64,000 nucleotides of DNA, taken from the NCBI GenBank assembly GCA_001914535.1, contig MNCR01000141.1:10262-74261 (forward strand), given 5' to 3'. A program made the translations under genes and the position numbers. Of this stretch, positions 1 to 64,000 are shown in pieces; within the stretch, counting starts at the first letter, position 1; each line of letters opens with the position of its first letter. A model generated the notes under the pieces. The model worked only from the letters and a program-made list of their open reading frames with translations, made no database searches and had not been told where the DNA came from. This stretch comes from Candidatus Rokubacteria bacterium 13_2_20CM_69_15_1 (GTDB lineage Bacteria; Methylomirabilota; Methylomirabilia; Rokubacteriales; CSP1-6).

Positions 1-168
1 GTGCTGGTGATGCTCGCCCGCGCGGCGACTCTGTCCACGGCGTAGGTCAGCGCGGTGCCGGCAGGACTCGCCGGACGGCGGCTCGGGGGTCCCTTCCCGA
101 GGAGATCCGAAGGGAGAGCGCGCCAGGATTTCCAGAAAAGGGCGATTTGACGATGTCAGGCCGTGATG

Positions 169-182
169 CTAGACGTCTAGAC
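169..182. promoter_or_regulatory. Palindromic operator candidate (CTAGACGTCTAGAC, contains GTCTAGAC) for the adjacent GntR/HutC regulator
   Basis: A perfect 12-nt palindrome CTAGACGTCTAG lies inside the larger imperfect palindrome GATGCTAGACGTCTAGACATC. It sits 27 nt upstream of the GTG start and downstream of a TTGACG -35-like hexamer at 147-152. HutC-type operators have a GT-n-TA-n-AC core. Confidence 0.45.
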
Positions 183-208
183 ATCCTGACAGCGGGAGGC
201 TCCGTCGG

Positions 209-934
209 GTGAACTACCGTCCTGGGATTCCTCGGTATCTCCAGATCGTCGACGCGATCCGCCAGGATCTGCGCGGCGATGGTGAGCGGATCGCCTCCGA
301 GCACGCGCTCTGCGAGCGCTTCAAGGTGAGCCGCCCGACCATCCGGCAGGCGCTCGACGTCCTCGTGGAGGAGGGGCTCCTCTACCGCCATGCGGGGCGC
401 GGCACCTTCTCGACGCCGTCGGCCGGGGCCGACCCGAAGCTCCGCGTGATCGGCTCCGTCGGCGACATGATGGCGCTCGGCGACGAGTCGTGGTTCAAGC
501 TGGTCACGCGCGAGATCGTCCCGGTCCCGGCTAATATCGCGCAGGCCCTCCGTCTCCCGCCGCGCTCCTCGGTCTACCGGATCAGCGGCGTCCGCCACGC
601 GGACAACGGACCCTTCCAGCACGTGACCGCGTACATGCCGCTCACGATCGGAACGGCCCTCTCCGACGAGGACCTCTCCAAGACCTCACTGATCGGCGCG
701 ATCGAGCGTGTGGTCGGCGTGCCGATCAAGCTCATGGAGCAGGTCGTCGACGCGGCGCTGGCGCCGCGGCAGATCGCCGAACTGCTCCAGGTGCGTCCGC
801 GCTCGCCGCTGCTCCTCTTCGAGCGTACGTACTTCGCCGTGAGCGGCGAGCCCGTCGAGTACGCGATCACCTATCAGACGCCCCGGCGCTACCCGTATCG
901 CCTCGTGCTCTCCAGGGCCGAACGCCGGAGCTGA
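209..934 (+). CDS. GntR/HutC-family transcriptional regulator (wHTH + UTRA-like domain)
   Basis: N-terminal segment SEHALCERFKVSRPTIRQALDVLVEEGLLYRHAGRGTFS is a typical GntR wHTH. The 241-aa length fits the HutC subfamily. GTG start preceded by GGGAGG. Confidence 0.9.
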   Translation: MNYRPGIPRYLQIVDAIRQDLRGDGERIASEHALCERFKVSRPTIRQALDVLVEEGLLYRHAGRGTFSTPSAGADPKLRVIGSVGDMMALGDESWFKLVTREIVPVPANIAQALRLPPRSSVYRISGVRHADNGPFQHVTAYMPLTIGTALSDEDLSKTSLIGAIERVVGVPIKLMEQVVDAALAPRQIAELLQVRPRSPLLLFERTYFAVSGEPVEYAITYQTPRRYPYRLVLSRAERRS

Positions 935-1091
935 GGGGAACGATGCCGGCACGCGCCTGTCTCAGGCCACCCTCGGTGGTCCCGGGCTGGTGGACGCCTC
1001 GTGGAACGAGACGCGACGGGCCGCCCGGAGCCGGGACGCGCCTCGTCGCGGGCCATCCACTGATCGCACCGGGCGCGCGGCCCCAAGAGTA

Positions 1092-3155
1092 ATGGCGTAC
1101 CGCATCGGCTTCGACGTGGGGGGGACATTCACCGATTTCGTGCTCCAGTCGCCATCGGGGGAGCTCAGCACCGCGAAGCGCCTGACGACCTACCCCGACC
1201 CGTCCGAGGCGTGCCGCGCGGGGCTCGACGAGCTGATCGCGCGGAGCGGCGTCACGTGGAGCGACGTGGCCCACACGGTCCACGGAACGACGCTCGGCTC
1301 CAACATCGTCATCGAGCGCAAGGCACGCGGGGTCGGGCTTCTCGCCACGCGCGGCTTCCGCGACGTGCTGATCATCGGGCGCGAGAAGCGGTATCAGGTC
1401 TACGACCTCCAGATCGAGAAACCCGCGCCGCTGATCCCGCGCCGGTGCATCGGCGAGGTGAGCGAGCGCATCCTCGCCGACGGCTCCGTCGAGAGCCCGC
1501 TCGACGAGGCGGACGCCCGCCGGGCCGTCCGCGAGCTCGTCGCGCGTGGCGTGACGACGCTCGCGATCTGCCTCCTGCACGCCTACGCGAACCCGGCCCA
1601 CGAGAGGCGTCTGGCGGAGATCGTCGGGCAGGAGGCACCCCAGGTGACCGTGACGATGTCGCACGAGGTCTCGCCGACCTTCCGCGAGTACGAGCGGACC
1701 TCGACGACCGTGGTGAACGCCTACGTGATGACGGCCCTGCGCGAGTACTTGCGCGGGCTCGCCGCCGCCATGGCGGAGCGCGGCTACCGTGGCCGCCTCT
1801 TCGTCATGCAGTCCTCGGGCGGCATTGCGACGGCGGAGGCGATGCAGCGCTACCCGGTGCGGATGATCGAGTCGGGGCCCGCCGCCGGCGCCCTGATGGC
1901 GGCCGTGTACGGCGAGCTCACGGGCTACCGTGATCTCATCGCGTTCGACATGGGCGGCACGACCGCCAAGCTCGCGCTGATCGAGCGCGGGCGGCCCGAC
2001 ACGACCCCAGCGTTCGAGCTCCACCGCGTCAACAACGCCCCGGGCAGCGGGTTGCCCGTGAACATCCAGGCGATCGACCTCGTCGAGATCGGCGCGGGAG
2101 GCGGCTCGATCGCCCGCGCGCGGCTTGGCGTGATCGCCGTGGGCCCGGAGAGCGCCGCGTCGACGCCGGGGCCCGTCTGCTACGGGCGCGGCGGTGCCGA
2201 GCCCACCGTCACCGACGCGAACGTGGTGCTCGGCTACATCAATCCCGACTACTTCGCGGGCGGCTCGATCAGGCTCCAGCCGGCGGCGGCGGCGCGCGCG
2301 GTCGAAACGAAAGTCGCGCGGCCGCTCGGCCTGGCGCTCGAGGACGCGGCGTGGGGGATCCACGCGATCGTCAACACCAACATGGAGCTGGCGACGCGCG
2401 TGGTCTCGATCGAGCGCGGCCGCGACCCGCGCGATCTCACGCTGGTCGCCTTCGGCGGGTCGGGCCCTGTGCACGGCTGCCGCCTCGCCCAGGCGCTCGG
2501 TATCCCGCGCGTGATTCTCCCCGCGGCCGCGGGGGTCACGGCCGCGATCGGCCTGCTGGCCGCGGAGGTCCGGTTCGACGTGGCGCGCACCTACGTCCGC
2601 CGGCTCGACGCCGTGGAGCCCGCACGGCTCCGCCGGATGTACGCGGAGATGACGCGGCAGGCGACGGAGGTCGTCCGCGAGTCCGCCGTCGTGGGTGAGA
2701 TCGCCGTGGCGCGTTCGGCCGACGCGCGCTACGTGGGCCAGGGGTACGAGCTGACCGTTCCCGTGCCGTCGGGCGAGCTCGACGCCGCGGCGCTCGGACG
2801 GGTGCGCGCGGCGTTCGACGAGATCTACGCCGCCCGCTACGGCTACGCGAACCCGGGCGAGCCCGTCGAGGTTGTCACCTGGAAGCTCTCGGCCGTCGGC
2901 GGCTCGCCCCGCATCGCGCTCGCGAAGGTCGAGACGCAAGACGGCGCGCGCGCGGTCAAGGGGAGTCGCCGCGCCTACTTCCCCGAGGCGCGCGGCTACG
3001 TGGACGCGCCGGTCTACGACCGCTACGCGCTCGCGGCGGGGGCGCGCCTCGCGGGGCCGGCGATCGTGGAGGAGCGCGAGTCCACGACGGTCCTGCCGCC
3101 GGGCGCCACGGCCTCCGTGGACGAGTACGCGAATCTCCTGGTGGACCTGGGATGA
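1092..3155 (+). CDS. Hydantoinase/oxoprolinase family, A (ATP-hydrolysing) subunit
   Basis: MAYRIGFDVGGTFTDF N-terminus and later DMGGTTAKLA motifs are typical of HyuA/OplA-type enzymes. I chose ATG at 1092 rather than the upstream ORF start at 990. Confidence 0.9.
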   Translation: MAYRIGFDVGGTFTDFVLQSPSGELSTAKRLTTYPDPSEACRAGLDELIARSGVTWSDVAHTVHGTTLGSNIVIERKARGVGLLATRGFRDVLIIGREKRYQVYDLQIEKPAPLIPRRCIGEVSERILADGSVESPLDEADARRAVRELVARGVTTLAICLLHAYANPAHERRLAEIVGQEAPQVTVTMSHEVSPTFREYERTSTTVVNAYVMTALREYLRGLAAAMAERGYRGRLFVMQSSGGIATAEAMQRYPVRMIESGPAAGALMAAVYGELTGYRDLIAFDMGGTTAKLALIERGRPDTTPAFELHRVNNAPGSGLPVNIQAIDLVEIGAGGGSIARARLGVIAVGPESAASTPGPVCYGRGGAEPTVTDANVVLGYINPDYFAGGSIRLQPAAAARAVETKVARPLGLALEDAAWGIHAIVNTNMELATRVVSIERGRDPRDLTLVAFGGSGPVHGCRLAQALGIPRVILPAAAGVTAAIGLLAAEVRFDVARTYVRRLDAVEPARLRRMYAEMTRQATEVVRESAVVGEIAVARSADARYVGQGYELTVPVPSGELDAAALGRVRAAFDEIYAARYGYANPGEPVEVVTWKLSAVGGSPRIALAKVETQDGARAVKGSRRAYFPEARGYVDAPVYDRYALAAGARLAGPAIVEERESTTVLPPGATASVDEYANLLVDLG

Positions 3156-4948
3156 CGGAGCCACACCGCGCCTGCGGCAGGCCACCTACGGTCGAAGGCG
3201 GCCGCGCGGACCCCGCGACAATCGACCCGATCACCCTCGGCGTCATCTGGGGCGCGCTCCAGTCGATCGCCGTCGAGATCGGCACCACGGTCCACAAGAC
3301 CGCCTATTCCGAGCAGGCGCGCGAGGGCCAGGACTTCTCCGTGGCGGTCTTCGACCCCCGGGGGCGGATGGTCGCTCAGGGGCCCTACTCGCCGGGCCAC
3401 ATGGGGGCGATGTCCTTTGCCGTGAAGAACGCCCTCGCGGCGCACCCCGTGGAGACGCTTCGGCCGGGCGACGCGATTCTCTTGAACGATCCGCTGCTCG
3501 GCTCGGGGCACCTGCCCGACTTTTTCGTCACCCAGCCGGCGTTCCACGCGGGCGACCTGGTCGGCTTCGCGGTGAACATCCTCCATCACACCGACGTCGG
3601 CGGCCAGCGGCCCGGCAGCCAGGGCGTCGAGGGCATCTTCGACTATTTCCAGGAGGGGCTGCGGATCCCGCCGACGAAGGTGTGGACGGAGTATCAGGAG
3701 GACGCGGGCATCGTCGGGATCATCGCGGCGAACACCCGCACGCCCGACAAGGTCCTCGGCGACCTGCGCGCCCAGCGGAGCGCGCTGCGGGTCGGCGAGC
3801 TCCGCCTTCGGGAGCTGGCGGCGCGCTACGGCCGGGACGTGCTGGCGCAGGCGATGGACGAGATCATCGCGCGCACGGAAGCGAGCATGCGCGCGGCGAT
3901 CGGCGAGTTCCCCGACGGCGTCTACGCGTTCGAGGATTTCATGGACGACTACGGGCCCGGGACCGAGCCGCTGCGGGTCGCGGTCACGGTCACCGTCGCG
4001 CGCGACTCGATGGTGATCGACTACGCGGGCTCGAGTCCGCAGACGCCGTCCGGCATGAACTCCTACATCAACTACACCCGCTCCTACTCCTACGCGGCCG
4101 TGAAGTGCCTCACCGATCCGTTCGGGCCGATGAACGAGGGCGCGCTCAGGCCGATCACGGTGACAGCGCCCGAGGGGTCGTTCCTCAACCCGCGGCCACC
4201 CGCGGGCGGCGGACCGCGCGCGATCATCTGCTACCGCACCTTCGAGTCGGTCGTCGGCGCGCTCGCCCGGGCGGTGCCCGACCGCGTGGCGGCGGCCGCC
4301 TCGCACATGGCGAACCCGACCTTCGGCGGCTGGGACCGCGCGGACGGGTGTGAGGCGATGTCGTGGGCGTTCAACGCCTCGAACATCCCCGTCGAGGCGC
4401 AGGAGGCCAACCAGCCCATCGTCGTCGAGCGGTTCGAGCTGATCCGCGACTCCGCGGGGGCGGGCAAGTTCCGCGGCGGCTGCGGGGTCCGTCGCGACCT
4501 GCGCTTCCTGGCCGACGAGGGCAAGCTCACGAATCTGTCCGACCGGCAGAAGGTCGCCCCGTACGGGTTATTCGGCGGCCGGCCGGGGACGCTCGGCCGG
4601 ACGGTGATCAACCCGGGACCGGGTGAACGGGTCGTGCATGGCAAGGCGTCGCGGGAGTTTGCCTACGGCGATGTCGTGTCGTTTCAGCAGCCCGGCGCGG
4701 GCGGGTACGGCGATCCGCTCGAGCGCGACCCTCGGCGGGTGCTCGAGGACGTCCTGGACGACTACGTGTCGGTCGAGGCGGCGCGCGTGGACTATGGGGT
4801 GGTGATCAAGGACGACGGGTTCGACCTCGAGGTGGACGAGCGCGCCACGACCAAGCTGCGCCGCGCAATGAGTGCGGAGCGGAGCCGCGCCGCTCCGCCA
4901 GCAGGCCACCCACCGAAGGTGCCGGCCCCGCGGCTCTCGATACCATGA
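3152..4948 (+). CDS. Hydantoinase B/oxoprolinase family subunit, with last ~27 codons derived from a repeat element
   Basis: DPITLGVIWGALQSIAVEIG and GGGYGDPLERDP motifs are HyuB-like. ATGA overlap with the upstream gene. The C-terminal tail AMSAERSRAAPPAGHPPKVPAPRLSIP is encoded by the repeat at 4867-4941. Confidence 0.9.
   Translation: MTEPHRACGRPPTVEGGRADPATIDPITLGVIWGALQSIAVEIGTTVHKTAYSEQAREGQDFSVAVFDPRGRMVAQGPYSPGHMGAMSFAVKNALAAHPVETLRPGDAILLNDPLLGSGHLPDFFVTQPAFHAGDLVGFAVNILHHTDVGGQRPGSQGVEGIFDYFQEGLRIPPTKVWTEYQEDAGIVGIIAANTRTPDKVLGDLRAQRSALRVGELRLRELAARYGRDVLAQAMDEIIARTEASMRAAIGEFPDGVYAFEDFMDDYGPGTEPLRVAVTVTVARDSMVIDYAGSSPQTPSGMNSYINYTRSYSYAAVKCLTDPFGPMNEGALRPITVTAPEGSFLNPRPPAGGGPRAIICYRTFESVVGALARAVPDRVAAAASHMANPTFGGWDRADGCEAMSWAFNASNIPVEAQEANQPIVVERFELIRDSAGAGKFRGGCGVRRDLRFLADEGKLTNLSDRQKVAPYGLFGGRPGTLGRTVINPGPGERVVHGKASREFAYGDVVSFQQPGAGGYGDPLERDPRRVLEDVLDDYVSVEAARVDYGVVIKDDGFDLEVDERATTKLRRAMSAERSRAAPPAGHPPKVPAPRLSIP
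4867..4941 (+). repeat. Single copy of repeat family A (homologous to the 86-bp tandem unit at 9729-10073)
   Basis: AATGAG..TGCGGA..GGCCACCCACCGAAGGTGCCGGCCCCGCGGCTCTCGATA aligns with the tandem units. An 8-nt segment (AAGTGACA) carrying the stop codon is absent, so the element is translated as the hyuB-like tail. Confidence 0.6.
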
Positions 4949-6105
4949 TCCAGTTCACCGCGGAGCAAGATGAATTCCGCCGCGCCGTCGCACGGTTCGT
5001 CGACGCCGAAGTGGCGCCCGTGGCGGAGGCGATCGACGAGCGCGCGGAGTTCCCGTGGAAGCTCTTCCGACGCATCGGCGAGCTCGGCTACCTCGGGCTC
5101 CGTTACCCGGAGGCCTACGGCGGCGCCGACGCCGACATGGTCACCTACTGCCTCTTCGCCGAGGAGCTCGCCCGCGGCTCGCTCTCGGTGGCCGCGGCGG
5201 TCGCGATGCAGTCGCTGATGGGCACCTATTTCATCTACAAGTACGGCACCGAACCACTTCGCCAGCGCTACCTCGTGCCGGCGCTCAAGGGCGACCTCGT
5301 CGCGACCTTCGCGCTCACCGAGCCCGGCGCCGGCTCCGACGTCGCCAGCATCACCACCCGGGCCGAGCGGCGCGGCGACCGTTGGGTGCTCCGCGGCGGG
5401 AAGACCTGGGTCACCAACGCGCCGGTGGCGGACGTGCTGACGGTCGCGGCGAAGACCTCGGCCGAGCGCGGCATGAAGAACATCGCGCTCTTCCTCCTGG
5501 ACCGCTCGACGATGCGCGGGGTCACCCTCGGGAAGTCGATCGACAAGATGGCGGTGCGCGCCTCCGTGACCGGGGAGATCCTGCTCGAAGACGTCGAAGT
5601 CCCGGCCGACCATCTTCTGGGTGGCGAGACGGGTGGCGTCGAGAAGATCGGATCCATCCTCTCCGAGATCCGGGTGATGACGGCGGCGATCTCGGTCGGC
5701 CTCGCGCGCGCCGCGTACGCGGCGGCGCTCGCCTACGCGCGGGAGCGCGTGGCGTTCGAGAAGCCGATCGTCGAGCACCAGGCGATCGGGTTCAAGCTCG
5801 CCGACATGCTCACCCAGCTCCACGCCGCGACGCTCATGACCTACCAGGCCGCGGCCCGGCTCGACGCCGGACACGCGGTCACCCGTGAGGCGGCGATGGC
5901 GAAGCTCTTCGCGTCGGAGATGGCGGTGCGCGTCACCGACGAGGCGGCGCGCATCTTCGCCTCGTACGGGCTCGCGATGGAGTATCCGGTCCAGCGCTAC
6001 TTCCGCGACGCTCGCTTCCTGCTGCCCGGCGGCGGGACCTCGGAGATCCTGCGCGTCGTGATCGGCCGCGACCTCGACTGGGACCGGAGTCAGGCCTTCG
6101 CATGA
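4945..6105 (+). CDS. Acyl-CoA dehydrogenase
   Basis: 386 aa. Shows LTEPGAGSD, the GGKTWVTNA-type motif and a C-terminal YEGTSEI-like segment (GGGTSEILR). Confidence 0.92.
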   Translation: MIQFTAEQDEFRRAVARFVDAEVAPVAEAIDERAEFPWKLFRRIGELGYLGLRYPEAYGGADADMVTYCLFAEELARGSLSVAAAVAMQSLMGTYFIYKYGTEPLRQRYLVPALKGDLVATFALTEPGAGSDVASITTRAERRGDRWVLRGGKTWVTNAPVADVLTVAAKTSAERGMKNIALFLLDRSTMRGVTLGKSIDKMAVRASVTGEILLEDVEVPADHLLGGETGGVEKIGSILSEIRVMTAAISVGLARAAYAAALAYARERVAFEKPIVEHQAIGFKLADMLTQLHAATLMTYQAAARLDAGHAVTREAAMAKLFASEMAVRVTDEAARIFASYGLAMEYPVQRYFRDARFLLPGGGTSEILRVVIGRDLDWDRSQAFA

Positions 6106-6133
6106 GGCACGGCGCGACCGGTGAGGCGGTGTA

Positions 6134-6592
6134 ATGGGCGGCACGCCCAAGGGACGCTACTGGGAGGAGTTCACGGTGGGCGAGGTGCTCGTGACCGGGC
6201 GGCGCACCGTGGACGGCGGTGACGTCTCGCGCTTCGCCGGGCTCACGGGCGACTTCAACCCGCTCCACACGGACGCGGAGTTTGCGAAGACGACACCCTT
6301 CGGCGCGCGCGTCGCCCACGGCATCCTCACGCTCGCCGTCTCCAACGGCTCGCAGAAGCTCGCGGGGTGGTTCGAGGGCACAACGCTCGCGCTCCTCGGA
6401 CTCGACCGCGTACGGTTCACGGCGCCGGTGAAGTTCGGCGACACCGTCCACACCGAGATGACCCTGAAGGAGCGCCGCGAGTCGTCCAAGCCCGGCCGCG
6501 GGGTCGTGATCTTCGAGGCGAGCGTGAAGAACCAGCGGGGCGAGACGGTCTGCAGCTACGAGGAGAGCGTCCTCGTGCGGAGGCGTCCGTGA
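6134..6592 (+). CDS. MaoC-like (R)-specific enoyl-CoA hydratase/dehydratase
   Basis: FAGLTGDFNPLHTDAEFAKTTPFGARVAHG is the hot-dog MaoC signature. Confidence 0.9.
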   Translation: MGGTPKGRYWEEFTVGEVLVTGRRTVDGGDVSRFAGLTGDFNPLHTDAEFAKTTPFGARVAHGILTLAVSNGSQKLAGWFEGTTLALLGLDRVRFTAPVKFGDTVHTEMTLKERRESSKPGRGVVIFEASVKNQRGETVCSYEESVLVRRRP

Positions 6593-6696
6593 GCCGGAAC
6601 CACGAGGGGCACACGCCGGCGGATGCGGCGCGGCGAGCCGGACACGCGGCGATCGTCGAGACGCTCGACGCCGGTGCGCACGGGCGGGCGACATGA
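6589..6696 (+). CDS. 35-codon micro-ORF encoding a single ankyrin-repeat-like unit
   Basis: Translation is VSRNHEGHTPADAARRAGHAAIVETLDAGAHGRAT. It matches the ANK consensus G-TPL--AA--GH---V--LL--GA. GTGA overlap with the maoC stop and ATGA overlap with the thiolase start. Confidence 0.3.
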   Translation: MSRNHEGHTPADAARRAGHAAIVETLDAGAHGRAT

Positions 6697-7862
6697 GACG
6701 GGCGGCGCTCGTCGGCGCGGGGGTCTCGAAGTTCGGCGTGCGCAAGGCGAGCTACCGCGACCTCATCTGGGAGGCGGGCAAGGCGTGCTTCGATTCGATG
6801 CCCGGGGTGAAGCCGAGAGACGTCGAGGGGCTCGTCGTCGGATCGGTGATGCCGGAACGCACGGCGTTCCAGTCCCACATCTCCTCGCTCGCCGCCGAGG
6901 CGCTCGGGATCAGGCCGAGCGCGCTCAGCGCACGGACCGAGCACATGTGCGCCTCGGGCACCGTCGGGATCCGCTACGCGTACGCCTTCATCGCCGCGGG
7001 GCTCGCCGACCTCGTCATGGTGCTCGGCGTCGAGAAGCTCACCGCGCCGACCGGCGAGGAGGCGATCCTCAACATGGGGACCGGCGTGGACCGCGAGTGG
7101 GAAGCGCCATTCGGCCTCACCGCCCCGCCCTGCTTCGCGCTCGCCGCCCAGCGCCACATGGCCGAGTACGGCACGACCGAGGAGCAGCTCGCCATGGTCG
7201 GCGTGAAGAACCACAATCACGCCGCGAAGAATCCGAACGCGCATTTCAACAAGGGGGCGACGCTCGACCAGGTGCTCTGCTCGCGGATGATCGCGACCCC
7301 ATTGCGCCTGTTCATGTGCTCGCCGATCACCGACGGCGCCGCGGCGGTGCTGATCGCGAGCGAGGAGCGGGCGCGGACGCTCACCGACAAGCCCGTCTGG
7401 ATCCGCGGGACCGGTCAGGCGCTCGACGGCTTCCAGCTCACCTCGCTCCACGCGGACTACGCGCGGTGGCCGGCGCTCGACCGCGCCGCGCGGGCGGCGT
7501 ACACGATGGCGGGCGTCGGGCCGCGCGAGGTGGACGTGGCCGAGGTCCACGATTGCTTCGCGATCGCCGAGCTGATCGCGTGCGAGGAGCTCGGCTTTTG
7601 CGGGAAGGGCGAGGCAGGCCCCTTCGTCGCCGCGGGCCGCAGCGACTACGGCGGCGAGGTCGTGGTGAATCCGCGGGGTGGGCTGATCGGCTGCGGCCAC
7701 CCGCTCGGCGCCACGGGCGTCGCCCAGGCGGCCGAGATCTTCGTCCAGCTCCGCGACGAGGCGGGCGCCCGGCAGGTGCCCGCCGCCGCGATCGGGCTGA
7801 CCCACAACAACAGCGGGATGGGAGAGCACGTCGTGATGATCTACGGGCGCGACCGGGCGTGA
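6693..7862 (+). CDS. Thiolase-like acetyl-CoA C-acyltransferase (SCP-x / DUF35-partnered type)
   Basis: 389 aa. Active-site-like CASGT, and NPRGGLIGCGHPLGATG near the C-terminus. Confidence 0.9.
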   Translation: MRRAALVGAGVSKFGVRKASYRDLIWEAGKACFDSMPGVKPRDVEGLVVGSVMPERTAFQSHISSLAAEALGIRPSALSARTEHMCASGTVGIRYAYAFIAAGLADLVMVLGVEKLTAPTGEEAILNMGTGVDREWEAPFGLTAPPCFALAAQRHMAEYGTTEEQLAMVGVKNHNHAAKNPNAHFNKGATLDQVLCSRMIATPLRLFMCSPITDGAAAVLIASEERARTLTDKPVWIRGTGQALDGFQLTSLHADYARWPALDRAARAAYTMAGVGPREVDVAEVHDCFAIAELIACEELGFCGKGEAGPFVAAGRSDYGGEVVVNPRGGLIGCGHPLGATGVAQAAEIFVQLRDEAGARQVPAAAIGLTHNNSGMGEHVVMIYGRDRA

Positions 7863-8836
7863 GCGCGACGGTCGCGGACACGGATCCCGCGGCGGTCGCG
7901 GTGGTGGGGCCCGGGCGGATCGGGCGCCAGATCGCGCTGGCCTTTGCCCTCGGCGGGCGGCGCGTCCTCCTCGTCGACGCCAAGACGCGCGCGCCCGAGG
8001 AGCACCGCGCCGTCTTCGCCGACGCGCGGCGCGAGATCGCGCGCGACCTCGCGCTCATGACCGAGGAGGGCGTGATCGAGGACGGCGACGCCGCGCCGGC
8101 GCTCGACCGGGTCGAGAGCCGCGTGGGCCTCGACGGCCTCGGCGCGTGCGGCTTCGTCCAGGAGGCGCTGCCGGAGCTGCTCGACCTCAAGCGCGACGTC
8201 CTCGGCCGGCTCTCGGCGCGTGTCGGCGCCGGGGCGATCATCGCCTCGACGAGCTCGACGATCTCGCCGAAGCACCTCGCCGACGCCGTGGAGGGTCCGG
8301 AGCGCTTCCTCGTGGCGCACTGGCTCAACCCGGCCCACATCATTCCGCTCGTCGAGGTCGTCCCCGGCCGGGCGACCAACAGTGCGATCGTCGCCCGCAC
8401 CGTCGAGCTCCTCGAGGGGCTGGGCAAGGTGGTGGTGCGCTGCGCCGACTCGCCCGGCTTCATCGGGCCGCGGATGCAGGCGCTCCTCATGAACGAGGCC
8501 GTGCGCCTCGTCGAGGAGGGCGTCGCGACGCCCGAGGACGTGGACCGCGCGTTCAAGGCGGGCATGGGCTTCCGATACGCCCAGGTCGGGATCTTCGAGT
8601 TCATCGACTGGGGCGGCGTGGACATCCTCCACCGTGCGAGTCGGTTCCTCGCCAAGGCCCTCGGTGACGACCGCTTCAGGCCGGCGCGCCTGGTCGAGGA
8701 GAAGGTCGCGCGGAACGAGCTGGGCCCCAAGACCGGGCGCGGGTTCTTCGATTACGCGGGGGACAAGCGCGACGCATTCGAGATCGCGAAGGTGCGCGCG
8801 CTGCTGCGGCAGCTCGGCAGACGGCTCGACGCATGA
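7859..8836 (+). CDS. 3-hydroxyacyl-CoA dehydrogenase (NAD-binding)
   Basis: VAVVGPGRIGRQIA Rossmann motif. HWLNPAHIIPLVEV and the C-terminal PGFIGPRM are typical of the HBD/FadB family. GTG start overlaps the thiolase stop (GTGA). Confidence 0.9.
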   Translation: MSATVADTDPAAVAVVGPGRIGRQIALAFALGGRRVLLVDAKTRAPEEHRAVFADARREIARDLALMTEEGVIEDGDAAPALDRVESRVGLDGLGACGFVQEALPELLDLKRDVLGRLSARVGAGAIIASTSSTISPKHLADAVEGPERFLVAHWLNPAHIIPLVEVVPGRATNSAIVARTVELLEGLGKVVVRCADSPGFIGPRMQALLMNEAVRLVEEGVATPEDVDRAFKAGMGFRYAQVGIFEFIDWGGVDILHRASRFLAKALGDDRFRPARLVEEKVARNELGPKTGRGFFDYAGDKRDAFEIAKVRALLRQLGRRLDA

Positions 8837-8861
8837 GCCGCGTCGCGCCCGCGACCGGGGT

Positions 8862-9290
8862 ATGACCTACTTGCGCGCGGTCGACCCGTTCCCGCTCGAG
8901 TCGGCGGATGACACGAAGCTCCACGAGTTCTACCGGTCCCTGGCGTCGGGACGGCTGGTCACCACCCGCTGCCTCCAGTGCCGGACCACCGCGTGGCCCC
9001 CACGCGGCTTCTGCGGCGAGTGCGCGTCCGATCGGTTCGAGTGGGTGGACCTGCCTGGCGAGGGGACGATCCACGCCTTCACCGTGCAGGAGGCGGGGCT
9101 CCCCGCGGGCTTCGACGGGCCGCGCGTCTTCGCGATCCTGAAGGTCGGAGGGCATCGAGTGTTTGCGGCTCTCGTCAACGCCGACATGGCGGCGCTCGGG
9201 ATCGGCCAGCGCGTCCGGTTGGCGCCGCTCCGCGTCGCCGACGACCCGAAGGGCAACGCGCGATGGCTCCCCGCGTTCACCACGGCATGA
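8862..9290 (+). CDS. DUF35 OB-fold/zinc-ribbon protein (thiolase partner)
   Basis: CLQCRTTAWPPRGFCGECAS zinc ribbon followed by an OB-fold segment. Such proteins usually sit next to SCP-x thiolases. Confidence 0.85.
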   Translation: MTYLRAVDPFPLESADDTKLHEFYRSLASGRLVTTRCLQCRTTAWPPRGFCGECASDRFEWVDLPGEGTIHAFTVQEAGLPAGFDGPRVFAILKVGGHRVFAALVNADMAALGIGQRVRLAPLRVADDPKGNARWLPAFTTA

Positions 9291-9742
9291 CGGGCTCCCG
9301 CGCGCGGGTGGTTGGCGTCATCGCCGACACGCACGGGCTCCTGAGACCGGAAGCCGTGGTGGCGCTCCGGGGCGTCGGGGCGATCGTCCACGCGGGAGAC
9401 ATCGGTACGTCGGACGTGCTGGACCGGCTCGGCGAGATCGCGCCGGTGACGGCCGTCCGCGGCAACAACGATCGCGGCGCGTGGGCGGAGAAGCTGCCGT
9501 CCACCGAGGTTCTCGAGATCGGGGGCGTGCTCCTGTACGTGCTGCACAACGTCAATGAGCTCGACCTCGACCCCCGCGCGGCGGGGTTCGGCGCGGTCAT
9601 CTCCGGTCACAGTCATCAGCCGCGGCAGGAGGAGCGCGACGGCGTGCTCTTTTTCAATCCGGGAAGCGCCGGTCCCCGCCGCTTCAAGCTCCCGGCGGCA
9701 GTCGGACGACTCCATGAGGCCTTTCGCTGGAATGAGAAGTGA
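9287..9742 (+). CDS. YfcE/MJ0936-type metallophosphoesterase
   Basis: Motifs VIADTHG, HAGDIG, VRGNND and SGHSH. ATGA overlap with the upstream gene. The stop codon lies inside the first tandem-repeat unit. Confidence 0.85.
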   Translation: MTGSRARVVGVIADTHGLLRPEAVVALRGVGAIVHAGDIGTSDVLDRLGEIAPVTAVRGNNDRGAWAEKLPSTEVLEIGGVLLYVLHNVNELDLDPRAAGFGAVISGHSHQPRQEERDGVLFFNPGSAGPRRFKLPAAVGRLHEAFRWNEK

Positions 9743-10073
9743 CATGCGGAACGCAGCCGGGGCGCACCTCGTCGCGGGCTACCCACCGAAGGCGCCGGCC
9801 CAGCGGAGCTCGGTGGAATGAGAAGTGACATGCGGTACGGAGCCGGGGCGCACCTCGTTTCGGGCCACCCACCGAAGGCGCCGGCCCAGCGGAGCTCGGT
9901 GGAATGAGAAGTGACATGCGGAACGCAGCCGGGGCGCACCTCGTCGCGGGCCGCCCACCGGTGGTGCCGGCCCAGCGGAGCTCGGTGGAATGAGAAGTGA
10001 CATGCGGAACGCAGCCGGGGCGCACCTCGTCGCGGGCCGCCCACCGGTGGTGCCGGCCCAGCGGCTCTCGATA
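9729..10073 (+). repeat. Tandem repeat, 4 units of 86 bp (repeat family A)
   Basis: Units start at 9729, 9815, 9901 and 9987 (GGAATGAGAAGTGACATGCGG...). They are more than 90% identical. Each has an internal stem CCACCGA...TCGGTGG. There are no spacers. Confidence 0.9.
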
Positions 10074-10092
10074 GAAAGAAATGCATCCTGAG

Positions 10093-11316
10093 TCAGGCGG
10101 CCCGCACCTCCACGGTGAGGCCCAGATCGTGAAGGCGCGCGATCAGGCGTCTCGCGAGCTTCGCCTTATCCCGTTGGCTGAAGTAATCACCGCCGAGGTC
10201 TTCGTAGCTGACCTCGCGCTGCAGCACGTGATAGACGGCTGTGAGGATCGACGCCGCGACGGCGACGATGGCCTTCTTGGGCCCGCGGCGCGCCTTGAGG
10301 CGCAGAAACTGGGCTCGGAAGTAGGTGCCGTCTTTGCGGACGGCGGACCACGCGGCCTGGACGAGCGTGGTTTTGAGCCAGGGGTTTCCGGCGAGGGTTC
10401 TGGTGGAGCGCCGTTTGCCTGCGCTCTCGTCCTGCCGGGGCGAGAGGCCGGCCCACGAGCGGAGGTGCCCCGCGGTCGGGAAGCGGCTCATATCGACACC
10501 GAGTTCGGCGACCAGGACCGAGGCGGCGAGCGGGCCGATGCCGCGGATGGTGGTCAGGCGCTCGACAGCGGCCCGAAAGGGCGCGAGGGCGTCGCCCAAG
10601 CGCGCCTCCAGGTCGCGCACCGCCGCCCGCAGGGCGTCGACTTGGGTGAGATGGAGCTGGAGCATGAAGACGTGGTGCGGGGTGACCCGCCCGTGCAGGG
10701 CCGCGACCAGCTCGGCGCGCGAGGCCTTGAGGCGGCCCGTTGCCAGATCGGCGAGCCGGTCGGGATCGCGCTCGCCCGCGACCAGGGCGTCGAGGATGGC
10801 GCGGCCACTCACGCCGAGGATGTCGGTCAGGAGCCCGGTCAGTTTGAGGTTGGCCTGATCGAGCGTTTTCTGAATGCGGAGGGTGTGGCGGGCGATTTCG
10901 CGCGTCAGTTGTTTGCGGGTGCGGGTGAGATCGCGCAGCTCCTGGATGGGCTCCGGGGGGACGAAGCTGCTGCGGACGAGGCCATGAGCCAGAAGATCGG
11001 CGATCCACGTGGCGTCGTTGACATCGCTCTTGCGGCCGGGGACGTTGCGGACGTGCATGGGGTTGGCGAGGAGCAACTGAAACTGCCCCTCGAGGGCATA
11101 CCACACGGGCTTCCAGTAGACGCCGGTGGATTCCATCGCCACGTGAGTGACCTCGTGCCGGGCCAGCCAGTCGCCCAAGGCGAGGAGGTCGTCCGTGGTG
11201 GTCCCGAACGTCTGAAGATGGTGCTGCACTGTCTTTCCAGTCATGACGCGGGCGCAGGCGACGATCGTCTTCTGGTGGACGTCGAGGCCGGCACACTTGG
11301 CGTGAATCACATCCAT
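10093..11316 (-). CDS. IS110-family transposase/recombinase (DEDD RuvC-like + Tnp domain)
   Basis: MDVIHAKCAGLDVHQKTIVAC N-terminus, then ESTGVYW and a C-terminal IRGIGPLAASVLVAELG helix-hairpin-helix. GGAGGAGGA RBS before the ATG at 11316. Confidence 0.93.
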   Translation of the reverse strand: MDVIHAKCAGLDVHQKTIVACARVMTGKTVQHHLQTFGTTTDDLLALGDWLARHEVTHVAMESTGVYWKPVWYALEGQFQLLLANPMHVRNVPGRKSDVNDATWIADLLAHGLVRSSFVPPEPIQELRDLTRTRKQLTREIARHTLRIQKTLDQANLKLTGLLTDILGVSGRAILDALVAGERDPDRLADLATGRLKASRAELVAALHGRVTPHHVFMLQLHLTQVDALRAAVRDLEARLGDALAPFRAAVERLTTIRGIGPLAASVLVAELGVDMSRFPTAGHLRSWAGLSPRQDESAGKRRSTRTLAGNPWLKTTLVQAAWSAVRKDGTYFRAQFLRLKARRGPKKAIVAVAASILTAVYHVLQREVSYEDLGGDYFSQRDKAKLARRLIARLHDLGLTVEVRAA

Positions 11317-11547
11317 GGGGTCCTCCTCCGTGGTGTGGCGCCGGCGTGGAGCCCACGTCATCGAAAGTTAGAAGGCGCGCTCTCCGGTCGTCGACCGGTG
11401 GCGGCAGTACGGGGTGCTCGTCGGGCTCCGGGTCACATTACAATTCGGGCTCGTTGCACCAATCGAGGGCCGACCTCGCTGCCGGCACCCGCGCGGGAGT
11501 CTACCGCATTTCATGCGTCGCGGGTCCGCACAGCGGGTGAGGCATTA
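11317..11547 (-). ncRNA. Candidate IS110 bridge/seeker RNA region in the non-coding 5' end of the IS
   Basis: ~230 nt non-coding stretch upstream of the recombinase. In the IS110 subgroup this is where the bridge RNA is encoded. The 9-mer CATTACAAT is found both at the IS/flank junction (11543-11551) and internally (11436-11444). Confidence 0.35.
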
Positions 11548-11549
11548 CA

Positions 11550-11978
11550 ATGATCGAGACGATTCAAGGGTCGCGCTGCCCCGCGTGCGGGCTGACCGTC
11601 GCGCCGGCCGCCGCCTTCTGCCCGCGTGATCCGGTCCAGATGACGCCGGTCGAGCTCGAGGGCGCCGGCGAGATCGTGTCCTTCACCACGCTCTACTCGC
11701 CCCCCGCGGGGTTTCGGTCGCCGTTCCACATCGCGCTGGTTCTCCTCGAAGGCGGCGCCGGGTTCATCTGCCACGGCGCGGAGACCCGCGGCCTTCGGAT
11801 CGGCTCGCGCGTCGTGATCGAGGCAGTGGACGACGTCTACTACTTCTACCATCTCGGCGCGGTCGACCGCGCCCGGCTCTTCTGGCGACGCGCCGGCCGC
11901 GCCGGCGACCGGATGCAGGCGATCGCCCGGAGCCTCGCCAAGCGAGTCCGGAAAGGACGAGAGCGTGCCTCGCGCTGA
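11550..11978 (+). CDS. DUF35-like zinc-ribbon/OB-fold protein
   Basis: CPACGLTVAPAAAFCPRD ribbon followed by GEIVSFTTLY and a beta-rich segment. Confidence 0.75.
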   Translation: MIETIQGSRCPACGLTVAPAAAFCPRDPVQMTPVELEGAGEIVSFTTLYSPPAGFRSPFHIALVLLEGGAGFICHGAETRGLRIGSRVVIEAVDDVYYFYHLGAVDRARLFWRRAGRAGDRMQAIARSLAKRVRKGRERASR

Positions 11979-13161
11979 CGCGCCCCTCGCCCGCGTCCGT
12001 GTCCTGGATCTCACCCGCGTCCTTGCCGGACCCTTCTGCGCGATGATTCTGGGCGACATGGGGGCCGAGGTCGTCAAGGTCGAAGAGCCGGGGAAGGGCG
12101 ACGACACGCGGAGCTGGCCGCCCTTCACGGGCGGCGAGTCGACGTACTTCATGTCCGTGAACCGCAACAAGAAGAGCGTCACCCTGAACCTCAAGGCTCC
12201 GGCGGGCCAGGCGATACTCCGGACGCTCGTCAGGAAGAGCGACGTCCTGCTCGAGAACTTTCGGCCCGGGACGATGGAGAAGCTCGGGTTCGGCTACCGG
12301 GCGCTCGCCCGGCTCAACCCGCGGCTCGTCTACTGCTCGATCTCGGGCTTCGGCGAGTCGGGGCCGGAGGCACACCGCGCCGGCTACGACCTCGTCGTCC
12401 AGGCTGAGTCGGGGATCATGGACATCACCGGGTTTCCCGACGGCCCGCCCGTCAAGGTCGGCACCTCGATCGCCGATCTCGTCGCGGGCATGTCGGCGGC
12501 CCACGGCGTGACGCTCGCGCTGCTCGCGCGCGCCCGGACGCGTCGCGGCCAGAAGGTCGAGATCTCGATGCTCGACGCCATGGCCGCGCTCCTCACGTAC
12601 CAGGCGGGGATCTACTTCGGCACCGGCGCGCGGCCGGCGCGCCGGGGGAACGCCCACCCCTCGATCGTGCCGTACGAGGTCTTCAAGGCGGCCGACGCGT
12701 ACCTGACGCTCGGCGTGGCCAACAACGCGCTCTGGACGAAGTGCTGCGCCGCGCTCGAGCGCCCCGAGCTCGCGAAGGATCCGCGCTTCGACACCGAAGC
12801 CCGGCGCGTGCAGAACCGCGACGCGCTCATCCCGCTGCTCAACGAGATCCTCGGTGCCCGCACCGCGGCGAAGTGGCTCGAGCGCTTCGAAGGCGCGGGC
12901 GTTCCAGCCGGCCGGATCACGAGCGTCCCCGAGGTGTGCGAGAGTGAGCACCTGAAGGCGCGCTCCATGATCGTGACGCTCCCGCATCCGCGGGCGGGCC
13001 GCGTGACGGTCCTGGGCGTGCCGATCCGCCTGCACACGACGCCGGGCAGGGCGCGGCTGGCGCCGCCCGTGCTCGGCCAGCACACCGACGCGGTGCTCGG
13101 GTCGCTGGCGGGTCTCACGCGCGCCGAGATCGCGGGGCTCCGGCGCGATGGCGTAATCTGA
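11965..13161 (+). CDS. Family III CoA-transferase (CaiB/BaiF type)
   Basis: RVLDLTRVLAGPFCAMILGDMGAEVVKVE and the GYDLVVQAESGIM motif. Confidence 0.92.
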   Translation: MPRADAPLARVRVLDLTRVLAGPFCAMILGDMGAEVVKVEEPGKGDDTRSWPPFTGGESTYFMSVNRNKKSVTLNLKAPAGQAILRTLVRKSDVLLENFRPGTMEKLGFGYRALARLNPRLVYCSISGFGESGPEAHRAGYDLVVQAESGIMDITGFPDGPPVKVGTSIADLVAGMSAAHGVTLALLARARTRRGQKVEISMLDAMAALLTYQAGIYFGTGARPARRGNAHPSIVPYEVFKAADAYLTLGVANNALWTKCCAALERPELAKDPRFDTEARRVQNRDALIPLLNEILGARTAAKWLERFEGAGVPAGRITSVPEVCESEHLKARSMIVTLPHPRAGRVTVLGVPIRLHTTPGRARLAPPVLGQHTDAVLGSLAGLTRAEIAGLRRDGVI

Positions 13162-13760
13162 TGGACCTCACGCCCGTCGTGCTCTGCGGCCGCTGGCTCA
13201 CGCTCGAGCCGATCGACGCGCGCCACGCGCCCGACCTCTTCCAGGTCATGCAAGACGACGAGGTCTGCCGCTACCTCTTCTGGTCGCCGCCGAGGAACCT
13301 CGACGAAACGCAGACGCTCGTGCGCGAAGCCCGGGATCTGATGACGCGCGGCGAGTCCATCGTGTTCGCGCAGATTTGGAACGAGACCGGGCGCTGCGTC
13401 GGCTCCACGCGGCTCCTCGACGTGCGGCCGGCCGACCGTCAGGTAGAGATCGGCTCGACCTTCCTCGCGCGCTCGCTCTGGCGGACGCCGGCGAACACGG
13501 AGTCGAAATTCCTCTTCCTCACCCACTGCTTCGAGAAGCTCGGCTGCGTCCGCGTTGCGTTGAAGACTGACGGCCGGAACGTGCGCTCCCAGGAGGCAAT
13601 CGCCCGGCTCGGCGCCTCGCGGGAAGGTGTGCTCCGGAAGCACATGAGCATCAAAGGCTTCCAGCGGGACACGGTCTACTACTCCATCCTCGACAGCGAG
13701 TGGCCGGCCGTGAAGCGCCGCCTCGCCCAGCGCCTCCACGGACCCGCCCGCGAATCTTGA
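13161..13760 (+). CDS. GNAT N-acetyltransferase (RimJ/RimL-like)
   Basis: 199 aa. Pattern LTLEPIDARHAPDLF ... KLGCVRVALKTDGRNVRSQEAIARLGASREGVLRKH. Confidence 0.85.
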   Translation: MDLTPVVLCGRWLTLEPIDARHAPDLFQVMQDDEVCRYLFWSPPRNLDETQTLVREARDLMTRGESIVFAQIWNETGRCVGSTRLLDVRPADRQVEIGSTFLARSLWRTPANTESKFLFLTHCFEKLGCVRVALKTDGRNVRSQEAIARLGASREGVLRKHMSIKGFQRDTVYYSILDSEWPAVKRRLAQRLHGPARES

Positions 13761-13797
13761 CACTTCGCGGCGCGGGAGGGCATGATGACGACTACAC

Positions 13798-15378
13798 ATG
13801 CGGCGCGTGATCAAGATCTACGACACGACGCTGCGAGACGGCACCCAGGGCGAAGGCGTGTCCTTCTCGATGGAGGACAAGGTCCGTCTGGCGGCTCGGC
13901 TCGACGCGCTCGGCATCCACTACATCGAGGGCGGCTGGCCCGGCTCCAACCCGAAAGACCTGCGCTTCTTCCGCCGCATGCAGGACGTGACGCTCAAGCA
14001 CGCCAAGCTCGCCGCGTTCAGCATGACCCGGCGCGCGGGCGGCACGGCCGAGTCGGACGCCAACATGCAGGCGCTCCTCGACGCGGGCGCGCCCGTCGCG
14101 ACGATCGTGGGCAAATCGTGGGACTTCCACGTCACCCACGCGCTCTCCACCACGCTCGACGAAAATTTGAAGATGATCGCCGACACGATCGCCTTCCTCC
14201 GGCCGCGGATGGATGAGGTGATGTTCGACGCCGAGCACTTCTTTGACGGCTTCCGCCGGAACCGCGAGTACGCGCTCGCGACGCTCCGGGCCGCAGAAAC
14301 GGCGGGCGCGCACTGGGTCGTGCTCTGCGACACGAATGGCGGCACGCTCCCGCACGACCTCGTCGAGGTCCTCCGGGTCGTGAAGACGCACGTGAAGACG
14401 CCGCTCGGCATCCACGTCCACAACGACGCCGAGTGCGCCGTCGCCAACTCGCTGGCCGCCGTGGCCGAAGGGGTCGGCCAGGTGCAGGGCACGTTCAACG
14501 GCTACGGCGAGCGATGCGGCAACGCGAACCTCGTCTCGATCATCCCGAACCTCGTCCTCAAGATGGGGCTCGAGTGCATCCCCGAGCCGAACCTGCACGA
14601 GCTGCGGGACGCCTCGCGCTTCGTTTCCGAGCTGGCCAACCGCAAGCCCTGGGCCTCGCAGCCCTACGTGGGCGACTCCGCCTTCGCCCACAAGGGCGGT
14701 ATGCACGTCTCCGCCGTGCTCAAGCACCCGGAGACGTACGAGCACGTCGACCCCGAGGCGGTGGGCAACCACCGGCGCGTGCTCGTCTCCGAGCTCGCGG
14801 GCAAGTCGAACATCCTCTGGAAGGCGCGCGAGTACGGCATCGACATCGACCGGGACACGCCGGACTCGCGGCGGATCCTCGCCGAACTCAAGGGGCTCGA
14901 GGATCAGGGGTTCCAGTTCGAGGGTGCGGAGGCGTCGTTCGAGCTCTTGATGGAGCGCGCGCTCGGCCGGCACAAGCCGTGCTTCGAGCTCGACGCGTAC
15001 CGCGTGATCGTCGAGGAGCAGAACCACGCCGCGGAGCCGGTCGCCGAGGCGACGGTGCGCGTACGCGTCAAGGGCATCCTCGAGCATACCGCGGCGACGG
15101 GCAACGGGCCCGTCAACGCGCTCGACCACGCGCTCCGCAAGGCGCTCGAGGAGTTTTACCCGAACCTCCGGGCGATGCGGCTCCTCGACTACAAGGTGCG
15201 CATCCTCGACGAGTCCAAGGGCACCGCGGCGAAGACGCGGGTGCTCATCACCTCGGGCGACGGCGAGGAGACGTGGGGCACGGTGGGGGTCGCGGACAAC
15301 ATCATCGAGGCCTCCTGGCAGGCGCTCGTGGACTCGATCGAGTACAAGCTGCGCCGCGACGAGCGGGCACGTTCATGA
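13798..15378 (+). CDS. cimA: Citramalate synthase (LeuA-family, CimA type)
   Basis: [48 protein letters not shown], 526 aa, with a C-terminal LeuA-dimer-like domain. Confidence 0.85.
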
Positions 15379-15743
15379 CGATCGTGGTCGTCGACGACGA
15401 GCCCGCGATCGTCAAGACGTGCGAGAGCGTCCTCGGCGCGCAGGGCCACCGGGTCTACGGTTTCACGACCACGCGCGAGGCGCTCGCGCATCTCGCTCAT
15501 GGCGCCGCCGACCTGCTCGTCGTGGACTACATGATGCCCGAGCAAAACGGCTTCGAGTTCATCCAGGAGGCGTGGTCGCTCCGGCCCGCGCTCCGCGTCG
15601 TCATGATCACCGCCCACGGCTCACGCGAGCTCCTCGGCGAGGCCACCCAGGCCGGGATCCATGGCGTGGTGCTCAAGCCGTTCAGCGCCACCGACCTCAC
15701 CCGCGGCGTCGAGATGGCGATGCGGGGAGCGCCACCCGCCTGA
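15375..15743 (+). CDS. Single-domain response-regulator receiver (CheY-like)
   Basis: VVVDDEP, VVDYMMP (phospho-Asp), MITAHG and LKPF are present. ATGA overlap with cimA. Confidence 0.88.
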
Positions 15744-15888
15744 GCGACCTGGAGGGGGCTTCGCCCTTTCCAAAGCCCCCGTACCCCTGGTCCGGAAATT
15801 AACAGGCCGGCCAGGAACTTACCAGCACTTCGGGCGTCCAAGATCCGGAAGTTCCTGAAATTTAAGACTATGGAAATCGGTATCGAAT

Positions 15889-16194
15889 TTGCCATACCCA
15901 TGTCCCCAGGAGGAATCAGTCATGGGGATCGGGGAAGTGGCAGCCTTCAACAGTCTGACGCAGGGCAACGGTCTGACGCAGAGCAACGGCCAAGCGCACG
16001 CCTCGACGCGGGGTGTGGGTCGGCCGTCGACGGTGGCCCATTACACGCCGCTGATCTCGCAGTGGCTCAGAGAGAACCCGATCATGTCGGGCGCCGAGGT
16101 TCTCCGGCGTGTCCGTCTGACGGGCTATCGCGGTGGCAAGAGCGCGCTCTATGAGCTCGTGCGGCGCCTCCGGCTCGGCACCCCAGGAAACTAG
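15889..16194 (+). pseudogene. Relic resembling the N-terminal HTH region of an IS21-type (IstA-like) transposase
   Basis: HYTPLISQWLRENPIMSGAEVLRRVRLTGYRGGKSALYELVRRLR resembles the IstA N-terminal segment, judged from memory. No catalytic domain follows. It lies in a locally low-GC patch (15780-16560). Confidence 0.35.
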
Positions 16195-16571
16195 CCCCCG
16201 CAGCGACTCGCTCCCGCGTCGACGCGCGACCGAGTCGCCGCACGCCGGACGCCGCTCGGCGCCGGTCTTTCGACCCGTTTAGCAAGCACCGTTCGAAACC
16301 CACGCGGTTTTCCTCGTTCCCAGCGGTGAGTTCGTGGCCGTCGGCATGGCCACGGATCAGCCATCGGGGCTTCTCCCGGGTTCAGCAAGGCGTCACAGCG
16401 CGCACTTGTGAAGCGACGACGCCTGGCATACGGGTTGCTGGCTATTGGGACGACCTCGCTCCGACAAAGGCAAACCAGTCGTGAGGCTGGGACGCAAAGC
16501 CATGGACCCCAGTGGTGTTGGGGCCGCCAGGCTACCGAAACGCGAGGACCCGATCAAAGCGGAGGGTCCTC

Positions 16572-17000
16572 ATGCCGTCGAGTGGAAGCGATCGCAGCCG
16601 GCGACGCCGAGTGCTCATCGTCGATGATGAGCCCATCATCGCTGAGTTAATTTCCGACTGTCTGGCGAGCTCTCCCGAGCCGCTCGACGTAGTGAAAGCG
16701 GGCAACGGTCGGGCCGCCCTGGAGGCCGTGGAGCGCACGCGCCCAGACCTCGTCTTGCTCGACATCAACATGCCCGTGATGGACGGGCTGGAGACGCTCA
16801 AGCGCCTCCGCGTCCTCCATCCGCGACTGCCCGTTTTGATGATCACGGGGAGTGACGGCGCATCGGTGGCGGCGGCGCTCGCGGCGGGCGCCTTCGGCTA
16901 CCTCCCGAAACCGATGGACCTGCGCTACATCGTCCACCTCGTCGGTCTCGCGCTGGGCACGCAACCCGCGCACGTGGTTGCCGCGGACGGAAGGCCATGA
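16572..17000 (+). CDS. Single-domain response-regulator receiver
   Basis: LIVDDEP, LLDINMPVMDG, LMITGS and YLPKP are present. GGAGGG RBS before the ATG at 16572. Confidence 0.85.
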   Translation: MPSSGSDRSRRRRVLIVDDEPIIAELISDCLASSPEPLDVVKAGNGRAALEAVERTRPDLVLLDINMPVMDGLETLKRLRVLHPRLPVLMITGSDGASVAAALAAGAFGYLPKPMDLRYIVHLVGLALGTQPAHVVAADGRP

Positions 17001-17566
17001 GCGCGCTCGGGTCCCTCCTCGTCGTGGGTGACGACGCGGAAGCCGCCGGAACGCTGCGGGAGTTCTTTACCCGGAAGGGCTACCTCGTCGACGTGGCGTC
17101 GAACGGTGGCGACGCCCTCATGCTCGTCTCGCTGAGTCGACCCGACGCGGTGATCCTCGACATCCACCTGCCAGACACGGACGGCGCCCGGCTCCTCAGT
17201 GAGCTTCGGGCGCTCGATGAGTCGATCACCGTGGTCATGCTGAACGGCTCTGACAACGAGGACGCGGCGCGTGCTTTCCTTAAGGCGGGAGCCTTCGACT
17301 CCGTCCGGAGGCCGTTGCACTGGGACCGCCTCGAGCAGACCGTCGGTCGCGCGATCGTCGTCGGGAGAGAGAAGCCCCGCCGCGGTGTCGTGCTGCCCTT
17401 CAACCCGGATCGCCGCAAGGGATCCGAGAGCGCCCCCGGCGAGGGCGATACCGCGGAGTGCCGCGTTTGCCACGAGCGCGTGGTCGACGACACGCGGGCG
17501 GTCATCGAGAAGGGCTCGGTGTCGCACGCCGCGTGCTGGCTCGGGCAACGGGCGCGGCGCCGGTAG
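16997..17566 (+). CDS. Receiver-like domain protein with C-terminal Cys/His cluster
   Basis: VVGDD, ILDIHLPDTDG and MLNGS are present, but the conserved Lys position reads SVRRP. The C-terminal CRVCH-x19-H-x2-C looks like a zinc ribbon. ATGA overlap with the previous receiver. Confidence 0.75.
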   Translation: MSALGSLLVVGDDAEAAGTLREFFTRKGYLVDVASNGGDALMLVSLSRPDAVILDIHLPDTDGARLLSELRALDESITVVMLNGSDNEDAARAFLKAGAFDSVRRPLHWDRLEQTVGRAIVVGREKPRRGVVLPFNPDRRKGSESAPGEGDTAECRVCHERVVDDTRAVIEKGSVSHAACWLGQRARRR

Positions 17567-17660
17567 GCACCGAGCGTCACCCGAGACACCACTCGACCGC
17601 TCACCAAAGCGTTGTTCCTCCTCTCTCCGGAATTGCGACACAGGGAGTTGCGTATTGCAA

Positions 17661-18095
17661 TTAGCCGACGCTCGACGGGCGCAGGCGCTTGTAGAAGAGG
17701 AGCTCGCGGTAGCCTTGCGGGAGGTTGTCGATGTACCCGGAGGGAACGAAGCCCAGCGCCGTGTGCATCTTGATCGAGACCGCGTTGGTCTCCTCCGTCG
17801 ACGAGAAGACCCGGGGGCTGGGCGAGATCTCCTCGACCATCCGGTAGAGCGCCCGCGCGACGCCGTGCCGGCGGAGCTTCTCGCGCACGGCGACGAGCCC
17901 GACAAACGTGCACTGGAACCAGTCGGTCCGATACGCGAGGAAGCCGGCGACCTCGCCCGCCTCCTCGGCGACGAGCAGGTGGTGGCGCTCCGCGTGGGAG
18001 CGAACGAACGCACCCGCGCGCTCGGCCCCGATGACCTCCGCCGCCAGCGCCATGACGGGAGCCAGGTCGGCCGGCTCTGCGTGCCGGACCCTCAC
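17661..18095 (-). CDS. GNAT acetyltransferase
   Basis: VRVRHAEPADLAPV ... VAVREKLRRHGVARALY ... motif A-like segment. GTGA overlap with the upstream hydrolase. Confidence 0.8.
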   Translation of the reverse strand: MRVRHAEPADLAPVMALAAEVIGAERAGAFVRSHAERHHLLVAEEAGEVAGFLAYRTDWFQCTFVGLVAVREKLRRHGVARALYRMVEEISPSPRVFSSTEETNAVSIKMHTALGFVPSGYIDNLPQGYRELLFYKRLRPSSVG

Positions 18096-18961
18096 GCCGC
18101 CAGGAAGGCCGCGAGCTCGCGTGTCACCGCGGGATGTTCGCCGAGCACGACGGTGTAGTGGTTGGTGTTCGGGACAACGACCAGCCGGCAACTCGGGATC
18201 GCGTGAGCCATCGCCTCCGCCTCCTCCTGGGTCATCAGGCAGTCGTCCGCCCGCAGCAGGCCGTCGGGCGCGCGGAACAGCAACGTGGGCGCCGTGATCT
18301 GGTGGTGCCAGACCCAGAGGCGCGCGCGCTGGAGGTTCGCCACCTCTTCCTCGACCGCGTGCCTGGCGACCTTCGACCGGACGCCCCCGCCCGGCGCCGG
18401 CTCCACGTCGTACGTGTAGTGCCGGGCAAGGGAGTCGTTCCACCGCCCTTCGAACATCGGGAGGCCCTTGAGGAGCTCGAGGAACTTGTCGAGCGACGGG
18501 AACTCGACGCCGAGTCGGCTGATCGCCGGCGCCAGCGAGTCCAGGATCTCCGCGCGCACGTCGAGCCCGCCGTCGAAGAGGACGAGCTTGGCGACGCGCT
18601 CGGGGTGGAGGGTGGCGAAGCGCACCCCGATGTGGGCGCCCAGCGAGTGCCCCATCACGATGGCGCGGTCGAGGCGAACGTCGTCGAGCAGCGCCAGGAG
18701 ATCTGCGGCGTGGTGGGCGAGGCTGTAGCCGGCGGGTGGCTTATCGCTGTCGCCCCGACCGCGGAGATCATACGCGATGAACCGATGGCTCCCACCGAGC
18801 GCGTCGGCGATCGGGTACCAGACCGTGTGGTTCGACGTGAGCCCGTGGATCGCGACGATCGCGGGGTCGCGCCCCGGCCACTCGTGAGTGGCGAGCGTGA
18901 TGCGGTTGACACGCCTGTCGTGCCGTCGGGGCGCCTGCGCGCCCGACGTTCGGGGGGTCAT
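18092..18961 (-). CDS. Alpha/beta-fold hydrolase
   Basis: IHGLTSNH, YDLRGRGDS and the nucleophile elbow GHSLGA. Confidence 0.88.
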   Translation of the reverse strand: MTPRTSGAQAPRRHDRRVNRITLATHEWPGRDPAIVAIHGLTSNHTVWYPIADALGGSHRFIAYDLRGRGDSDKPPAGYSLAHHAADLLALLDDVRLDRAIVMGHSLGAHIGVRFATLHPERVAKLVLFDGGLDVRAEILDSLAPAISRLGVEFPSLDKFLELLKGLPMFEGRWNDSLARHYTYDVEPAPGGGVRSKVARHAVEEEVANLQRARLWVWHHQITAPTLLFRAPDGLLRADDCLMTQEEAEAMAHAIPSCRLVVVPNTNHYTVVLGEHPAVTRELAAFLAA

Positions 18962-18974
18962 CGTGTGTCCCTTC

Positions 18975-19658
18975 CTAGTAGGTACCGGGCCGCACCTGCT
19001 TGTAGAGCTCCCTGAGCCCGTCGGCGGAGAAGGTCGGCGATTGACAGTAGGCGATGATCTTCCGCTCCTCAGCCTCGATCTTGGCCACCGCCTCGGGGAG
19101 GCGCGCGGCGATCTCCGGCGGGATCGTGAGCGCGCCGTGGTGGTCGGCGTGGACCAGGTCGCCGGGCTTCACCCAGAGCCCGCCGACCTTGACGGGCAAG
19201 CCGAAGTCCACCATGTGGACGTAGGCGTGCGACACCGAGACGTGCGCGGCGGCGAACTGGAAGCCAAGCGCGCGCACCTCGTCGAGGTCGCGCACCGAGC
19301 CGTCCGTCAGGACGCCGGCGCAGCCGAGCGCCTTGTGGATGTTCGCCTGGACCTCACCCCACTGGGCTCCCTGGCCGCGCGGATCGTCGAGGTCGTGGAC
19401 GACGACGACGCGCGGCGCCGGAATGGACCGGACGTAGTCCCACCACCCGAACGTGGACGCCCGGTGCCCGTCGGAGGGCGCGGGCTCCGCGCGGATGAGC
19501 GCGGTGACCGCGTAGCCGACGAGCGGCCCAAGCTCGGGGAAGAGCGTGCGGATCTCGGAGGACATGAAGCCCTGGCTCCGTGGGCGGACGTTGAACGTTT
19601 CGATGCCGTTTGCGAGGCTCGGGCTCGAGATCTTTTTGAGGGCGTGGATCGCATCCAT
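18975..19658 (-). CDS. RraA-like / HMG-aldolase family protein
   Basis: 227 aa. Shows GEVQANIHKALGCAGVLTDGSVRDLDEV and GDLVHADHHGALTIP. Confidence 0.8.
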   Translation of the reverse strand: MDAIHALKKISSPSLANGIETFNVRPRSQGFMSSEIRTLFPELGPLVGYAVTALIRAEPAPSDGHRASTFGWWDYVRSIPAPRVVVVHDLDDPRGQGAQWGEVQANIHKALGCAGVLTDGSVRDLDEVRALGFQFAAAHVSVSHAYVHMVDFGLPVKVGGLWVKPGDLVHADHHGALTIPPEIAARLPEAVAKIEAEERKIIAYCQSPTFSADGLRELYKQVRPGTY

Positions 19659-20307
19659 CAGATCGTGTCCTTTCGCCGCTGGATCAGCAGGGCCTTCAGC
19701 CGTTCCGCGGCCTCCTGCACGGAGGACAGGTTCGGGTTCACGGCGAGCGCGCGCTCGAAGTACTCGAGCGCCCGCGTGGGCTGATCGAGCTGGAGATAGA
19801 TCATCCCGTAGCCAGAGAGCGCGCCGAAGTGGTACGGGTTCCGCTTGAGCACCTCGTCGCAGTCGGCGAGCGACTTCGTGTACTCCCCCAGGAGGTAGTA
19901 GACGGTGGCGCGCTTGTTCCACCCTTCGGCGAACTCCGACCGCCGGGTGATCACCCGCGTGAACGTCGCGATCGCGGCCTCGCCCTCCCGCGCCTGCATC
20001 TGCTCGACGCCGATGGCGAAGAGGCGGTCGGCCTCCGCGTCGCCCGAGCGGCTCCACACCTGCCAGATCGCCTTCTCGGCGAGCGCGCGGACCCGCGCGT
20101 CGGCATCGCGGAGCGCGCCCACCAGCGCGGGGACGTCTGCCATCGCGCCCTGTTCCCCGAGCCAGCGGACGGCCCGTCGCCTCGCGTCGGCGTCGGCGGT
20201 GCCGGCCAGCGCCCGGAGCGCCTCCACCCGCGTGAGCTCCTCGGCGTGCGCCACGGGCGCGGCCGGTGCCACGAGCAGGAGAGCCAGCGCCGTCGCGCCG
20301 GCGAGCC

Positions 20308-20311
<4 letters not shown>
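19658..20311 (-). CDS. Secreted HEAT/TPR-repeat protein
   Basis: Signal peptide VRLAGATALALLLVAPAAPVAHA. HEAT-like DADARRRAVRWLGEQGA / LRDADARVRALA segments, then TPR units (YYLLGEYTKSLADCDEVLKRNP). GTGA overlap with the Kelch gene. Confidence 0.75.
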
Positions 20312-24438
<4,127 letters not shown>

Positions 24439-24442
<4 letters not shown>

Positions 24443-24598
24443 CTTGGGGAGGGCGGGGCGGCGGGGGTTATTCGACCACGCGGCTCGCGCGCGCATGGCC
24501 CGTTGCCGCTGGGCTCCATCATGGCGCGGCATCGTACGCATTTAACATGGCGGGAACGGGTCTCACACCCCCCGCCGCCCCCGCCCTCTCCAAGTCAG
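24439..24598. repeat. ~160-bp element bounded by ~30-bp imperfect inverted repeats, between convergent genes
   Basis: Left arm CTGACTTGGGGAGGGCGGGGCGGCGGGGG (24439-24467). Right arm is the near-perfect reverse complement, ending at 24598. Both convergent stop codons (24440-24442 and 24595-24597) lie inside the arms. Confidence 0.7.
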
Positions 24599-25503
24599 CG
24601 GCGTGCTTTGGCTTCGGCGATCAGCTTTTCGATGCGAGCACGCTCTTCGCCGGGCGGCACCACGGCGACGAACTTCTCCCAAGAGCGGATCGCCCCGGCC
24701 GTGTCCTTCTTCGACTCATACAGCACCTGACCGCGGTAGAGCAGCGCGGGTGGGTACTCGGGGTCGATCGCCAGCGCGCGCTCGAGCGTCTCGAGCGCCG
24801 TGTCCGCGTGGCCGCCGATCGCGACGATGAGGCCCAGGTGGGTCAGCGCGTCCACGTTCTTGGGATCGCGCTTGAGGACCGCCTGATACGCGGCGATTGC
24901 CTCACCGTAGCGTCCCTCGAAGAGGCTCGCGCGCGCGGCACCGAGCATGCCCTGGAGGACCTCGGGCGTGACGGCTCGCGCGGCGCCGGGCGCGGCGCCA
25001 CGACGGGCCGCTCCACCCGCTGGCGGTACCAGCGCCAGCGGACCCGGCACGGGGGCACGGACCGGCCGGTCGGGCTCGGTGTAGCGCACCACGCCGGCGC
25101 CAAGCGCGATCCCGAACGCGAGGAGCAGCACGGCGCCCGCCGCCAGCGCCCCCGGATGGCGCCAGGCGGCGCGCGATTCCACGACGCGCGCCGGCGGAGG
25201 CGACGGTGCGGGCGCCCCAGGGCCGAGGCGGTCGAGCTCCGTCAAGACGGCGGCCGCCTCGCGCTCGTAGCTGGCACGGAGCTCGGCGTAGTCGTCGTCC
25301 CCGATGTGGCCCGCCTCGTGCTCGAAGCTGAGCTCGCGGAGCGCCCGGAGCGTGGTACCCTTCCGCTCCTCGAGCTCGCCGCGTCGGTCCGGCGGGGACC
25401 CCAGGAACGCCCGCGACCGGCCCCGCGCGCCGAGGAACGGCCACAGCACGAAGGCAAAGGCCGGGACGCCGAGCGCCAGGGCCGCGAGGAGGATCCCCGT
25501 CAC
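24595..25503 (-). CDS. ccmI: Cytochrome c maturation protein CcmI/CycH-like (TM + TPR)
   Basis: N-terminal TM helices, then TPR repeats (YGEAIAAYQAVLKRDPKNVDALTHLG...). GTGA overlap with ccmH. Confidence 0.75.
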   Translation of the reverse strand: MTGILLAALALGVPAFAFVLWPFLGARGRSRAFLGSPPDRRGELEERKGTTLRALRELSFEHEAGHIGDDDYAELRASYEREAAAVLTELDRLGPGAPAPSPPPARVVESRAAWRHPGALAAGAVLLLAFGIALGAGVVRYTEPDRPVRAPVPGPLALVPPAGGAARRGAAPGAARAVTPEVLQGMLGAARASLFEGRYGEAIAAYQAVLKRDPKNVDALTHLGLIVAIGGHADTALETLERALAIDPEYPPALLYRGQVLYESKKDTAGAIRSWEKFVAVVPPGEERARIEKLIAEAKARR

Positions 25504-25970
25504 GGCTCCGTCTCTGTCTCGCGCCGGATGCGCTCGCGCATCGCGGGATCCACGCGAGGGGGCGTACTCGCCGACGCGGGTCGTCGAGTCCACCTCCAGA
25601 CCAGCGTGGAGACGATCGCGAAGCCGATCGCCACGGCGGCGAGCGGGGCGAGCCACACGAGGAGGGTAAATCCGCTTCGTCGCGGCGAGAGGAGGATCCA
25701 CTCGCCGTAGCGGTCCACGAAGTACTGGATGACCCGCGCCGGGCTCTCGCCCGCCTCGAGGCGCTCGCGCACGATCGCGCGCATCTGTCTCGCCATCTCC
25801 GACGGTGAATCGGCGACGGAGAGGTTCTGACAGACGACGCACCGAAGCTCGGCGGCGACCTCGTGGACCTGGGACTCGGTCACGGCGCGCGTCGGCGCCT
25901 GGGCGCCACGGGCGGGGTCGGCGACGAGGACCGCCAACAGCAAGACGGCGGTCGCGTACCGTCCCTTCAT
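25500..25970 (-). CDS. ccmH: Cytochrome c-type biogenesis protein CcmH/CycL
   Basis: Signal peptide plus the LRCVVCQNLSVADS motif (LRCxxCQN signature). Confidence 0.88.
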   Translation of the reverse strand: MKGRYATAVLLLAVLVADPARGAQAPTRAVTESQVHEVAAELRCVVCQNLSVADSPSEMARQMRAIVRERLEAGESPARVIQYFVDRYGEWILLSPRRSGFTLLVWLAPLAAVAIGFAIVSTLVWRWTRRPASASTPPRVDPAMRERIRRETETEP

Positions 25971-26503
25971 CCCGCCGGCTCGGCGAGCAGCGCGTCGACG
26001 TGGACCCGGACGACTCCGTCGGTGAGCGCGCCGACGTGCTTGGCGCGGATCCGCCCGCGCCGGTCGATGAAGAAGGTCTCCGGCACGCCGTACGTGCCGT
26101 AGTCCACCGAGACCTTGCCGCTCGGGTCGCGCGCGTTCGGGAAGGTCAGGCCGAAGTCCCGAACGAAGTTCTTGGCCGCCTCGGTCGTGTCCTGGATGTC
26201 CACGCCGATCACGACGACGCCCCGGTCGCGGTACGCCCGCCAGCTCCGCTCCAGGACGGGCGCCTCGTCGTAGCACGCGGGGTAGCACCACGAGGCCCAG
26301 AAATTGACGACCACGACGCGGCCGCGCTGGGCCTCGAGGGTGACGGGCGCGCCGTCGAAAGCGGTGAGCGTGAACGAGGGAGCGGGCCGGCCGACGAGCG
26401 GCGAGGGGATCTCGCGAGGATTCACGCGGAAGCCGTAGGCGAGCAGCGCCAGCACCGGCAGGGCCGAGGCGGGGATGAGCCAGCGCCACGCCCGACGACT
26501 CAC
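25967..26503 (-). CDS. ccmG: Thiol:disulfide interchange protein CcmG/DsbE (TlpA-like thioredoxin fold), atypical CYPAC site
   Basis: VVVNFWASWCYPACYDEAP and GVPETFFIDRRGRI. The active site is C-x3-C rather than C-x2-C, confirmed on the DNA at 26273-26287. Confidence 0.88.
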   Translation of the reverse strand: MSRRAWRWLIPASALPVLALLAYGFRVNPREIPSPLVGRPAPSFTLTAFDGAPVTLEAQRGRVVVVNFWASWCYPACYDEAPVLERSWRAYRDRGVVVIGVDIQDTTEAAKNFVRDFGLTFPNARDPSGKVSVDYGTYGVPETFFIDRRGRIRAKHVGALTDGVVRVHVDALLAEPAG

Positions 26504-28443
26504 GCGCCCTTCCGCCTCTCCGGCAGGATCGCGAGCAGCGCGCCCAGCGTCAGCACGAGCCCACCGATCCAGATCCAGCTGACGAGACGGTTCACGAGGA
26601 GCTTGACCGTCGCCTGCGAGCCGTCGCGGGCGAAGTCGCCGAGGACGAGGTAGATGTCCTCGTTGAGCCCGAGCCGGTAGTCCACGTAGGCGATCGGCGA
26701 CTGCTCTTGCGGATAGAACTTCTTCGCGGGCCGGAGCACGCCGAGCACGCGGCCGTTGGAGACCGTGAACGCGCCCGCGACCTTGAAATGGTTCGACTCC
26801 TCGGAGGCGGTGAGGTCCTCGAAGCGGACGCGGTAGCCGGCGAGCTCCGCGGACTCCCCGCGCCGGAGCGTCGTCTCGGTCTGTACCGACCAGGCCTGCG
26901 AACCGGTGACGCCGACCGCGATGATCAGGATGCCGAGATGGACGACGAAGCCGCCGTAACGCCGGTTGTGGCGGAGGAGGAGCCCGCGCATCGCCGGGAA
27001 GAGCCGCTCGCCCACCCGGAGGCGCGCGCGCGTGGCCCGCGCGAAGTCCACGGCGATCGTGGCGGCGACGAAGACGGTGAGCGCGAGCGTCAGCACCGCG
27101 ATGGCCGACCGCACGCCGAGCGCGAAGAAGCCCGCCGCGGCCACGACCCCCACCAGCACGGGCGCGAGGAAGTTCCGTCGGAGGTTATCGAGCGAGGCGC
27201 GCCGCCAGGCGATCAACGGCCCCACGCCCATGAGGAAGATGAGCGCGAGAAAGAGCGGCACGTTGACCTGGTTGAAGAATGGGGCGCCGACCGAGACCTT
27301 CACGCCCCGCGCGACCTCGGAGAGGAGCGGAAAGACCGTGCCGAAGAAGACGGTGAAGGTCACCGCGACGAGCAGCACGTTGTTGAGGAGGAAGGCGGAT
27401 TCGCGCGATACGATCGAGTCGAGCGCGCCCTGCGCGTGGAGCGCGTCCCAGCGCCACGCGAGGAGACCGAGGCCGGTGAGCAGCACGAGCGCGAGGAAGC
27501 TCAAGAAGAAGGCGCCGATCGCGCCCTGCGTGAAGGCGTGCACGGACGCGATCACTCCGGAGCGCGTCAGGAACGTGCCGAAGAGAGTCAGGCCGAAGGT
27601 CAGGATCACGAGGGAGAGGTTCCAGAGCTTGAGCATCCGCCGCCGCTCCTGGATCATCACCGAGTGCAGAAACGCGGTGGCCGTGAGCCACGGCATGAAG
27701 GCCGCGTTCTCCACGGGGTCCCACGCCCAGTAACCGCCCCACCCGAGAACGTGATAGCTCCACCAGCCGCCGATCAGGAGCCCGAGCGAAAGGAAGTACC
27801 AGGCGACGATCGTCCAGCGCCGCGTCAACGTGATCCACGCGTCGCCGACTCGCCCGGTGATCAGCGCCGCCAGCGCGAAGGCGAAGGGGACGGTGAGCCC
27901 GGTGAAGCCGAGATAGAGCGCGACGGGGTGCGTGATCATCCCCGTGTCCTCGAGCAGGGGGTTGAGCCCGCGGCCGTCGGCGGGCACCGGGCTCGACCGC
28001 GCGAACGGCGGCGCCGCCACCGTCATCACGAGCAGGAAGAACGCGAGCACGCCCAGCATGACGGTGAGGACCCACGGGTAGAACGCGCGCGCGCTCACGC
28101 GGTGCCGGAGGATGACGATCACCGTGTAGAGCGCGAGCATCCAGGCCCAGAGGATGATCGAGCCCTCGAGGGCTCCCCAGACCCCGGTGATCCGATAGTA
28201 GAACGGGGTTCCGAGGTTCGTGTTGGTCGCGACGTAGCGGACGGAGAAATCGAAGGTGAGGAAGGCGTACGTGAGCAGCGCGAAGCACGCCGTGACGAGG
28301 ACGAAGACCCCGACCGCCGCGTGCTGGGCGGAGAGCAGGAGCGCCGGCCGCCCGGTGCGTGCGCCGAGCGCGGCGGTCACGGCGCCCCACAGGGCGAGGG
28401 CCAGCGCGACGATGGCCGCGCCGTACCCGAGCTCGGGGATCAC
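26500..28443 (-). CDS. ccmF: Cytochrome c haem lyase CcmF
   Basis: VIPELGYGAAI start, a WGGYWAWDPVENA WWD-type motif and ~15 TM helices. GTGA overlaps on both sides. Confidence 0.93.
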   Translation of the reverse strand: MIPELGYGAAIVALALALWGAVTAALGARTGRPALLLSAQHAAVGVFVLVTACFALLTYAFLTFDFSVRYVATNTNLGTPFYYRITGVWGALEGSIILWAWMLALYTVIVILRHRVSARAFYPWVLTVMLGVLAFFLLVMTVAAPPFARSSPVPADGRGLNPLLEDTGMITHPVALYLGFTGLTVPFAFALAALITGRVGDAWITLTRRWTIVAWYFLSLGLLIGGWWSYHVLGWGGYWAWDPVENAAFMPWLTATAFLHSVMIQERRRMLKLWNLSLVILTFGLTLFGTFLTRSGVIASVHAFTQGAIGAFFLSFLALVLLTGLGLLAWRWDALHAQGALDSIVSRESAFLLNNVLLVAVTFTVFFGTVFPLLSEVARGVKVSVGAPFFNQVNVPLFLALIFLMGVGPLIAWRRASLDNLRRNFLAPVLVGVVAAAGFFALGVRSAIAVLTLALTVFVAATIAVDFARATRARLRVGERLFPAMRGLLLRHNRRYGGFVVHLGILIIAVGVTGSQAWSVQTETTLRRGESAELAGYRVRFEDLTASEESNHFKVAGAFTVSNGRVLGVLRPAKKFYPQEQSPIAYVDYRLGLNEDIYLVLGDFARDGSQATVKLLVNRLVSWIWIGGLVLTLGALLAILPERRKGA

Positions 28444-28874
28444 CGCCCCGCCCCCTGGAGCGTGCGGATAAGCTCGCGATACCCGGCGGCGCTCGCGTCG
28501 TGGGGCGCCTTGTACTCCTCGGAGTGCTTGGCCAGGATGAGCCCGGCCCTGAAGTAGCCGTCGGCGCTCCACGTGCCTTCGACGACGGCGCCGCGGCCCT
28601 CGCCGAAGAGGTCGGGCGGCGTCCCCTTGTGGTGGACCGCCACCGTCGCGGTGCCGTCACCGAGAGTGAAACGCAGGTCGAGGGTGCGCGGCTCCCACGT
28701 CAGCGACCCGGGCACGACCAGGCCGCCGAGGCGGTACGCCTTCCCGGCGACGGCGGACGCGCGGAGCTCGGCGGGGGTGACGAAGTAGACGGCGGACTGC
28801 GTGACGCCCGCGTAGATCATGTAGGCGAGGGCGGCGGCGATGACGATGCCGCCGACGATGAACTTGGGCCTCAT
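28440..28874 (-). CDS. ccmE: Haem chaperone CcmE
   Basis: Membrane anchor, OB fold and LAKHSEEY, the haem-binding His region. Confidence 0.92.
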   Translation of the reverse strand: MRPKFIVGGIVIAAALAYMIYAGVTQSAVYFVTPAELRASAVAGKAYRLGGLVVPGSLTWEPRTLDLRFTLGDGTATVAVHHKGTPPDLFGEGRGAVVEGTWSADGYFRAGLILAKHSEEYKAPHDASAAGYRELIRTLQGAGR

Positions 28875-28884
28875 GGCACCCGGG

Positions 28885-29055
28885 TCATCGTTGCGGGGTC
28901 GACGGTCGGGTCCGAAGCTCGGCGCGCGCGGCCCCGCGCCGGTGCTCGAGCGCCGCCAGCTCTCGCTCCCGCCGGTTGAGCCGCCGCCAGTAGCCGCCGA
29001 GGACGAGCGCCGCGAGCCCGTAGGCGGCGAAGACGAAGGACCAATTGTCGCGCAT
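28885..29055 (-). CDS. ccmD: Haem exporter protein CcmD
   Basis: 56 aa, with one TM helix (WSFVFAAYGLAALVLGGYW) followed by a basic tail. It occupies the canonical position between ccmC and ccmE. Confidence 0.65.
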   Translation of the reverse strand: MRDNWSFVFAAYGLAALVLGGYWRRLNRRERELAALEHRRGAARAELRTRPSTPQR

Positions 29056-29711
29056 CAGGCGAGGACCTCCTGCTCCCGCTTCAGGAGACGCACGCGCTTG
29101 GCGACGAAGTAGCCATAGAGGAGCGCGAACGCGGCCAGATTGATCGTCAGGGCGGCGACGAACGTCGCGTCCATCGGGATGCTGCCGGGCCGGAGCACGG
29201 TCGGCGGCTGGTGTAGCGTCCGCCACCAGTACACCGAAAAGTGAACGAGCGGGATGTCGAGCGCCGCGACGATGCCGAGCACGGCGGCGAAGCGAGCCGC
29301 CTGCTCGCGATCCTCGAGCATCGCCCGCAGCAGCAGATAGGCCAGATAGATGACGAACATGATCGAGACGCTCGTGAGCCGTGCGTCCCAGGTCCACCAC
29401 GTGCCCCACGTCGGCTTGCCCCAGATCGATCCGGTCGCGATGTTGATGGCGGTGAAGATGACCCCGACCTCCGCCGAGGCGTGCGCGAGCCGGTCCGCTC
29501 CCGCGGCGCGGCGCCAGAGATAGGTCGTGGAGGCCACCAGCACGACGCCGAACGCCAGATAGGCGACGAGGATGGCGGGGACGTGCAGGTACATGATGCG
29601 CTGGACGTTGCCCTGCGTCGCCTCGCGCGGCGCGATGCCGAACGCCACCACCAGCCCCGCAGCCAGGCCGATCGCCGCCAACCATCCGAGCGCGCGCTGG
29701 GGGTCCTTCAT
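29055..29711 (-). CDS. ccmC: Haem exporter protein CcmC
   Basis: WGKPTWGTWWTWDARLT WWD motif, 218 aa. Confidence 0.92.
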   Translation of the reverse strand: MKDPQRALGWLAAIGLAAGLVVAFGIAPREATQGNVQRIMYLHVPAILVAYLAFGVVLVASTTYLWRRAAGADRLAHASAEVGVIFTAINIATGSIWGKPTWGTWWTWDARLTSVSIMFVIYLAYLLLRAMLEDREQAARFAAVLGIVAALDIPLVHFSVYWWRTLHQPPTVLRPGSIPMDATFVAALTINLAAFALLYGYFVAKRVRLLKREQEVLA

Positions 29712-30385
29712 GCTTCCAGGATGGCGTCGAAGGTCAGGACGCCGACGGTGAGATAGATCGCGTCGGCGGCCGCGAGGAGCCCGAGCCAGTGGGCGACCGT
29801 GTCGAGCGGCTCACCGCGCAGCACGGCCTCCGTCGCCTTCACCGCGCCCAGGAGCACGGGCACCTGCACCGGAAGCAGGAGGACGGGGAAGAGCAGCTCG
29901 CGCGCTCGGACGTGCGCCGTCATCGCGGCGAAGAGTGTGCCGACCGCGGCGAAGCCGATCGTGCCCAACCCGATGACGGCGGTCAGGCGGATCAGATGGG
30001 TCGCCAGGTCGATGTTGAAAAAGACGGCGAAGAGGACGAGCAGGATCGCCTCGACGAGCACCATCAGCACCAGATTGCCGGCGACCTTGCCGAGATAGAT
30101 CGCCGACTTGTCGCCGGGCATCATCACCAGGCCCTCCCAGCAGTCGTTCTCGCGCTCGGCCAGGAACGCCCGGCCCAATCCGACGAGGCCGCTCAAGATG
30201 AACCCGAGCCAGAGCAGACCCGGCAGGGCCGCGGTGAGGCGCTCGCGGTCGGCGCCGAGGGCGAACTGGAAGAGGAAGAGGAGCAGCAGCGCGAAGAAGA
30301 AGAGCGCGTTCAGCGTCTCCTTGGAGCGCCGTTCGCTGAGGAAATCCTTCCACAGCACGATCCAGGCGCGGCGCGCATAGATCAC
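29708..30385 (-). CDS. ccmB: Haem exporter permease CcmB
   Basis: 225 aa, six TM helices. GTG start with GTGA overlap to ccmA, in the expected position. Confidence 0.88.
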   Translation of the reverse strand: MIYARRAWIVLWKDFLSERRSKETLNALFFFALLLLFLFQFALGADRERLTAALPGLLWLGFILSGLVGLGRAFLAERENDCWEGLVMMPGDKSAIYLGKVAGNLVLMVLVEAILLVLFAVFFNIDLATHLIRLTAVIGLGTIGFAAVGTLFAAMTAHVRARELLFPVLLLPVQVPVLLGAVKATEAVLRGEPLDTVAHWLGLLAAADAIYLTVGVLTFDAILEA

Positions 30386-31101
30386 GGCCCGTCCTCCGCG
30401 TGGAGCTCGTAGAGCCGCCGCACGTCGTCGGGCGTGAGCGCGCCCAGGGGCGTGTCGAGCGCGACGCGTCCGGCCGCCAGGACCGCCATCCGGTCGGCGA
30501 CGGGGAGCCCACGGCCGAAGCTGTGCGTGGTCATGAGGAGCGCGCCGCCGGCCGCCTTGAACGCGCCCAGGTGCCCGTCGAGCCACTTTCCCGCCCGCTG
30601 GTCGATGCCCGCGAAGGGCTCGTCGAGAAGCAGCACGGACGGGCGGGCGAGGACGAAGCGGGCAAGCGCGAGCCGGCGCTTCATGCCCAGGGAGAACGTC
30701 CGCACGCGCTCGTCGGCGACCCGGTCCAGCTCCACGGCCGCGAGCGCGCCGCCCAGCGCTTCTCGGCTCCGCGGCAGCCCGCCGAGCGTCGCCCAGAATC
30801 GCAGATTCTCGAACGGGGTGAGGTCTTCGTACACCCACGCCCCGTGCGCGAGCAGCCCCACGTGCGCGCGGACCTCGGCCGTCTCCCGAAGACAATCGTA
30901 GCCGGCCACCCGCGCCGTGCCGCGCGACGGCCGCAGGAGCGTCGCCAGAATCCGGAGCAGTGTGGTCTTGCCCGCGCCGTTGGCGCCGAGGAGGGCGACG
31001 GCCTCTCCCGGACGAACCTCAAGGCTCACGTCGTCGAGCACGACGTGGGCTCCGAACGCCTTGCGGAGGCCGATCACCTGAATGGGTGGATCTAGCGCCA
31101 T
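30382..31101 (-). CDS. ccmA: Haem exporter ATPase CcmA (ABC)
   Basis: Walker A GANGAGKTT, signature-like FSLGMKRR and Walker B LLLDEP. Confidence 0.9.
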   Translation of the reverse strand: MALDPPIQVIGLRKAFGAHVVLDDVSLEVRPGEAVALLGANGAGKTTLLRILATLLRPSRGTARVAGYDCLRETAEVRAHVGLLAHGAWVYEDLTPFENLRFWATLGGLPRSREALGGALAAVELDRVADERVRTFSLGMKRRLALARFVLARPSVLLLDEPFAGIDQRAGKWLDGHLGAFKAAGGALLMTTHSFGRGLPVADRMAVLAAGRVALDTPLGALTPDDVRRLYELHAEDGP

Positions 31102-31192
31102 GCGTCGATCGACTCATTCTCACGTAGCGCCGGGGGCCGGTCAAGGAAGCGACGCGACGGGTCTCGACGACCCCGCCCGTCAACCCGACCCA

Positions 31193-32020
31193 TTAGCGCG
31201 CCGCATCGACGGTAAAGAATCGGTGGAGCAGAAGAATGACCGCCAGCATGTCGACCGCGCCGCCCCATCCCCACATCACGACCCCGCCGAGCGCCTGATC
31301 GTCCAGCGGACTGAGCCCCCCCGGCTCGGGCGACGCCGCGTATGAAGGATAGAGGATGCTCGGGCTCGCCGCGAGCAGGAGCCCGAGGGCCGCGCTCTGA
31401 AGCGCGCCCGTGACGAGATAGACGACGCGCAGGACGGGATGGGCGGATCTGGCGACATGGGGTGCGGGGTTGACGACGGGCCACCAGAAAAGGAGGGCAC
31501 CCGTGAAGAACGCGAGATGCTCGAGGTCGTGGAGGCGGCGATCGTCGAGCGCCGCTTCGTACGCCCACGGCAGATGCCAGAACCACAGGATCCCCGCGTA
31601 GCTGAGCCATGCGACGGGCATCCGCGTCAGGATCTGCCAGACGTACCGCACGGGCGCGCCGCGCACGAGGAGGCGGCCGGCCCGGACGCGGGCCCACGCC
31701 GGCAGGGCCCAGAAGAGCGCCGCCAACGGGTCGGCGAGGAGGAGGGCCGGCGCCGCGACGCTGACTAGCAGCATGTGCTGAACCATGTGGGCGGCGAAGC
31801 GGCGATGCGCGAGGGCGTCGAGACCGGAGAGGAGCGCCAGGGCGACGCTCCCGAGGCCGGCCAGGGTCAGGAGAGGTCGCCACCACGACACCCGTCGCCG
31901 GGCCCGTCGTGAGAGGCGCCACCAGCCGACGGCGTAGCCGCTCCCGACGAGCAGGAGCAGAGCCAGGATCGCCGGCCGGTGCGTCCCGATCAGCGGCGGA
32001 GGGCCAGGATCGTGACCCAC
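31193..32020 (-). CDS. ctaG: Cytochrome c oxidase assembly factor, Caa3_CtaG family
   Basis: Polytopic membrane protein with FAAHMVQHMLLVSVAAPALLLADP and WHLPW motifs. Start uncertain (GTG at 32020). Confidence 0.8.
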   Translation of the reverse strand: MGHDPGPPPLIGTHRPAILALLLLVGSGYAVGWWRLSRRARRRVSWWRPLLTLAGLGSVALALLSGLDALAHRRFAAHMVQHMLLVSVAAPALLLADPLAALFWALPAWARVRAGRLLVRGAPVRYVWQILTRMPVAWLSYAGILWFWHLPWAYEAALDDRRLHDLEHLAFFTGALLFWWPVVNPAPHVARSAHPVLRVVYLVTGALQSAALGLLLAASPSILYPSYAASPEPGGLSPLDDQALGGVVMWGWGGAVDMLAVILLLHRFFTVDAAR

Positions 32021-32082
32021 ACGAAGAAGGCGATGGTCCCCACGAGGAACAGGCCGAACGCGAGCTTCTCGACGGCGCTCAA
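31990..32082 (-). CDS. 30-codon hydrophobic micro-ORF (TTG start)
   Basis: My own translation is (M)SAVEKLAFGLFLVGTIAFFVWVTILALRR, a single TM helix with a basic C-terminus. It overlaps the annotated ctaG start by 31 nt. Confidence 0.25.
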   Translation of the reverse strand: MSAVEKLAFGLFLVGTIAFFVWVTILALRR

Positions 32083-32092
32083 GGACTCACCG

Positions 32093-32197
32093 CTAGAACA
32101 GTGAGACCAGACCCGACAGCGCGTTGAAGAGGATCTCGAACACCAGGACCGCCAGATTGAGAACTGCCAGGGACAGCAGGATGCGCTCGACGCTCAT
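32093..32197 (-). CDS. 34-codon hydrophobic micro-ORF
   Basis: MSVERILLSLAVLNLAVLVFEILFNALSGLVSLF, one TM helix. It starts 5 nt after the stop of the upstream gene. Confidence 0.3.
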   Translation of the reverse strand: MSVERILLSLAVLNLAVLVFEILFNALSGLVSLF

Positions 32198-32201
32198 CGC
32201 C

Positions 32202-32396
32202 CTAGGGTCCCACCGCGAGGCCGGGCCCGAGCCCGCCCCAGTACTTGAACACATAGTAGATGCCCCAGACGGCAAGGAGAGCGTAGACCACGAGCAGCCA
32301 CTTGTTCACGATGCCGTGATACGCGCGGATCTCTCCGCGGGCGTATTCCTCGACTGCGCCGTACTTTGGGTGGGGCTCAGGAGTGCCTTCGCTCAT
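32202..32396 (-). CDS. Small single-TM protein in the cbb3 cluster (CcoQ-like position)
   Basis: 64 aa, TM segment WLLVVYALLAVWGIYYVF. ATGA overlap with the upstream ccoS-like ORF. Confidence 0.5.
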   Translation of the reverse strand: MSEGTPEPHPKYGAVEEYARGEIRAYHGIVNKWLLVVYALLAVWGIYYVFKYWGGLGPGLAVGP

Positions 32397-32695
32397 GAGC
32401 GCGGGGCTTCGTTGGTACCGGGGTCCGCGAGCCCGGGTCGCTCCGTGGGTGGCCTGCGAAAGGAGCGCTGGGCTTCGTTGGTAGCGGGGTCCGCGAGCCC
32501 GGCTCGGTCCGTGGGTGGCCTGCCAGAGGAGCGCGGGGCTTCGTTCGCCTCGTCCTCCGCGTGGAGCACCTGGTGCTTGATCGCCTCAATGTTTCGGAAC
32601 GCCCCGCTCGTCGCGCCCCAGATGAAGGCGCTGAGGGCGGCCCCGCCCATGAGCAGCGCCACGACGAACTCGCCCAGGGTCAGATGCTCGAGCAT
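32393..32695 (-). CDS. ccoS: CcoS/FixS-like cbb3 maturation protein with repeat-derived C-terminal tail
   Basis: The N-terminal 45 aa (LGEFVVALLMGGAALSAFIWGATSGAFRNIE) fit the CcoS pattern. The remaining ~55 aa are two 22-aa repeats encoded by the 66-bp tandem repeat. Confidence 0.6.
   Translation of the reverse strand: MLEHLTLGEFVVALLMGGAALSAFIWGATSGAFRNIEAIKHQVLHAEDEANEAPRSSGRPPTDRAGLADPATNEAQRSFRRPPTERPGLADPGTNEAPRS
32397..32555 (-). repeat. Tandem repeat, ~2.4 units of 66 bp (variant of repeat family A), in-frame inside the ccoS-like ORF
   Basis: GGGCTTCGTT recurs at 32404, 32470 and 32536. The reverse complement contains GGCCACCCAC and aligns with the first ~45 nt of the 86-bp unit core. 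Confidence 0.8.
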
Positions 32696-32708
32696 ACGGC
32701 GGTCTCCT

Positions 32709-34364
32709 TTACTCCCGGATTCCGGGGTAGTAAACGCGCGGCCGGCGGCCGTTGGCCCGAGCCAGGCCGGCCGACTCGCGCTCGGGGTCGAGGGCCAGCC
32801 GCGGGTGGTCGGCGCGGACGTCGGGCGAGTTGAGCGACGCCTTGGCCTCGGGGGAGAGCTGGAGCTTCTGTCCGGTCAGCGGATCGGCCCACGCCGAGAA
32901 CGAGAGCACGAAGTACGAGATCGCCCAGCGCTCCGCCTCGTTCATCGAGTCGGCGAACGAGGGCATGGGCGTGCCGTCCAGCCCGAGCGTCATCGTACGG
33001 TAGATGTCGGTGACATCGGAGCCGCCCTTGAATTGCCCCTTCGTAAAGTCCGCGGGGCGGATCGGAAACTTGAGGTCGTCCTTGAGCTGATCGGCCGACG
33101 GTCCGTCGCCCCTGCCGGTATCGCCGTGGCACTCCCAGCACTTGGCCTTCACGTAGAGCTGCTTTCCGCGGGCGAGGAGCTCGGACGTGGCCGGCGGCGG
33201 CGTCGGGAGCACGACCGGCGGCTCCGGCTTCTCCTCCTTCCACCGTCGCGAGAAGGTCTTGATGTACGTGATGACCGCGAGCCGCGCTTTGTCAGGGACT
33301 TCATGCCACGTCGGCATCGCGGTCCAGCGGACGCCGCGCGTGACCGTGCGGAAGAGGTCGCCGTCGGTCGGCAGCGAGCCGGACGGCGTCGAGCGGAACT
33401 TGAACGCGCCGATCGTGAAGTCGCGCGGCCGCGGGGAGAGGAAGGTGGCGGCGAGGCCGTTGCCGTCGCCCTTCGCCCCGTGGCAGCCGATGCAGTGCTC
33501 CCCATATTCCTCTTTGCCACGGGCGACGAGGTCGGCGGATTGTGGAATCCTCATCACGGAGAACGCCACGTTCTGCGGCTCGAAGACCTCCCGCCACGCC
33601 CCGCGATTCGTGCCGAGCTTCTGCACATACCTGACGAGTCCGACGAGCTCCTTCGTCGGAACCACCAGGAGGACGGACGTGAGGGCGGGCGGCTTGTCGC
33701 CGAAGGGCGTCAGGTCGAGGACCGGCGTGCCGTCGATCGGGAGCTCGCCGTCGGGCCGCGGGCGCACGAACACCAGGCCCGTCTCGTTGGGGAAGAGCAG
33801 CACCGGCTTGTCCTTGTTCATCGTGAAGTATTGCGAGACGGCTGGCGTCGCGTCGAGCTCGAGCCCCCCAGCGCCCGTGCGCACGGGGACCCGGGTCTGC
33901 TCGAAGAGCCACTTGAAGCTGGGCATGATCGACTCGGGCACCACCAGTCGCGGATCCCAATGGTGGGCGTAGTGCCAGTCGTCGGCGTACTTGAGCCCCA
34001 CGCGCGTCAGGTCCGGTCCGATGCGTCGGGTGGAGAAGAGATGGGGGAGGTCGAAGGCGTACTCGCCGGCCTCGGAGACCGGCCCCCACCTGAGCTCCTC
34101 GCCGGCGACCGGCCGCACGTACTGGCTGTGGCAGTACCAGCACCCCTCGCGGATATACACGGCGCGCCCGAGCTTCTCGAGTGGCGTGTAATCGCTCGAC
34201 TCGTACCGCACCCACTTGATTTCCCCGAGGTCCGTTCGCACCGCGCGGCTGACTCGCTTCGTGCGGGACTCGGGCAGGATGGCGGGGAGAAAGCCCTGAA
34301 CGAAGATCGCCAGCGTCACGAAGCCGAATCCCGCCCCGATCGCGAGGGACTTGATCGATCTCAT
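32709..34364 (-). CDS. ccoO: cbb3-type oxidase subunit II (CcoO) fused to a dihaem CcoP-like cytochrome c domain
   Basis: N-terminal TM helix plus REGCWYCHSQYVRP (CcoO signature). Two further CXXCH motifs (CIGCH, CWECH) lie in the C-terminal ~300 aa. Confidence 0.88.
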   Translation of the reverse strand: MRSIKSLAIGAGFGFVTLAIFVQGFLPAILPESRTKRVSRAVRTDLGEIKWVRYESSDYTPLEKLGRAVYIREGCWYCHSQYVRPVAGEELRWGPVSEAGEYAFDLPHLFSTRRIGPDLTRVGLKYADDWHYAHHWDPRLVVPESIMPSFKWLFEQTRVPVRTGAGGLELDATPAVSQYFTMNKDKPVLLFPNETGLVFVRPRPDGELPIDGTPVLDLTPFGDKPPALTSVLLVVPTKELVGLVRYVQKLGTNRGAWREVFEPQNVAFSVMRIPQSADLVARGKEEYGEHCIGCHGAKGDGNGLAATFLSPRPRDFTIGAFKFRSTPSGSLPTDGDLFRTVTRGVRWTAMPTWHEVPDKARLAVITYIKTFSRRWKEEKPEPPVVLPTPPPATSELLARGKQLYVKAKCWECHGDTGRGDGPSADQLKDDLKFPIRPADFTKGQFKGGSDVTDIYRTMTLGLDGTPMPSFADSMNEAERWAISYFVLSFSAWADPLTGQKLQLSPEAKASLNSPDVRADHPRLALDPERESAGLARANGRRPRVYYPGIRE

Positions 34365-34380
34365 GGCGCGTCCACGCCCC

Positions 34381-35772
34381 TCACGCCGACCGCCGGGCGA
34401 GGGAGCCCTTCAGCAGGGTGTAGACCACGAGTGACATGCCGATGTCCATCGAGATCCCGGTGAACGTTCGCACCCACCAGTACGGGCGGATCGCGGTGAC
34501 CGTCTCCAGGAACTCACTCTGCGCCATGAGCATGTAGCCCTGCTGCAGCCCCTGCGCGCTGAGGACGAGCCCCATCGCCCCAATGCCGAGCGTGACGAGC
34601 CAGAATCCCCAGTTGGCGAGCGTGAAGCTCCAAAGCTCCGAGCCCGTGATCCGTGGCCAGACATAGATGGCGCCGGCGATCGCCCACACGACGAAAGTGC
34701 CGAAGACGGTCAGGTGCGAGTGGGAGATCACGAAGTCCGTGAAGTGAGTCGGCTGCTGGAGCGCGCGGAGCGCCTCGAGCGAGCCCTGAAAGCACCCGAC
34801 GAGGTACATGATGGAGCCCACGATCAGAAACTTGGCGGGGAGGTTCCGGCCGAACTCCTGCCACCGGCCGATCATGGTGCCGAAGAAGTTCTGGAGCACC
34901 GTCCACACCGGAATGATCAGCATCATAGAGGAGACGATGGCGATCGTCTCGGCCCAGTCGGCGATCGGAGAGTAGAGGTAATGGTGAATCCCGACGAACG
35001 GATAGAAGAATGCGAGGGACCAGAACCCGATCAGCGACAGCTTGTGGCTGTAGATCGGGTTCCGAACGCTGGCGGGGAGAAAATAATAGATGAGGACATA
35101 GCCCGCCGGCGTGATCCACAGCCCCACCACATAGTGGATGAACAGGCCGTGCCATGCCGCGTTGTTGATCCCGGGGATGTGGTACGGACCGAGCATCAGA
35201 AGGATGAGGTTCACGTCCGTCCAGACGAAGGCCGCGATGAGATACCAGAGCGAGACGTAGAGCGGGGCCTCCCGGCGGTTCTTGATCGTGATCAGGAACT
35301 GCGCGGTCAGGAAGAGGAGCGCCAGGAAGATGACGATGACATTGACGAGGGCGAACTCTCCCGCTTCCCAGCCGCGGTTCCAGCCACCCGCGAGGAGGAG
35401 GACCGCGACGGCCAGGTTCACGTTCCAGACCCAGATCAGCCAGTGGCTCCAGCGCTCGTTCCACAGCCTCACCCCGCAGAGGCGCGGCACGATGTAGTGG
35501 CAGAGACCGATGAAGAGGGTCGAAAACGCACCCCAGATCACGCCGTTGACGTGGATCGGACGGATCCGGCCGAAGGTGAGCCAGGGGTGACTGCCGAGAA
35601 ACTCCGGGTATGTGAACTTGGTGGACAGAATGACGCCCACGGTCGGAAAGAGAAGCAGCCAGAGGAACCCCGAGGCGAGCCACTTCCGGGTCAACTCCCG
35701 GTCGACGACGTCGTCGTTCAGGCGCCGTGCGTTCGCGATCCGCGCCTCCTCGGCCGGTCCGGTGCCGCCCAT
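34381..35772 (-). CDS. ccoN: cbb3-type cytochrome c oxidase subunit I
   Basis: 463 aa, 12 TM helices. Shows RPIHVNGVIWGAF and the His ligand pattern of C-family haem-copper oxidases. Confidence 0.93.
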   Translation of the reverse strand: MGGTGPAEEARIANARRLNDDVVDRELTRKWLASGFLWLLLFPTVGVILSTKFTYPEFLGSHPWLTFGRIRPIHVNGVIWGAFSTLFIGLCHYIVPRLCGVRLWNERWSHWLIWVWNVNLAVAVLLLAGGWNRGWEAGEFALVNVIVIFLALLFLTAQFLITIKNRREAPLYVSLWYLIAAFVWTDVNLILLMLGPYHIPGINNAAWHGLFIHYVVGLWITPAGYVLIYYFLPASVRNPIYSHKLSLIGFWSLAFFYPFVGIHHYLYSPIADWAETIAIVSSMMLIIPVWTVLQNFFGTMIGRWQEFGRNLPAKFLIVGSIMYLVGCFQGSLEALRALQQPTHFTDFVISHSHLTVFGTFVVWAIAGAIYVWPRITGSELWSFTLANWGFWLVTLGIGAMGLVLSAQGLQQGYMLMAQSEFLETVTAIRPYWWVRTFTGISMDIGMSLVVYTLLKGSLARRSA

Positions 35773-35818
35773 GCTCCCCCTCTCCTATCCGGACGTCGTG
35801 ACTGCCACCGTCGCTATA

Positions 35819-36685
35819 TCACGAGAAGCGGATCGGATGCGCGGCCTCGAATCGCTGCCCGCGGTTGTTCGTGAGGACGACCCGCACAAGGCCCTCGCTG
35901 TGGGCGCGGAGCCTGAACGCGATGAAGGGGTTATCGCTGAGCGCCGAGGTCAGCGTGAACTGGCTGATGGGCTCGTCTCCGTAGAAGACGTTCATCGCCG
36001 TGAGGTAGAGGGGCTCCCCGGCCTGGACGAACGTTCCCTCTCGAACCTCCAGGCCCGTTCGGCTCGGGTGCTTGGTCTTCACCTGGACGTCGATGGTCTC
36101 GTCGGGACCGATGCGACCATCCGCGATCAGCTGCGGGATCCGGATCGCCGGGGGACCGATCTCGTCGGGGCCGCTGCGGCCGGACGGCGGTGCGGTCCCG
36201 GCGCAGCCACCCGCGCCCTCGGGGATCGTGATCGACTGCGTGGTGTGCCAGCGGGCGTGGCGACTGCACTCGGCCGTCGCCGCGACCTCGGAGGCGCCAT
36301 GGTCCAGCCGGATCTGGAAGGCGATGTAGACCTGACCGTTCAGCGGCCCGAAGTTGAATATGCCCTTCAGGGGGACGGGGTCGCGCTCGTTCACGACGCT
36401 GATACGCGTGATGTAGTGACCCGGCTCCATCGGGTGGGACATCTCGACGGCGACCGGGACCTTGGCTCCGTTGCTGGTGAAGCTCGGCAACTTGAGTCTC
36501 GGCGAGTGGAGGCCTTCGGACGGCGGGAGCGCACCGGGACCGGCGCCGTGCACTGGCACGGGTTCGGAGCGGACGAAGACGCGACGAATTTCCCCCGCCG
36601 CGACCAGCCCCACGGCCGCCGGCACGACGCCCAGGAAGCTGCGTCTGGATAGCCGCCGCGGCCGTGAGGCGGGTTGCGGGCTCAT
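35819..36685 (-). CDS. Fused SoxY-SoxZ sulfur-carrier-like protein, Tat-exported
   Basis: SRRSFLG twin-arginine signal. SoxY-like region P-FTSNGAKVPVAVEMSHPMEPGHYITRISVV..NFGPLNGQVYIAFQIRL ending in GGCAG (36197-36211). SoxZ-like region IRIPQLIADGRIGPDETIDVQVKTKHPSRTG...SDNPFIAFRLR follows. Confidence 0.85.
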   Translation of the reverse strand: MSPQPASRPRRLSRRSFLGVVPAAVGLVAAGEIRRVFVRSEPVPVHGAGPGALPPSEGLHSPRLKLPSFTSNGAKVPVAVEMSHPMEPGHYITRISVVNERDPVPLKGIFNFGPLNGQVYIAFQIRLDHGASEVAATAECSRHARWHTTQSITIPEGAGGCAGTAPPSGRSGPDEIGPPAIRIPQLIADGRIGPDETIDVQVKTKHPSRTGLEVREGTFVQAGEPLYLTAMNVFYGDEPISQFTLTSALSDNPFIAFRLRAHSEGLVRVVLTNNRGQRFEAAHPIRFS

Positions 36686-36704
36686 TGCCGACCCGAACTC
36701 CGTC

Positions 36705-37166
36705 CTAGTGGCGGCCCGGATCGAGCTTGGACCCTCGGTTCGACCAGTAGATGTAGGTCTCCAGCGCCTTCATGGCGTCCCCGTCGGGATCGATCTTCAC
36801 CCCTTCGTTCGGCTTCTCGATGCACCAGTTGATCATGTCCCGAAGCGTCGCGAACTTGTTGATCTGCTCCTGGAACTTGGGGAACTCGTGGGGATGGTTG
36901 TCTGATCCGAAGGGATGGCACATGGCGCAGGCCATTCCGGTCTTGGAAAGCGTGACACGGAGCCTCTTCTCGGTGGCGCCATCCCCGTGGAAGAGGAGAT
37001 CACCGATCTTGACCTGCTCCATGAACTCTTCGTCGAACGCCTTGAGCTGGTCTGGCGTGTGCTTCTCCTTGTGGGCCAACGCCCGGTCCGTTCCCGGGCT
37101 GGCGAGCATGACCAGCAGGCCGAGGAAGACACCCAGCGCCGTCAGCACGTATCGAGTTCTCTTCAT
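36705..37166 (-). CDS. Periplasmic monohaem c-type cytochrome
   Basis: Signal/anchor helix and a single CAMCH motif. The distal segment LRDMINWCIEKPNEG...MKALETYIYW reminds me of SoxA/TsdA-type cytochromes, from memory only. Confidence 0.8.
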   Translation of the reverse strand: MKRTRYVLTALGVFLGLLVMLASPGTDRALAHKEKHTPDQLKAFDEEFMEQVKIGDLLFHGDGATEKRLRVTLSKTGMACAMCHPFGSDNHPHEFPKFQEQINKFATLRDMINWCIEKPNEGVKIDPDGDAMKALETYIYWSNRGSKLDPGRH

Positions 37167-37204
37167 CGCCCTCCTCCCTCCGCGGGTGTGAGCTCCGCCG
37201 GTCA

Positions 37205-38422
37205 TCACTTGTAGGCGCCGTAGTACGGCCACTCGCGATCGGCGATGCGTGGGCTCAAGACCTGGTTCACGTTGTCCGCGCACCCGGAGTCCCAGAGGGC
37301 CTCGCCGACGATGTCTTTCCGCCACATCACATACTCGTTCTGGATCTTCTCGGCCGACATGGTGAGCCTGGACCATCCCACGCCGTCGAAGTGGTCGCCC
37401 GGATCCACCCGCACCAGGCATCGGGTCAGCGTGGGCACGCCTTCCGGCGCGTACGGCCACGTCCACGAAGTCGCGAGCATGCCGATCGAGCGCATCTTCC
37501 CGACCTCGTTGTAGAGCACCTGATGGGTGTGCCCGTGGACGTTCGTGACGTTCGTGTAGGGCTTGAGGACCTCGTGAACCTCCCGCCAGTCGCGTACCCA
37601 GAAGTTCCAGGGCGGATAGTACTCGTAGAGGGGGTTGTGGCTGAAGATCACGACGGGATTGCCCTTGGGCCAGTTGGAAAGCGTGCGATTGAGCCACTCG
37701 AGCTGATCGCGGCCCACGCCGGCCCACGCGCCGGCCACGGAGCCGTCCAGCGTCGCCATGTGGCCCATCCGCTCCTTGGGCGTCATCTTTTTGGCGGTCC
37801 AGTAATCGGGACCGCGGCTGACCGTGTCGAGCCCCACGAACCGCACGCCCTTGTGGTCGAACGTCCAGTTTGGCGGGCCGAAGAGCTGCTGCCACTTGGC
37901 ACCCATGTCCAGGTACCAGTCGTGCTCACCTGGGATGAAGACTTTCCGGATCTTCACCTCCTTGAGGATGTCGTTGCCGAGGTCGAGCTCGACGGGATCG
38001 CCGAGCTGCGCGAGGTCCCCCCCGTGAATCAGGAAATCCGCCGGGGGCGACATGGCCTGCACCTCCTTGACGGCGCGCGTGGCCTTCTCGACGAAGCGCG
38101 TGTTGACGTTCTTGGGATAGAGGTGGTTGTCCGAGACCCACGCGAACTTGAAGGTCTCGGCGCCGAACGCGAGGTCTAGGGTGTTGACGAGAGGGAACCA
38201 CCCGTACGTCGCCGCGCCGGCGGCCGCGCCTGCCAACAGCGATTTGTGGAGGAAGATGCGGCGCGTGATCGCGAGTGAGGGGTCGGGGCGCTCGCCCGGT
38301 TTCCTCAACTCTGCGTCCATCTCGCGCCGCGTTCGCTGGATCTCGGAGCACGAGCGGGCCTTCCGCCACCAGGCCCGCCGGGCCTTGTCTCTCGCGAGGT
38401 CGAGTCGATCGTGATCGTCCAC
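37205..38422 (-). CDS. Tat-exported calcineurin-like metallophosphoesterase
   Basis: TRRIFLHKSLLAGAAAGAA Tat motif. MPE motifs WVSDNHL, HGGDL, PGEHDW, FSHNP and HGHTH. GTG start preceded by AAGGAGG. Confidence 0.85.
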   Translation of the reverse strand: MDDHDRLDLARDKARRAWWRKARSCSEIQRTRREMDAELRKPGERPDPSLAITRRIFLHKSLLAGAAAGAATYGWFPLVNTLDLAFGAETFKFAWVSDNHLYPKNVNTRFVEKATRAVKEVQAMSPPADFLIHGGDLAQLGDPVELDLGNDILKEVKIRKVFIPGEHDWYLDMGAKWQQLFGPPNWTFDHKGVRFVGLDTVSRGPDYWTAKKMTPKERMGHMATLDGSVAGAWAGVGRDQLEWLNRTLSNWPKGNPVVIFSHNPLYEYYPPWNFWVRDWREVHEVLKPYTNVTNVHGHTHQVLYNEVGKMRSIGMLATSWTWPYAPEGVPTLTRCLVRVDPGDHFDGVGWSRLTMSAEKIQNEYVMWRKDIVGEALWDSGCADNVNQVLSPRIADREWPYYGAYK

Positions 38423-38480
38423 TGCGGTCGCCTCCTTTCCCGCTGACGAACCGTCGTGCCAGACAGAGCCGCCTGACGCG

Positions 38481-39206
38481 TTACTTCTTCAGCTCGACCG
38501 TAACGGGCACCACCTCCTTCGCCTTCACGGTCACGGGGATCTCGGCCTCCCCGGTGTACTCCTGCCACGCGACGAGCGTGTAGGAACCCGGCGGAACGTC
38601 TTTGATCGTGAACGTGCCGTCCTTCGCGGTCAGCGCATAGTAGGGGGTGTCCGCGACGTACACCCAGCCGAGCATCCAGCCATGCGCGTCGCACTCCACG
38701 CGGACGATGCCTGGCTTCTTCAGCTGCCGCTTGATGCGCTGACCCTGGTTCGGCAGCGCCACGTTGAACGCGGTGAGCTTCCCGTAGAACCCGTGCGTGT
38801 TGTGCAGGACCGGGTCCGAGTTCACGATCTCGAAGTCGCCCGCCGAGATGACCTGCACGTGCGGCTTGAAATCGCATTTGACGTTATCGATGTGCGGGGT
38901 GGCCGCCGGCTTTTCCCAGGCCTTGCCCTTCCCGATGCCCGTGAGGTAGACCACCGCCTCTTGGACCGCGTTGTCCGGGCCGAGCAGGATCTGATCCACC
39001 TCGCGCACGCCGCTGCCGCACGTCTCTCGATCCTTGGTGGGGATGACCTTTCGCTTGGCCGGCGGGCTTCCCTGGAAGAGCACCTTGCCCTTGATGGTTC
39101 CGCCGTCGCTCACCGTGGCGATCTCGTAGGGCTCTCCGAAGAAGGGCACGCCCGCCACCATGACGGCGACCGCGAGCACCGCCGGCGCCAGTCGGGAAAG
39201 CTTCAT
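38481..39206 (-). CDS. Secreted cupredoxin-like (type-1 Cu ligand pattern) protein with C-terminal Ig/CarboxypepD_reg-like domain
   Basis: Signal peptide. H...C-x2-H-x2-M arrangement (VLHNTH ... VECDAHGWM) as in amicyanin-type sites. C-terminal TAKDGTFTIKDVPPGSYTLVAW beta-sandwich. ATG at 39206 has an AAGGAG RBS. Confidence 0.7.
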   Translation of the reverse strand: MKLSRLAPAVLAVAVMVAGVPFFGEPYEIATVSDGGTIKGKVLFQGSPPAKRKVIPTKDRETCGSGVREVDQILLGPDNAVQEAVVYLTGIGKGKAWEKPAATPHIDNVKCDFKPHVQVISAGDFEIVNSDPVLHNTHGFYGKLTAFNVALPNQGQRIKRQLKKPGIVRVECDAHGWMLGWVYVADTPYYALTAKDGTFTIKDVPPGSYTLVAWQEYTGEAEIPVTVKAKEVVPVTVELKK

Positions 39207-39237
39207 CACCCTCTGCTCCTTTCCCACGCGTCGCCGA

Positions 39238-40062
39238 TCAGAGATGGGCCGACGGACGCGGCAAGGGCTCGAGCTTCTCGTCCGGCGCGTGGCACATCAG
39301 GCAGGCGCGGTCCCCGATCTCCGAGACGATCGTATAGCCGGCGCCCTGGGACCGCCAGATCACCACGTCGTAGCCGCGGTGACTGACCACCTTGAAGCGA
39401 GGCTTGTCCTTCAAACGAAGCTTGCGGTAGGCATCTTCCGGGATGATGAAGAGCGACACGTTGTTCCCGTCCACTTCATATTCGAGGGCCGCCACTTCGA
39501 CCTCCCTCAGGTGAGAGATCCGGCCCCCGAGGAAGCGCAGGCGCTCGGTCTTCAGATCCGGCAGATTCACGTTGAACGCGAGCCGCTTCTTGAACCACTC
39601 CTCGGCCGCCTTCGGCGGCACGTCTTTGATATCGGGCGGCAGGAGGTCTCGGACGAGCTTCTGGTGCTGCTCCACCGCGGCGTCGGCCAGCTCGGCCAGC
39701 GTGGTTCGGGTTCCGAGGTGCGACTGGAGCGCCATGCCCGCGCCGAGGCCGACGACGATCAGCAGTGCGGCCCCCACGCCGCCGACAACGGACCGCGTGA
39801 ACCGGCGCTGCCGGCGAGCCCCGCGCCGCCCCTGGCCGAGCTCACCGAGCAAGGCGGTCACCCGCTCGCGGACCGGCTCCGGGGCTGGGTCCGGTCGCAA
39901 CCGGTCCACGTAGGCCTCCCGGAAGGCGACTTCGAGGTCGAGGAGCCGGCGGCACGCGCCACAGCGCGCCACGTGCGCCTCGATCTCACCCCGAGCCTCC
40001 GGGGTGAGCTCTCCGTCGACGTAGGGGAACAGCTTGGATTTCGCCGTGCTACAGTCCATCAT
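39238..40062 (-). CDS. Transmembrane anti-sigma factor (zf-HC2) with C-terminal CXXCH
   Basis: HVARCGACRRL H-x3-C-x2-C motif and one TM helix (VVGGVGAALLIVVGLGAGMAL). The ~165-aa outer domain ends with CLMCH (39289-39303). It overlaps the sigma gene stop. Confidence 0.8.
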   Translation of the reverse strand: MMDCSTAKSKLFPYVDGELTPEARGEIEAHVARCGACRRLLDLEVAFREAYVDRLRPDPAPEPVRERVTALLGELGQGRRGARRQRRFTRSVVGGVGAALLIVVGLGAGMALQSHLGTRTTLAELADAAVEQHQKLVRDLLPPDIKDVPPKAAEEWFKKRLAFNVNLPDLKTERLRFLGGRISHLREVEVAALEYEVDGNNVSLFIIPEDAYRKLRLKDKPRFKVVSHRGYDVVIWRSQGAGYTIVSEIGDRACLMCHAPDEKLEPLPRPSAHL

Positions 40063-40648
40063 TCCGCACGCCGATCCCCTTCTCGCCGGGCCGCTCCCGG
40101 GGCTCGACCAGATAGGTCCGGAGCAGGTTCCTGCCACGATAGAGTCGCGACATCACGGTGCCCACCGGGCGGCTGACGATCGTCGCGATCTCTCGATAGG
40201 AGAGGCCCTCGATGTCGCGGAGCTCGACGATTTCCCTGAGCAGAGGGGGCAGATGGCGGATCGCTTCCCGGACCTGTTCGACCGTCTCGCGACGAAGAAG
40301 GATGTCCTCGGGCGCGAGCGGGATGGAGCAGAGGGGATTATCCAGCGACGCCACCGGTTCGGCTTCCTTCTCATGTTCGAGTGGCTGTTCCGGGGCCTGC
40401 AGCCGCCGTCGCCGTAGCCGATCGATCTGGACGTTTCTCATGATCGTGAAGATCCACGGCCTGAAGCTCTGCGACCGGTCGAACGCCGGGAAGCCCCCGT
40501 ACGCACGCGCCAGACTCTCCTGGAGGAGGTCCTCAGCATCCCGCCGCGCCAGGACGTGGGCGTAGTTGTAGAGGGAATCGAGGTACTGGTGGACCAAATC
40601 CTGGAACTCGGACCTACTATCCACAGATCTCCCCGCGCGCGGGTCCAC
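40049..40648 (-). CDS. ECF (group IV) RNA polymerase sigma factor
   Basis: Region 2 (AEDLLQESLARAYGGFPAFDRSQSFRPWIFTIMRN) and region 4 (LPPLLREIVELRDIEGLSYREIATIV). Start codon uncertain (GTG at 40648). Confidence 0.92.
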   Translation of the reverse strand: MDPRAGRSVDSRSEFQDLVHQYLDSLYNYAHVLARRDAEDLLQESLARAYGGFPAFDRSQSFRPWIFTIMRNVQIDRLRRRRLQAPEQPLEHEKEAEPVASLDNPLCSIPLAPEDILLRRETVEQVREAIRHLPPLLREIVELRDIEGLSYREIATIVSRPVGTVMSRLYRGRNLLRTYLVEPRERPGEKGIGVRNDGL

Positions 40649-40663
40649 GCACCTACTTAGTAC

Positions 40664-40688
40664 TACGTCCTCGGGCGCCGCTTATTCC
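40664..40688 (-). promoter_or_regulatory. ECF-type promoter candidate GGAAT-N16-CGTA upstream of the sigma gene
   Basis: The minus strand reads GGAATAAGCGGCGCCCGAGGACGTA, ending 15 nt before the GTG. This resembles autoregulated ECF promoters. Confidence 0.35.
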
Positions 40689-40801
40689 CTGAACGGCCCA
40701 GTCGCCCGGAGCCGCGGGTCCGCCGGGTCCGTCCGGCGAGTTTGCTCGATTCGGCTCGATCCCGCCCTCGCCCCGTCCAAAGAACCGTGTCGAGTATTCA
40801 C

Positions 40802-40887
40802 TGTTCGAGCGCGGGCTTCGCCCGCGCAGCCGATCCTGGGGGGGGAGGGTTCGGAAGGGGGGAAAAGCCCCCCTCCGAGTGAACTAG
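40802..40887 (-). repeat. Repeat family B copy (double-hairpin element) abutting the htpX stop
   Basis: The reverse complement CTAGTTCACTCGGAGGGGGGCTTTTCCCCCCTTCCGAACCCTCCCCCCCAGGATCGGCTGCGCGGGCGAAGCCCGCGCTCGAACA is ~85% identical to 49472-49556. Its first bases supply the TAG stop of htpX. Confidence 0.75.
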
Positions 40888-41771
40888 ACCCGCATCGCTC
40901 GGAGGCGCGCGATCCGCTCCTCCAGGGGCGGGTGCGTCGAGAAGAGCCGCATCAGCACGTCGCCGCCGAGTGGATTGACGATGAACAGGTGCGCGGTCGA
41001 CGGGTTGACCGCCATCGGCGCGATCTTGTTCGCGCGCTCCAGCTTCTCGAGGGCCTGGGCGAGACCCCACGGCCGGCCCGCAACGCGCGCGCCCGTCGCG
41101 TCGGCCTGGAACTCCCGCGCACGCGATACCGCGAGCTGCACCAGCATCGCGGCCAGAGGCGCGAGCACCGCCATCAGGATCAGCCCGAGCGGGTTGCCAC
41201 CCCGGTTCTCGTCGTCGCTCGAGCGCCCGCCGAACATCGCCGCCCACTGCGCCATGTGGGCCAGGTAGGTGATGGCGCCTGCGAGTGTCGCCGCGATCGT
41301 TGAGATCAGGACGTCACGATTCTTCACGTGCGCGAGCTCGTGCGCGAGCACGCCCTCGAGCTCGTCCTCGTTGAGGAGACGCATGATTCCCTCGGTCACT
41401 GCCACCGCGGCGTGGTGCGGGTCCCGTCCCGTTGCGAACGCGTTGGGCGTCTCCGTCGGGATGAGGTAGACGCGCGGCATCGGGAGTCCGGCGCGCGTCG
41501 TGAGCCGTCGGACGATCGCGTAGAGGCCCGGCGCCCGCGCCTCGTCGATGGGCTGGGCGCCGTAGATGGCGAGCACGATCTTGTCGGAGAACCAGTAGCT
41601 CCCGAGGTTCATGACGAGTGCGAGCACGAACGCCACCAGCATGCCCTGGCGACCCCCGAACGCGCCGCCGAGCAGCACGAGCATGGTTGTGAGGACGGCC
41701 AGGAGCATCGCGGTCTTGAATATGTTCGACATGACGGCTGAGAGGGTAGCAAACGGGTCAAGAGGGGTCAA
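40884..41771 (-). CDS. htpX: Zinc metalloprotease HtpX (M48)
   Basis: [10 protein letters not shown] motif and four TM helices, 295 aa. Confidence 0.93.
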
Positions 41772-41776
41772 ATACC

Positions 41777-41805
41777 TTGACTTGCCCGATTGCCGCCGAT
41801 ATACT
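41777..41805 (+). promoter_or_regulatory. Sigma70-type promoter TTGACT-17-TATACT for the yceD-rpmF-plsX-fab operon
   Basis: Near-consensus hexamers at 41777-41782 and 41800-41805 with 17-nt spacing, in a locally AT-richer divergent intergenic region. Confidence 0.55.
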
Positions 41806-41851
41806 GAGCCGGTTCACTGAAAAATCTTTAGTTGGCGAAGACTTACAGGTC

Positions 41852-42361
41852 ATGATCATCAAGGTCTCTGACATCCTCGACGAGGGTCTGACGATCGACC
41901 GGGCGACCCTCCCGGACTTCCTGTTCTCGGACGCCGCCTGGCGGCTCGACTCGGTTCGGCTGAGGTTCGAGCGCGACGATCTCGACGTTCTCGTGCAGGG
42001 CGAGATCCGCGCGACCGTCCCCCAGGTGTGCGGGCGCTGCCTCGAGCCGTTCGGTGCGCACGTGACCGCGGGCGTGGACGTGCGGCTCGCTCCGCGCCCA
42101 ACCACCGGAGACAACGTGGAGCTCGCCCCCGACGACCTCGACGTGGCCTTCTATCAGAAGGACGAGATCGACCTCGACGTCCTGATCGAGACAGAGACGA
42201 CGCTGGCGCTCCCCATGAAGCCGCTCTGCCGCGCGGAGTGTCTGGGTCTGTGCCCCGCGTGCGGCGGCAACCGGAACATCGTCGCGTGCGGGTGCCGGGA
42301 CCGCGCGCCCGATCCGCGCCTGGCGGTGCTCCGAGACCTGGCCGCGCGACGCTCACGCTAG
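41852..42361 (+). CDS. yceD: YceD/DUF177 (large-subunit rRNA accumulation) protein
   Basis: Conserved position before rpmF. The C-terminal Cys cluster CRAECLGLCPACGGNRN..CGC is typical of DUF177. Confidence 0.85.
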   Translation: MIIKVSDILDEGLTIDRATLPDFLFSDAAWRLDSVRLRFERDDLDVLVQGEIRATVPQVCGRCLEPFGAHVTAGVDVRLAPRPTTGDNVELAPDDLDVAFYQKDEIDLDVLIETETTLALPMKPLCRAECLGLCPACGGNRNIVACGCRDRAPDPRLAVLRDLAARRSR

Positions 42362-42398
42362 ACGCTGACACCAAACTCTGGAGCCGGGGGACACGCTC

Positions 42399-42581
42399 AT
42401 GCCGCTGCCGAAGCGACGCCACTCGAAGACGCGCGGCCGCAAGCGCCGCACACACTACAAGCTCGCCGCGCCGCCGCGGTCGCTCTGCCCGCAGTGCCGC
42501 GAGGTCAAGCTGCCGCACCGGGTCTGTCCGCACTGCGGCTACTACAAGGGCCGGGAGATCGTCGCCGTCGAAGGGGCCTAG
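42399..42581 (+). CDS. rpmF: 50S ribosomal protein L32
   Basis: [19 protein letters not shown] ... [19 protein letters not shown]. Confidence 0.95.
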
Positions 42582-42677
42582 CGCCGGCCCGATGGGCATC
42601 GCCATACTTTGTTTTCGGTCATCGCCGATGCTCGCGTACAACCGGACGGTGAGACGTCGCCGTCGAAGGGGCCTAGC
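42555..42677 (+). repeat. Direct duplication of the rpmF 3' end (22-nt perfect, ~27-nt with one indel) flanking a 73-nt insert
   Basis: GTCGCCGTCGAAGGGGCCTAGC is at 42561-42582 and again at 42656-42677. Confidence 0.7.
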
Positions 42678-43697
42678 CTGAAGGTCGCCGTCGACGCCAT
42701 GGGAGGCGACCACGGCCCCGCGGTCGTCGTCGAGGGCGCGGTGGCGGCGGTGCGGGAGTTCGGTGCGTCCGTGATTCTGGTCGGCGACCGGGCCGCCGTC
42801 GAGCGCGAGGTGACGCGCCTGGGCGCCCAGAGCCTCGGCCTCGAGATCCGCCACGCCTCCCAGGTCGTGGGGATGGCGGAGAGCCCGTCGCACGCCCTCC
42901 GGCGCAAGCGGGATTCGTCCCTCAAGGTCGCCGCCGAGCTCGTCCGGGAGGGTAAGGCGGCTGCCCTCATCTCCGCGGGGAACACGGGCGCCGCGATGGC
43001 GATCTCGATGTTCGTGATCGGCGTGCTGCCGGGCGTGGACCGGCCCGCCATCGCCGCCGTGCTCCCGAATCTCAAAAAGTTCACGATCCTCCTCGACGCA
43101 GGCGCCAACGTGGACCCCAAGGCGTGGCACCTCGTCCAGTTTGCCGTCATGGGGCACGTCTATGCGCGCGACATCTTTGGCCTCGACAACCCGCGCGTCG
43201 GCCTTCTCTCGGTCGGCGAGGAGGAGGGCAAGGGCAACGAGCTCACCAAAGAGACGTACGAGCAGCTCAAGGCCTCGTCGCTGAACTTCGTGGGAAATGT
43301 CGAGGGCCGCGACATCTACAACGGGAGCTGCGACGTGGTCGTGACCGACGGCTTCACGGGCAACGTCGCGCTCAAGATCTCCGAGAGCCTCGCCGAGATG
43401 CTGACGTTGATGATCAGGGAGGAACTGACGCGCGATACGCGGTCGAAGATCGGTGCCAAGCTCGCGATGCCCGCGTTCGAGCGCTTCCGCCGCCGGATCG
43501 ACTACACGGAGGTGGGTGGCGCGCCGCTGCTCGGCATTGACGGCGCGGCGATCATCTGTCACGGTGCCTCACCGGTGAAGGCGATCAAGAACGCGGTCCG
43601 GGTGGCCCAGGAATGGACGAGCGCCGGCCTCAACGAGCACATCAAGACCGCGATCGAGGCCGAGGTGGCGCGCGCCGGGCAAGGGGGGCGCGAATGA
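42609..43697 (+). CDS. plsX: Phosphate acyltransferase PlsX (start codon uncertain)
   Basis: LKVAVDAMGGDHGP, SAGNTGA and GFTGNVALK. Only a TTG at 42609 precedes the conserved N-terminus in frame. Confidence 0.92.
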   Translation: MFSVIADARVQPDGETSPSKGPSLKVAVDAMGGDHGPAVVVEGAVAAVREFGASVILVGDRAAVEREVTRLGAQSLGLEIRHASQVVGMAESPSHALRRKRDSSLKVAAELVREGKAAALISAGNTGAAMAISMFVIGVLPGVDRPAIAAVLPNLKKFTILLDAGANVDPKAWHLVQFAVMGHVYARDIFGLDNPRVGLLSVGEEEGKGNELTKETYEQLKASSLNFVGNVEGRDIYNGSCDVVVTDGFTGNVALKISESLAEMLTLMIREELTRDTRSKIGAKLAMPAFERFRRRIDYTEVGGAPLLGIDGAAIICHGASPVKAIKNAVRVAQEWTSAGLNEHIKTAIEAEVARAGQGGRE

Positions 43698-44674
43698 CGC
43701 GGGCGAGGATCATCGGCCTCGGGTCGTACGCGCCCAAGCGGATCCTGACCAACGCCGACCTCGAGAAGATGGTGGACACCGACGACGCATGGATCGTCCA
43801 GCGCACCGGCGTCCGCGAGCGCCGGATCGCCGACGAGAGCGAGGCCACGTCGGACCTGGCCCTCAAGGCCGCCCAGCAGGCCCTCGAGCGCGCGAACCTC
43901 GTCCCCGAGGACATCGAGTTCATCGCGGTCGGGACGACGACGCCGGACATGTTCTTCCCGACCGTCGGCAACATCGTCCAGCACCGGCTCGGGTGCGGCC
44001 GCGTCGGCTCCGTGGACCTCCTCGCCGCGTGTGCGGGCTCGATCTACAGCCTCGCGTTCGGCAGCCAGCTCGTCGCGACGGGCAAGTATCGCCGTGTGCT
44101 CTGCATCGGTGCCGAGACGCTCTCGCGGATCACCGACTTCGCCGACCGCGGCACGTGCGTGCTGCTCGCCGACGCCGCCGGCGCGGCGGTGCTCGAGGCG
44201 TACGACGGCGACCGTGGCATCATCGACTTCGACCTCTACTCCGACGGCCAGTACTGGGATCTGCTCTACATGCCGGGCGGCGGGTCGCGCCACCCCGCCA
44301 CACGCGAGACGGTAGACGCGCGCATGCACTACGCGAAGATGAAGGGGAGCGAGGTCTTCAAGGTGGCCGTCCGGATGTTCGCCGAGTGCACGGAGCGGAT
44401 CCTCACCCGGAACGGGGTCACCGCCGCCGACGTGAGCCTGTTCGTCCCGCACCAGGCGAACCTCCGCATCATCGAGGCCGCCGTGAAGCGGGTGGGCCTG
44501 CCGATGGAGCGCGTGTTCGTCAACGTCGACCGCTACGGCAACACCGGTGCGGCGTCCGTCTACGTCGCCCTCGAGGAGGCCGTGGGGTCCGGGCGGGTGA
44601 AGCCGGGTGACCTCGTGCTCCTCGCCGCCTTCGGCGGTGGCTTCGCCTGGGGCACCGCGCTGATCCGCTGGTGA
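43694..44674 (+). CDS. fabH: Beta-ketoacyl-ACP synthase III
   Basis: ACAGSIYSL active-site Cys, HQANLRI and GNTGAAS. ATGA overlap with plsX. Confidence 0.95.
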   Translation: MTRARIIGLGSYAPKRILTNADLEKMVDTDDAWIVQRTGVRERRIADESEATSDLALKAAQQALERANLVPEDIEFIAVGTTTPDMFFPTVGNIVQHRLGCGRVGSVDLLAACAGSIYSLAFGSQLVATGKYRRVLCIGAETLSRITDFADRGTCVLLADAAGAAVLEAYDGDRGIIDFDLYSDGQYWDLLYMPGGGSRHPATRETVDARMHYAKMKGSEVFKVAVRMFAECTERILTRNGVTAADVSLFVPHQANLRIIEAAVKRVGLPMERVFVNVDRYGNTGAASVYVALEEAVGSGRVKPGDLVLLAAFGGGFAWGTALIRW

Positions 44675-45612
44675 CGTTGGTCGCGTTCCTCTTCCCCGGC
44701 CAGGGCTCGCAGGCGGTCGGGATGGGCAAGGAGTTCCACGCGACCTCCGCGCGCGCCAAGGCGGTCTTCGAGGAGGCGAACGAGGCGCTCGGCTTCGACC
44801 TGGCCCGACTCATGTTCGAGGGGCCGGAGGCGGAGCTCGCGCTGACCGCCAACACCCAGCCCGCCGTCCTCACCGCGTCCGTCGCCATGGCCGCCGCGTG
44901 CGCCGAGCGAGGGCTCACGCCCGCGCTCGCCGCGGGACACAGCCTGGGGGAATACTCCGCGCTCGTGGTCGCGCGCGCCCTCCGATTCGGCGACGCGGTG
45001 CGCATCGTGCGCAAACGCGGCGAGTTCATGCAGGACGCGGTGCCGGTCGGGACCGGCGCGATGGCGGCGATCATGGGGCTCGACCTGGCCGCGGTCGAGC
45101 AGGTGTGCGCGGAGGCGGCGAAGGGCGAGGTCGTTGGGGTCGCCAACGTGAACTCGGCGCAGCAGATCGTCGTCGCAGGCCACCGCGCCGCGGTGGAGCG
45201 CGCCGTCGCGCTCGCCACCGCCCGGGGCGGTAAGAAGAGCGTCATGCTCCCGGTGAGCGCGCCCTTCCACTGCGCGCTCATGGCGCCGGCCGCCGAGAAG
45301 CTCGCCCGCGAGCTCGGCGGGGTCTCGGTCGCCGATCCCGCGATCCCCGTCGTGCGGAACGTCGATGCGGGCGTCACCCGCACGGCGGCGGAGGTGAAGC
45401 CTTTTCTCCTCAGGCAGGTGGCGAGCCCGGTCCGCTGGGCCGACTGCGTCAAGCGCGTCGCGGCCGAGGGGGCCTCGACCTTTGTCGAGATCGGGCCAGG
45501 GCGCGTGCTGACCGGGCTCCTCAAGCGCACCGTCGACGGCGCCCGGGGACTCTCGGTCGAAGACCCGGCGGGGCTCGAGCGGGCGCTCGCTGCGGTCGAG
45601 GCGCGCGCGTGA
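44671..45612 (+). CDS. fabD: Malonyl-CoA:ACP transacylase
   Basis: [12 protein letters not shown] and [10 protein letters not shown]. Confidence 0.95.
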
Positions 45613-46336
45613 GCGTGGCAGCGCAGAAGGGCCCCCTCGACGGCCGCGTGGCGATCGTCACCGGCGGCAGCCGTGGCATCGGCGTCGTGATCGCGGCGTT
45701 GCTGGCCGAAGACGCCGCCGCCGTGGTAGTCTCGGGCCGCGATGCGGCCCGGCTCCAGCGCATCGCGAAGGAACTGGAGGCGCATGGCGGTGCGGTTCCG
45801 AGCGCCTGGTCGACGCAGCCAAGCAGCGGTTCGGCCGCGTCGACATCCTCGTCAACAACGCCGGCGTCATTCGCGACGGTCTCCTCGTCCGTATGAAGGA
45901 CGAGGACTGGGACCATGTCATGGAAGTCAACCTCCGCGGCGCGTTCCTCATGACGCGCGCGGCGACGAAGCTCATGATTCGGCAGAAGAGCGGCGGCCGG
46001 GTCATCAACATCGCGTCGACGTCGGGCGCCATGGGCAATGCGGGGCAGGCGAACTACTCCGCGGCGAAGGCGGGGCTCATCGGGTTCACGAAAGCGGCGG
46101 CGCGCGAGCTGGCGCACTGGTCCATTCTGGTCAACGCCGTCGCGCCGGGGCTGATCGAGACGGACATGACCGCCGCGCTCTCCCCGGAGGCGCGCGAGGC
46201 GCTGCTCGCGCAGGTGCCGCTCAAGCGTGTCGGGACGCCTCGCGAGGTCGCCGAGGTGGTACGATTCCTCGCCGGAGACGGGGCCGCCTACATCACGGGC
46301 CAGGTGTTCCACGTCAACGGCGGGCTGTACATGTAG
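45609..46336 (+). pseudogene. fabG: 3-oxoacyl-ACP reductase FabG interrupted by a frameshift (internal deletion)
   Basis: Frame A (45609-45896) encodes TGGSRGIG...[10 protein letters not shown], then nonsense and a TGA. Frame B carries [22 protein letters not shown]...YSAAKAG...HVNGGLYM to 46336. The 728-nt span is not divisible by 3. Confidence 0.8.
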
Positions 46337-46365
46337 CGCATCCCTAGCGTGGAGGTGACGGGCTC

Positions 46366-46602
46366 ATGGCGAAGTCGGTGGAGGAGAAGGTGAAGGAGAT
46401 CATCGTCGAGCAGCTCGGGGTGGAGGAGGACGACGTCACCCCGAACGCGAAGTTCATCGAGGACCTGGGCGCTGACTCGCTCGACACGGTAGAGCTCGTC
46501 ATGGCTCTCGAGGAGCATTTCGATATCCAGATCCCCGACGAGGATGCCGAGAAGATCGTGACCGTCGGCGACGCGGTCCAGTACATCAAGGACAACTCCT
46601 AG
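46366..46602 (+). CDS. acpP: Acyl carrier protein
   Basis: [18 protein letters not shown] phosphopantetheine site. Confidence 0.95.
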
Positions 46603-46605
46603 GCC

Positions 46606-47874
46606 GTGGACGCGCGGCGGGTTGTCGTCACCGGGCTCGGGGCGCTCACGCCGATGGGGAACACCGCGGACGAGTTCTGGTCCGCGCTGAAGCAGGCGCG
46701 CTCGGGTGTCGGCCCGATCACCAAGTTCGACGCGCACGTCAAGAACGCGCAGGGCGAGTTCCTCTACCCGACCCGGATCGCGGCCGAGGTACGGAACTTC
46801 GACCCGCTGAAGTACGTGGACAAGAAGGAGGCGCGGCGCCTCGACCAGTTCCTCCAATACGCGATGGCCTGCAGCGTGATGGCTGTCGAGGACGCCGGGC
46901 TCGACATCGCGAAGGTGAACGGCGATCGCTTCGGCGTGCTGATCGGCTCGGGGATCGGCGGTATCCAGACCCTGCTCTCCAACCACGACACGCTGCGGGA
47001 AAAGGGACCGGACCGCGTGTCGCCCTTCTTCATCCCGATGATGATCGTCAATATGGCGTCGGGGCTTGTGTCCATGCGTTTCGGCGCGAAGGGGCCGAAC
47101 TCGGCGGTCGTGACCGCCTGCGCGACCGGCAACCACGCGATCGGCGACGCGCTCAGGCACATCCAGCGGGGCGACGCGGACGTCATGATCGCGGGCGGCG
47201 CCGAGGCGATCATCATCCCGCTGACGATCGCTGGGTTCTGCGCGATGAAGGCGATGTCCACCCGCAACGGCGAGCCGGGGAAGGCGTCGCGGCCCTTCGA
47301 CGCCGGCCGCGACGGCTTCGTCTGCGGCGAGGGCGGGGGCGTGCTCGTGCTCGAGTCGCTCGACCACGCCGTCCGCCGCGACGGGCGGATCTACGCGGAG
47401 ATCATCGGGTATGGACTGACCGGCGACGCGCACCACATGACCGCGCCCGACCCCGAGGGAGACGGGGCGGCACGCGCGATGGCGGCCGCCCTGGCCGACG
47501 CGCGGCTCGGCGCCTCCGACGTCGGGTACATCAACGCGCACGGGACGTCTACGGTGTACAACGACCGGTTCGAGACGCTCGCGATCAAGCGCGTCTTCGG
47601 CGAGCACGCCCGGCGCGTCGCCGTCTCGTCCACGAAGTCCATGACGGGCCATCTCCTGGGCGCCGCCGGCGGCGTCGAGGCGATCGCGACTGTGCTCGCC
47701 CTGCACCACGGCGTCCTGCCGCCGACGATCAACTACGAGACACCGGATCCGGACTGCGACCTCGACTACGTGCCGAATCAGGCGCGCAAGGTGGATGTCG
47801 AGATCGCACTCTCGAACGCGTTTGGCTTCGGCGGCACGAACGCCACGCTCGTCTTCCGCAAGTACCTCAAGTAG
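46606..47874 (+). CDS. fabF: Beta-ketoacyl-ACP synthase II
   Basis: [22 protein letters not shown] and the [16 protein letters not shown] motifs. Confidence 0.95.
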
Positions 47875-48317
47875 TGGATCCCGTCCGCGTGGCGGAGCTC
47901 GAGCGCCGGCTCGGCCACCGCTTCCGCGACCCGGCGCTCCTCGAACGGGCGCTCACTCATGCCTCGTACGCGAACGAGCACCCGTCGACGCGCGACCACG
48001 AGCCGCTCGCGCTGCTCGGCGACGCCGCGCTCGGACTCGTCATCGCGGAGCACCTGCTCGCCGCCGACCCCGACGCGCCCGTCGGCGTGCTGACGCCCCG
48101 CCGCGCCGAGCTCGTGTCGGGCGAGCGCCTCGCGCGCTGGGCGGCCGAGCTCGACCTCGGCGCGATCGTGCGCCTCGGTCGGGGCGAGGCGCAGACAGGC
48201 GGGCGGACACGCGTGTCGATCCTCGCCACGGCGCTCGAGGCGCTCCTCGGCGCGATCTACCTCGAGGGAGGCCTCGAGGCGGTGCGGCGCGTGATCGGCC
48301 GTCTGGCGCTGTGGTAG
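47874..48317 (+). CDS. rnc: RNase III catalytic-domain-only protein (no dsRBD)
   Basis: LGHRFRDPALLERALTHASY, then EPLALLGDAAL (signature region) and ILATALEALLGAIYLEGG. 147 aa. The next gene starts 10 nt later, so there is no room for a dsRBD. Confidence 0.8.
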   Translation: MDPVRVAELERRLGHRFRDPALLERALTHASYANEHPSTRDHEPLALLGDAALGLVIAEHLLAADPDAPVGVLTPRRAELVSGERLARWAAELDLGAIVRLGRGEAQTGGRTRVSILATALEALLGAIYLEGGLEAVRRVIGRLALW

Positions 48318-48326
48318 GCTGAACGC

Positions 48327-49475
48327 ATGCGGTTCTGGCCGTTCCGCGATCGTCGGCCCGCCGGGCCGCCACCAGCCGAAGACCTGCTCGTGACGGAGGC
48401 GCTCCTGCGAGAGAACGTCGAGGACGTCCTCATCGTGCGCGAGCGCCAGATCCGGGGCGGCGTCGTCGCCTTCCGAGGCGACCTGCGCGTGTCGCCGTCG
48501 CGGGCGGTGGACGCGTTGCTCGAGCGCTTCCGCGCCTTCGGCTACACGCCCTTCATCCGCGCCGACGGTGACGGCGTCGTCGTCCAGGCGTGGCCGCTCG
48601 CCGAGGTCGTCGAGCGCCCGCGCGTGACCGTCAACGTGGTCCTGTTCCTGTTGACGTGCGCTTCCACTCTCGTCGCGGGCGCGAATTTCACGGGCTCGCC
48701 GACCTTCGACGCATTCCGCGCGGCGTCGGGGCCCGCGTGGTTCTTGTCCGGCGTCCCGTTCGCGTGCACCCTCCTCGCGATCCTCGGCGTGCACGAGTTC
48801 GGCCACTACTTCACGGCGCGCCACTACCGCGCGCAGGTGAGCCTGCCGTTCTTCATCCCGGCGCCGCCGCCGCTGTTCCTGTTCGGGACGATGGGCGCGA
48901 TCATCCGGATGCGGTCGCCCGCGCGCGACCGGAACTCACTCTTCGACATCGCCGCCGCAGGCCCGCTTGCCGGCCTCGCGGTCGCGCTGCCCGCGGTAGT
49001 CATCGGCCTCAGCTGGTCCACCGTGACGCCGACCCCGCCGGAGGGCTACCTCGCGTTCGGCGACTCGCTCCTCATCCGCTGGCTCGCGTATCTCCGGTTC
49101 GGGCCGATTCCCGGCGGCTCCATGATCTTCACGCATCCGATGGCCGACGCCGCGTGGGCGGGGTTCCTCGTGACCGCGCTCAACCTGTTCCCGGTGGGAC
49201 AGCTCGACGGCGGGCGGATCGCGTACGCGCTCTTCGGTCGTCGTCACCGCACGGTGGGGATCCTCACCGTCGCGGGTCTCGTGCTGATGGGCGTGCTCAC
49301 GTGGTCGCCGAACTGGTTCGTCTGGGCCGCGCTGGTCTTCTTCCTGATCGGGTTCCATCACAGCCCGCCCCTGGACGACGTGACCCCGCTCTCGCTGGGC
49401 CGGCGCGTCGTCGGCTTCGCGTGCTTTGTGCTGATGGTTCTGCTCGTGCCGCCCGTGCCGATCCAGACCGGCTAG
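48327..49475 (+). CDS. Site-2 protease family (M50) membrane metalloprotease
   Basis: HEFGHYFTARHY HExxH motif and a later NLFPVGQLDGG motif. Polytopic. Confidence 0.88.
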   Translation: MRFWPFRDRRPAGPPPAEDLLVTEALLRENVEDVLIVRERQIRGGVVAFRGDLRVSPSRAVDALLERFRAFGYTPFIRADGDGVVVQAWPLAEVVERPRVTVNVVLFLLTCASTLVAGANFTGSPTFDAFRAASGPAWFLSGVPFACTLLAILGVHEFGHYFTARHYRAQVSLPFFIPAPPPLFLFGTMGAIIRMRSPARDRNSLFDIAAAGPLAGLAVALPAVVIGLSWSTVTPTPPEGYLAFGDSLLIRWLAYLRFGPIPGGSMIFTHPMADAAWAGFLVTALNLFPVGQLDGGRIAYALFGRRHRTVGILTVAGLVLMGVLTWSPNWFVWAALVFFLIGFHHSPPLDDVTPLSLGRRVVGFACFVLMVLLVPPVPIQTG

Positions 49476-49556
49476 TTCACTCGGAGGGGGGCTTCGCCCC
49501 CCTTCCGAAGCCTCCCCCCAGGATCGATTGCGCCGGCAAAGCCGGCGCTCGAACAA
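49472..49556 (+). repeat. Repeat family B copy abutting the site-2 protease stop
   Basis: CTAGTTCACTCGGAGGGGGGCTTCGCCCCCCTTCCGAAGCCTCCCCCCAGGATCGATTGCGCCGGCAAAGCCGGCGCTCGAACA. Two GC hairpins (GGGGGGC/GCCCCCC and GCGCCGGC/GCCGGCGC). It contains the TAG stop at 49473-49475. Confidence 0.75.
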
Positions 49557-49575
49557 CGGTTCGTCCCACACGCTC

Positions 49576-50892
49576 TCAAAGACCCGCGGGAGGCTCGTTG
49601 CCCGCCTCGACGACCGCCCGCCTCACGTCCACCCGGAGGAGGATGGCGAGGCCGAGCAGAAAGAACGCCGACAGGGAAAGGATCGCGATCCGGTAGCTCC
49701 CCGTGAGTTGCAGCGCCAGACCGAAGAGAAGCGGCCCGAGCCAGCTCGTCCCCCGCTCGCTCACCTCGTACAGGCTGAAGTACTCCGCCTCCTGCCCCTT
49801 CGGGATCATGTGCGAGTAGAGCGCGCGGCTCAGCGCCTGGCTTCCGCCGAGCACGAGCGCGATCACCGCGCCGAGGACGAAAAACTGAGCGCCCGTCCGG
49901 AGCCAGCCGTACGCGTAGGTGACGGTGGCGGTCCAGATCACCAGGCTCACCACGACGGCCCGCTTGGTGCCGATCGCCGCCGCCACCCTCTCGAAGAGGA
50001 GCGAGCCGAGGAACGCGACGAACTGCACCATCAGGATGACGGCGGTGAGCGTGGAGATCGGCAGCCCGAGCTCCTCCTGGCCGAACTGGGAGGCCAGCGC
50101 GATGACCGTCTGGATTCCGTCGTTGTAGAACAGGTAGGCGCCGAGAAAGAGGACCGTCTGCGGATAGCGTCGCGCGTCGCCCAGGGTGCGGCGGAGCTGG
50201 CGGAAGCCGACCGTCAGATAGCTCTGGCCGGGGAGCGGCAGGCGCGCGGGCGCGCGGTTCCTGAGGGTGAGTAACGGGATCAGCGTGAAGACAGCCCACC
50301 ACGCCCCCGCCGACGCGAGATTCAGCCGCACGACGCCGCCGGTGGACAACCCGAGCGCCGCCGCGTGCGAGAACAGCGCGAGGTTCAGGGCGAGCAGAAG
50401 GCCGCCGCCCAGATAGCCCAGCGCCCAGCCGGTAGACGACACGGCATTGCGCCGGTCGGGCGGTGCGATCTCGGGTAGAAACGCGTTGTAGAAGACCACC
50501 GATGCCCCAAAGCTCACGTTGGCGATCAGGAAGAGGACGCCGCCCGGGAGATAGCGGGTCCCGTCGACGCTCCAGAGGCCGAGCGTGGCGCCGGCGCCCG
50601 CGTAGGCGAACAGCGCGAGCATTTCCTTTTTCCGGTGCGAGGAGTCGGCGACGGCGCCCAGGATGGGGAGCAGCGCGACCTGGACCAGCACCGACAGCGA
50701 CACCACGTAGGGGAAGAACGATCCGGCGTGGACTTTGATGCCGAGGGGGTAGACGAACCCGTCGGCGCCGGCGGCGGCCTTGGTCACGGTGGTCAGCCAG
50801 GGGCCGAGGAACACCGTCACCACCGTCGCGGGGAACGCGGAGTTCGCCCAATCGTAGAAGTACCAGCCGATCCGCTCTCGCCGGCTGTTCAC
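49576..50892 (-). CDS. MFS transporter (UMF1/Atg22-like type)
   Basis: RIGWYFYDWANSAFPATVVTVFLGPW N-terminus and 12 TM helices. Confidence 0.85.
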   Translation of the reverse strand: MNSRRERIGWYFYDWANSAFPATVVTVFLGPWLTTVTKAAAGADGFVYPLGIKVHAGSFFPYVVSLSVLVQVALLPILGAVADSSHRKKEMLALFAYAGAGATLGLWSVDGTRYLPGGVLFLIANVSFGASVVFYNAFLPEIAPPDRRNAVSSTGWALGYLGGGLLLALNLALFSHAAALGLSTGGVVRLNLASAGAWWAVFTLIPLLTLRNRAPARLPLPGQSYLTVGFRQLRRTLGDARRYPQTVLFLGAYLFYNDGIQTVIALASQFGQEELGLPISTLTAVILMVQFVAFLGSLLFERVAAAIGTKRAVVVSLVIWTATVTYAYGWLRTGAQFFVLGAVIALVLGGSQALSRALYSHMIPKGQEAEYFSLYEVSERGTSWLGPLLFGLALQLTGSYRIAILSLSAFFLLGLAILLRVDVRRAVVEAGNEPPAGL

Positions 50893-50957
50893 GGGTTGCG
50901 CGCGGCGCGCGCCCGGGAGGATGACACAGGCGGCTCGGCTGCGCTACTATCCGCGTC

Positions 50958-52331
50958 ATGCCGGGTCGTCTCGCGCGGAAGCAGCTCGAGCAGCTCGTCC
51001 GCCGCGACGAGATCGACACGGTGCTCGCCGTCTTTCCCGATACGTTCGGCCGCCTGATGGGCAAGCGCGTCGTCGGGAGCTACTTCCTCGACCACGTCGC
51101 CGACGAGGGCGCGCACGCCTGCATCTATCTCTTCACTGTCGACATGGAGATGGAGCCCCTGCCGGGCTTCAAGCTCACGTCCTGGGAGCGCGGCTACGGC
51201 GACATGAAGGTCGTCCCGGATCTCGGGACGCTCCGCCGCATCCCGTGGCTGCCCAAGACCGCGCTCGTCTTCTGCGACGTCTACACGGAAGCGGGCGAGC
51301 CGATCGAGGAGGCGCCACGCTGGGTGCTCAAGCGGCAGGTCGAGCGCGCCGCGGCCCAGGGATTCGTCGTCAAGACCGCGGCCGAGCTCGAGCTCTACTG
51401 CTTCCGGGAGTCCTTCGAGGAGGCGCGCGCGAAACGCTATCAACGCATGACGCCCGTCGCGAGCTATCTGGAAGACTATCATATTTTCCAGACGACGAAA
51501 GAGGAGCCGCTGATTCGCGCGATCCGAAACGGGATGGAGGGCGCCGACGTTCCGATCGAGACGTCGAAGGGCGAATGGGGCCGTGGTCAGGAGGAGATCA
51601 ACCTCCGGTATGCCGAGGCGCTCGAGATGGCCGATCGCGCCGCGCTCTACAAGCACGGAACGAAGGAGATCGCGCACCTCTCGGGCGCGGCGGTCACCTT
51701 CATGGCGAAATACGACGCGGGCGCCGCGGGCTCGTCGTTCCATCTCCACTCGTCGCTCTGGGACAAGACCGGCCGGAAGGCCCTCTTCGCCGCCGGCGCC
51801 GGTGGGTCGGCGCGCGGGGGCTCGCCGCTCTTCGGCCACTGGCTCGCGGGCCAGCTCGCCATGGCCCGCGAGCTCGCGTACTTCTACGCGCCGAGCGTGA
51901 ACTCCTACAAGCGCTATCAGTCGGGCTCCTTCGCGCCCACGCGCATCGTCGCGGGATGGGATAACCGCACGTGCGGCTTCCGGCTTTGCGGCGAGGGCCA
52001 AGGCTTTCGCGTCGAGAACCGGATCCCCGGTGCGGACGCGAACCCCTACCTCGCGTTCGCTGCCACGATCGCCGCGGGGCTCCACGGCATTACGAGCCGG
52101 CTCAAAGCGCCCAAGCTCTACGAGGGCAACGCGTACGAGGACGCGACGCTCCCCCAGGTGCCCAAGACGCTCCGCGAGGCGGTCGTCGAGCTCGAGCGCT
52201 CGAAGATCGCGCGCGCGGCCCTCGGCGAGCGAGTCGTCGAGCACTACCTGCACACCGCGCGGCTCGAGCAGCAGGCGTTCGACGCGGCGGTCACCGACTG
52301 GGAGCTTATGCGCAACTTCGAGCGGATCTGA
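50958..52331 (+). CDS. Glutamine synthetase family protein (gamma-glutamyl-amine ligase-like)
   Basis: 457 aa. Shows KGEWGRGQEEINLRY, HLHSSLW and NRIPGADANPYL. Confidence 0.88.
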   Translation: MPGRLARKQLEQLVRRDEIDTVLAVFPDTFGRLMGKRVVGSYFLDHVADEGAHACIYLFTVDMEMEPLPGFKLTSWERGYGDMKVVPDLGTLRRIPWLPKTALVFCDVYTEAGEPIEEAPRWVLKRQVERAAAQGFVVKTAAELELYCFRESFEEARAKRYQRMTPVASYLEDYHIFQTTKEEPLIRAIRNGMEGADVPIETSKGEWGRGQEEINLRYAEALEMADRAALYKHGTKEIAHLSGAAVTFMAKYDAGAAGSSFHLHSSLWDKTGRKALFAAGAGGSARGGSPLFGHWLAGQLAMARELAYFYAPSVNSYKRYQSGSFAPTRIVAGWDNRTCGFRLCGEGQGFRVENRIPGADANPYLAFAATIAAGLHGITSRLKAPKLYEGNAYEDATLPQVPKTLREAVVELERSKIARAALGERVVEHYLHTARLEQQAFDAAVTDWELMRNFERI

Positions 52332-52558
52332 CGACGGCGATGAGACCGGCCCATCTGCGTCGTTGGCTCGGTCGGGGCTCCCTGCGACGTATGCGGCATA
52401 CGCCTCGGTCGCCCCTCCCGTCGCCGCCTCGCATCTGGACCGGTCTTATCGCCGTCGTGATGCGCCGGCTGAGATCGCGGGTGGGAACAGTCGTGAGGCG
52501 GGATTGCGGCGGGGCACGGGCGTGGCGACAGCCCGGGTGCCCGTGCCCTGTTCAATAG

Positions 52559-53323
52559 ATGGCCGGACGGCTCGCGGGCAGGGTCGCGTTCATCACCGGA
52601 AGCGGCATGGGCATCGGGCGGGAGGCCGCGGTGCTCTTCGCCGAGGAGGGTGCGAGCGTCGTCGTCGCCGACATCGACGAGCAGGCCGCGAAGGAGACCG
52701 TCGCCCTCGTCGAGCGGCGCGGCGGGCGAGCCCTCGCCACGCGTGGAGACGTCGCGATCGAGAGGGACGTCCGTCGCATGGTCGAGGACGGCGCGCGCCA
52801 CTTCGGCCGGCTCGACGTCCTCTATAACAACGCCGGCGTGCTCTGGAAAGACCGCGATCGCTCGGTGCTGGAGACGGACGAGACGTCGTGGGACCGCGTG
52901 ATCGCCATCAACCTCAAGTCCGCCTTCTGGGTGACGAAGTACGGGATCCCGGAGCTCCGGCGCGCCGGCGGTGGCTCGGTGATCCTGATGGGCTCGGTCT
53001 CGGCGCTCGTCGGCTTCACACGCGCCCAGGACGCGTACACCGCCGCCAAGGGCGCGCTCATCGCGCTGACCAAGTCGCTGGCGATCCAGTTCGCAAAGGA
53101 CCGGATCCGGTGCAACATCATTCATCCGGGGATCGTGGACACGCCGCTCCAGGCTCCCTACCTCACCGAGGCGCTCCGCGCGGAGTTCGCGACGGGGATC
53201 CCCCTCGGTCGCATCGCGCAGCCGCGTGAGATCGCGTCGGTGGCGCTCTTCCTCGCGAGCGAGGACTCCTCGTTCATGACGGGCGCCGAGCTGATCGTCG
53301 ATGGCGGCTTCACGGCCGGATAA
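52559..53323 (+). CDS. SDR-family oxidoreductase
   Basis: ITGSGMGIGRE, NNAGV, YTAAKGA and the PGIVDTP motifs. Confidence 0.9.
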   Translation: MAGRLAGRVAFITGSGMGIGREAAVLFAEEGASVVVADIDEQAAKETVALVERRGGRALATRGDVAIERDVRRMVEDGARHFGRLDVLYNNAGVLWKDRDRSVLETDETSWDRVIAINLKSAFWVTKYGIPELRRAGGGSVILMGSVSALVGFTRAQDAYTAAKGALIALTKSLAIQFAKDRIRCNIIHPGIVDTPLQAPYLTEALRAEFATGIPLGRIAQPREIASVALFLASEDSSFMTGAELIVDGGFTAG

Positions 53324-55044
53324 TGGATCCAAGGAACGGCATGGACACGCCGTCCGGAGCTGCACGCTCCTCTCTCGGGCCACCTTCGGCTCTCCCGGCC
53401 TCGCGGATTCCGATACAGCAGACCTGGTTGACAACAGACGCGGCGAGCGCCGCCGCGATCCTGCTCCTGCTCCTCGCCTTCGTCGTCTGGCCCGTCCTCC
53501 GGGTGCTCGCGACGAGCCTCGCGGGGCCGGCGGGGCTCACCCTCGGCAACTACGCCGACTTCTTCAGCTCGTCGCGGCTCCTTCGCATCCTCGTCAACAG
53601 CCTCGTGGTGTCCGCGGTCTCGACGGCCATCACGGTGGCGGTCGCGCTGGTGCTGGCGTACTCGGTGACGCGCTCCGACATCCCGGGCAAGCGCTTCGTC
53701 TCGCTCATGAGCCTCCTGCCGCTGATCTCACCGCCGTTCCTCGTGTCGCTCGCGTTCATCCTTCTTCTGGGCCGGAACGGTGTGATCACGCAGGCGCTCC
53801 ACCTCGACTGGTCCATCTACGGCTTCACGGGCATCGTCGTCTCGCAGGTCTTCACGTTCCTGCCGCAGGGGTACATCCTCCTGGTGAACGTGCTCGGCGC
53901 CATCGACGTGTCACTCGAAGAGGCGGCGGAGAACCTGGGGGCCGGACCGCTCACGACACTCCGGCGCGTGACGCTGTCACTCGCGCGGCCGGGGCTCGCC
54001 TCGGCGGCCCTGATCGTTTTCATCCTGTGCATGACGGACTTCGGCAACCCGATCCTGATCGGCGGCCGCTACAATGTCCTCGCGACGGAGATCTACGCGC
54101 AGGTGATCGGGATGTCGAACTTCGCCGCGGGGAGCGCGATGTCGGCCGTGTTGATCGTCCCGTGCCTCGTGGCCTACCTGGTCAACGCGTGCTGGGTGGG
54201 GAGCCAGTCCTACGTCACGGTCTCCGCGGGGGCGCGGATGGCGACCCGGCCGATGCCCCCGGCTCTGCGCTGGACCCTGTTCGTCCTGTCCGGCGGGGTC
54301 GCACTCGGGGTCGCGCTCATCTACGCACTGATCCCGCTCGGCTCCGTCGTGCAACTCTGGGGCAGCGACTGGTCCCTCTCGCTCCGCCACTACGCCTTCG
54401 CGTCGAGCGCCGAGGGCGCATGGCCGATCGGCAACAGCGTGAAGTTGGCACTCCTCTCCGGCGTCATCGGCACGGTGGTGGCGCTCGTCACCGCGTACGT
54501 CGTGGAGCGCAAGCGTCCGCCGGGCCGTCGGGTCATCGAAGCGTTGAGCCTGCTGCCGGCGGCGCTGCCGGGGACGGTGATCGGCGTGGGCTACATCCTC
54601 GCGTTCAACGTGCCACCGCTCCTTCTGACCGGGACGATCTGGATCCTCGCCGCGAGCGTCGTGTTCTGGAAGTTCCCCGTCGCCGTCCTCGCCGGCATCA
54701 ACGCGCTCAAGCAGATCGACCCCGCCATCGAGGAGGCGGCGGTGAGCCTGGGCGCCGGCAGCGTCCGGACGTTCGCGCGCGTGGTGATACCGCTCCTCAC
54801 CGGAGCCGCGTTCTCGATCTTCGTCTACTTCTTCATCAACGGGATGGTCACCGTCAGCGCGGTGATCTTCCTCATCTACCCGGGGTTCAACCTCGGCTCC
54901 GTGGCGATCCTCAACCAGGTCGAGAATGGATACCTGGGGGCGGCGTGCGCGCTGGGCACGATCATCATCGTGATCGTCGTCGGCTCGGTGCTGCTCCTCC
55001 GCGCGCTGGTCGGTGGGGACCGCGTCGCCGTCCTGAAGCTCTAA
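53323..55044 (+). CDS. ABC transporter permease, duplicated two-module type (Fe3+/polyamine/2-AEP class)
   Basis: 573 aa, ~12 TM helices. Two EAA-like loops (LEEAAENLGAGPLTTLRRV and IEEAAVSLGAGSVRTFARV). Confidence 0.88.
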   Translation: MDPRNGMDTPSGAARSSLGPPSALPASRIPIQQTWLTTDAASAAAILLLLLAFVVWPVLRVLATSLAGPAGLTLGNYADFFSSSRLLRILVNSLVVSAVSTAITVAVALVLAYSVTRSDIPGKRFVSLMSLLPLISPPFLVSLAFILLLGRNGVITQALHLDWSIYGFTGIVVSQVFTFLPQGYILLVNVLGAIDVSLEEAAENLGAGPLTTLRRVTLSLARPGLASAALIVFILCMTDFGNPILIGGRYNVLATEIYAQVIGMSNFAAGSAMSAVLIVPCLVAYLVNACWVGSQSYVTVSAGARMATRPMPPALRWTLFVLSGGVALGVALIYALIPLGSVVQLWGSDWSLSLRHYAFASSAEGAWPIGNSVKLALLSGVIGTVVALVTAYVVERKRPPGRRVIEALSLLPAALPGTVIGVGYILAFNVPPLLLTGTIWILAASVVFWKFPVAVLAGINALKQIDPAIEEAAVSLGAGSVRTFARVVIPLLTGAAFSIFVYFFINGMVTVSAVIFLIYPGFNLGSVAILNQVENGYLGAACALGTIIIVIVVGSVLLLRALVGGDRVAVLKL

Positions 55045-55062
55045 GCACAAGGAGAACCGTCC

Positions 55063-56073
55063 ATGCGCTCTCTGCTTCGGCTCGTGCTGGTGCTCGCCCT
55101 GCTCGTGCCCGCGACGCCACGCCTGGCGCCGGCGGCCGAGGAGCGGCTCGTCATCTACACGGCCTACGAGGAGAACGAGCTGAAGACCTTCTGGGAGCAG
55201 TTCAAGAAGGACTTGCCCGACCTCGCCACGAAGGCCGCGTACATCCGGGGCTCGACGGGACCCACCATAGCCCGCGTCGAGGCGGAGAAGGCGAACCCGC
55301 AGGCGGACGTGATCTGGGGGGTCTTCAACGACTACCTGACGGGCGCGGCCACGAAGGGACTGCTCGAGGCGTACGAGGCGAAGGAGTCGCAGGCGATCCC
55401 GGCGCGCTTCAAGCACGGGGAGAACATGTGGCAGGGCGTGACGCTGCTGACGGTCGCGTTCGCCGCGAATCAGAAGAGGCTCGCCGAGCTCAAGCTCCCG
55501 CCGCCGCGCGCGTGGGCGGATCTTCTCGACGCGAAGTACAAGGGTCACGTCGTCATGTCCAACCCGTCCACGTCTGGGACGGCGTACCTCTTGCTGGCGA
55601 GCCACGCGGCCCGGCTCGGCGAGGACAAGATGTGGCAGTACTACGAGGCGCTCGACCGAAACCTGTCCCAGGTGACGAAGTCCGGTGGCGCGCCGGGCCG
55701 CATGGCGGCGTCGGGCGAGACATCGATCGGTGTCGCGCTCGCCTACGAGGTCGAGGTGGCCAAGAGCCAGGGGGCGCCGATCGACGTGATCTATCCGACC
55801 GACGGTGTGGCGTGGACGTTCGAGGGCAACGCGCTGGTGAAGGGGGCCAAGAATCCGCGGAACGCACGGCGCTTCCTCGACTGGGCGGTGTCCAAGTCGG
55901 CGATGACCGCGTACGCCACGTGGCGCGGTGCGGGGATCACCCGGCCGGACGTCTCGGTGGGGGGGCAGAAGATTTCCGAGATGCCCCTGATCAACATCGA
56001 CTTCGTCAAGGCGGGCGATCCGGCCTACAAGGAGCGGCTGGTGAAGCGCTGGCTCGAGAAGTTCTCCCGCTGA
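55063..56073 (+). CDS. ABC transporter periplasmic substrate-binding protein (family 1)
   Basis: Signal peptide. 336 aa, with features like the Fe3+/2-AEP/polyamine binding-protein class. Confidence 0.85.
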   Translation: MRSLLRLVLVLALLVPATPRLAPAAEERLVIYTAYEENELKTFWEQFKKDLPDLATKAAYIRGSTGPTIARVEAEKANPQADVIWGVFNDYLTGAATKGLLEAYEAKESQAIPARFKHGENMWQGVTLLTVAFAANQKRLAELKLPPPRAWADLLDAKYKGHVVMSNPSTSGTAYLLLASHAARLGEDKMWQYYEALDRNLSQVTKSGGAPGRMAASGETSIGVALAYEVEVAKSQGAPIDVIYPTDGVAWTFEGNALVKGAKNPRNARRFLDWAVSKSAMTAYATWRGAGITRPDVSVGGQKISEMPLINIDFVKAGDPAYKERLVKRWLEKFSR

Positions 56074-56074
56074 C

Positions 56075-57151
56075 GTGCGCATCAGTCTCGACCGCCTGAC
56101 GAAGCGCTTTGGCGCGTCCGTCGCCGTGGACGGGCTCTCTCTCGAGATCGGCGCGGGAGAGCTCGTCTCGCTCGTGGGCGGCTCGGGCTGCGGCAAGACG
56201 ACGACGCTCCGTGTGATCGCCGGATTCGAGCGGCCCGACGCGGGCGAGGTCCGCTTCGACGGCCGCGTGGTCAACGACGTGCCGCCTCGCCGGCGCTCCG
56301 TCGGCGTCGTCTTCCAGTCGTACGCGCTCTTCCCGACCATGACCGTCGCCGAGAACATCGCCTTCGGACCTCGCGTCGCCCGCTGGCCGGCGCCGAAGGT
56401 CCGCGCGCGCGTGGCCGAGATGGTCGCGCTGACCCACCTTCACGGACTGGAGGAACGGTACGCGAACCAGCTGTCGGGAGGGCAGCAGCAGCGAGTCGCG
56501 CTCGCGCGAGCGCTCGCGAAGAGCCCGGAGATCCTCCTGCTCGACGAGCCACTGTCGGCGCTCGACGCGAAGATCCGGCTCCGGCTTCGCGGCGAGATCC
56601 GCAAGATCCAGCAGGACCTCGGGATCACGACGGTCTACGTCACCCACGACCAGGAGGAGGCGCTCTCGATCGCCGACCGCATCGCGGTGATGCGGAAGGG
56701 GCGGATCGAGCAGGTCGGGCGCCCGGAGGAGATCTACGCGCGGCCCCGCACCGACTTCGTCGCAGACTTCATCGGCGTCTCGAACCTGCTCGCCTGCCGG
56801 GTCGTCTCGGCCCGCGACGGCGTCGTGGAGTGGGAGGGCGAGCGCTTGCGGATCGCCTTGAACGGCGGCCAGGACGGCGAGCGGGTCCTCCTGTCGCTCC
56901 GCCCCGAGAAGCTCGCCGTCGTCGCCGAGCGCGCGCCGGACGACGGGCGCAACCGCCTGCACGGCGTGCTCGAGGTCGTGACGTTCCTCGGGCCCTTCGT
57001 GCGGGTCGAGCTGACCGTCCACGGCCGGCCGCTGTGGGCCGACGTGCCCCACGCCACCGGAGCGATCCTCGAGCGCAAGAAGCCGGTCACGCTGGCGTTC
57101 GCGCCCGACGCGTGCGTCGTGATCGCGGCGACGGGCAGCGAAGCCGATTAG
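56075..57151 (+). CDS. ABC transporter ATP-binding protein (PotA/FbpC-like with C-terminal TOBE-like domain)
   Basis: GGSGCGKTT, LSGGQQQRVALARA and LLLDEP. Confidence 0.92.
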   Translation: MRISLDRLTKRFGASVAVDGLSLEIGAGELVSLVGGSGCGKTTTLRVIAGFERPDAGEVRFDGRVVNDVPPRRRSVGVVFQSYALFPTMTVAENIAFGPRVARWPAPKVRARVAEMVALTHLHGLEERYANQLSGGQQQRVALARALAKSPEILLLDEPLSALDAKIRLRLRGEIRKIQQDLGITTVYVTHDQEEALSIADRIAVMRKGRIEQVGRPEEIYARPRTDFVADFIGVSNLLACRVVSARDGVVEWEGERLRIALNGGQDGERVLLSLRPEKLAVVAERAPDDGRNRLHGVLEVVTFLGPFVRVELTVHGRPLWADVPHATGAILERKKPVTLAFAPDACVVIAATGSEAD

Positions 57152-57226
57152 GGGCGTGGGCGCCCAAGGTCGGCGGGGGAATCCTCGACGGCCGACGTAC
57201 TATGACATCCGCGAGGTGAAGGCCCG

Positions 57227-58345
57227 ATGAGATTCGAGACGCTCGCCGTTCACGCCGGGCACCGCGTGGATCCGTCCACCGGCGCCGTGACGCCCGCGAT
57301 CCATCCGTCCACCACGTTCGAGCGCGAGCCCGACGGCTCCTACCCGCGGGGCTTTCTCTACGCACGCAACGCGAACCCGAACCGGAACGCGCTCGAGGAG
57401 TGTCTCGCCGCGCTCGAGGGAGGCGAGGCGGCGGCCGCGTTCGCGTCGGCCTCGGCCGCGACGTCGGCGGTGTTCCTCGCGCTCGAGCCCGGCGATCACG
57501 TGGTCGCGCCGGTCGACGCCTATCACGGCACCTGCCGCCTGCTGCGCGACACCTTCAGCCGGTGGGGGCTCGAGGCGACCTTCGTCGACATGACCGACGT
57601 TGCCGCCGTGCGCCGGGCGGTCAAGCCGAGCACGAAGCTCGTCTGGGTGGAGACGCCGTCGAACCCGCTGTGGAAGGTCACCGACATCGCGGTGATCTGC
57701 GAGATCGCCCGCGCGGGAGGCGCGCGCTTCGTCTGCGACAACACGACGGCGACGCCCGCACTCCAGTCTCCGTTCCGCCTCGGCGCCGACCTGATCGTAC
57801 ACGCCACGACGAAGTTCCTCGGCGGCCATGGCGACGTCATCGGCGGGGCCGTGGTCACCCGAACGCGCGATCCCTTCTTCGAGAAGGTCCGCGCGATCCA
57901 GGCCGCGGGCGGCGCGGTGCCGTCGCCCTTCGACTGCTGGCTCGTGCTCCGGGGCGTTCGCACCCTGCCCTACCGGATGCGCGCCCACTCCGAGAACGCG
58001 CTTCGGGTCGCGGCCTTCCTGGCGCGCCACCCGGGCGTGGAGGCCGTCCACTACCCGGGGCTGCCGTCTCACCCGGGGCACGACATCGCTCGCCGCCAGA
58101 TGGCGCAATTCGGCGGCATGGCCTCGGTGCAGGTGAAGGGTGACCGCGACCGCGCCCTGGCCGTGGCCGCCAAGGTGCGCGTCTTCACGCGGGCCACGAG
58201 CTTTGGCGGGACGGAAAGTCTCCTCGAGCACCGCGCCTCGATCGAGGGGCCCGGGACGCGCACACCCGAGAACCTCCTGCGCTTGAGCATCGGACTCGAG
58301 AACACCGACGACCTGATCGAGGACCTCGATCAGGCGCTCGCGTGA
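57227..58345 (+). CDS. Trans-sulfuration PLP enzyme (cystathionine gamma-synthase/beta-lyase family)
   Basis: FETLAVHAG and the ATTKFLGGHGDV PLP-Lys region, 372 aa. Confidence 0.92.
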   Translation: MRFETLAVHAGHRVDPSTGAVTPAIHPSTTFEREPDGSYPRGFLYARNANPNRNALEECLAALEGGEAAAAFASASAATSAVFLALEPGDHVVAPVDAYHGTCRLLRDTFSRWGLEATFVDMTDVAAVRRAVKPSTKLVWVETPSNPLWKVTDIAVICEIARAGGARFVCDNTTATPALQSPFRLGADLIVHATTKFLGGHGDVIGGAVVTRTRDPFFEKVRAIQAAGGAVPSPFDCWLVLRGVRTLPYRMRAHSENALRVAAFLARHPGVEAVHYPGLPSHPGHDIARRQMAQFGGMASVQVKGDRDRALAVAAKVRVFTRATSFGGTESLLEHRASIEGPGTRTPENLLRLSIGLENTDDLIEDLDQALA

Positions 58346-59094
58346 GGGAGGCGACGCCCATGAGGCTCCAGGGACGCACGGCCCTGGTCACGGGGGCCGC
58401 CCGCGGCATCGGGCTGGCGATCGCGAGCCGTTTCGTCGCGGAGGGCGCTCGCGTCGCGCTCGTCGACGTCGACCGCGGCGTCGAGGGCGCCGCGAAGCGA
58501 CTCGGCGAGCATGCGCTCGGCCTCGTCGCCGACGTGACGGCCACCGACGACGTCGAGCGCGCGGCGACGACCGTGCGCACCCGGTGGGGGAGGCTCGACG
58601 TCGTCGTGAACAACGCCGGGATCACGGGCGGCTCGAAGCTCACGTGGGAGGTCACCGACGAGGAGTGGCAGCGCGTCATCGCCGTGGATCTCACGAGCGT
58701 CTTCCTCGTCTCGCGCGCCGCCGTGAGGATCATGCTCGAGCAGGGCGGCGGCCGGATCATCAACATCGCGTCGATCGCGGGCAAGGAGGGCAACCCGACG
58801 CTCGTGCCCTACTCCACCGCGAAGGCGGGCGTCATCGGGTTCACCAAGGCCCTGGCCAAGGAAGTAGCGACCCGCGGGATCCTCGTGAACGCCGTCGCGC
58901 CCGCGGTGATCGGGACCGACATGGTCCGCCAGATGTCTCAGGAGACCGTGGACATGCTGATCGCGAAGATCCCGATGGGGCGCATCGGGCGCCCCGAGGA
59001 GGTCGCCGCCCTCGTGACCTGGCTCGCGTCCGACGAGTGCTCCTTCTCGACGGGCGCCGTCTACGACCTCTCGGGCGGTCGCGCGACGTACTGA
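58342..59094 (+). CDS. SDR, FabG-like 3-oxoacyl reductase paralogue
   Basis: VTGAARGIG, NNAGI, YSTAKAG and PAVIGTDM. The start could instead be the ATG at 58360. Confidence 0.9.
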   Translation: MREATPMRLQGRTALVTGAARGIGLAIASRFVAEGARVALVDVDRGVEGAAKRLGEHALGLVADVTATDDVERAATTVRTRWGRLDVVVNNAGITGGSKLTWEVTDEEWQRVIAVDLTSVFLVSRAAVRIMLEQGGGRIINIASIAGKEGNPTLVPYSTAKAGVIGFTKALAKEVATRGILVNAVAPAVIGTDMVRQMSQETVDMLIAKIPMGRIGRPEEVAALVTWLASDECSFSTGAVYDLSGGRATY

Positions 59095-59603
59095 AGGAGC
59101 GCGACCTTCGATACCGCCTCGGTGATCTCGCCGTCGCGCGCCATGCGCATCGCCTCCTGGGCCGGCACGATGCGGCGCTCGAGGAACTCGTCGCCGTCCG
59201 CGGGCAACGGGTCCTCCGTGAGCCCGTACGCCACGTAGCAGTACGCCACCTCGTCGAGGTACGCGTTGGAGGGCCAGAAGCGCGTGAGGAGCTCGAAGCG
59301 CTCCGCGCGGTAGCCGCCCTCTTCACGCAGCTCCCGCTGCGCGGCGGCGACGGGATCCTCGCCGGGGAGCGCGCCCCCGCCCGGCAGCTCCCACGACATC
59401 GCGCGCGGCAGGTGGCGGTATTGGCCGACGAGGAGGACGCGCGCGTCGTCCACGAACGGCAGCACGCCGACGGTCACGCCCACGTGGAGGACGGGGTAGA
59501 CGACGTGCTGACCGTCGGGCAGGCGCCAGGCGTCCTCACGGAGCGTGAGCTTGCCACGCGCGTACCGCGCGGTGGATCCGAGGCGCGTCCAGCCGGAGGC
59601 CAT
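59061..59603 (-). CDS. NUDIX hydrolase
   Basis: Nudix box GGALPGEDPVAAAQRELREEGG. It overlaps the convergent SDR by 34 nt. Confidence 0.85.
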   Translation of the reverse strand: MASGWTRLGSTARYARGKLTLREDAWRLPDGQHVVYPVLHVGVTVGVLPFVDDARVLLVGQYRHLPRAMSWELPGGGALPGEDPVAAAQRELREEGGYRAERFELLTRFWPSNAYLDEVAYCYVAYGLTEDPLPADGDEFLERRIVPAQEAMRMARDGEITEAVSKVALLQYVARPPERS

Positions 59604-59632
59604 CGAGTCGGTATGGTATCGTAAGGGGCGCG

Positions 59633-59863
59633 ATGGGGCGAGAACGCCGGACCGATCCACTCCTCCGAAAGCTCCTCGACGCCGTCGAGGCCTCGCTCGC
59701 CGCGGCCGAGGCCGCGCGTGACGCCGTTCAGGAGATCCTCCGTCGCGGCGCGGACACGGGCATCTTCTTCGCTGGCAAGGGGCCTCGCGGCGCCGTCTCG
59801 TCTGAGCTCACCGCCCAGGACCGGGAGTTCCTCCGCGCGGTCTCCATCAAGCCAGATCGCTGA
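59633..59863 (+). CDS. Hypothetical small protein
   Basis: 76-aa ORF with an AAGGGG RBS. No family recognised. Confidence 0.4.
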   Translation: MGRERRTDPLLRKLLDAVEASLAAAEAARDAVQEILRRGADTGIFFAGKGPRGAVSSELTAQDREFLRAVSIKPDR

Positions 59864-59869
59864 AACCCG

Positions 59870-60106
59870 ATGCGGGTCGTGCTGATTCTCTTCTCGCTGG
59901 CGGTCGCGCTGGCGCTGCTGGCTCCGCTGCTGCGCCGGCTCTCGCAGCGACCGTTCGGCGCGCGTGTCGAGCTCCCCGATGAGCTCGTGAAGTGCCTCGT
60001 GTGCAACACCTACGTCGTGAAGACACGGGCGCTGAGCCGGCTGGAGGACGGAGAGGTCCGTCACTTCTGCAGCGCCGAATGCGCTCGCCGCGCCGCCAAC
60101 CGCTGA
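59870..60106 (+). CDS. Small membrane-anchored zinc-ribbon/TRASH-like protein
   Basis: N-terminal TM helix, then CLVCNTY...HFCSAEC. Confidence 0.55.
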   Translation: MRVVLILFSLAVALALLAPLLRRLSQRPFGARVELPDELVKCLVCNTYVVKTRALSRLEDGEVRHFCSAECARRAANR

Positions 60107-60116
60107 CGCCCGCTTC

Positions 60117-60938
60117 GTGACGGCGCCCTCGCTCCACCCCGACCCGTGGCGCGACGTCGACGCGCAGCCCGACGCGGCGAAGCTGGCCGCCTCGCTGGAG
60201 CTGCGCGGGCGCACCCCGACCCAGGCGCGCCTGCGAGGGCGATTCCTGCGCTTCGTTCCCATCCGCCCCGGCGACGCGATCCTCGAGGTGGGCTGCGGCA
60301 CAGGGGTCGTCATCCGTGACCTCGCCGCGATCGCGGGCCCGCGCGGGAGCGTCGTCGGCGTTGACCCGAGCCGCCTGATCCTGCGCGAGGCGCGGAAGCG
60401 ATGCCGGGGTGCGCGCAGCCGGGTCACGCTGCGCGAGGCGGACGGCGCCGCGCTGCCGTTCAAGGGCGGCCGCTTCGACGCCGTGCTCGCGATCACCGTG
60501 ATCCTGCACGTCGCCGACCCGCTGCGCGTCGTCGCGGAGATGGCGCGCGTCACCCGGCGCGGCGGCCGCGTCGGGGTCCAGGACCAGGACTTCGGGACCG
60601 TCGCCGTGACCCACGCGGATCGCGCGCTGACCGACCGCATCATGCGCGGGGTCGCGGCACACATCTACGCCGAGCCTGACAGTGGCCGCCGGCTCCCCGG
60701 TTTGCTCCGTCAGGCCGGGGTCCAGGACGTGCGGCTCCTCACCGACGTCTACCAGGACACGACCCTCGAGCCCTGGACGAAGACCTTCCTGGAGCGTCGC
60801 GCCGAGCACGCGGTGAGGTTCGGCATCGTGGACGCGTCGACGGCGCGGCGCTGGCTCGACGGCTTCACGGAGCTCGTCGCTCGGGGCGCGTTCGTGCTGA
60901 CGATGAATTACTACGGCGCCGTGGGCGTCACGCGGTGA
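60117..60938 (+). CDS. Class I SAM-dependent methyltransferase
   Basis: ILEVGCGTGV motif I and the later RFDAVLAI. Confidence 0.88.
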   Translation: MTAPSLHPDPWRDVDAQPDAAKLAASLELRGRTPTQARLRGRFLRFVPIRPGDAILEVGCGTGVVIRDLAAIAGPRGSVVGVDPSRLILREARKRCRGARSRVTLREADGAALPFKGGRFDAVLAITVILHVADPLRVVAEMARVTRRGGRVGVQDQDFGTVAVTHADRALTDRIMRGVAAHIYAEPDSGRRLPGLLRQAGVQDVRLLTDVYQDTTLEPWTKTFLERRAEHAVRFGIVDASTARRWLDGFTELVARGAFVLTMNYYGAVGVTR

Positions 60939-61825
60939 GGGGCCCGCTCGCCTTCGTCCGCGTCGTCGCACTCGCCGCCCTGGCACTCGGTGCGGGCCCG
61001 GTGCGGCCCGCGCCGCCGTTCGACGGCGCCGCAGCTCTGCGTCACGTCGAGCGTGTCGTGGCGCTCGGGCCGCGGCCGGCCGGCTCGCCGGCGTCCGCGC
61101 GGACGCGCGCGTACATCCTGGGCGAGCTGCGCGCCGCCTCCATCGCAACCCGAGTCGAGCCCTTCGAGGCCGCCACGCCCCACGGCCGCCTCAAGATGGC
61201 CAACGTCGTCGCCGTCCTGCCGGGGCGTCGGCCCGACGTGATCCTGATCGGTGGCCACTACGACACGAAGTGGTTCCCGGACATCCCCTTCGTCGGCGCC
61301 AACGATGGCGGCTCGAGCACGGCGCTCCTGATCGAGCTCGCCCGGGCGCTGGCGGCGCAGCCCCATGAGTTCGCGTACTGGATCGTCTGGTTCGACGGCG
61401 AGGAGGCGCGCGAGTCGTGGAGCGCGACCGACAGCCTCTACGGCTCGCGCTGGATGGCCCGGGAGCTCGCGCGCACGGGAAGACTCCCCCGCGCCGTGCT
61501 CGTCGCCGACATGATCGGCGACCGCGACCTCGGGATCCGCCGCGAGTCGTTCTCGACCGACTGGCTCACGGACATTCTCTGGACGGCCGCCGCGCGGCGG
61601 GGCTTCGGGGCGCACTTCCTCCCCGGCGCCCTGGCAGTCGAAGACGACCACGCGCCCTTCCTGCGCGCGGGAGTGCCGGCGGCGCTCCTGATCGACTTCG
61701 ACTACCCGCCCTGGCACACCGCCGGGGACACGCTCGACAAACTCTCGTCGCGGAGCCTCGCGATCGTCGGCGGCGTGCTGCTCGAGGCGCTGCCCGCGAT
61801 CGAGGAGCGGCTCCTGCGAAAGTGA
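60935..61825 (+). CDS. M28-family peptidase / glutaminyl-cyclase-like protein
   Basis: Signal peptide. GGHYDT, ANDGGSSTALLIELAR, FDGEE and DMIGD metal-ligand pattern. Confidence 0.88.
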   Translation: MRGPLAFVRVVALAALALGAGPVRPAPPFDGAAALRHVERVVALGPRPAGSPASARTRAYILGELRAASIATRVEPFEAATPHGRLKMANVVAVLPGRRPDVILIGGHYDTKWFPDIPFVGANDGGSSTALLIELARALAAQPHEFAYWIVWFDGEEARESWSATDSLYGSRWMARELARTGRLPRAVLVADMIGDRDLGIRRESFSTDWLTDILWTAAARRGFGAHFLPGALAVEDDHAPFLRAGVPAALLIDFDYPPWHTAGDTLDKLSSRSLAIVGGVLLEALPAIEERLLRK

Positions 61826-61843
61826 GCGAGGTATAATTCCGCC

Positions 61844-62386
61844 ATGCCACGCGTGCGCGAGATCGACGACCCCGGCGACGATCCGATCCTCAAGGAGATC
61901 TTCGCCAAAGAGCTCGAGACGTTCGGCTTCGTCCTCAACACGACGAAGGTCCAGGCGCACACGCCCGGGATCATGAAGGCGGCCAAGCAGCTCTCCGCGG
62001 CCGTCGACCGGTCGGGCCTGCTCGCGAAGGAGCTCCTCGCACTCGTCTACTTGCGCGTCGCGCTGATCAACGGGTGCCCCTTCTGAATTGACGTCAACGC
62101 ATCCCGGGGGATGCAGGCCGGCGCGTCCGCGGCGAAGATCGCTCAGGTCGAGCGCGCAGCCGTCAGCGATCTCTTCTCGGCCGGCGAGAAGGCCGCGATC
62201 GCGTACGCCGAAGCGATCACGGCCACGGGACAGAAGGTGGACGACGCACTGTTCGCGCGAGTGCGCGAACACTTCTCCGAGCCCGAGATCGTCGAGCTGA
62301 CCGCGGCCGCCGCGCTGGAGAACTTCCGCAGCAAGTTCAACACGGCGCTCGGCATCGAGGCGCAGGGATTCTGCGTCCTCAGGTAG
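61844..62386 (+). CDS. AhpD-like/carboxymuconolactone-decarboxylase-family protein with in-frame TGA (candidate selenocysteine, CPFU)
   Basis: The two ORFs (61844-62086 and 62111-62386) are in the same frame. The TGA at 62084-62086 falls where the family has the second Cys of LINGC-x-x-C. Read through, the protein is 180 aa. Confidence 0.6.
62099..62114 (+). promoter_or_regulatory. SECIS-like hairpin GCAUCC-CGGG-GGAUGC downstream of the in-frame UGA
   Basis: Perfect 6-bp stem with a G-rich tetraloop, starting 13 nt after the UGA. The flanking GACG...CGTC could extend the stem. Confidence 0.4.
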
Positions 62387-62432
62387 TTACGCCCCGCTGA
62401 CCCGCCCCGCAGCGACGGCAGGAACCGGCTCT

Positions 62433-62477
62433 GGTTGCGCGGGGGTTGCGGCCGGTTGCCTTGACAGCCCTGGTTGC
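62433..62477 (+). repeat. Four direct GGTTGC hexamers (spacing 11, 10, 18 nt) around a TTGACA box upstream of the TIR gene
   Basis: GGTTGC at 62433, 62444, 62454 and 62472. TTGACA at 62461-62466. Confidence 0.4.
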
Positions 62478-62506
62478 CCCACGTCACGCTATGCCCGAGC
62501 GCGTGC

Positions 62507-63286
62507 ATGAAGGTGTTCATCAGCTGGTCGGGGTTGCGGAGTCACCAGATCGCGCTGGCCCTCCGTGATTGGTTGCCCACGGTCTTGCCTCACGCCGTGC
62601 CGTGGGTCTCTTCAGAGGACATTCCCAAAGGGGCACGCTGGACCATCGCCCTGGGCTCGGAGCTTGAGGCGACTAGGTTCGGCATCATCTGCCTGGTCCC
62701 GGAGAACCTGGGCGAGCTCTGGATCGTCTTCGAGGCCGGGGCGATGTCGCGGTCAATCGACGCGGCGCGCGTCGCTCCGTTCCTGGTGGGCGTCGGCATC
62801 AAGGACGTTCCGGGGCCGTTGGCGCAGTTCCAGTGCACGGTTTTCGAGAAGGAGGACGTGCGGAAGCTCGTGCACAGCATCAACAAGGCCTCCGACGCGC
62901 CGATGGATCAGAGGCGTCTCGATCAAGCCTTCGATCGCGGCTGGCCAGATCTCGCAGATCTTGTTCATGGAATCGAGAAGGTCGGGTCGCGGGCGGCCGT
63001 GGTAGAGGAACCCGCCGCGCCCCACAAGGATCTCTTCAGGGATCCCGAGAGCCTGCCCAAGGAGCAGCTCGCGATCTTGACGGTGCTTGCCAAGAACCCC
63101 GATGCCGACCCCACGGCAAACATGGTGGCGCGCGCGATCGGCGAGAATCCGACGCGGACCGAATACCACCTGGATCGCCTGAGAGAACGCCGCCTGATCG
63201 ATCACCGCCTCGTCGTGGGCGAGCCTCCCGCCTATTATCTGACAAAGGCGGGGAGAGCCTACGTCGTGGAGAACAATTTGATCTAA
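62507..63286 (+). CDS. TIR-like domain protein fused to a C-terminal winged-helix domain
   Basis: MKVFISWSG..S..IALALRDWL...PWVSSEDIPKGARW...FGIICLVPENL...WIVFEAGA is the prokaryotic TIR-like pattern with the conserved Glu. The C-terminal LAILTVLAKNP...MVARAIGENPTRTEYHLDRLRERRLI looks like a wHTH. Confidence 0.75.
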   Translation: MKVFISWSGLRSHQIALALRDWLPTVLPHAVPWVSSEDIPKGARWTIALGSELEATRFGIICLVPENLGELWIVFEAGAMSRSIDAARVAPFLVGVGIKDVPGPLAQFQCTVFEKEDVRKLVHSINKASDAPMDQRRLDQAFDRGWPDLADLVHGIEKVGSRAAVVEEPAAPHKDLFRDPESLPKEQLAILTVLAKNPDADPTANMVARAIGENPTRTEYHLDRLRERRLIDHRLVVGEPPAYYLTKAGRAYVVENNLI

Positions 63287-64000
63287 ATCGGTCGGCTGCT
63301 TGCCGGCCGCTCGCTGGTCATCGGATCGGCGCCGTCCTGCGGCATCCACCGGGCATACACGCGGAGGAGCACGCTAGCTGATCGCCACCCGCCCTGCTGC
63401 TGGACGTAGAGCAAGGGCGCGTTCCTGGACAGCATCGTGCTAGCGAAAGTGTGACGCAACTGCTCAGGGGCGCGGTAGCGCACGTTCGCGGCCAAGAGCA
63501 CACGGCGCCACGCCCGGTGTAGCTCCATCGAGGAGCGCGGCGTCCGGCCACGCCCGAAGACGAAGGCTTCCGGGTCCATCGAGCGGATGGTGAGCCGGCG
63601 CAGTGCGGTTACAGCGGATCGGGCCTCTGTCGTCGAGCCTGGGCGCCAGTCTGGCGTGTCGTCAGTGACGGGGTGAAGGAACGAGACCTTGCGTGCGAGC
63701 CCAGTCTTCGGTGGACCAAGACGATGCCGGCTCCACGTACGCTGAACGAGAGCCGTGCCGGCTTCGAGATCGACGTCCTGCCATTGGAGTCCGCACACCT
63801 CACCAGCTCGCATCCCTGATTGGGCCCACACGTGAAGCAGCGCCGCGAAGTCAGGGTCGATCCGTCGCGCCGCGGCGAGTAGCGCACGGAGCTCCGGGCC
63901 CGAGAACGGGTCAACCTGGTCAATGCGCTGCGCCCCGCGCCACTCGATTTCCTTGATGGGATTGGCGGTGAGGACCTTCATGCGCACCGCGCGTTGCAGG
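63283..64000 (-). CDS. Tyrosine recombinase/phage-type integrase, 5' end outside the window
   Basis: Catalytic domain with GMRAGEVCGLQWQDVDL, LRHTFAS, GGWRS and VYARW. The frame stays open to position 64000. Confidence 0.88.
   Translation of the reverse strand, partial: LQRAVRMKVLTANPIKEIEWRGAQRIDQVDPFSGPELRALLAAARRIDPDFAALLHVWAQSGMRAGEVCGLQWQDVDLEAGTALVQRTWSRHRLGPPKTGLARKVSFLHPVTDDTPDWRPGSTTEARSAVTALRRLTIRSMDPEAFVFGRGRTPRSSMELHRAWRRVLLAANVRYRAPEQLRHTFASTMLSRNAPLLYVQQQGGWRSASVLLRVYARWMPQDGADPMTSERPASSRPI

Follow-up and report, generated by a model that had tools for sequence, protein, structure and literature searches.

Precedents for the chemistry proposed for the present locus come from the Sox pathway and the TsdA cytochromes. 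A Cys S-thiosulfonate intermediate has been demonstrated in TsdA, and SoxA and TsdA share an invariant Arg four residues ahead of their ligand Cys (PMC4423706). A thiosulfate pathway combining TsdA and SoxB has also been described (PMC7608252). The window analysed here, i.e., the whole 64 kb stretch of DNA from Candidatus Rokubacteria bacterium 13_2_20CM_69_15_1, contains relatives of several Sox proteins in another arrangement (Table 1). The six open reading frames from the ECF sigma factor to the SoxY-SoxZ fusion lie where the first-pass annotation had placed them, and profile matches upheld the domain identities that it had assigned. No publication describing this operon was found in the literature.

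Table 1. Position of the features in the window and profile or motif evidence for each of them.
Feature	Coordinates	Strand	Evidence
ECF-type promoter GGAATAA-N16-CGTA(GTA), 5' of the sigma gene	40664..40688	-	Motif conserved in orthologous loci
ECF sigma factor	40049..40648	-	Pfam Sigma70_r2 and Sigma70_r4_2; NCBIfam sigma70-ECF
Membrane-spanning anti-sigma factor	39238..40065	-	zf-HC2, 39.7 bits
Signal-anchored cupredoxin-like protein	38481..39227	-	CarboxypepD_reg, 33 bits; weak cupredoxin matches
Tat-exported metallophosphoesterase (MPE)	37205..38320 (or start 38422)	-	PF00149 Metallophos, 44.6 bits; Tat motif TRRIFL
Monohaem c-type cytochrome, CAMCH	36705..37166	-	PF21342 (SoxA/TsdA cytochrome domain)
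Tat-exported SoxY-SoxZ fusion	35819..36685	-	Pfam SoxY, SoxZ and Desulfoferrodox, all above cut-offs; Tat motif SRRSFL
CcoN, catalytic subunit of a C-family (cbb3-type) haem-copper O2 reductase	34381..35772	-	COX1, 242.9 bits
CcoO fused to a dihaem CcoP-like domain, oxidase electron-entry subunit	32709..34364	-	FixO, 159 bits
Small FixS/CcoS-like membrane protein	32393..32695	-	Weak FixS match
Caa3_CtaG-like oxidase assembly factor	31193..32020	-	PF09678, 193 bits

The genes are closely packed, with intergenic gaps of 10-58 nt and a slight overlap between the sigma and anti-sigma genes, the gap 5' of the MPE gene being 160 nt if its start is ATG 38320; a minus-strand search from 32 to 41 kb of the window revealed no terminator-like site. 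The order cupredoxin-like protein, Tat-exported MPE, small cytochrome and SoxY-SoxZ fusion recurs in Rokubacteria, Methylomirabilota, Myxococcales, Anaeromyxobacteraceae, Acidoferrum and Binatia. This arrangement, shared by at least 20 independent loci that represent six or more lineages and whose flanking genes are unrelated, is far beyond chance. The four-gene core usually has cbb3 oxidase genes on its 3' side and the ECF sigma/anti-sigma pair on its 5' side, and it was also recovered in loci found via the MPE instead of SoxYZ. The first-pass annotation had proposed a search for such co-occurrence, and MPE, cytochrome and cupredoxin indeed accompany SoxYZ fusions across phyla. MAG L018 has cleanly lost a segment that extends from the sigma gene into the 5' part of the cytochrome gene, and has kept SoxYZ and cbb3.

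Expression had been suggested to be gated by the ECF/anti-sigma pair, and a conserved ECF-type promoter was indeed found 5' of the sigma gene. Its motif recurs at the same position in some 14 orthologous loci, which belong to several phyla, and occurs once in the window against 0.04 times expected by chance. The sigma factor (96.9 bits on NCBIfam sigma70-ECF, cut-off 42.9), whose open reading frame opens at GTG 40648, probably starts at GTG 40624, after the Shine-Dalgarno sequence GGGGAG; loci of Rokubacteria, Methylomirabilota and Acidoferrum retain its gene 5' of the module. The anti-sigma factor combines a cytoplasmic zf-HC2 domain, which resembles RsrA, with a single transmembrane helix and a periplasmic domain that terminates in CXXCH (CLMCH). 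This motif is invariant in the 16 aligned sequences (the window and 15 orthologues), including a distant Binatia copy, and may carry a haem. From a mechanistic point of view, the anti-sigma factor would free the sigma factor upon a periplasmic redox or ligand signal, probably via this covalently bound haem, and the freed sigma factor would then drive the entire operon from the GGAATAA-N16-CGTAGTA promoter.

The cbb3 oxidase genes, CcoN and then the CcoO/CcoP fusion, lie directly 3' of the module, as previously claimed. An alignment of CcoN with cbb3 CcoN chains of solved structure covers its full length and places the helix-VII Tyr and the CuB and haem His residues in register. The CcoO/CcoP fusion, which also carries two Cytochrome_CBB3/Cytochrom_C domains, comes after CcoN in all cbb3-linked loci, and a CtaG-like gene is found downstream in most of them. 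The actual FixS/CcoS-like gene probably comprises about 55 codons; a gene of 55-57 aa occupies this position in loci L024, L026 and L115, followed by small genes of 30-71 aa. The link with a terminal oxidase is conserved, with cbb3 in most lineages and aa3 in Myxococcales, while in locus L116 a genuine dihaem cytochrome c peroxidase directly follows the SoxY-SoxZ fusion in the oxidase's place. A terminal reductase, whether cbb3, aa3 or peroxidase, is always the downstream partner of the four-gene core. The cupredoxin-like part of the signal-anchored protein is inserted in a CarboxypepD_reg/prealbumin-like domain, and residues 135-197 weakly match cupredoxins 5u7n, 5fc9 and 2ux6. Residues H142, C179, H182 and M185 (C-x2-H-x2-M), as well as C70 and C118, are invariant in 18 orthologues, and the protein is presumed to be a type-1 copper electron carrier. 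Such Cys/His/Met metal sites, present in two of the four core proteins, the proximity of haem-copper oxidase genes in most lineages and that of CtaG-like, SCO1 or CtaA/CtaB genes might designate the four proteins as accessories of oxidase biogenesis, delivering copper or haem. This seems quite improbable, as MPE-cytochrome pairs are present far from any oxidase, a soluble peroxidase replaces the oxidase in L116, the L018 oxidase was kept after loss of the module, and C-x2-H-x2-M is an electron-transfer blue-copper motif and not a chaperone motif. Moreover, we know of no assembly factor with an MPE or SoxA fold.

The MPE family is narrow (84 representatives with E<=1e-30, at 50% clustering) and 72-93% identical across phyla, approximately as conserved as CcoN. 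Every clade conserves the motifs DxH, GD, GEHD, H and GHxH, and the metal-ligand Asn is replaced in all of them, the motif being GEHD or GDHD, whereas metallophosphoesterases near-universally display GNH(D/E). No relative of the MPE was found in the PDB by sequence search; the weak AF2 model (pLDDT 55.7) most closely resembles GpdQ, Rv0805 and purple acid phosphatase in its fold. A SoxB-like identity was rejected: no specific similarity to SoxB was detected by sequence or model, and the 5'-nucleotidase C-terminal domain is absent. Automatic annotations label the MPE Icc/CpdA. Together with the GpdQ and Rv0805 folds, this label would suit an ordinary periplasmic phosphodiesterase or phosphatase, scavenging phosphorus beside functionally unrelated neighbours. 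We judge this highly improbable, as the obligate pairing of MPE and cytochrome disfavours it (the MPE adjoins a SoxA-like cytochrome in more than 85 loci), as do the extreme conservation of the MPE, its altered metal-ligand motif and a neighbourhood in which no phosphate-regulon genes were found.

The cytochrome, previously regarded as a generic small monohaem protein, instead has a SoxA/TsdA fold with its ligand Cys (34.6 bits on PF21342, cut-off 27), SoxA/TsdA being its only detectable family. Its best match is the haem-1 domain of SoxA, the non-catalytic one, with which it aligns, ligand Cys included; C115 occupies the axial-ligand position and is a predicted haem ligand. The CxxCH motif and the Cys of 'RDMIxWC' are conserved in 22 orthologues and four distant clades, and Met111 stands where SoxA and TsdA carry their invariant Arg (PMC4423706). 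The statement that the window lacks any Sox partner was thus correct regarding SoxB-like proteins, rhodaneses and SoxYZ paralogues, none of which was found in the 64 kb by tblastn, but the description "without canonical Sox enzymes" was too strong in view of this fold and ligand Cys.

MPE and cytochrome constitute a conserved unit, an obligate pair more widely distributed than SoxYZ, and may form a physical complex. The cytochrome gene is located 3' of the MPE gene in 64/64 loci of a large sister clade, and the pair is retained in four of five other distant contexts. In this sister clade, an MbnH/MauG-like dihaem protein accompanies the pair in 60 of 61 loci; no gene for SoxYZ, a rhodanese or an oxidase lies within 6 kb, and sulfur genes are entirely missing, so the chemistry of the pair need not involve sulfur. 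Members of the MbnH/MauG family are known to mature partner proteins by oxidation. The pair could then be a two-subunit periplasmic oxidoreductase with a non-sulfur substrate bound at the dimetal site, such as a metal ion or an oxyanion resembling phosphate, and might work through a dimetal centre that is redox-active or a cofactor derived from protein. In that case, SoxYZ, cupredoxin and oxidase would be lineage-specific accessories, handling electrons or thiol redox only. The universality of the pair and its dihaem partner speak for such an enzyme, as do the CcoN-like conservation of the MPE, the missing catalytic Arg, and the carboxylate added by GEHD/GDHD, which would favour a higher-valent redox-active metal. 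We nevertheless regard it as rather unlikely, since no neighbour gene suggests a candidate substrate, the substrate-specific neighbours found all relate to sulfur (SoxY/Z, rhodaneses in two contexts and the cassette in which SoxY relatives accompany a SoxB-like hydrolase), and the cytochrome has no detectable family other than SoxA/TsdA.

In the SoxY-SoxZ fusion (Pfam SoxY 72.8 bits, SoxZ 50.4 bits), the AF2 model reached a pLDDT of 81.6 overall and above 90 across both domains, and Foldseek matched it to SoxZ (TM 0.82-0.90) and SoxY (TM 0.72-0.76). The quinoprotein-dehydrogenase-associated SoxYZ-like family, which the first-pass annotation had considered, was ruled out: the fusion scores 93 bits on TIGR04557 (cut-off 140) and no neighbourhood of the module loci examined contains a PQQ enzyme. 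The Cys of its thiol arm, GAGGC(161), is present in 56/56 sequences; it is internal and tethered at both ends, whereas the SoxY arm is a free C-terminal GGCGG. The earlier description of the SoxY domain missed a full set of superoxide reductase (SOR) centre-II ligands (His4Cys), namely H60, H84, H90, C140 and H143, conserved in 50, 56, 52, 56 and 53 of the 56 sequences, respectively. These ligands align with those of solved SORs, are lacking in canonical SoxY structures, and suggest that the domain binds a metal. The module might then serve in periplasmic defence against reactive oxygen, the SoxY-like domain being a Tat-exported SOR with an Fe(His)4Cys centre, fed by the cytochrome or cupredoxin and acting alongside reducers of O2 (cbb3) and H2O2 (peroxidase), under control of a redox-sensing ZAS-type anti-sigma factor. 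In addition to the ligand set and the PF01880 match above cut-off, the peroxidase directly 3' of the L116 fusion, the RsrA-like zf-HC2 domain and the existence of a bioinformatic 'TAT-SOR' class (PMC3116461) favour this possibility. It remains unlikely in our opinion, as it leaves without a role the two most conserved proteins, MPE and His/Cys cytochrome, as well as the invariant GGC Cys and the SoxZ domain; the fusion reaches just 20 bits on the NCBIfam SOR domain model (cut-off 61.9), its overall fold matches SoxY, and stand-alone relatives with the same ligands lie in sulfur-oxidation clusters.

Four independent links with sulfur were observed. A periplasmic rhodanese gene lies immediately 3' of SoxYZ in two Myxococcales loci, and another rhodanese gene adjoins one distant MPE. 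The stand-alone proteins most closely related to the SoxY half (39-44% identity, same SOR-type ligand set) are encoded in a conserved cassette whose other genes specify SoxZ, a cytochrome c, a Sulf_transp/YeeE-like protein and a SoxB-like hydrolase (404 bits on TIGR04486), and this cassette adjoins TusA and DsrEFH genes. These links favour the sulfur reading of the first-pass annotation, and the sister clade devoid of sulfur genes limits it. More generally, recurrence, oxidase link, promoter and sulfur association bore that interpretation out in part; the generic cytochrome did not stand, and the purely sulfur reading was weakened.

The explanation that we prefer, tentatively and with slightly less than even confidence in it as a whole, is that of a single ECF-sigma-driven operon encoding a compact Sox-like oxidation pathway, which would deliver electrons via the cupredoxin to the oxidase; substrate and direction of electron flow are inferred from gene content and context. 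Its catalytic core would consist of the dinuclear GEHD-variant MPE and the SoxA/TsdA-fold cytochrome, with the fusion providing the thiol arm (Cys161) and the membrane-anchored cupredoxin acting as electron shuttle. Reduced sulfur (thiosulfate, sulfite or sulfane/persulfide) would be oxidatively joined to a Cys thiolate at the His/Cys haem, a step proposed here on the model of SoxA and TsdA, and two electrons would pass from haem to cupredoxin, CcoO/P, CcoN and finally O2. The MPE would then hydrolyse the terminal sulfonate, thus taking SoxB's part in the textbook Sox pathway, and the leftover sulfane sulfur would be borne on Cys161 of SoxYZ or, in some lineages, on the periplasmic rhodanese. 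The TsdA intermediate and the TsdA-SoxB pathway provide precedents for this chemistry (PMC4423706; PMC7608252). Further points in its favour are the recurrent four-gene order, the cytochrome's SoxA/TsdA match with its invariant Cys, the SoxY and SoxZ folds with the arm Cys, the four sulfur links, the constant terminal reductase, the H-C-H-M ligands of the cupredoxin, and the conserved promoter of an operon in which no internal terminator was found. Counting against such a Sox-like pathway are the replacement of Arg by Met111, the best match of the cytochrome to a non-catalytic SoxA domain, an MPE that is not SoxB-like, the internal arm Cys, the strictly conserved SOR ligand set, which it does not explain, the sister-clade pairs without SoxYZ, rhodanese or oxidase, and the loss of module genes in L018.

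This operon, unstudied so far, is widespread in soil bacteria. In addition to the terminal oxidase, it would encode the self-contained periplasmic module that supplies this oxidase with electrons, which probably come from a sulfur compound and are passed on to oxygen.

Four genes, encoding a cupredoxin-like protein, a Tat-exported metallophosphoesterase (MPE), a monohaem cytochrome and a SoxY-SoxZ fusion, form the core of the module at 35819-40648. Open reading frames and domain matches confirmed the six co-directional genes described there by the first-pass annotation, and placed them within a longer series. The window has a G+C content of about 70%, and its closest relatives are Candidatus Rokubacteria/Rokuibacteriota metagenome-assembled genomes (MAGs). 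Between 31 and 41 kb, it carries a single run of minus-strand genes, with the high third-position G+C of real genes, short intergenic gaps and no terminator-like site found on the minus strand of the run. Directly after the oxidase and CtaG-like genes comes the set of cytochrome c maturation genes, and the 15 kb at 26-41 kb are thus given over to c-type cytochrome function.

Genes of the minus-strand series at 26-41 kb of the window and the matches that identify them
Feature	Position	Strand	Domain or match
ECF sigma factor	40049-40648	-	sigma regions 2 and 4 domains
Anti-sigma factor	39238-40065	-	zf-HC2, one TM helix
Cupredoxin-like protein, 248 aa	38481-39227	-	CarboxypepD_reg-like domain
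MPE, Tat signal, 37 kDa	37205-38320	-	PF00149
Cytochrome, 153 aa, 15 kDa, CAMCH	36705-37166	-	PF21342
SoxY-SoxZ fusion, Tat signal	35819-36685	-	Pfam SoxY and SoxZ
CcoN	34381-35772	-	aligned to solved CcoN chains
CcoO/CcoP fusion	32709-34364	-	FixO, 159 bits
FixS-like peptide and CtaG-like protein	after CcoO/CcoP	-	
Cytochrome c maturation System I: CcmA-like ABC ATPase, CcmC, CcmE, CcmF, CcmG-like thioredoxin	25967-31101	-	

This arrangement was indeed clearly conserved. A pattern scan covering a single genome of each species yielded 23 loci encoding relatives of the fusion, with which the window proteins were compared by tblastn. The order cupredoxin-like protein, MPE, cytochrome, SoxYZ was kept wherever the contig was long enough, in Rokubacteria, Methylomirabilota, Myxococcales, Anaeromyxobacteraceae, Candidatus Acidoferrum and Binatia. 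Among the 23 loci, CcoN and CcoO/P immediately follow the four-gene core in 16, and the sigma/anti-sigma pair precedes it in about 11. The loci retrieved through the MPE and not through SoxYZ (L024-L026 and L115) contain the same eight-gene cassette between unrelated flanking genes, so that the cassette behaves as a discrete unit. Identity across phyla is 72-93% for the MPE, about the level of CcoN conservation; across loci it is 62-93% for the cytochrome, 56-82% for the cupredoxin-like protein and only 46-77% for the fusion. The MPE homologue search returned more than 2,500 matches, the best 120 of which were all at least 79% identical.

Variants of the arrangement were also found, and in every case a terminal reductase of O2 or H2O2 is encoded downstream of the four-gene core. 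Two Myxococcales loci place a rhodanese with a signal peptide directly after the fusion, and SCO1 and aa3-type oxidase subunits after that. In locus L116 (6229-10752), the core is followed not by cbb3 but by a true cytochrome c peroxidase of the bacterial dihaem type (226 bits to 1iqc), which adjoins, divergently, the haem A/O synthase genes CtaA and CtaB. In the Binatia locus L019 (5482-9785), a 287-aa multihaem cytochrome with five CXXCH motifs separates SoxYZ from the oxidase, whose CcoN, CcoO and CcoP appear as a single 1029-aa ORF. In locus L017 (7668-9485), the cupredoxin-like and MPE frames form one long ORF, either a real fusion or a MAG frameshift. Compared with L017, the Rokubacteria MAG locus L018 (9700-10000) shows a clean deletion that runs from sigma through anti-sigma, cupredoxin and MPE into the cytochrome gene, whose 5' part is lost and whose final codons, about 30, are joined to sequence found upstream of the sigma gene in L017; SoxYZ and cbb3 are kept despite the deletion.

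The carrier has the fold expected of its name. The Pfam SoxY and SoxZ models score 72.8 and 50.4 bits on the fusion, both above their cut-offs, and its AF2 model (56 sequences) has a pLDDT above 90 over both domains. In Foldseek, where generic two-Ig-domain matches dominate and only the SoxY and SoxZ rows are informative, the model matched the Paracoccus proteins with TM scores of 0.82-0.90 for SoxZ and 0.72-0.76 for SoxY, that is, the Ig-like beta-sandwich folds of both. The GGC arm cysteine, C161, is invariant in the family (56/56 sequences) and lies internally (EGAGGCAGT), at the start of a Pro-rich linker. Two assignments were rejected. The model for true GGCGG SoxY (TIGR04488) reaches 42.5 bits against a cut-off of 125, and the C-terminal GGCGG arm is absent. 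The quinoprotein-dehydrogenase-associated carrier (TIGR04557), which likewise joins SoxY-like and SoxZ-like halves in one polypeptide, scores 93.1 bits against 140, and no PQQ dehydrogenase neighbours the fusion in the window or was seen in any of the more than 25 neighbourhoods inspected; the fusion is thus not a member of the family that the first-pass annotation had named as a threat to its own hypothesis. All NCBIfam Sox models stayed below cut-off for the proteins of the module.

The Pfam Desulfoferrodox model (PF01880) passes, unexpectedly, on the same protein (33.5 bits, cut-off 22.2), and the NCBIfam superoxide reductase (SOR) model TIGR00332 was not reached (20 bits, cut-off 61.9). 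In profile and single-sequence alignments, H60, H84, H90, C140 and H143 fall on the five centre-II iron ligands of the SOR structures 2amu and 1y07, within the motifs ..H.P.., HPMxxxH and CxxHxxW. These five residues are present in 50-56 of the 56 family members, and no such His/Cys ligands occur in the solved canonical SoxY of Thermus and Paracoccus. Since the ligands are both aligned and conserved, the fusion is a SoxY-fold carrier with a complete SOR-type ligand set, which may bind metal. The nearest published item is 'TAT-SOR', a purely bioinformatic class (PMC3116461); the likeness to SOR/neelaredoxin centre II, this predicted class included, is residue for residue (..H.P.., HPM..xH, C-N/S-x-H-G/A-x-W) and extends to the Tat signal. 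By contrast with SOR, the fusion takes its overall fold match and its arm from SoxY, is joined to SoxZ, has an iron site that is putative, and keeps company with sulfur and respiratory genes rather than with rubredoxin or oxidative-stress genes. A periplasmic reactive-oxygen defence built on this site would account for the ligand set in the SoxY domain and for the peroxidase in L116, but it gives no role to the two most conserved proteins or to the GGC arm, and we consider it unlikely.

The relatives of this SoxY domain may indicate what it handles. The two most distant matches of the scan are stand-alone SoxY-like proteins that end in GGC, bear the same SOR-type motifs and have separate SoxZ-like partners. 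From the gammaproteobacterial one, a homologue search and three contig look-ups led to a cassette conserved in Gammaproteobacteria (L023, L112, L113 and L114): Sulf_transp (YeeE/TsuA-like), a beta-propeller, the SoxY-like protein, a SoxB-like hydrolase (404 bits on TIGR04486, cut-off 550), SoxZ, a cytochrome c, DUF302, SCO1 and a DsbH-like thioredoxin. TusA and DsrE/DsrE/DsrH border the cassette in one locus, TusA alone in another, and the cassette appears to be uncharacterised. SoxY proteins with SOR motifs thus again keep company with a hydrolase of the MPE superfamily, a cytochrome of the c type and a protein related to copper, this time in a clear sulfur-oxidiser context. These relatives provide the strongest argument that the fusion of the window may itself handle sulfur.

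The cytochrome, too, has Sox affinities. It matches the Pfam SoxA/TsdA domain PF21342 (34.6 bits, cut-off 27) and, weakly and below cut-off, the NCBIfam SoxA model TIGR04484 (30.1 bits, cut-off 110). An HMMER alignment places it on the haem-1 domain of SoxA from Rhodovulum and Paracoccus, with Cys115 on the haem-1-ligating Cys of SoxA and, by register, on Cys96 of TsdA. In 22 orthologues and four much more distant clades, neither the CXXCH nor this Cys varies, and the protein combines a CXXCH with a Cys where SoxA-fold domains have their distal axial ligand. SoxA and TsdA bind thiosulfate through an invariant Arg that precedes the ligand Cys by four residues (Arg119 in TsdA; PMC4423706). This Arg is absent from the cytochrome, where Met111 takes its place and the Arg found instead at Cys-6 is not universal; membership of the catalytic SoxA/TsdA family is therefore not established. 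The monohaem protein of 153 aa lacks a second haem domain, and no SoxX-like gene was found in the operon. Two terminal motifs were observed besides: a C-terminal Gly-(Lys/Arg/Thr/Ala)-His (36705-36720), conserved in four of five clades, and the mature N-terminus AHKxKHT (37060-37080), conserved in the clade of the window-type proteins (type A). Each of them might supply a further ligand, to a metal or to the haem, or else make contact with the MPE.

Its partner, the MPE, matches the metallophosphoesterase superfamily (PF00149, 44.6 bits, cut-off 21.5), with the DxH, GD, H and GHxH motifs intact and the third, GNH(D/E), altered. The latter is GEHD in all type-A MPEs and GEHD or, in one clade, GDHD in the distant ones, so that a carboxylate would replace the metal-ligand Asn in every member; to our knowledge, this Asn is almost universal in the superfamily. 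The family is narrow, with 84 representatives (50% clustering), many of them fragments, at E<=1e-30 in 1.8 billion proteins. A PDB sequence search detected no relative (best match 15 bits), and no characterised relative can thus be named. The AF2 model is poor (pLDDT 55.7; 46 near-identical sequences), and its Foldseek ranking, which places GpdQ, Rv0805 and purple acid phosphatase (PAP) nearest, was used only to argue that the protein is probably not SoxB-like. A SoxB orthologue (TIGR04486) was indeed rejected: there was no SoxB or 5_nucleotid_C match, BLASTP against a SoxB-like protein gave E=1.8, and the nearest folds are not of the 5'-nucleotidase type. That the MPE is an ordinary phosphodiesterase fits the data poorly, and we give this reading hardly any credence.

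The MPE and the cytochrome are also found together far from SoxYZ. Cluster and contig look-ups of relatives at 35-46% identity revealed a Thiotrichales-like locus with MPE and a SoxA-like cytochrome, a second locus in which the same MPE adjoins a rhodanese, a gammaproteobacterial Tat-MPE and cytochrome pair among housekeeping genes, and two loci with a CCP_MauG-family dihaem protein, MPE and cytochrome. A metagenome scan seeded with a 5-sequence alignment of distant MPEs added 80 loci, all from a sister clade (P0244-like; L032-L111). The trio of this clade, also seen in L029 and L031, comprises the dihaem protein, a GEHD MPE and a SoxA-like cytochrome: the dihaem gene precedes the MPE in 60 of 61 assessable loci, the cytochrome follows it in 64/64, and neither SoxYZ, cupredoxin, rhodanese nor oxidase was found within 6 kb. 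For the dihaem protein, the MbnH and MauG models give nearly equal scores, and its likeness to solved MbnH spans the full length. The sister-clade cytochrome carries an N-terminal extension of about 90 aa, and a divergent LysR gene is often present. From these distant and sister-clade contexts, MPE and cytochrome form an obligate pair that is more widely spread than the SoxYZ fusion, and part of its distribution carries no sulfur-specific gene. A haem-linked MPE oxidoreductase acting on a non-sulfur substrate would agree with the sister clade and with the GEHD carboxylate, and is a possibility that we regard as real, if doubtful.

On the respiratory side, the cupredoxin-like protein matches no Pfam cupredoxin family, and its residues 135-197 align, weakly, to solved cupredoxins. 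H142, C179, H182 and M185 are invariant, as are C70 and C118, and the C-x2-H-x2-M spacing is that of amicyanin; the protein is read as a putative membrane-anchored type-1 copper protein. A full-length alignment of CcoN to solved cbb3 CcoN chains brings its helix-VII Tyr, HH pair and remaining His residues into register; with the FixO match of CcoO/CcoP, this marks a C-family (cbb3) haem-copper O2 reductase. As the NCBIfam ccoN equivalog model gives 200 against a cut-off of 583, CcoN is a divergent member. A NOR-type enzyme was ruled out by the alignment of the Tyr and His with cbb3, following the published criterion that separates O2-reducing from NOR-type haem-copper enzymes (PMC11214002). 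The dihaem C-terminal half of CcoO/P (32709-33600) scored 54 bits on Leptospirillum 'cytochrome 579', below the cut-off of 280. A role of the module in oxidase biogenesis was weighed as well, and strikes us as very improbable.

Expression of the module may be controlled by its first two genes. The sequence GGAATAA-N16-CGTAGTA occurs upstream of the sigma gene in about 14 orthologous loci and once in the window (40664-40688; 0.04 expected), and is, from its sequence, typical of the promoters by which ECF sigma genes autoregulate. Sigma regions 2 and 4, the adjacent zf-HC2 and this promoter are those of a predicted ECF sigma/ZAS-type anti-sigma pair. The predicted periplasmic domain of the anti-sigma factor ends in CXXCH (CLMCH in the window; 39238-39400), invariant in 16/16 aligned sequences (the window and 15 orthologues), from Rokubacteria to a distant Binatia copy. 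This suggests a covalently bound haem as the sensor; we know of no described anti-sigma factor with a covalently bound c-type haem sensor.

Taken together, the parts are best covered by a compact module of Sox-like oxidation that feeds a terminal oxidase, an explanation that we hold with slightly less than even confidence. From a mechanistic point of view, a sulfur species would be oxidatively attached to a cysteine at the Cys-ligated haem, by SoxA/TsdA chemistry; electrons would leave via the cupredoxin to CcoO/P and CcoN; the MPE would hydrolytically release sulfate, the role of SoxB; the residual sulfane would be carried on Cys161 of SoxYZ, or on rhodanese in other lineages; and the ECF pair would control the module. 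We infer that the substrate is a sulfur compound. The weak points of the Sox-like module are the absence of the SoxA/TsdA Arg from the cytochrome, an MPE without specific resemblance to SoxB, an SOR-type site that it leaves unexplained, and a sister clade without sulfur genes. The initial hypothesis of a non-canonical SoxYZ carrier pathway, passing electrons to cbb3 under ECF control, is partly upheld, in its co-occurrence and in its grouping of MPE, cytochrome and SoxYZ, and nothing found here contradicts it on co-occurrence or on the quinoprotein-associated family, two of the points by which it proposed to be judged. It had missed the MPE-cytochrome pair as the core (64/64 sister-clade loci have the cytochrome after the MPE), the SOR-type site on the carrier, and the SoxA-like nature of what it called a small cytochrome, rightly described as a CAMCH monohaem protein.

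The module resembles the Sox system (SoxAX, SoxYZ, SoxB), in its truncated form without SoxCD, in being periplasmic and Tat-exported, with SoxY and SoxZ folds, a Gly-Gly-Cys thiol arm, a Cys-bearing haem domain of the SoxA family, a dinuclear-metal hydrolase of the metallophosphoesterase superfamily, and electrons that would reach a cytochrome c-type oxidase. It differs in that SoxY and SoxZ are fused, with the arm Cys internal (GAGGCAG) rather than in a C-terminal GGCGG; SoxY bears a putative set of His4Cys metal ligands not found in canonical SoxY; the cytochrome, just one domain of 15 kDa, has neither SoxX nor the invariant Arg; the hydrolase is a 37 kDa, GpdQ/PAP-like GEHD MPE and not a SoxB with a 5'-nucleotidase C-terminal domain; and the set, below cut-off on every NCBIfam Sox model, includes a cupredoxin. 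In TsdA, a covalent Cys S-thiosulfonate intermediate on the haem ligand has been demonstrated (PMC4423706) and offers a template for a carrier-independent cycle, and Erythrobacter flavus combines TsdA and SoxB in a thiosulfate pathway (PMC7608252), again a SoxA-family Cys-ligated haem working with an MPE-superfamily hydrolase. TsdA, however, has two haems, and the window cytochrome keeps neither its active-site Arg nor its Ser; in Erythrobacter, the two genes are not obligately paired, and a true SoxB serves as the hydrolase. As for the wiring, the rus operon of Acidithiobacillus ferrooxidans likewise unites a periplasmic or outer substrate oxidiser, a cupredoxin shuttle and a terminal oxidase in a private path from a lithotrophic donor to O2, as proposed here, but its donor is Fe(II), its proteins differ, its oxidase is of the aa3 type, and it has no carrier protein or hydrolase. 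Our literature search found no published description of the cassette, of the MPE-cytochrome pair, of a SoxY with SOR ligands, or of a metallophosphoesterase combined with SoxA/TsdA.

It is a serious possibility that the MPE and its haem partner represent a new class of enzyme. A joint reading, which we advance tentatively and with considerable doubt, would make the MPE and Cys-haem pair a new two-subunit class of periplasmic oxidoreductase (in one version, a molybdenum-free sulfite/thiosulfate dehydrogenase, with the haem-ligating Cys as covalent carrier and the GEHD dimetal hydrolase resolving the adduct), the SoxY with its SOR-type iron site co-oxidising its own bound sulfur in place of SoxCD, and the operon being switched by the first known anti-sigma factor with a covalent c-type haem sensor.

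Whatever the substrate, an obligate pair of MPE and putative His/Cys-ligated haem, a GEHD metal site, a SoxY with a complete SOR ligand set and an anti-sigma factor with an invariant CXXCH raise bioinorganic and signalling questions. The cassette is abundant in soil and subsurface metagenomes, and occurs in phyla whose representatives are uncultured or poorly studied. If sulfur is oxidised, surveys counting soxB, soxAX and soxCD would overlook the whole route, since no protein of the module passes these models; a solution to Sox chemistry independent of both SoxB and SoxX would exist, and Rokubacteria and their relatives would own a private chain from donor to O2.

Follow-up and report, generated by a model that had tools for sequence, protein, structure and literature searches.

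Conserved in-frame UGA codon of an AhpD-like gene from Candidatus Rokubacteria is very probably read as selenocysteine

AhpD-like or CMD-domain selenoproteins carrying a CxxU motif were described from Sargasso Sea sequences by Zhang, Fomenko & Gladyshev in 2005, with 27 and 4 sequences (PMC1088965), and the GOS data analyzed in 2008 by Zhang & Gladyshev contained the families AhpD-like 1 (COG2128) with 299 sequences and AhpD-like 2 (pfam02627) with 70 sequences (PMC2398784). A review from 2026 lists several AhpD-type families, among them TIGR01926 as 'AhpD-like protein' selenoprotein family (PMC13188914). High numbers of selenoproteins have been reported for Methylomirabilota (PMC13188914, PMC13582414). 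Citing Deng et al. (Cell Rep 45:116760), the 2026 review mentions a MAG from Methylomirabilota for which 63 selenoprotein genes were predicted (PMC13188914), and a second paper from 2026 describes Sec-containing [NiFeSe] hydrogenases in Methylomirabilota (PMC13582414). An earlier note on the DNA studied here had placed AhpD-like CxxU proteins among the families known from surveys of bacterial selenoproteins, and two of these studies (PMC1088965, PMC2398784) document such proteins. Here, we describe a gene of this type in a stretch of DNA of 64,000 nucleotides from Candidatus Rokubacteria bacterium 13_2_20CM_69_15_1 (GCA_001914535.1, MNCR01000141.1:10262-74261), which as a whole is called the window in the following. 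Judged from sequence evidence, the gene is very probably a genuine selenoprotein gene in which UGA at codon 81 is read as selenocysteine (Sec).

The open reading frame comprises 180 codons in a single frame followed by the stop codon TAG at 62384-62386, and it contains only one in-frame TGA, codon 81, in the context ...VALINGCPF-TGA-IDVNASRGMQAG... (Table 1). The frame and its translation bear out the earlier claim that both halves of the gene share one reading frame and that the TGA lies within C-P-F-TGA. For profile scoring of the protein from the window, Cys was placed at codon 81. The Pfam CMD profile (PF02627) was matched over its whole length by residues 41-124 with 47.9 bits (gathering score 23, E 1.4e-12). 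The top match in NCBIfam was NF053654, 'YciW-related (seleno)protein', with 135.8 bits versus a cut-off of 310 (E 1.3e-39), and TIGR01926, 'peroxidase-related enzyme', was matched with 54.5 bits, which is below the curated cut-off of 81.8. The protein therefore belongs to the CMD/AhpD superfamily, within a clade related to YciW and to 'peroxidase-related' proteins. As its scores with NF053654 and TIGR01926 remain below the cut-offs and Cys-containing relatives score alike, the protein represents a sister clade for which there is no curated model. In databases the gene is represented by hundreds of entries of 80 or of 91-99 amino acids, named 'alkylhydroperoxidase family enzyme', and some full-length translations show W or G at the active-site position 81.

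Table 1. Positions of features at the predicted selenoprotein locus, counted from the first nucleotide of the window
Feature	Position	Strand	Remarks
-10-like box GGTATAATT	61830-61838	+	TATAAT at 61832-61837, 6 nt 5' of the ATG
AhpD/YciW-like CDS, complete, predicted selenoprotein	61844-62386	+	180 residues, Sec predicted at position 81
Redox motif C78-P79-F80-U81 (TGC CCC TTC TGA)	62075-62086	+	aligned to PA0269 Cys48-Ala-Tyr-Cys51
UGA codon 81, predicted to be read as Sec	62084-62086	+	TGA in 84/84 orthologous loci
Asp83	62090-62092	+	invariant in the C-x-[FWY]-C/U-x-D subfamily motif
bSECIS-type hairpin within the CDS	62099-62114	+	5' arm GCAUCC 62099-62104, loop CGGG 62105-62108, 3' arm GGAUGC 62109-62114
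Cys177 (GFC, near the C-terminus)	62372-62374	+	third conserved Cys

When 1.84 billion representatives were searched with a profile, 8056 homologues were obtained, and residues were counted in the 120 full-length proteins found among the best 150 of them. Cys is present at position 81 in 115 and at position 78 in 112 of these 120 proteins, and the subfamily motif among the homologues is C-x-[FWY]-C-[ILVM]-D. The nearest solved structures are those of PA0269/AhpD from P. aeruginosa (2IJC, 2O4D, 7XW1) with E about 1e-15 (7e-16). The segment INGC-AY-C of PA0269 aligns with INGC-PF-U of the window, and its Cys51 corresponds to codon 81. Both the homologues and Cys51 of PA0269 thus agree with the earlier proposal that the TGA is aligned with the second Cys of the CxxC motif. 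An AlphaFold (AF2) model of an orthologue with 79% identity (P0001) has a pLDDT of 82.5. When compared by Foldseek, this model superimposes on PA0269 with a TM of 0.89-0.93 and an rmsd of 1.4-1.6 A. Its best matches are PA0269 and Atu0492 (TMt 0.88-0.93), and more remote matches include the debrominase Bmp8 and other AhpD-like proteins. According to the model, the TGA sits at the site of the second Cys of the CxxC center within an all-helical AhpD fold.

The proton relay of PA0269-type proteins, comprising Glu and a His located four residues past the second Cys, is said to be essential or invariant (PMC3141380). In the sequence alignment, Glu36, Tyr50, and His55 of the PA0269 relay correspond to Ala66, Phe80, and Asn85 in the protein from the window, and position 85 is occupied by Gly in 57, by Asn in 32, and by His in just 8 of the 120 full-length homologues (best 150 of 8056). 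Asp83 is invariant in both alignments (A1 and A2) and is seen in nearly all of the 120 homologues, and it is a candidate for a catalytic acid/base in place of the classical Glu/His relay. As the pKa of a selenol is low, a relay of the Glu/His type would also be less needed. Cys177 is likewise invariant in alignments A1 and A2 and present as Cys in 92 of the 120 full-length homologues, and it may be a second resolving thiol. The pLDDT of the model across residues 171-180 is just 53, so that the placement of Cys177 relative to C78/U81 is unreliable. In AhpD from M. tuberculosis, the second cysteine of the CxxC motif (Cys133) is generally regarded as the attacking nucleophile and not as the resolving Cys, and a Sec at this site would therefore fit better than it did under the designation 'resolving Cys' in the earlier note.

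In a search across 5.8 billion proteins, 676 matches were obtained, the majority of which are 99-residue fragments starting directly 3' of the TGA (MDINASRGM...). Further ones are N-terminal fragments ending with ...LINGCPF and a few full-length entries with W or G. When one genome per GTDB species was scanned, 453 loci encoding relatives were detected, and the best 80 of these 453 originate nearly all from MAGs of Candidatus Rokubacteria, Rokuibacteriota, or Methylomirabilota and show 64-83% amino acid identity. A set of 84 orthologues was composed of 83 retrieved loci and the window. In all 84 loci the codon following NGCPF is TGA, and no Cys orthologue was found among the 84 genomes examined. 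The N-terminal part has 80 codons in 79 of 82 genes, and past the TGA the frame stays open for 96-108 codons in 81 of 82. The dN/dS values (Nei-Gojobori) amount to 0.22-0.26 for codons 1-80 and to 0.33-0.37 for codons 82-180, showing that the part downstream of the TGA is translated and under selection. Frameshifts or relaxed selection in the downstream half, which the earlier note had named as findings that would speak against it, were seen in none of more than 80 relatives.

The same TGA and hairpin are present in five independent assemblies with 97.6-99.8% identity to the window (including GCA_001914885.1). The sequence of the window was also detected in at least 20 soil metagenome runs, and contigs from four of those runs displayed no variant at the TGA or the hairpin. 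A sequencing error was considered and rejected, as the five independent assemblies and the four further metagenome runs agree on the TGA. Contigs from soil metatranscriptomes (four runs) cover the UGA and the hairpin unchanged at an identity of at least 99%, showing that the gene is expressed and that its mRNA retains the UGA. In a marine homologue from Tara Oceans (L089, 48% identical) the DNA shows TGA where the database translation has W. For four proteins (P0001, P0002, P0003, P0008) the database translations contain G, S, or L at position 81, which counts against the Sec reading.

The earlier note had claimed a perfect hairpin of 6 bp beginning 13 nt past the TGA, and its coordinates proved to be exact. 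A gap of 12 nt (62087-62098) separates codon and hairpin, the hairpin beginning at the 13th nucleotide. The hairpin is the centroid structure with -9.2 kcal/mol. In the bSECIS model the loop has 3-9 nt with a G at position 1 or 2, the upper stem has 4-16 bp, UGA and loop are 16-37 nt apart, and the MFE is at most -7.5 kcal/mol (PMC13188914). Applying these criteria by hand, we found a loop of 4 nt, a stem of 6 bp, G at loop position 2, and a spacing of 18 nt, in agreement with the model. By itself, the hairpin does not exceed dinucleotide shuffles in stability (z +1.13 for 62 nt, +0.53 for 45 nt) in this DNA of 70% GC, and only the comparison between genomes gives it significance. With Rfam, nothing matched over the window at the gathering score, nor over 62040-62200 at E<=10.

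Comparison of the orthologues revealed that, among 101 codons offering roughly one synonymous site or more, synonymous diversity is below 0.05 only at codons 86 (0.007) and 87 (0.0), the mean of the gene being 0.475. Both codons lie in the 5' arm of the hairpin. Ala86 is encoded by GCA in 73 of 73 sequences and Ser87 by TCC in 81 of 81, and elsewhere in the gene family GCA accounts for 2% of Ala codons. In 73 sequences Gly89 is encoded by GGG. The codon for Arg88, with its third base in the loop, is free to vary and is one of the most variable codons (CGG 32, CGT 37, CGC 8, AGG 4; diversity 0.63). The pair closing the stem from below is U-A in 26 cases, C-G in 19, and a mismatch in 28, among them the C/A of the window. 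Nine loci with the peptide S-S-R-G-L have lost GCAUCC/GGAUGC and possess instead, with a shift of 3 nt, the hairpin UCCCGC-GGUCU-GCGGGA (form B as opposed to the main form A), which in one locus (L046) is extended to 9 bp. In marine L089 the place of the window's hairpin is taken by UUCGUUC-CGUGC-GAACGAA at +14 to +32. RNAalifold did not find a hairpin in the mixed alignment of 75 distinct sequences, since the nine sequences of form B do not fit the structure of form A, and when run on the two forms separately it found the hairpin in each. The six core pairs hardly vary within the main form and so speak neither for nor against pairing, and classical covariation thus rests on the one closing pair and on the two alternative forms. 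By these comparisons the hairpin structure is kept beyond what the protein sequence demands. The suggestion made earlier that the hairpin is compatible with a bacterial SECIS is supported by the geometry of the bSECIS model and by the constraint on synonymous sites.

The window and its flanks were searched for components of Sec decoding. A Pfam scan of 50 ORFs of the window detected none of selA, selB, and selD. ARAGORN revealed no tRNA-Sec in the window, which has no tRNA gene at all, or in 60 flanking loci. With SelD from E. coli as query (checked against PDB 3U0O), tblastn gave no match to SelD in 1.2 Mb comprising the window and flanking loci. Support for a Sec machinery is indirect and comes from the phylum, through the MAG with its 63 predicted selenoprotein genes and the [NiFeSe] hydrogenases mentioned above. 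No further candidate selenoprotein emerged when the window and its flanks were scanned for other TGAs in frame that have coding signal before and after them. That no Sec machinery was found in the sequence searched, and that some pipelines translated codon 81 as W or G, would be in line with a UGA recoded to an amino acid other than Sec, either by hairpin-stimulated read-through with a near-cognate tRNA (Trp/Cys) or with UGA as a sense codon. We consider such recoding improbable. TGA is an ordinary stop in this DNA, and as it ends 32 of 47 Pfam-supported genes of the window, more than any other stop codon, a reassigned genetic code was rejected. The catalytic Cys found at this position in homologues forms a classical Sec/Cys pair with the UGA, whereas Trp or Gly would destroy the redox center. 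In addition, both the geometry of the hairpin and the G in its loop are those of SelB-binding elements, and related families are known selenoproteins.

Highly improbable is a split gene, in which the UGA would be a true stop and a second polypeptide would start from codon 82 or Met90, the two pieces assembling into an AhpD-like fold. Gene callers do annotate two ORFs, and a minority of loci have ATG at codon 82, giving the MDINASRGM... start mentioned above, but in 71 of 81 sequences, including the window, this codon is ATY (Ile) and no start codon. Met90 is kept in 73 of 81 sequences, but its AUG (62111-62113) lies hidden within the 3' arm of the hairpin, with no Shine-Dalgarno sequence ahead of it, and a start at Met90 would not account for the protein-level conservation of codons 82-89, which ranks with the highest in the gene. 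Furthermore, the break would cut the CxxC center exactly at the Cys of the homologues. The alternative raised in the earlier note, that an AhpD-like gene was killed by a nonsense mutation and the hairpin arose by chance, can be dismissed, for although gene callers handle the locus as broken, leaving fragments of 80 and 91-99 amino acids in the databases, and although the stability of the hairpin is ordinary for DNA of 70% GC, the identity of the TGA in all 84 species-level genomes excludes it, and there are no frameshifts or extra stops, dN/dS past the TGA is as low as given above, the hairpin arm shows hardly any synonymous change, and the gene is transcribed in soil.

Returning to the reading of codon 81 as Sec, we infer SelB-dependent insertion and the presence of selenium in the protein, with a catalytic cycle and substrate as follows. 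While the ribosome stands on the UGA, the hairpin would act as a bacterial SECIS. The complex SelB-GTP-Sec-tRNA(Sec) would be bound by the hairpin and brought to the A site, where it would compete with release factor 2, so that Sec81 would be inserted at the UGA. The resulting redox center C78-P-F-U81 would be placed at the N-terminal end of an alpha-helix in the AhpD fold. Sec81, as the likely nucleophile, would attack a peroxide, a sulfenic acid, or a partner's disulfide. Cys78 would then resolve the adduct of Sec81 under formation of a selenenylsulfide, and a thiol reductant would recycle the latter.

Upstream of the gene, the TATAAT of the -10-like box (Table 1) is exact in 37 of the 84 loci, most other loci showing by eye the close variants TAGAAT, TATACT, or AATAAT, and loci without such a box carry a GGAGG Shine-Dalgarno sequence instead. 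From its position, the box probably gives rise to a leaderless mRNA. A generic scan of 60800-62700 for promoters and terminators found nothing, since no -35 element is present. In the metatranscriptome contigs, at low depth only, the gene is covered and the upstream M28 gene is not. In 66 of 78 loci an M28 peptidase gene lies upstream, and the conserved neighborhood further includes a SAM methyltransferase, a NUDIX hydrolase, and two small ORFs. No ahpC is adjacent to the gene, and the sole gene of the AhpC/TSA family in the window (25967-26503) lies in a ccm cluster 36 kb away. The lack of a Cys orthologue in 84 genomes, the lack of a Glu/His relay, the invariant C-x-F-U-x-D, and the third conserved Cys lead to the tentative and rather doubtful idea that the Rokubacterial clade represents a distinct, obligately selenium-dependent enzyme and not an AhpC-recycling peroxidase, perhaps acting with the conserved neighbors and perhaps expressed from a leaderless transcript. 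If the mRNA is indeed leaderless, the gene would offer a natural case of SelB/SECIS decoding on such a transcript.

With codon 81 read as Sec, the annotation of the gene would be corrected from fragments and translations with W or G to its true product, a selenoprotein of 180 residues. A lineage-wide and well-supported selenoprotein would thereby be added to Rokubacteria/Methylomirabilota, abundant uncultured bacteria of soil and groundwater whose richness in selenoproteins was reported just recently. The compact predicted SECIS with its stem of 6 bp and its tetraloop, occurring in three natural sequence variants, could be used for probing the minimal needs of SelB binding.

Compared to described systems, the protein resembles AhpD from M. 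tuberculosis (1KNC, 1GU9), an AhpC-recycling alkylhydroperoxidase, in its all-helical fold and a CxxC-type redox center. This AhpD is a remote structural match to the model (Foldseek E 0.17-0.9, 12-14% identity), and unlike it, the gene of the window has no adjacent AhpC gene and no Glu/His relay. Among the characteristics of AhpD in the strict sense, the CxxC-type pair is thus present as C78-P-F-U81, whereas the Glu/His relay and the partnership with ahpC are absent. PA0269 is closer, with about 30% identity and INGC-x-[FY]-C/U at the same helix N-terminus, but it has 145 amino acids, lacks the N-terminal extension of 40 residues, contains Cys and not Sec, and possesses the Glu36/Tyr50/His55 relay. 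The NF053654 family 'GroundWater_YciW', for which Sec and Cys forms are annotated, is matched over its full length (1-175 of 179 profile positions), but with a score far below the cut-off which equals that of Cys homologues (111-142 bits), so that the protein from the window is a relative of this equivalog and not a member. Like the fdhF-type SECIS of E. coli and the bSECIS consensus, the hairpin is a stem-loop in the CDS just 3' of the UGA with a small G-bearing loop (PMC13188914). Unlike the fdhF type it is very short (6-7 bp, tetraloop) and shows no bulged U in the MFE fold, its binding of SelB being a prediction.

In kind, the protein is like the CxxU families of 2005 and 2008. Compared by description, those families consist mainly of marine reads, whereas the clade of the window comes from soil and groundwater and mostly from Rokubacteria, has the motif C-P-F-U-I-D, and is without a Cys orthologue among the 84 genomes. 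Both have the Pfam CMD domain, Sec (here predicted) in place of the second Cys, many Cys homologues, and a SECIS hairpin directly 3' of the UGA whose small apical loop contains a G. Selenoproteins of the AhpD-like CxxU type were already known in 2005, and the gene of the window adds a member to them, leaving general concepts as they are.

At the start of the selenoprotein gene, a -10-like box is located 6 nt upstream of the ATG in DNA of 70% GC, and it has its equivalent at the same position in L004-L083, loci fetched for their orthologues of this gene. Among the 84 loci (the window and the fetched loci), 37 have an exact TATAAT upstream of the gene, and most of the others, as judged by eye, have the variants TAGAAT, TATACT or AATAAT. 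In the loci without a box, a GGAGG Shine-Dalgarno sequence replaces it. These upstream sequences suggest that the selenoprotein mRNA is leaderless in most Rokubacteria and Shine-Dalgarno-led in others.

The stop codon of the selenoprotein gene marks the end of synteny between the window and its relatives. In the stretch that follows, GC content drops to 0.66, and genes for a TIR_2-domain protein, seen in the window only, and for a tyrosine recombinase are encountered. About ten other loci possess, immediately past the selenoprotein stop and in convergent orientation, integrase homologues (L039, L047, L051, L060, L064) or fragments of them (L001, L004, L048, L054, L065), and three contigs from other samples (L085, L086, L088) end at the equivalent of about 62422. 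This stretch could represent a variable island, or else a recombinase gene that has long been resident and is decaying.

Some anomalies were observed in the fetched loci. In the MAG contig L048, the 3' end of the selenoprotein gene occurs once more after an N run, which looks like a scaffolding artefact. Two unusually long tRNA-Thr calls by ARAGORN, of 95 nt (L054, directly 5' of the selenoprotein gene) and 87 nt (L049), are probably false positives; their anticodons, CGT and GGT, rule them out as tRNA-Sec.

Elsewhere in the window, the plsX-fabH-fabD-fabG-acpP-fabF cluster is intact apart from a frameshift in fabG (short-chain dehydrogenase) upstream of about 45830. The N-terminal part and the C-terminal 147 residues are thus read in different frames; either the assembly is wrong here or fabG is a pseudogene. 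The RNase III product, of only 147 residues, has a complete catalytic domain without a double-stranded-RNA-binding domain, and an M50 peptidase gene begins 10 nt after its gene, which encodes either a Mini-III-like enzyme or is truncated. Acyl-CoA metabolism genes have an IS110-family transposase (DEDD_Tnp_IS110 and Transposase_20) inserted among them. A c-di-GMP-I-GGC riboswitch aptamer (69.7 bits; gathering score 59) is located upstream of a 162-aa ORF and a response-regulator gene. The respiratory and maturation cluster comprises genes for a CcmG-like thiol-disulfide oxidoreductase (AhpC/TSA family), CcmF, CcmE, CcmC and an ABC ATPase, then CtaG, a FixO/cytochrome c fusion, a COX1-family oxidase subunit and a SoxY-SoxZ fusion that also matches Desulfoferrodoxin.

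Features by position (in the window unless a locus is named)
Feature	Position	Strand
IS110-family transposase	10093-11361	-
c-di-GMP-I-GGC aptamer	16460-16540	+
162-aa ORF	16512-17000	
Response regulator	16997-17566	
Respiratory and maturation cluster	25967-36685	-
fabG	45603-46336	
RNase III	47874-48317	+
-10-like box GGTATAAT	61830-61838	
Asp83 codon	62090-62092	
Cys177 codon	62372-62374	
Stretch past the selenoprotein stop	62387-63987	
TIR_2-domain protein	62474-63286	+
Tyrosine recombinase	63283-63987	-
N run, duplicate 3' end	L048:6122-6230	
Long tRNA-Thr call	L054:9736-9830	
Long tRNA-Thr call	L049:6549-6635	

Beyond the redox pair, the selenoprotein contains a third conserved cysteine, Cys177, present in 92 of the 120 homologues. 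Asp83, located two residues past Sec, is invariant. Both residues lie outside the catalytic set of classical AhpD.
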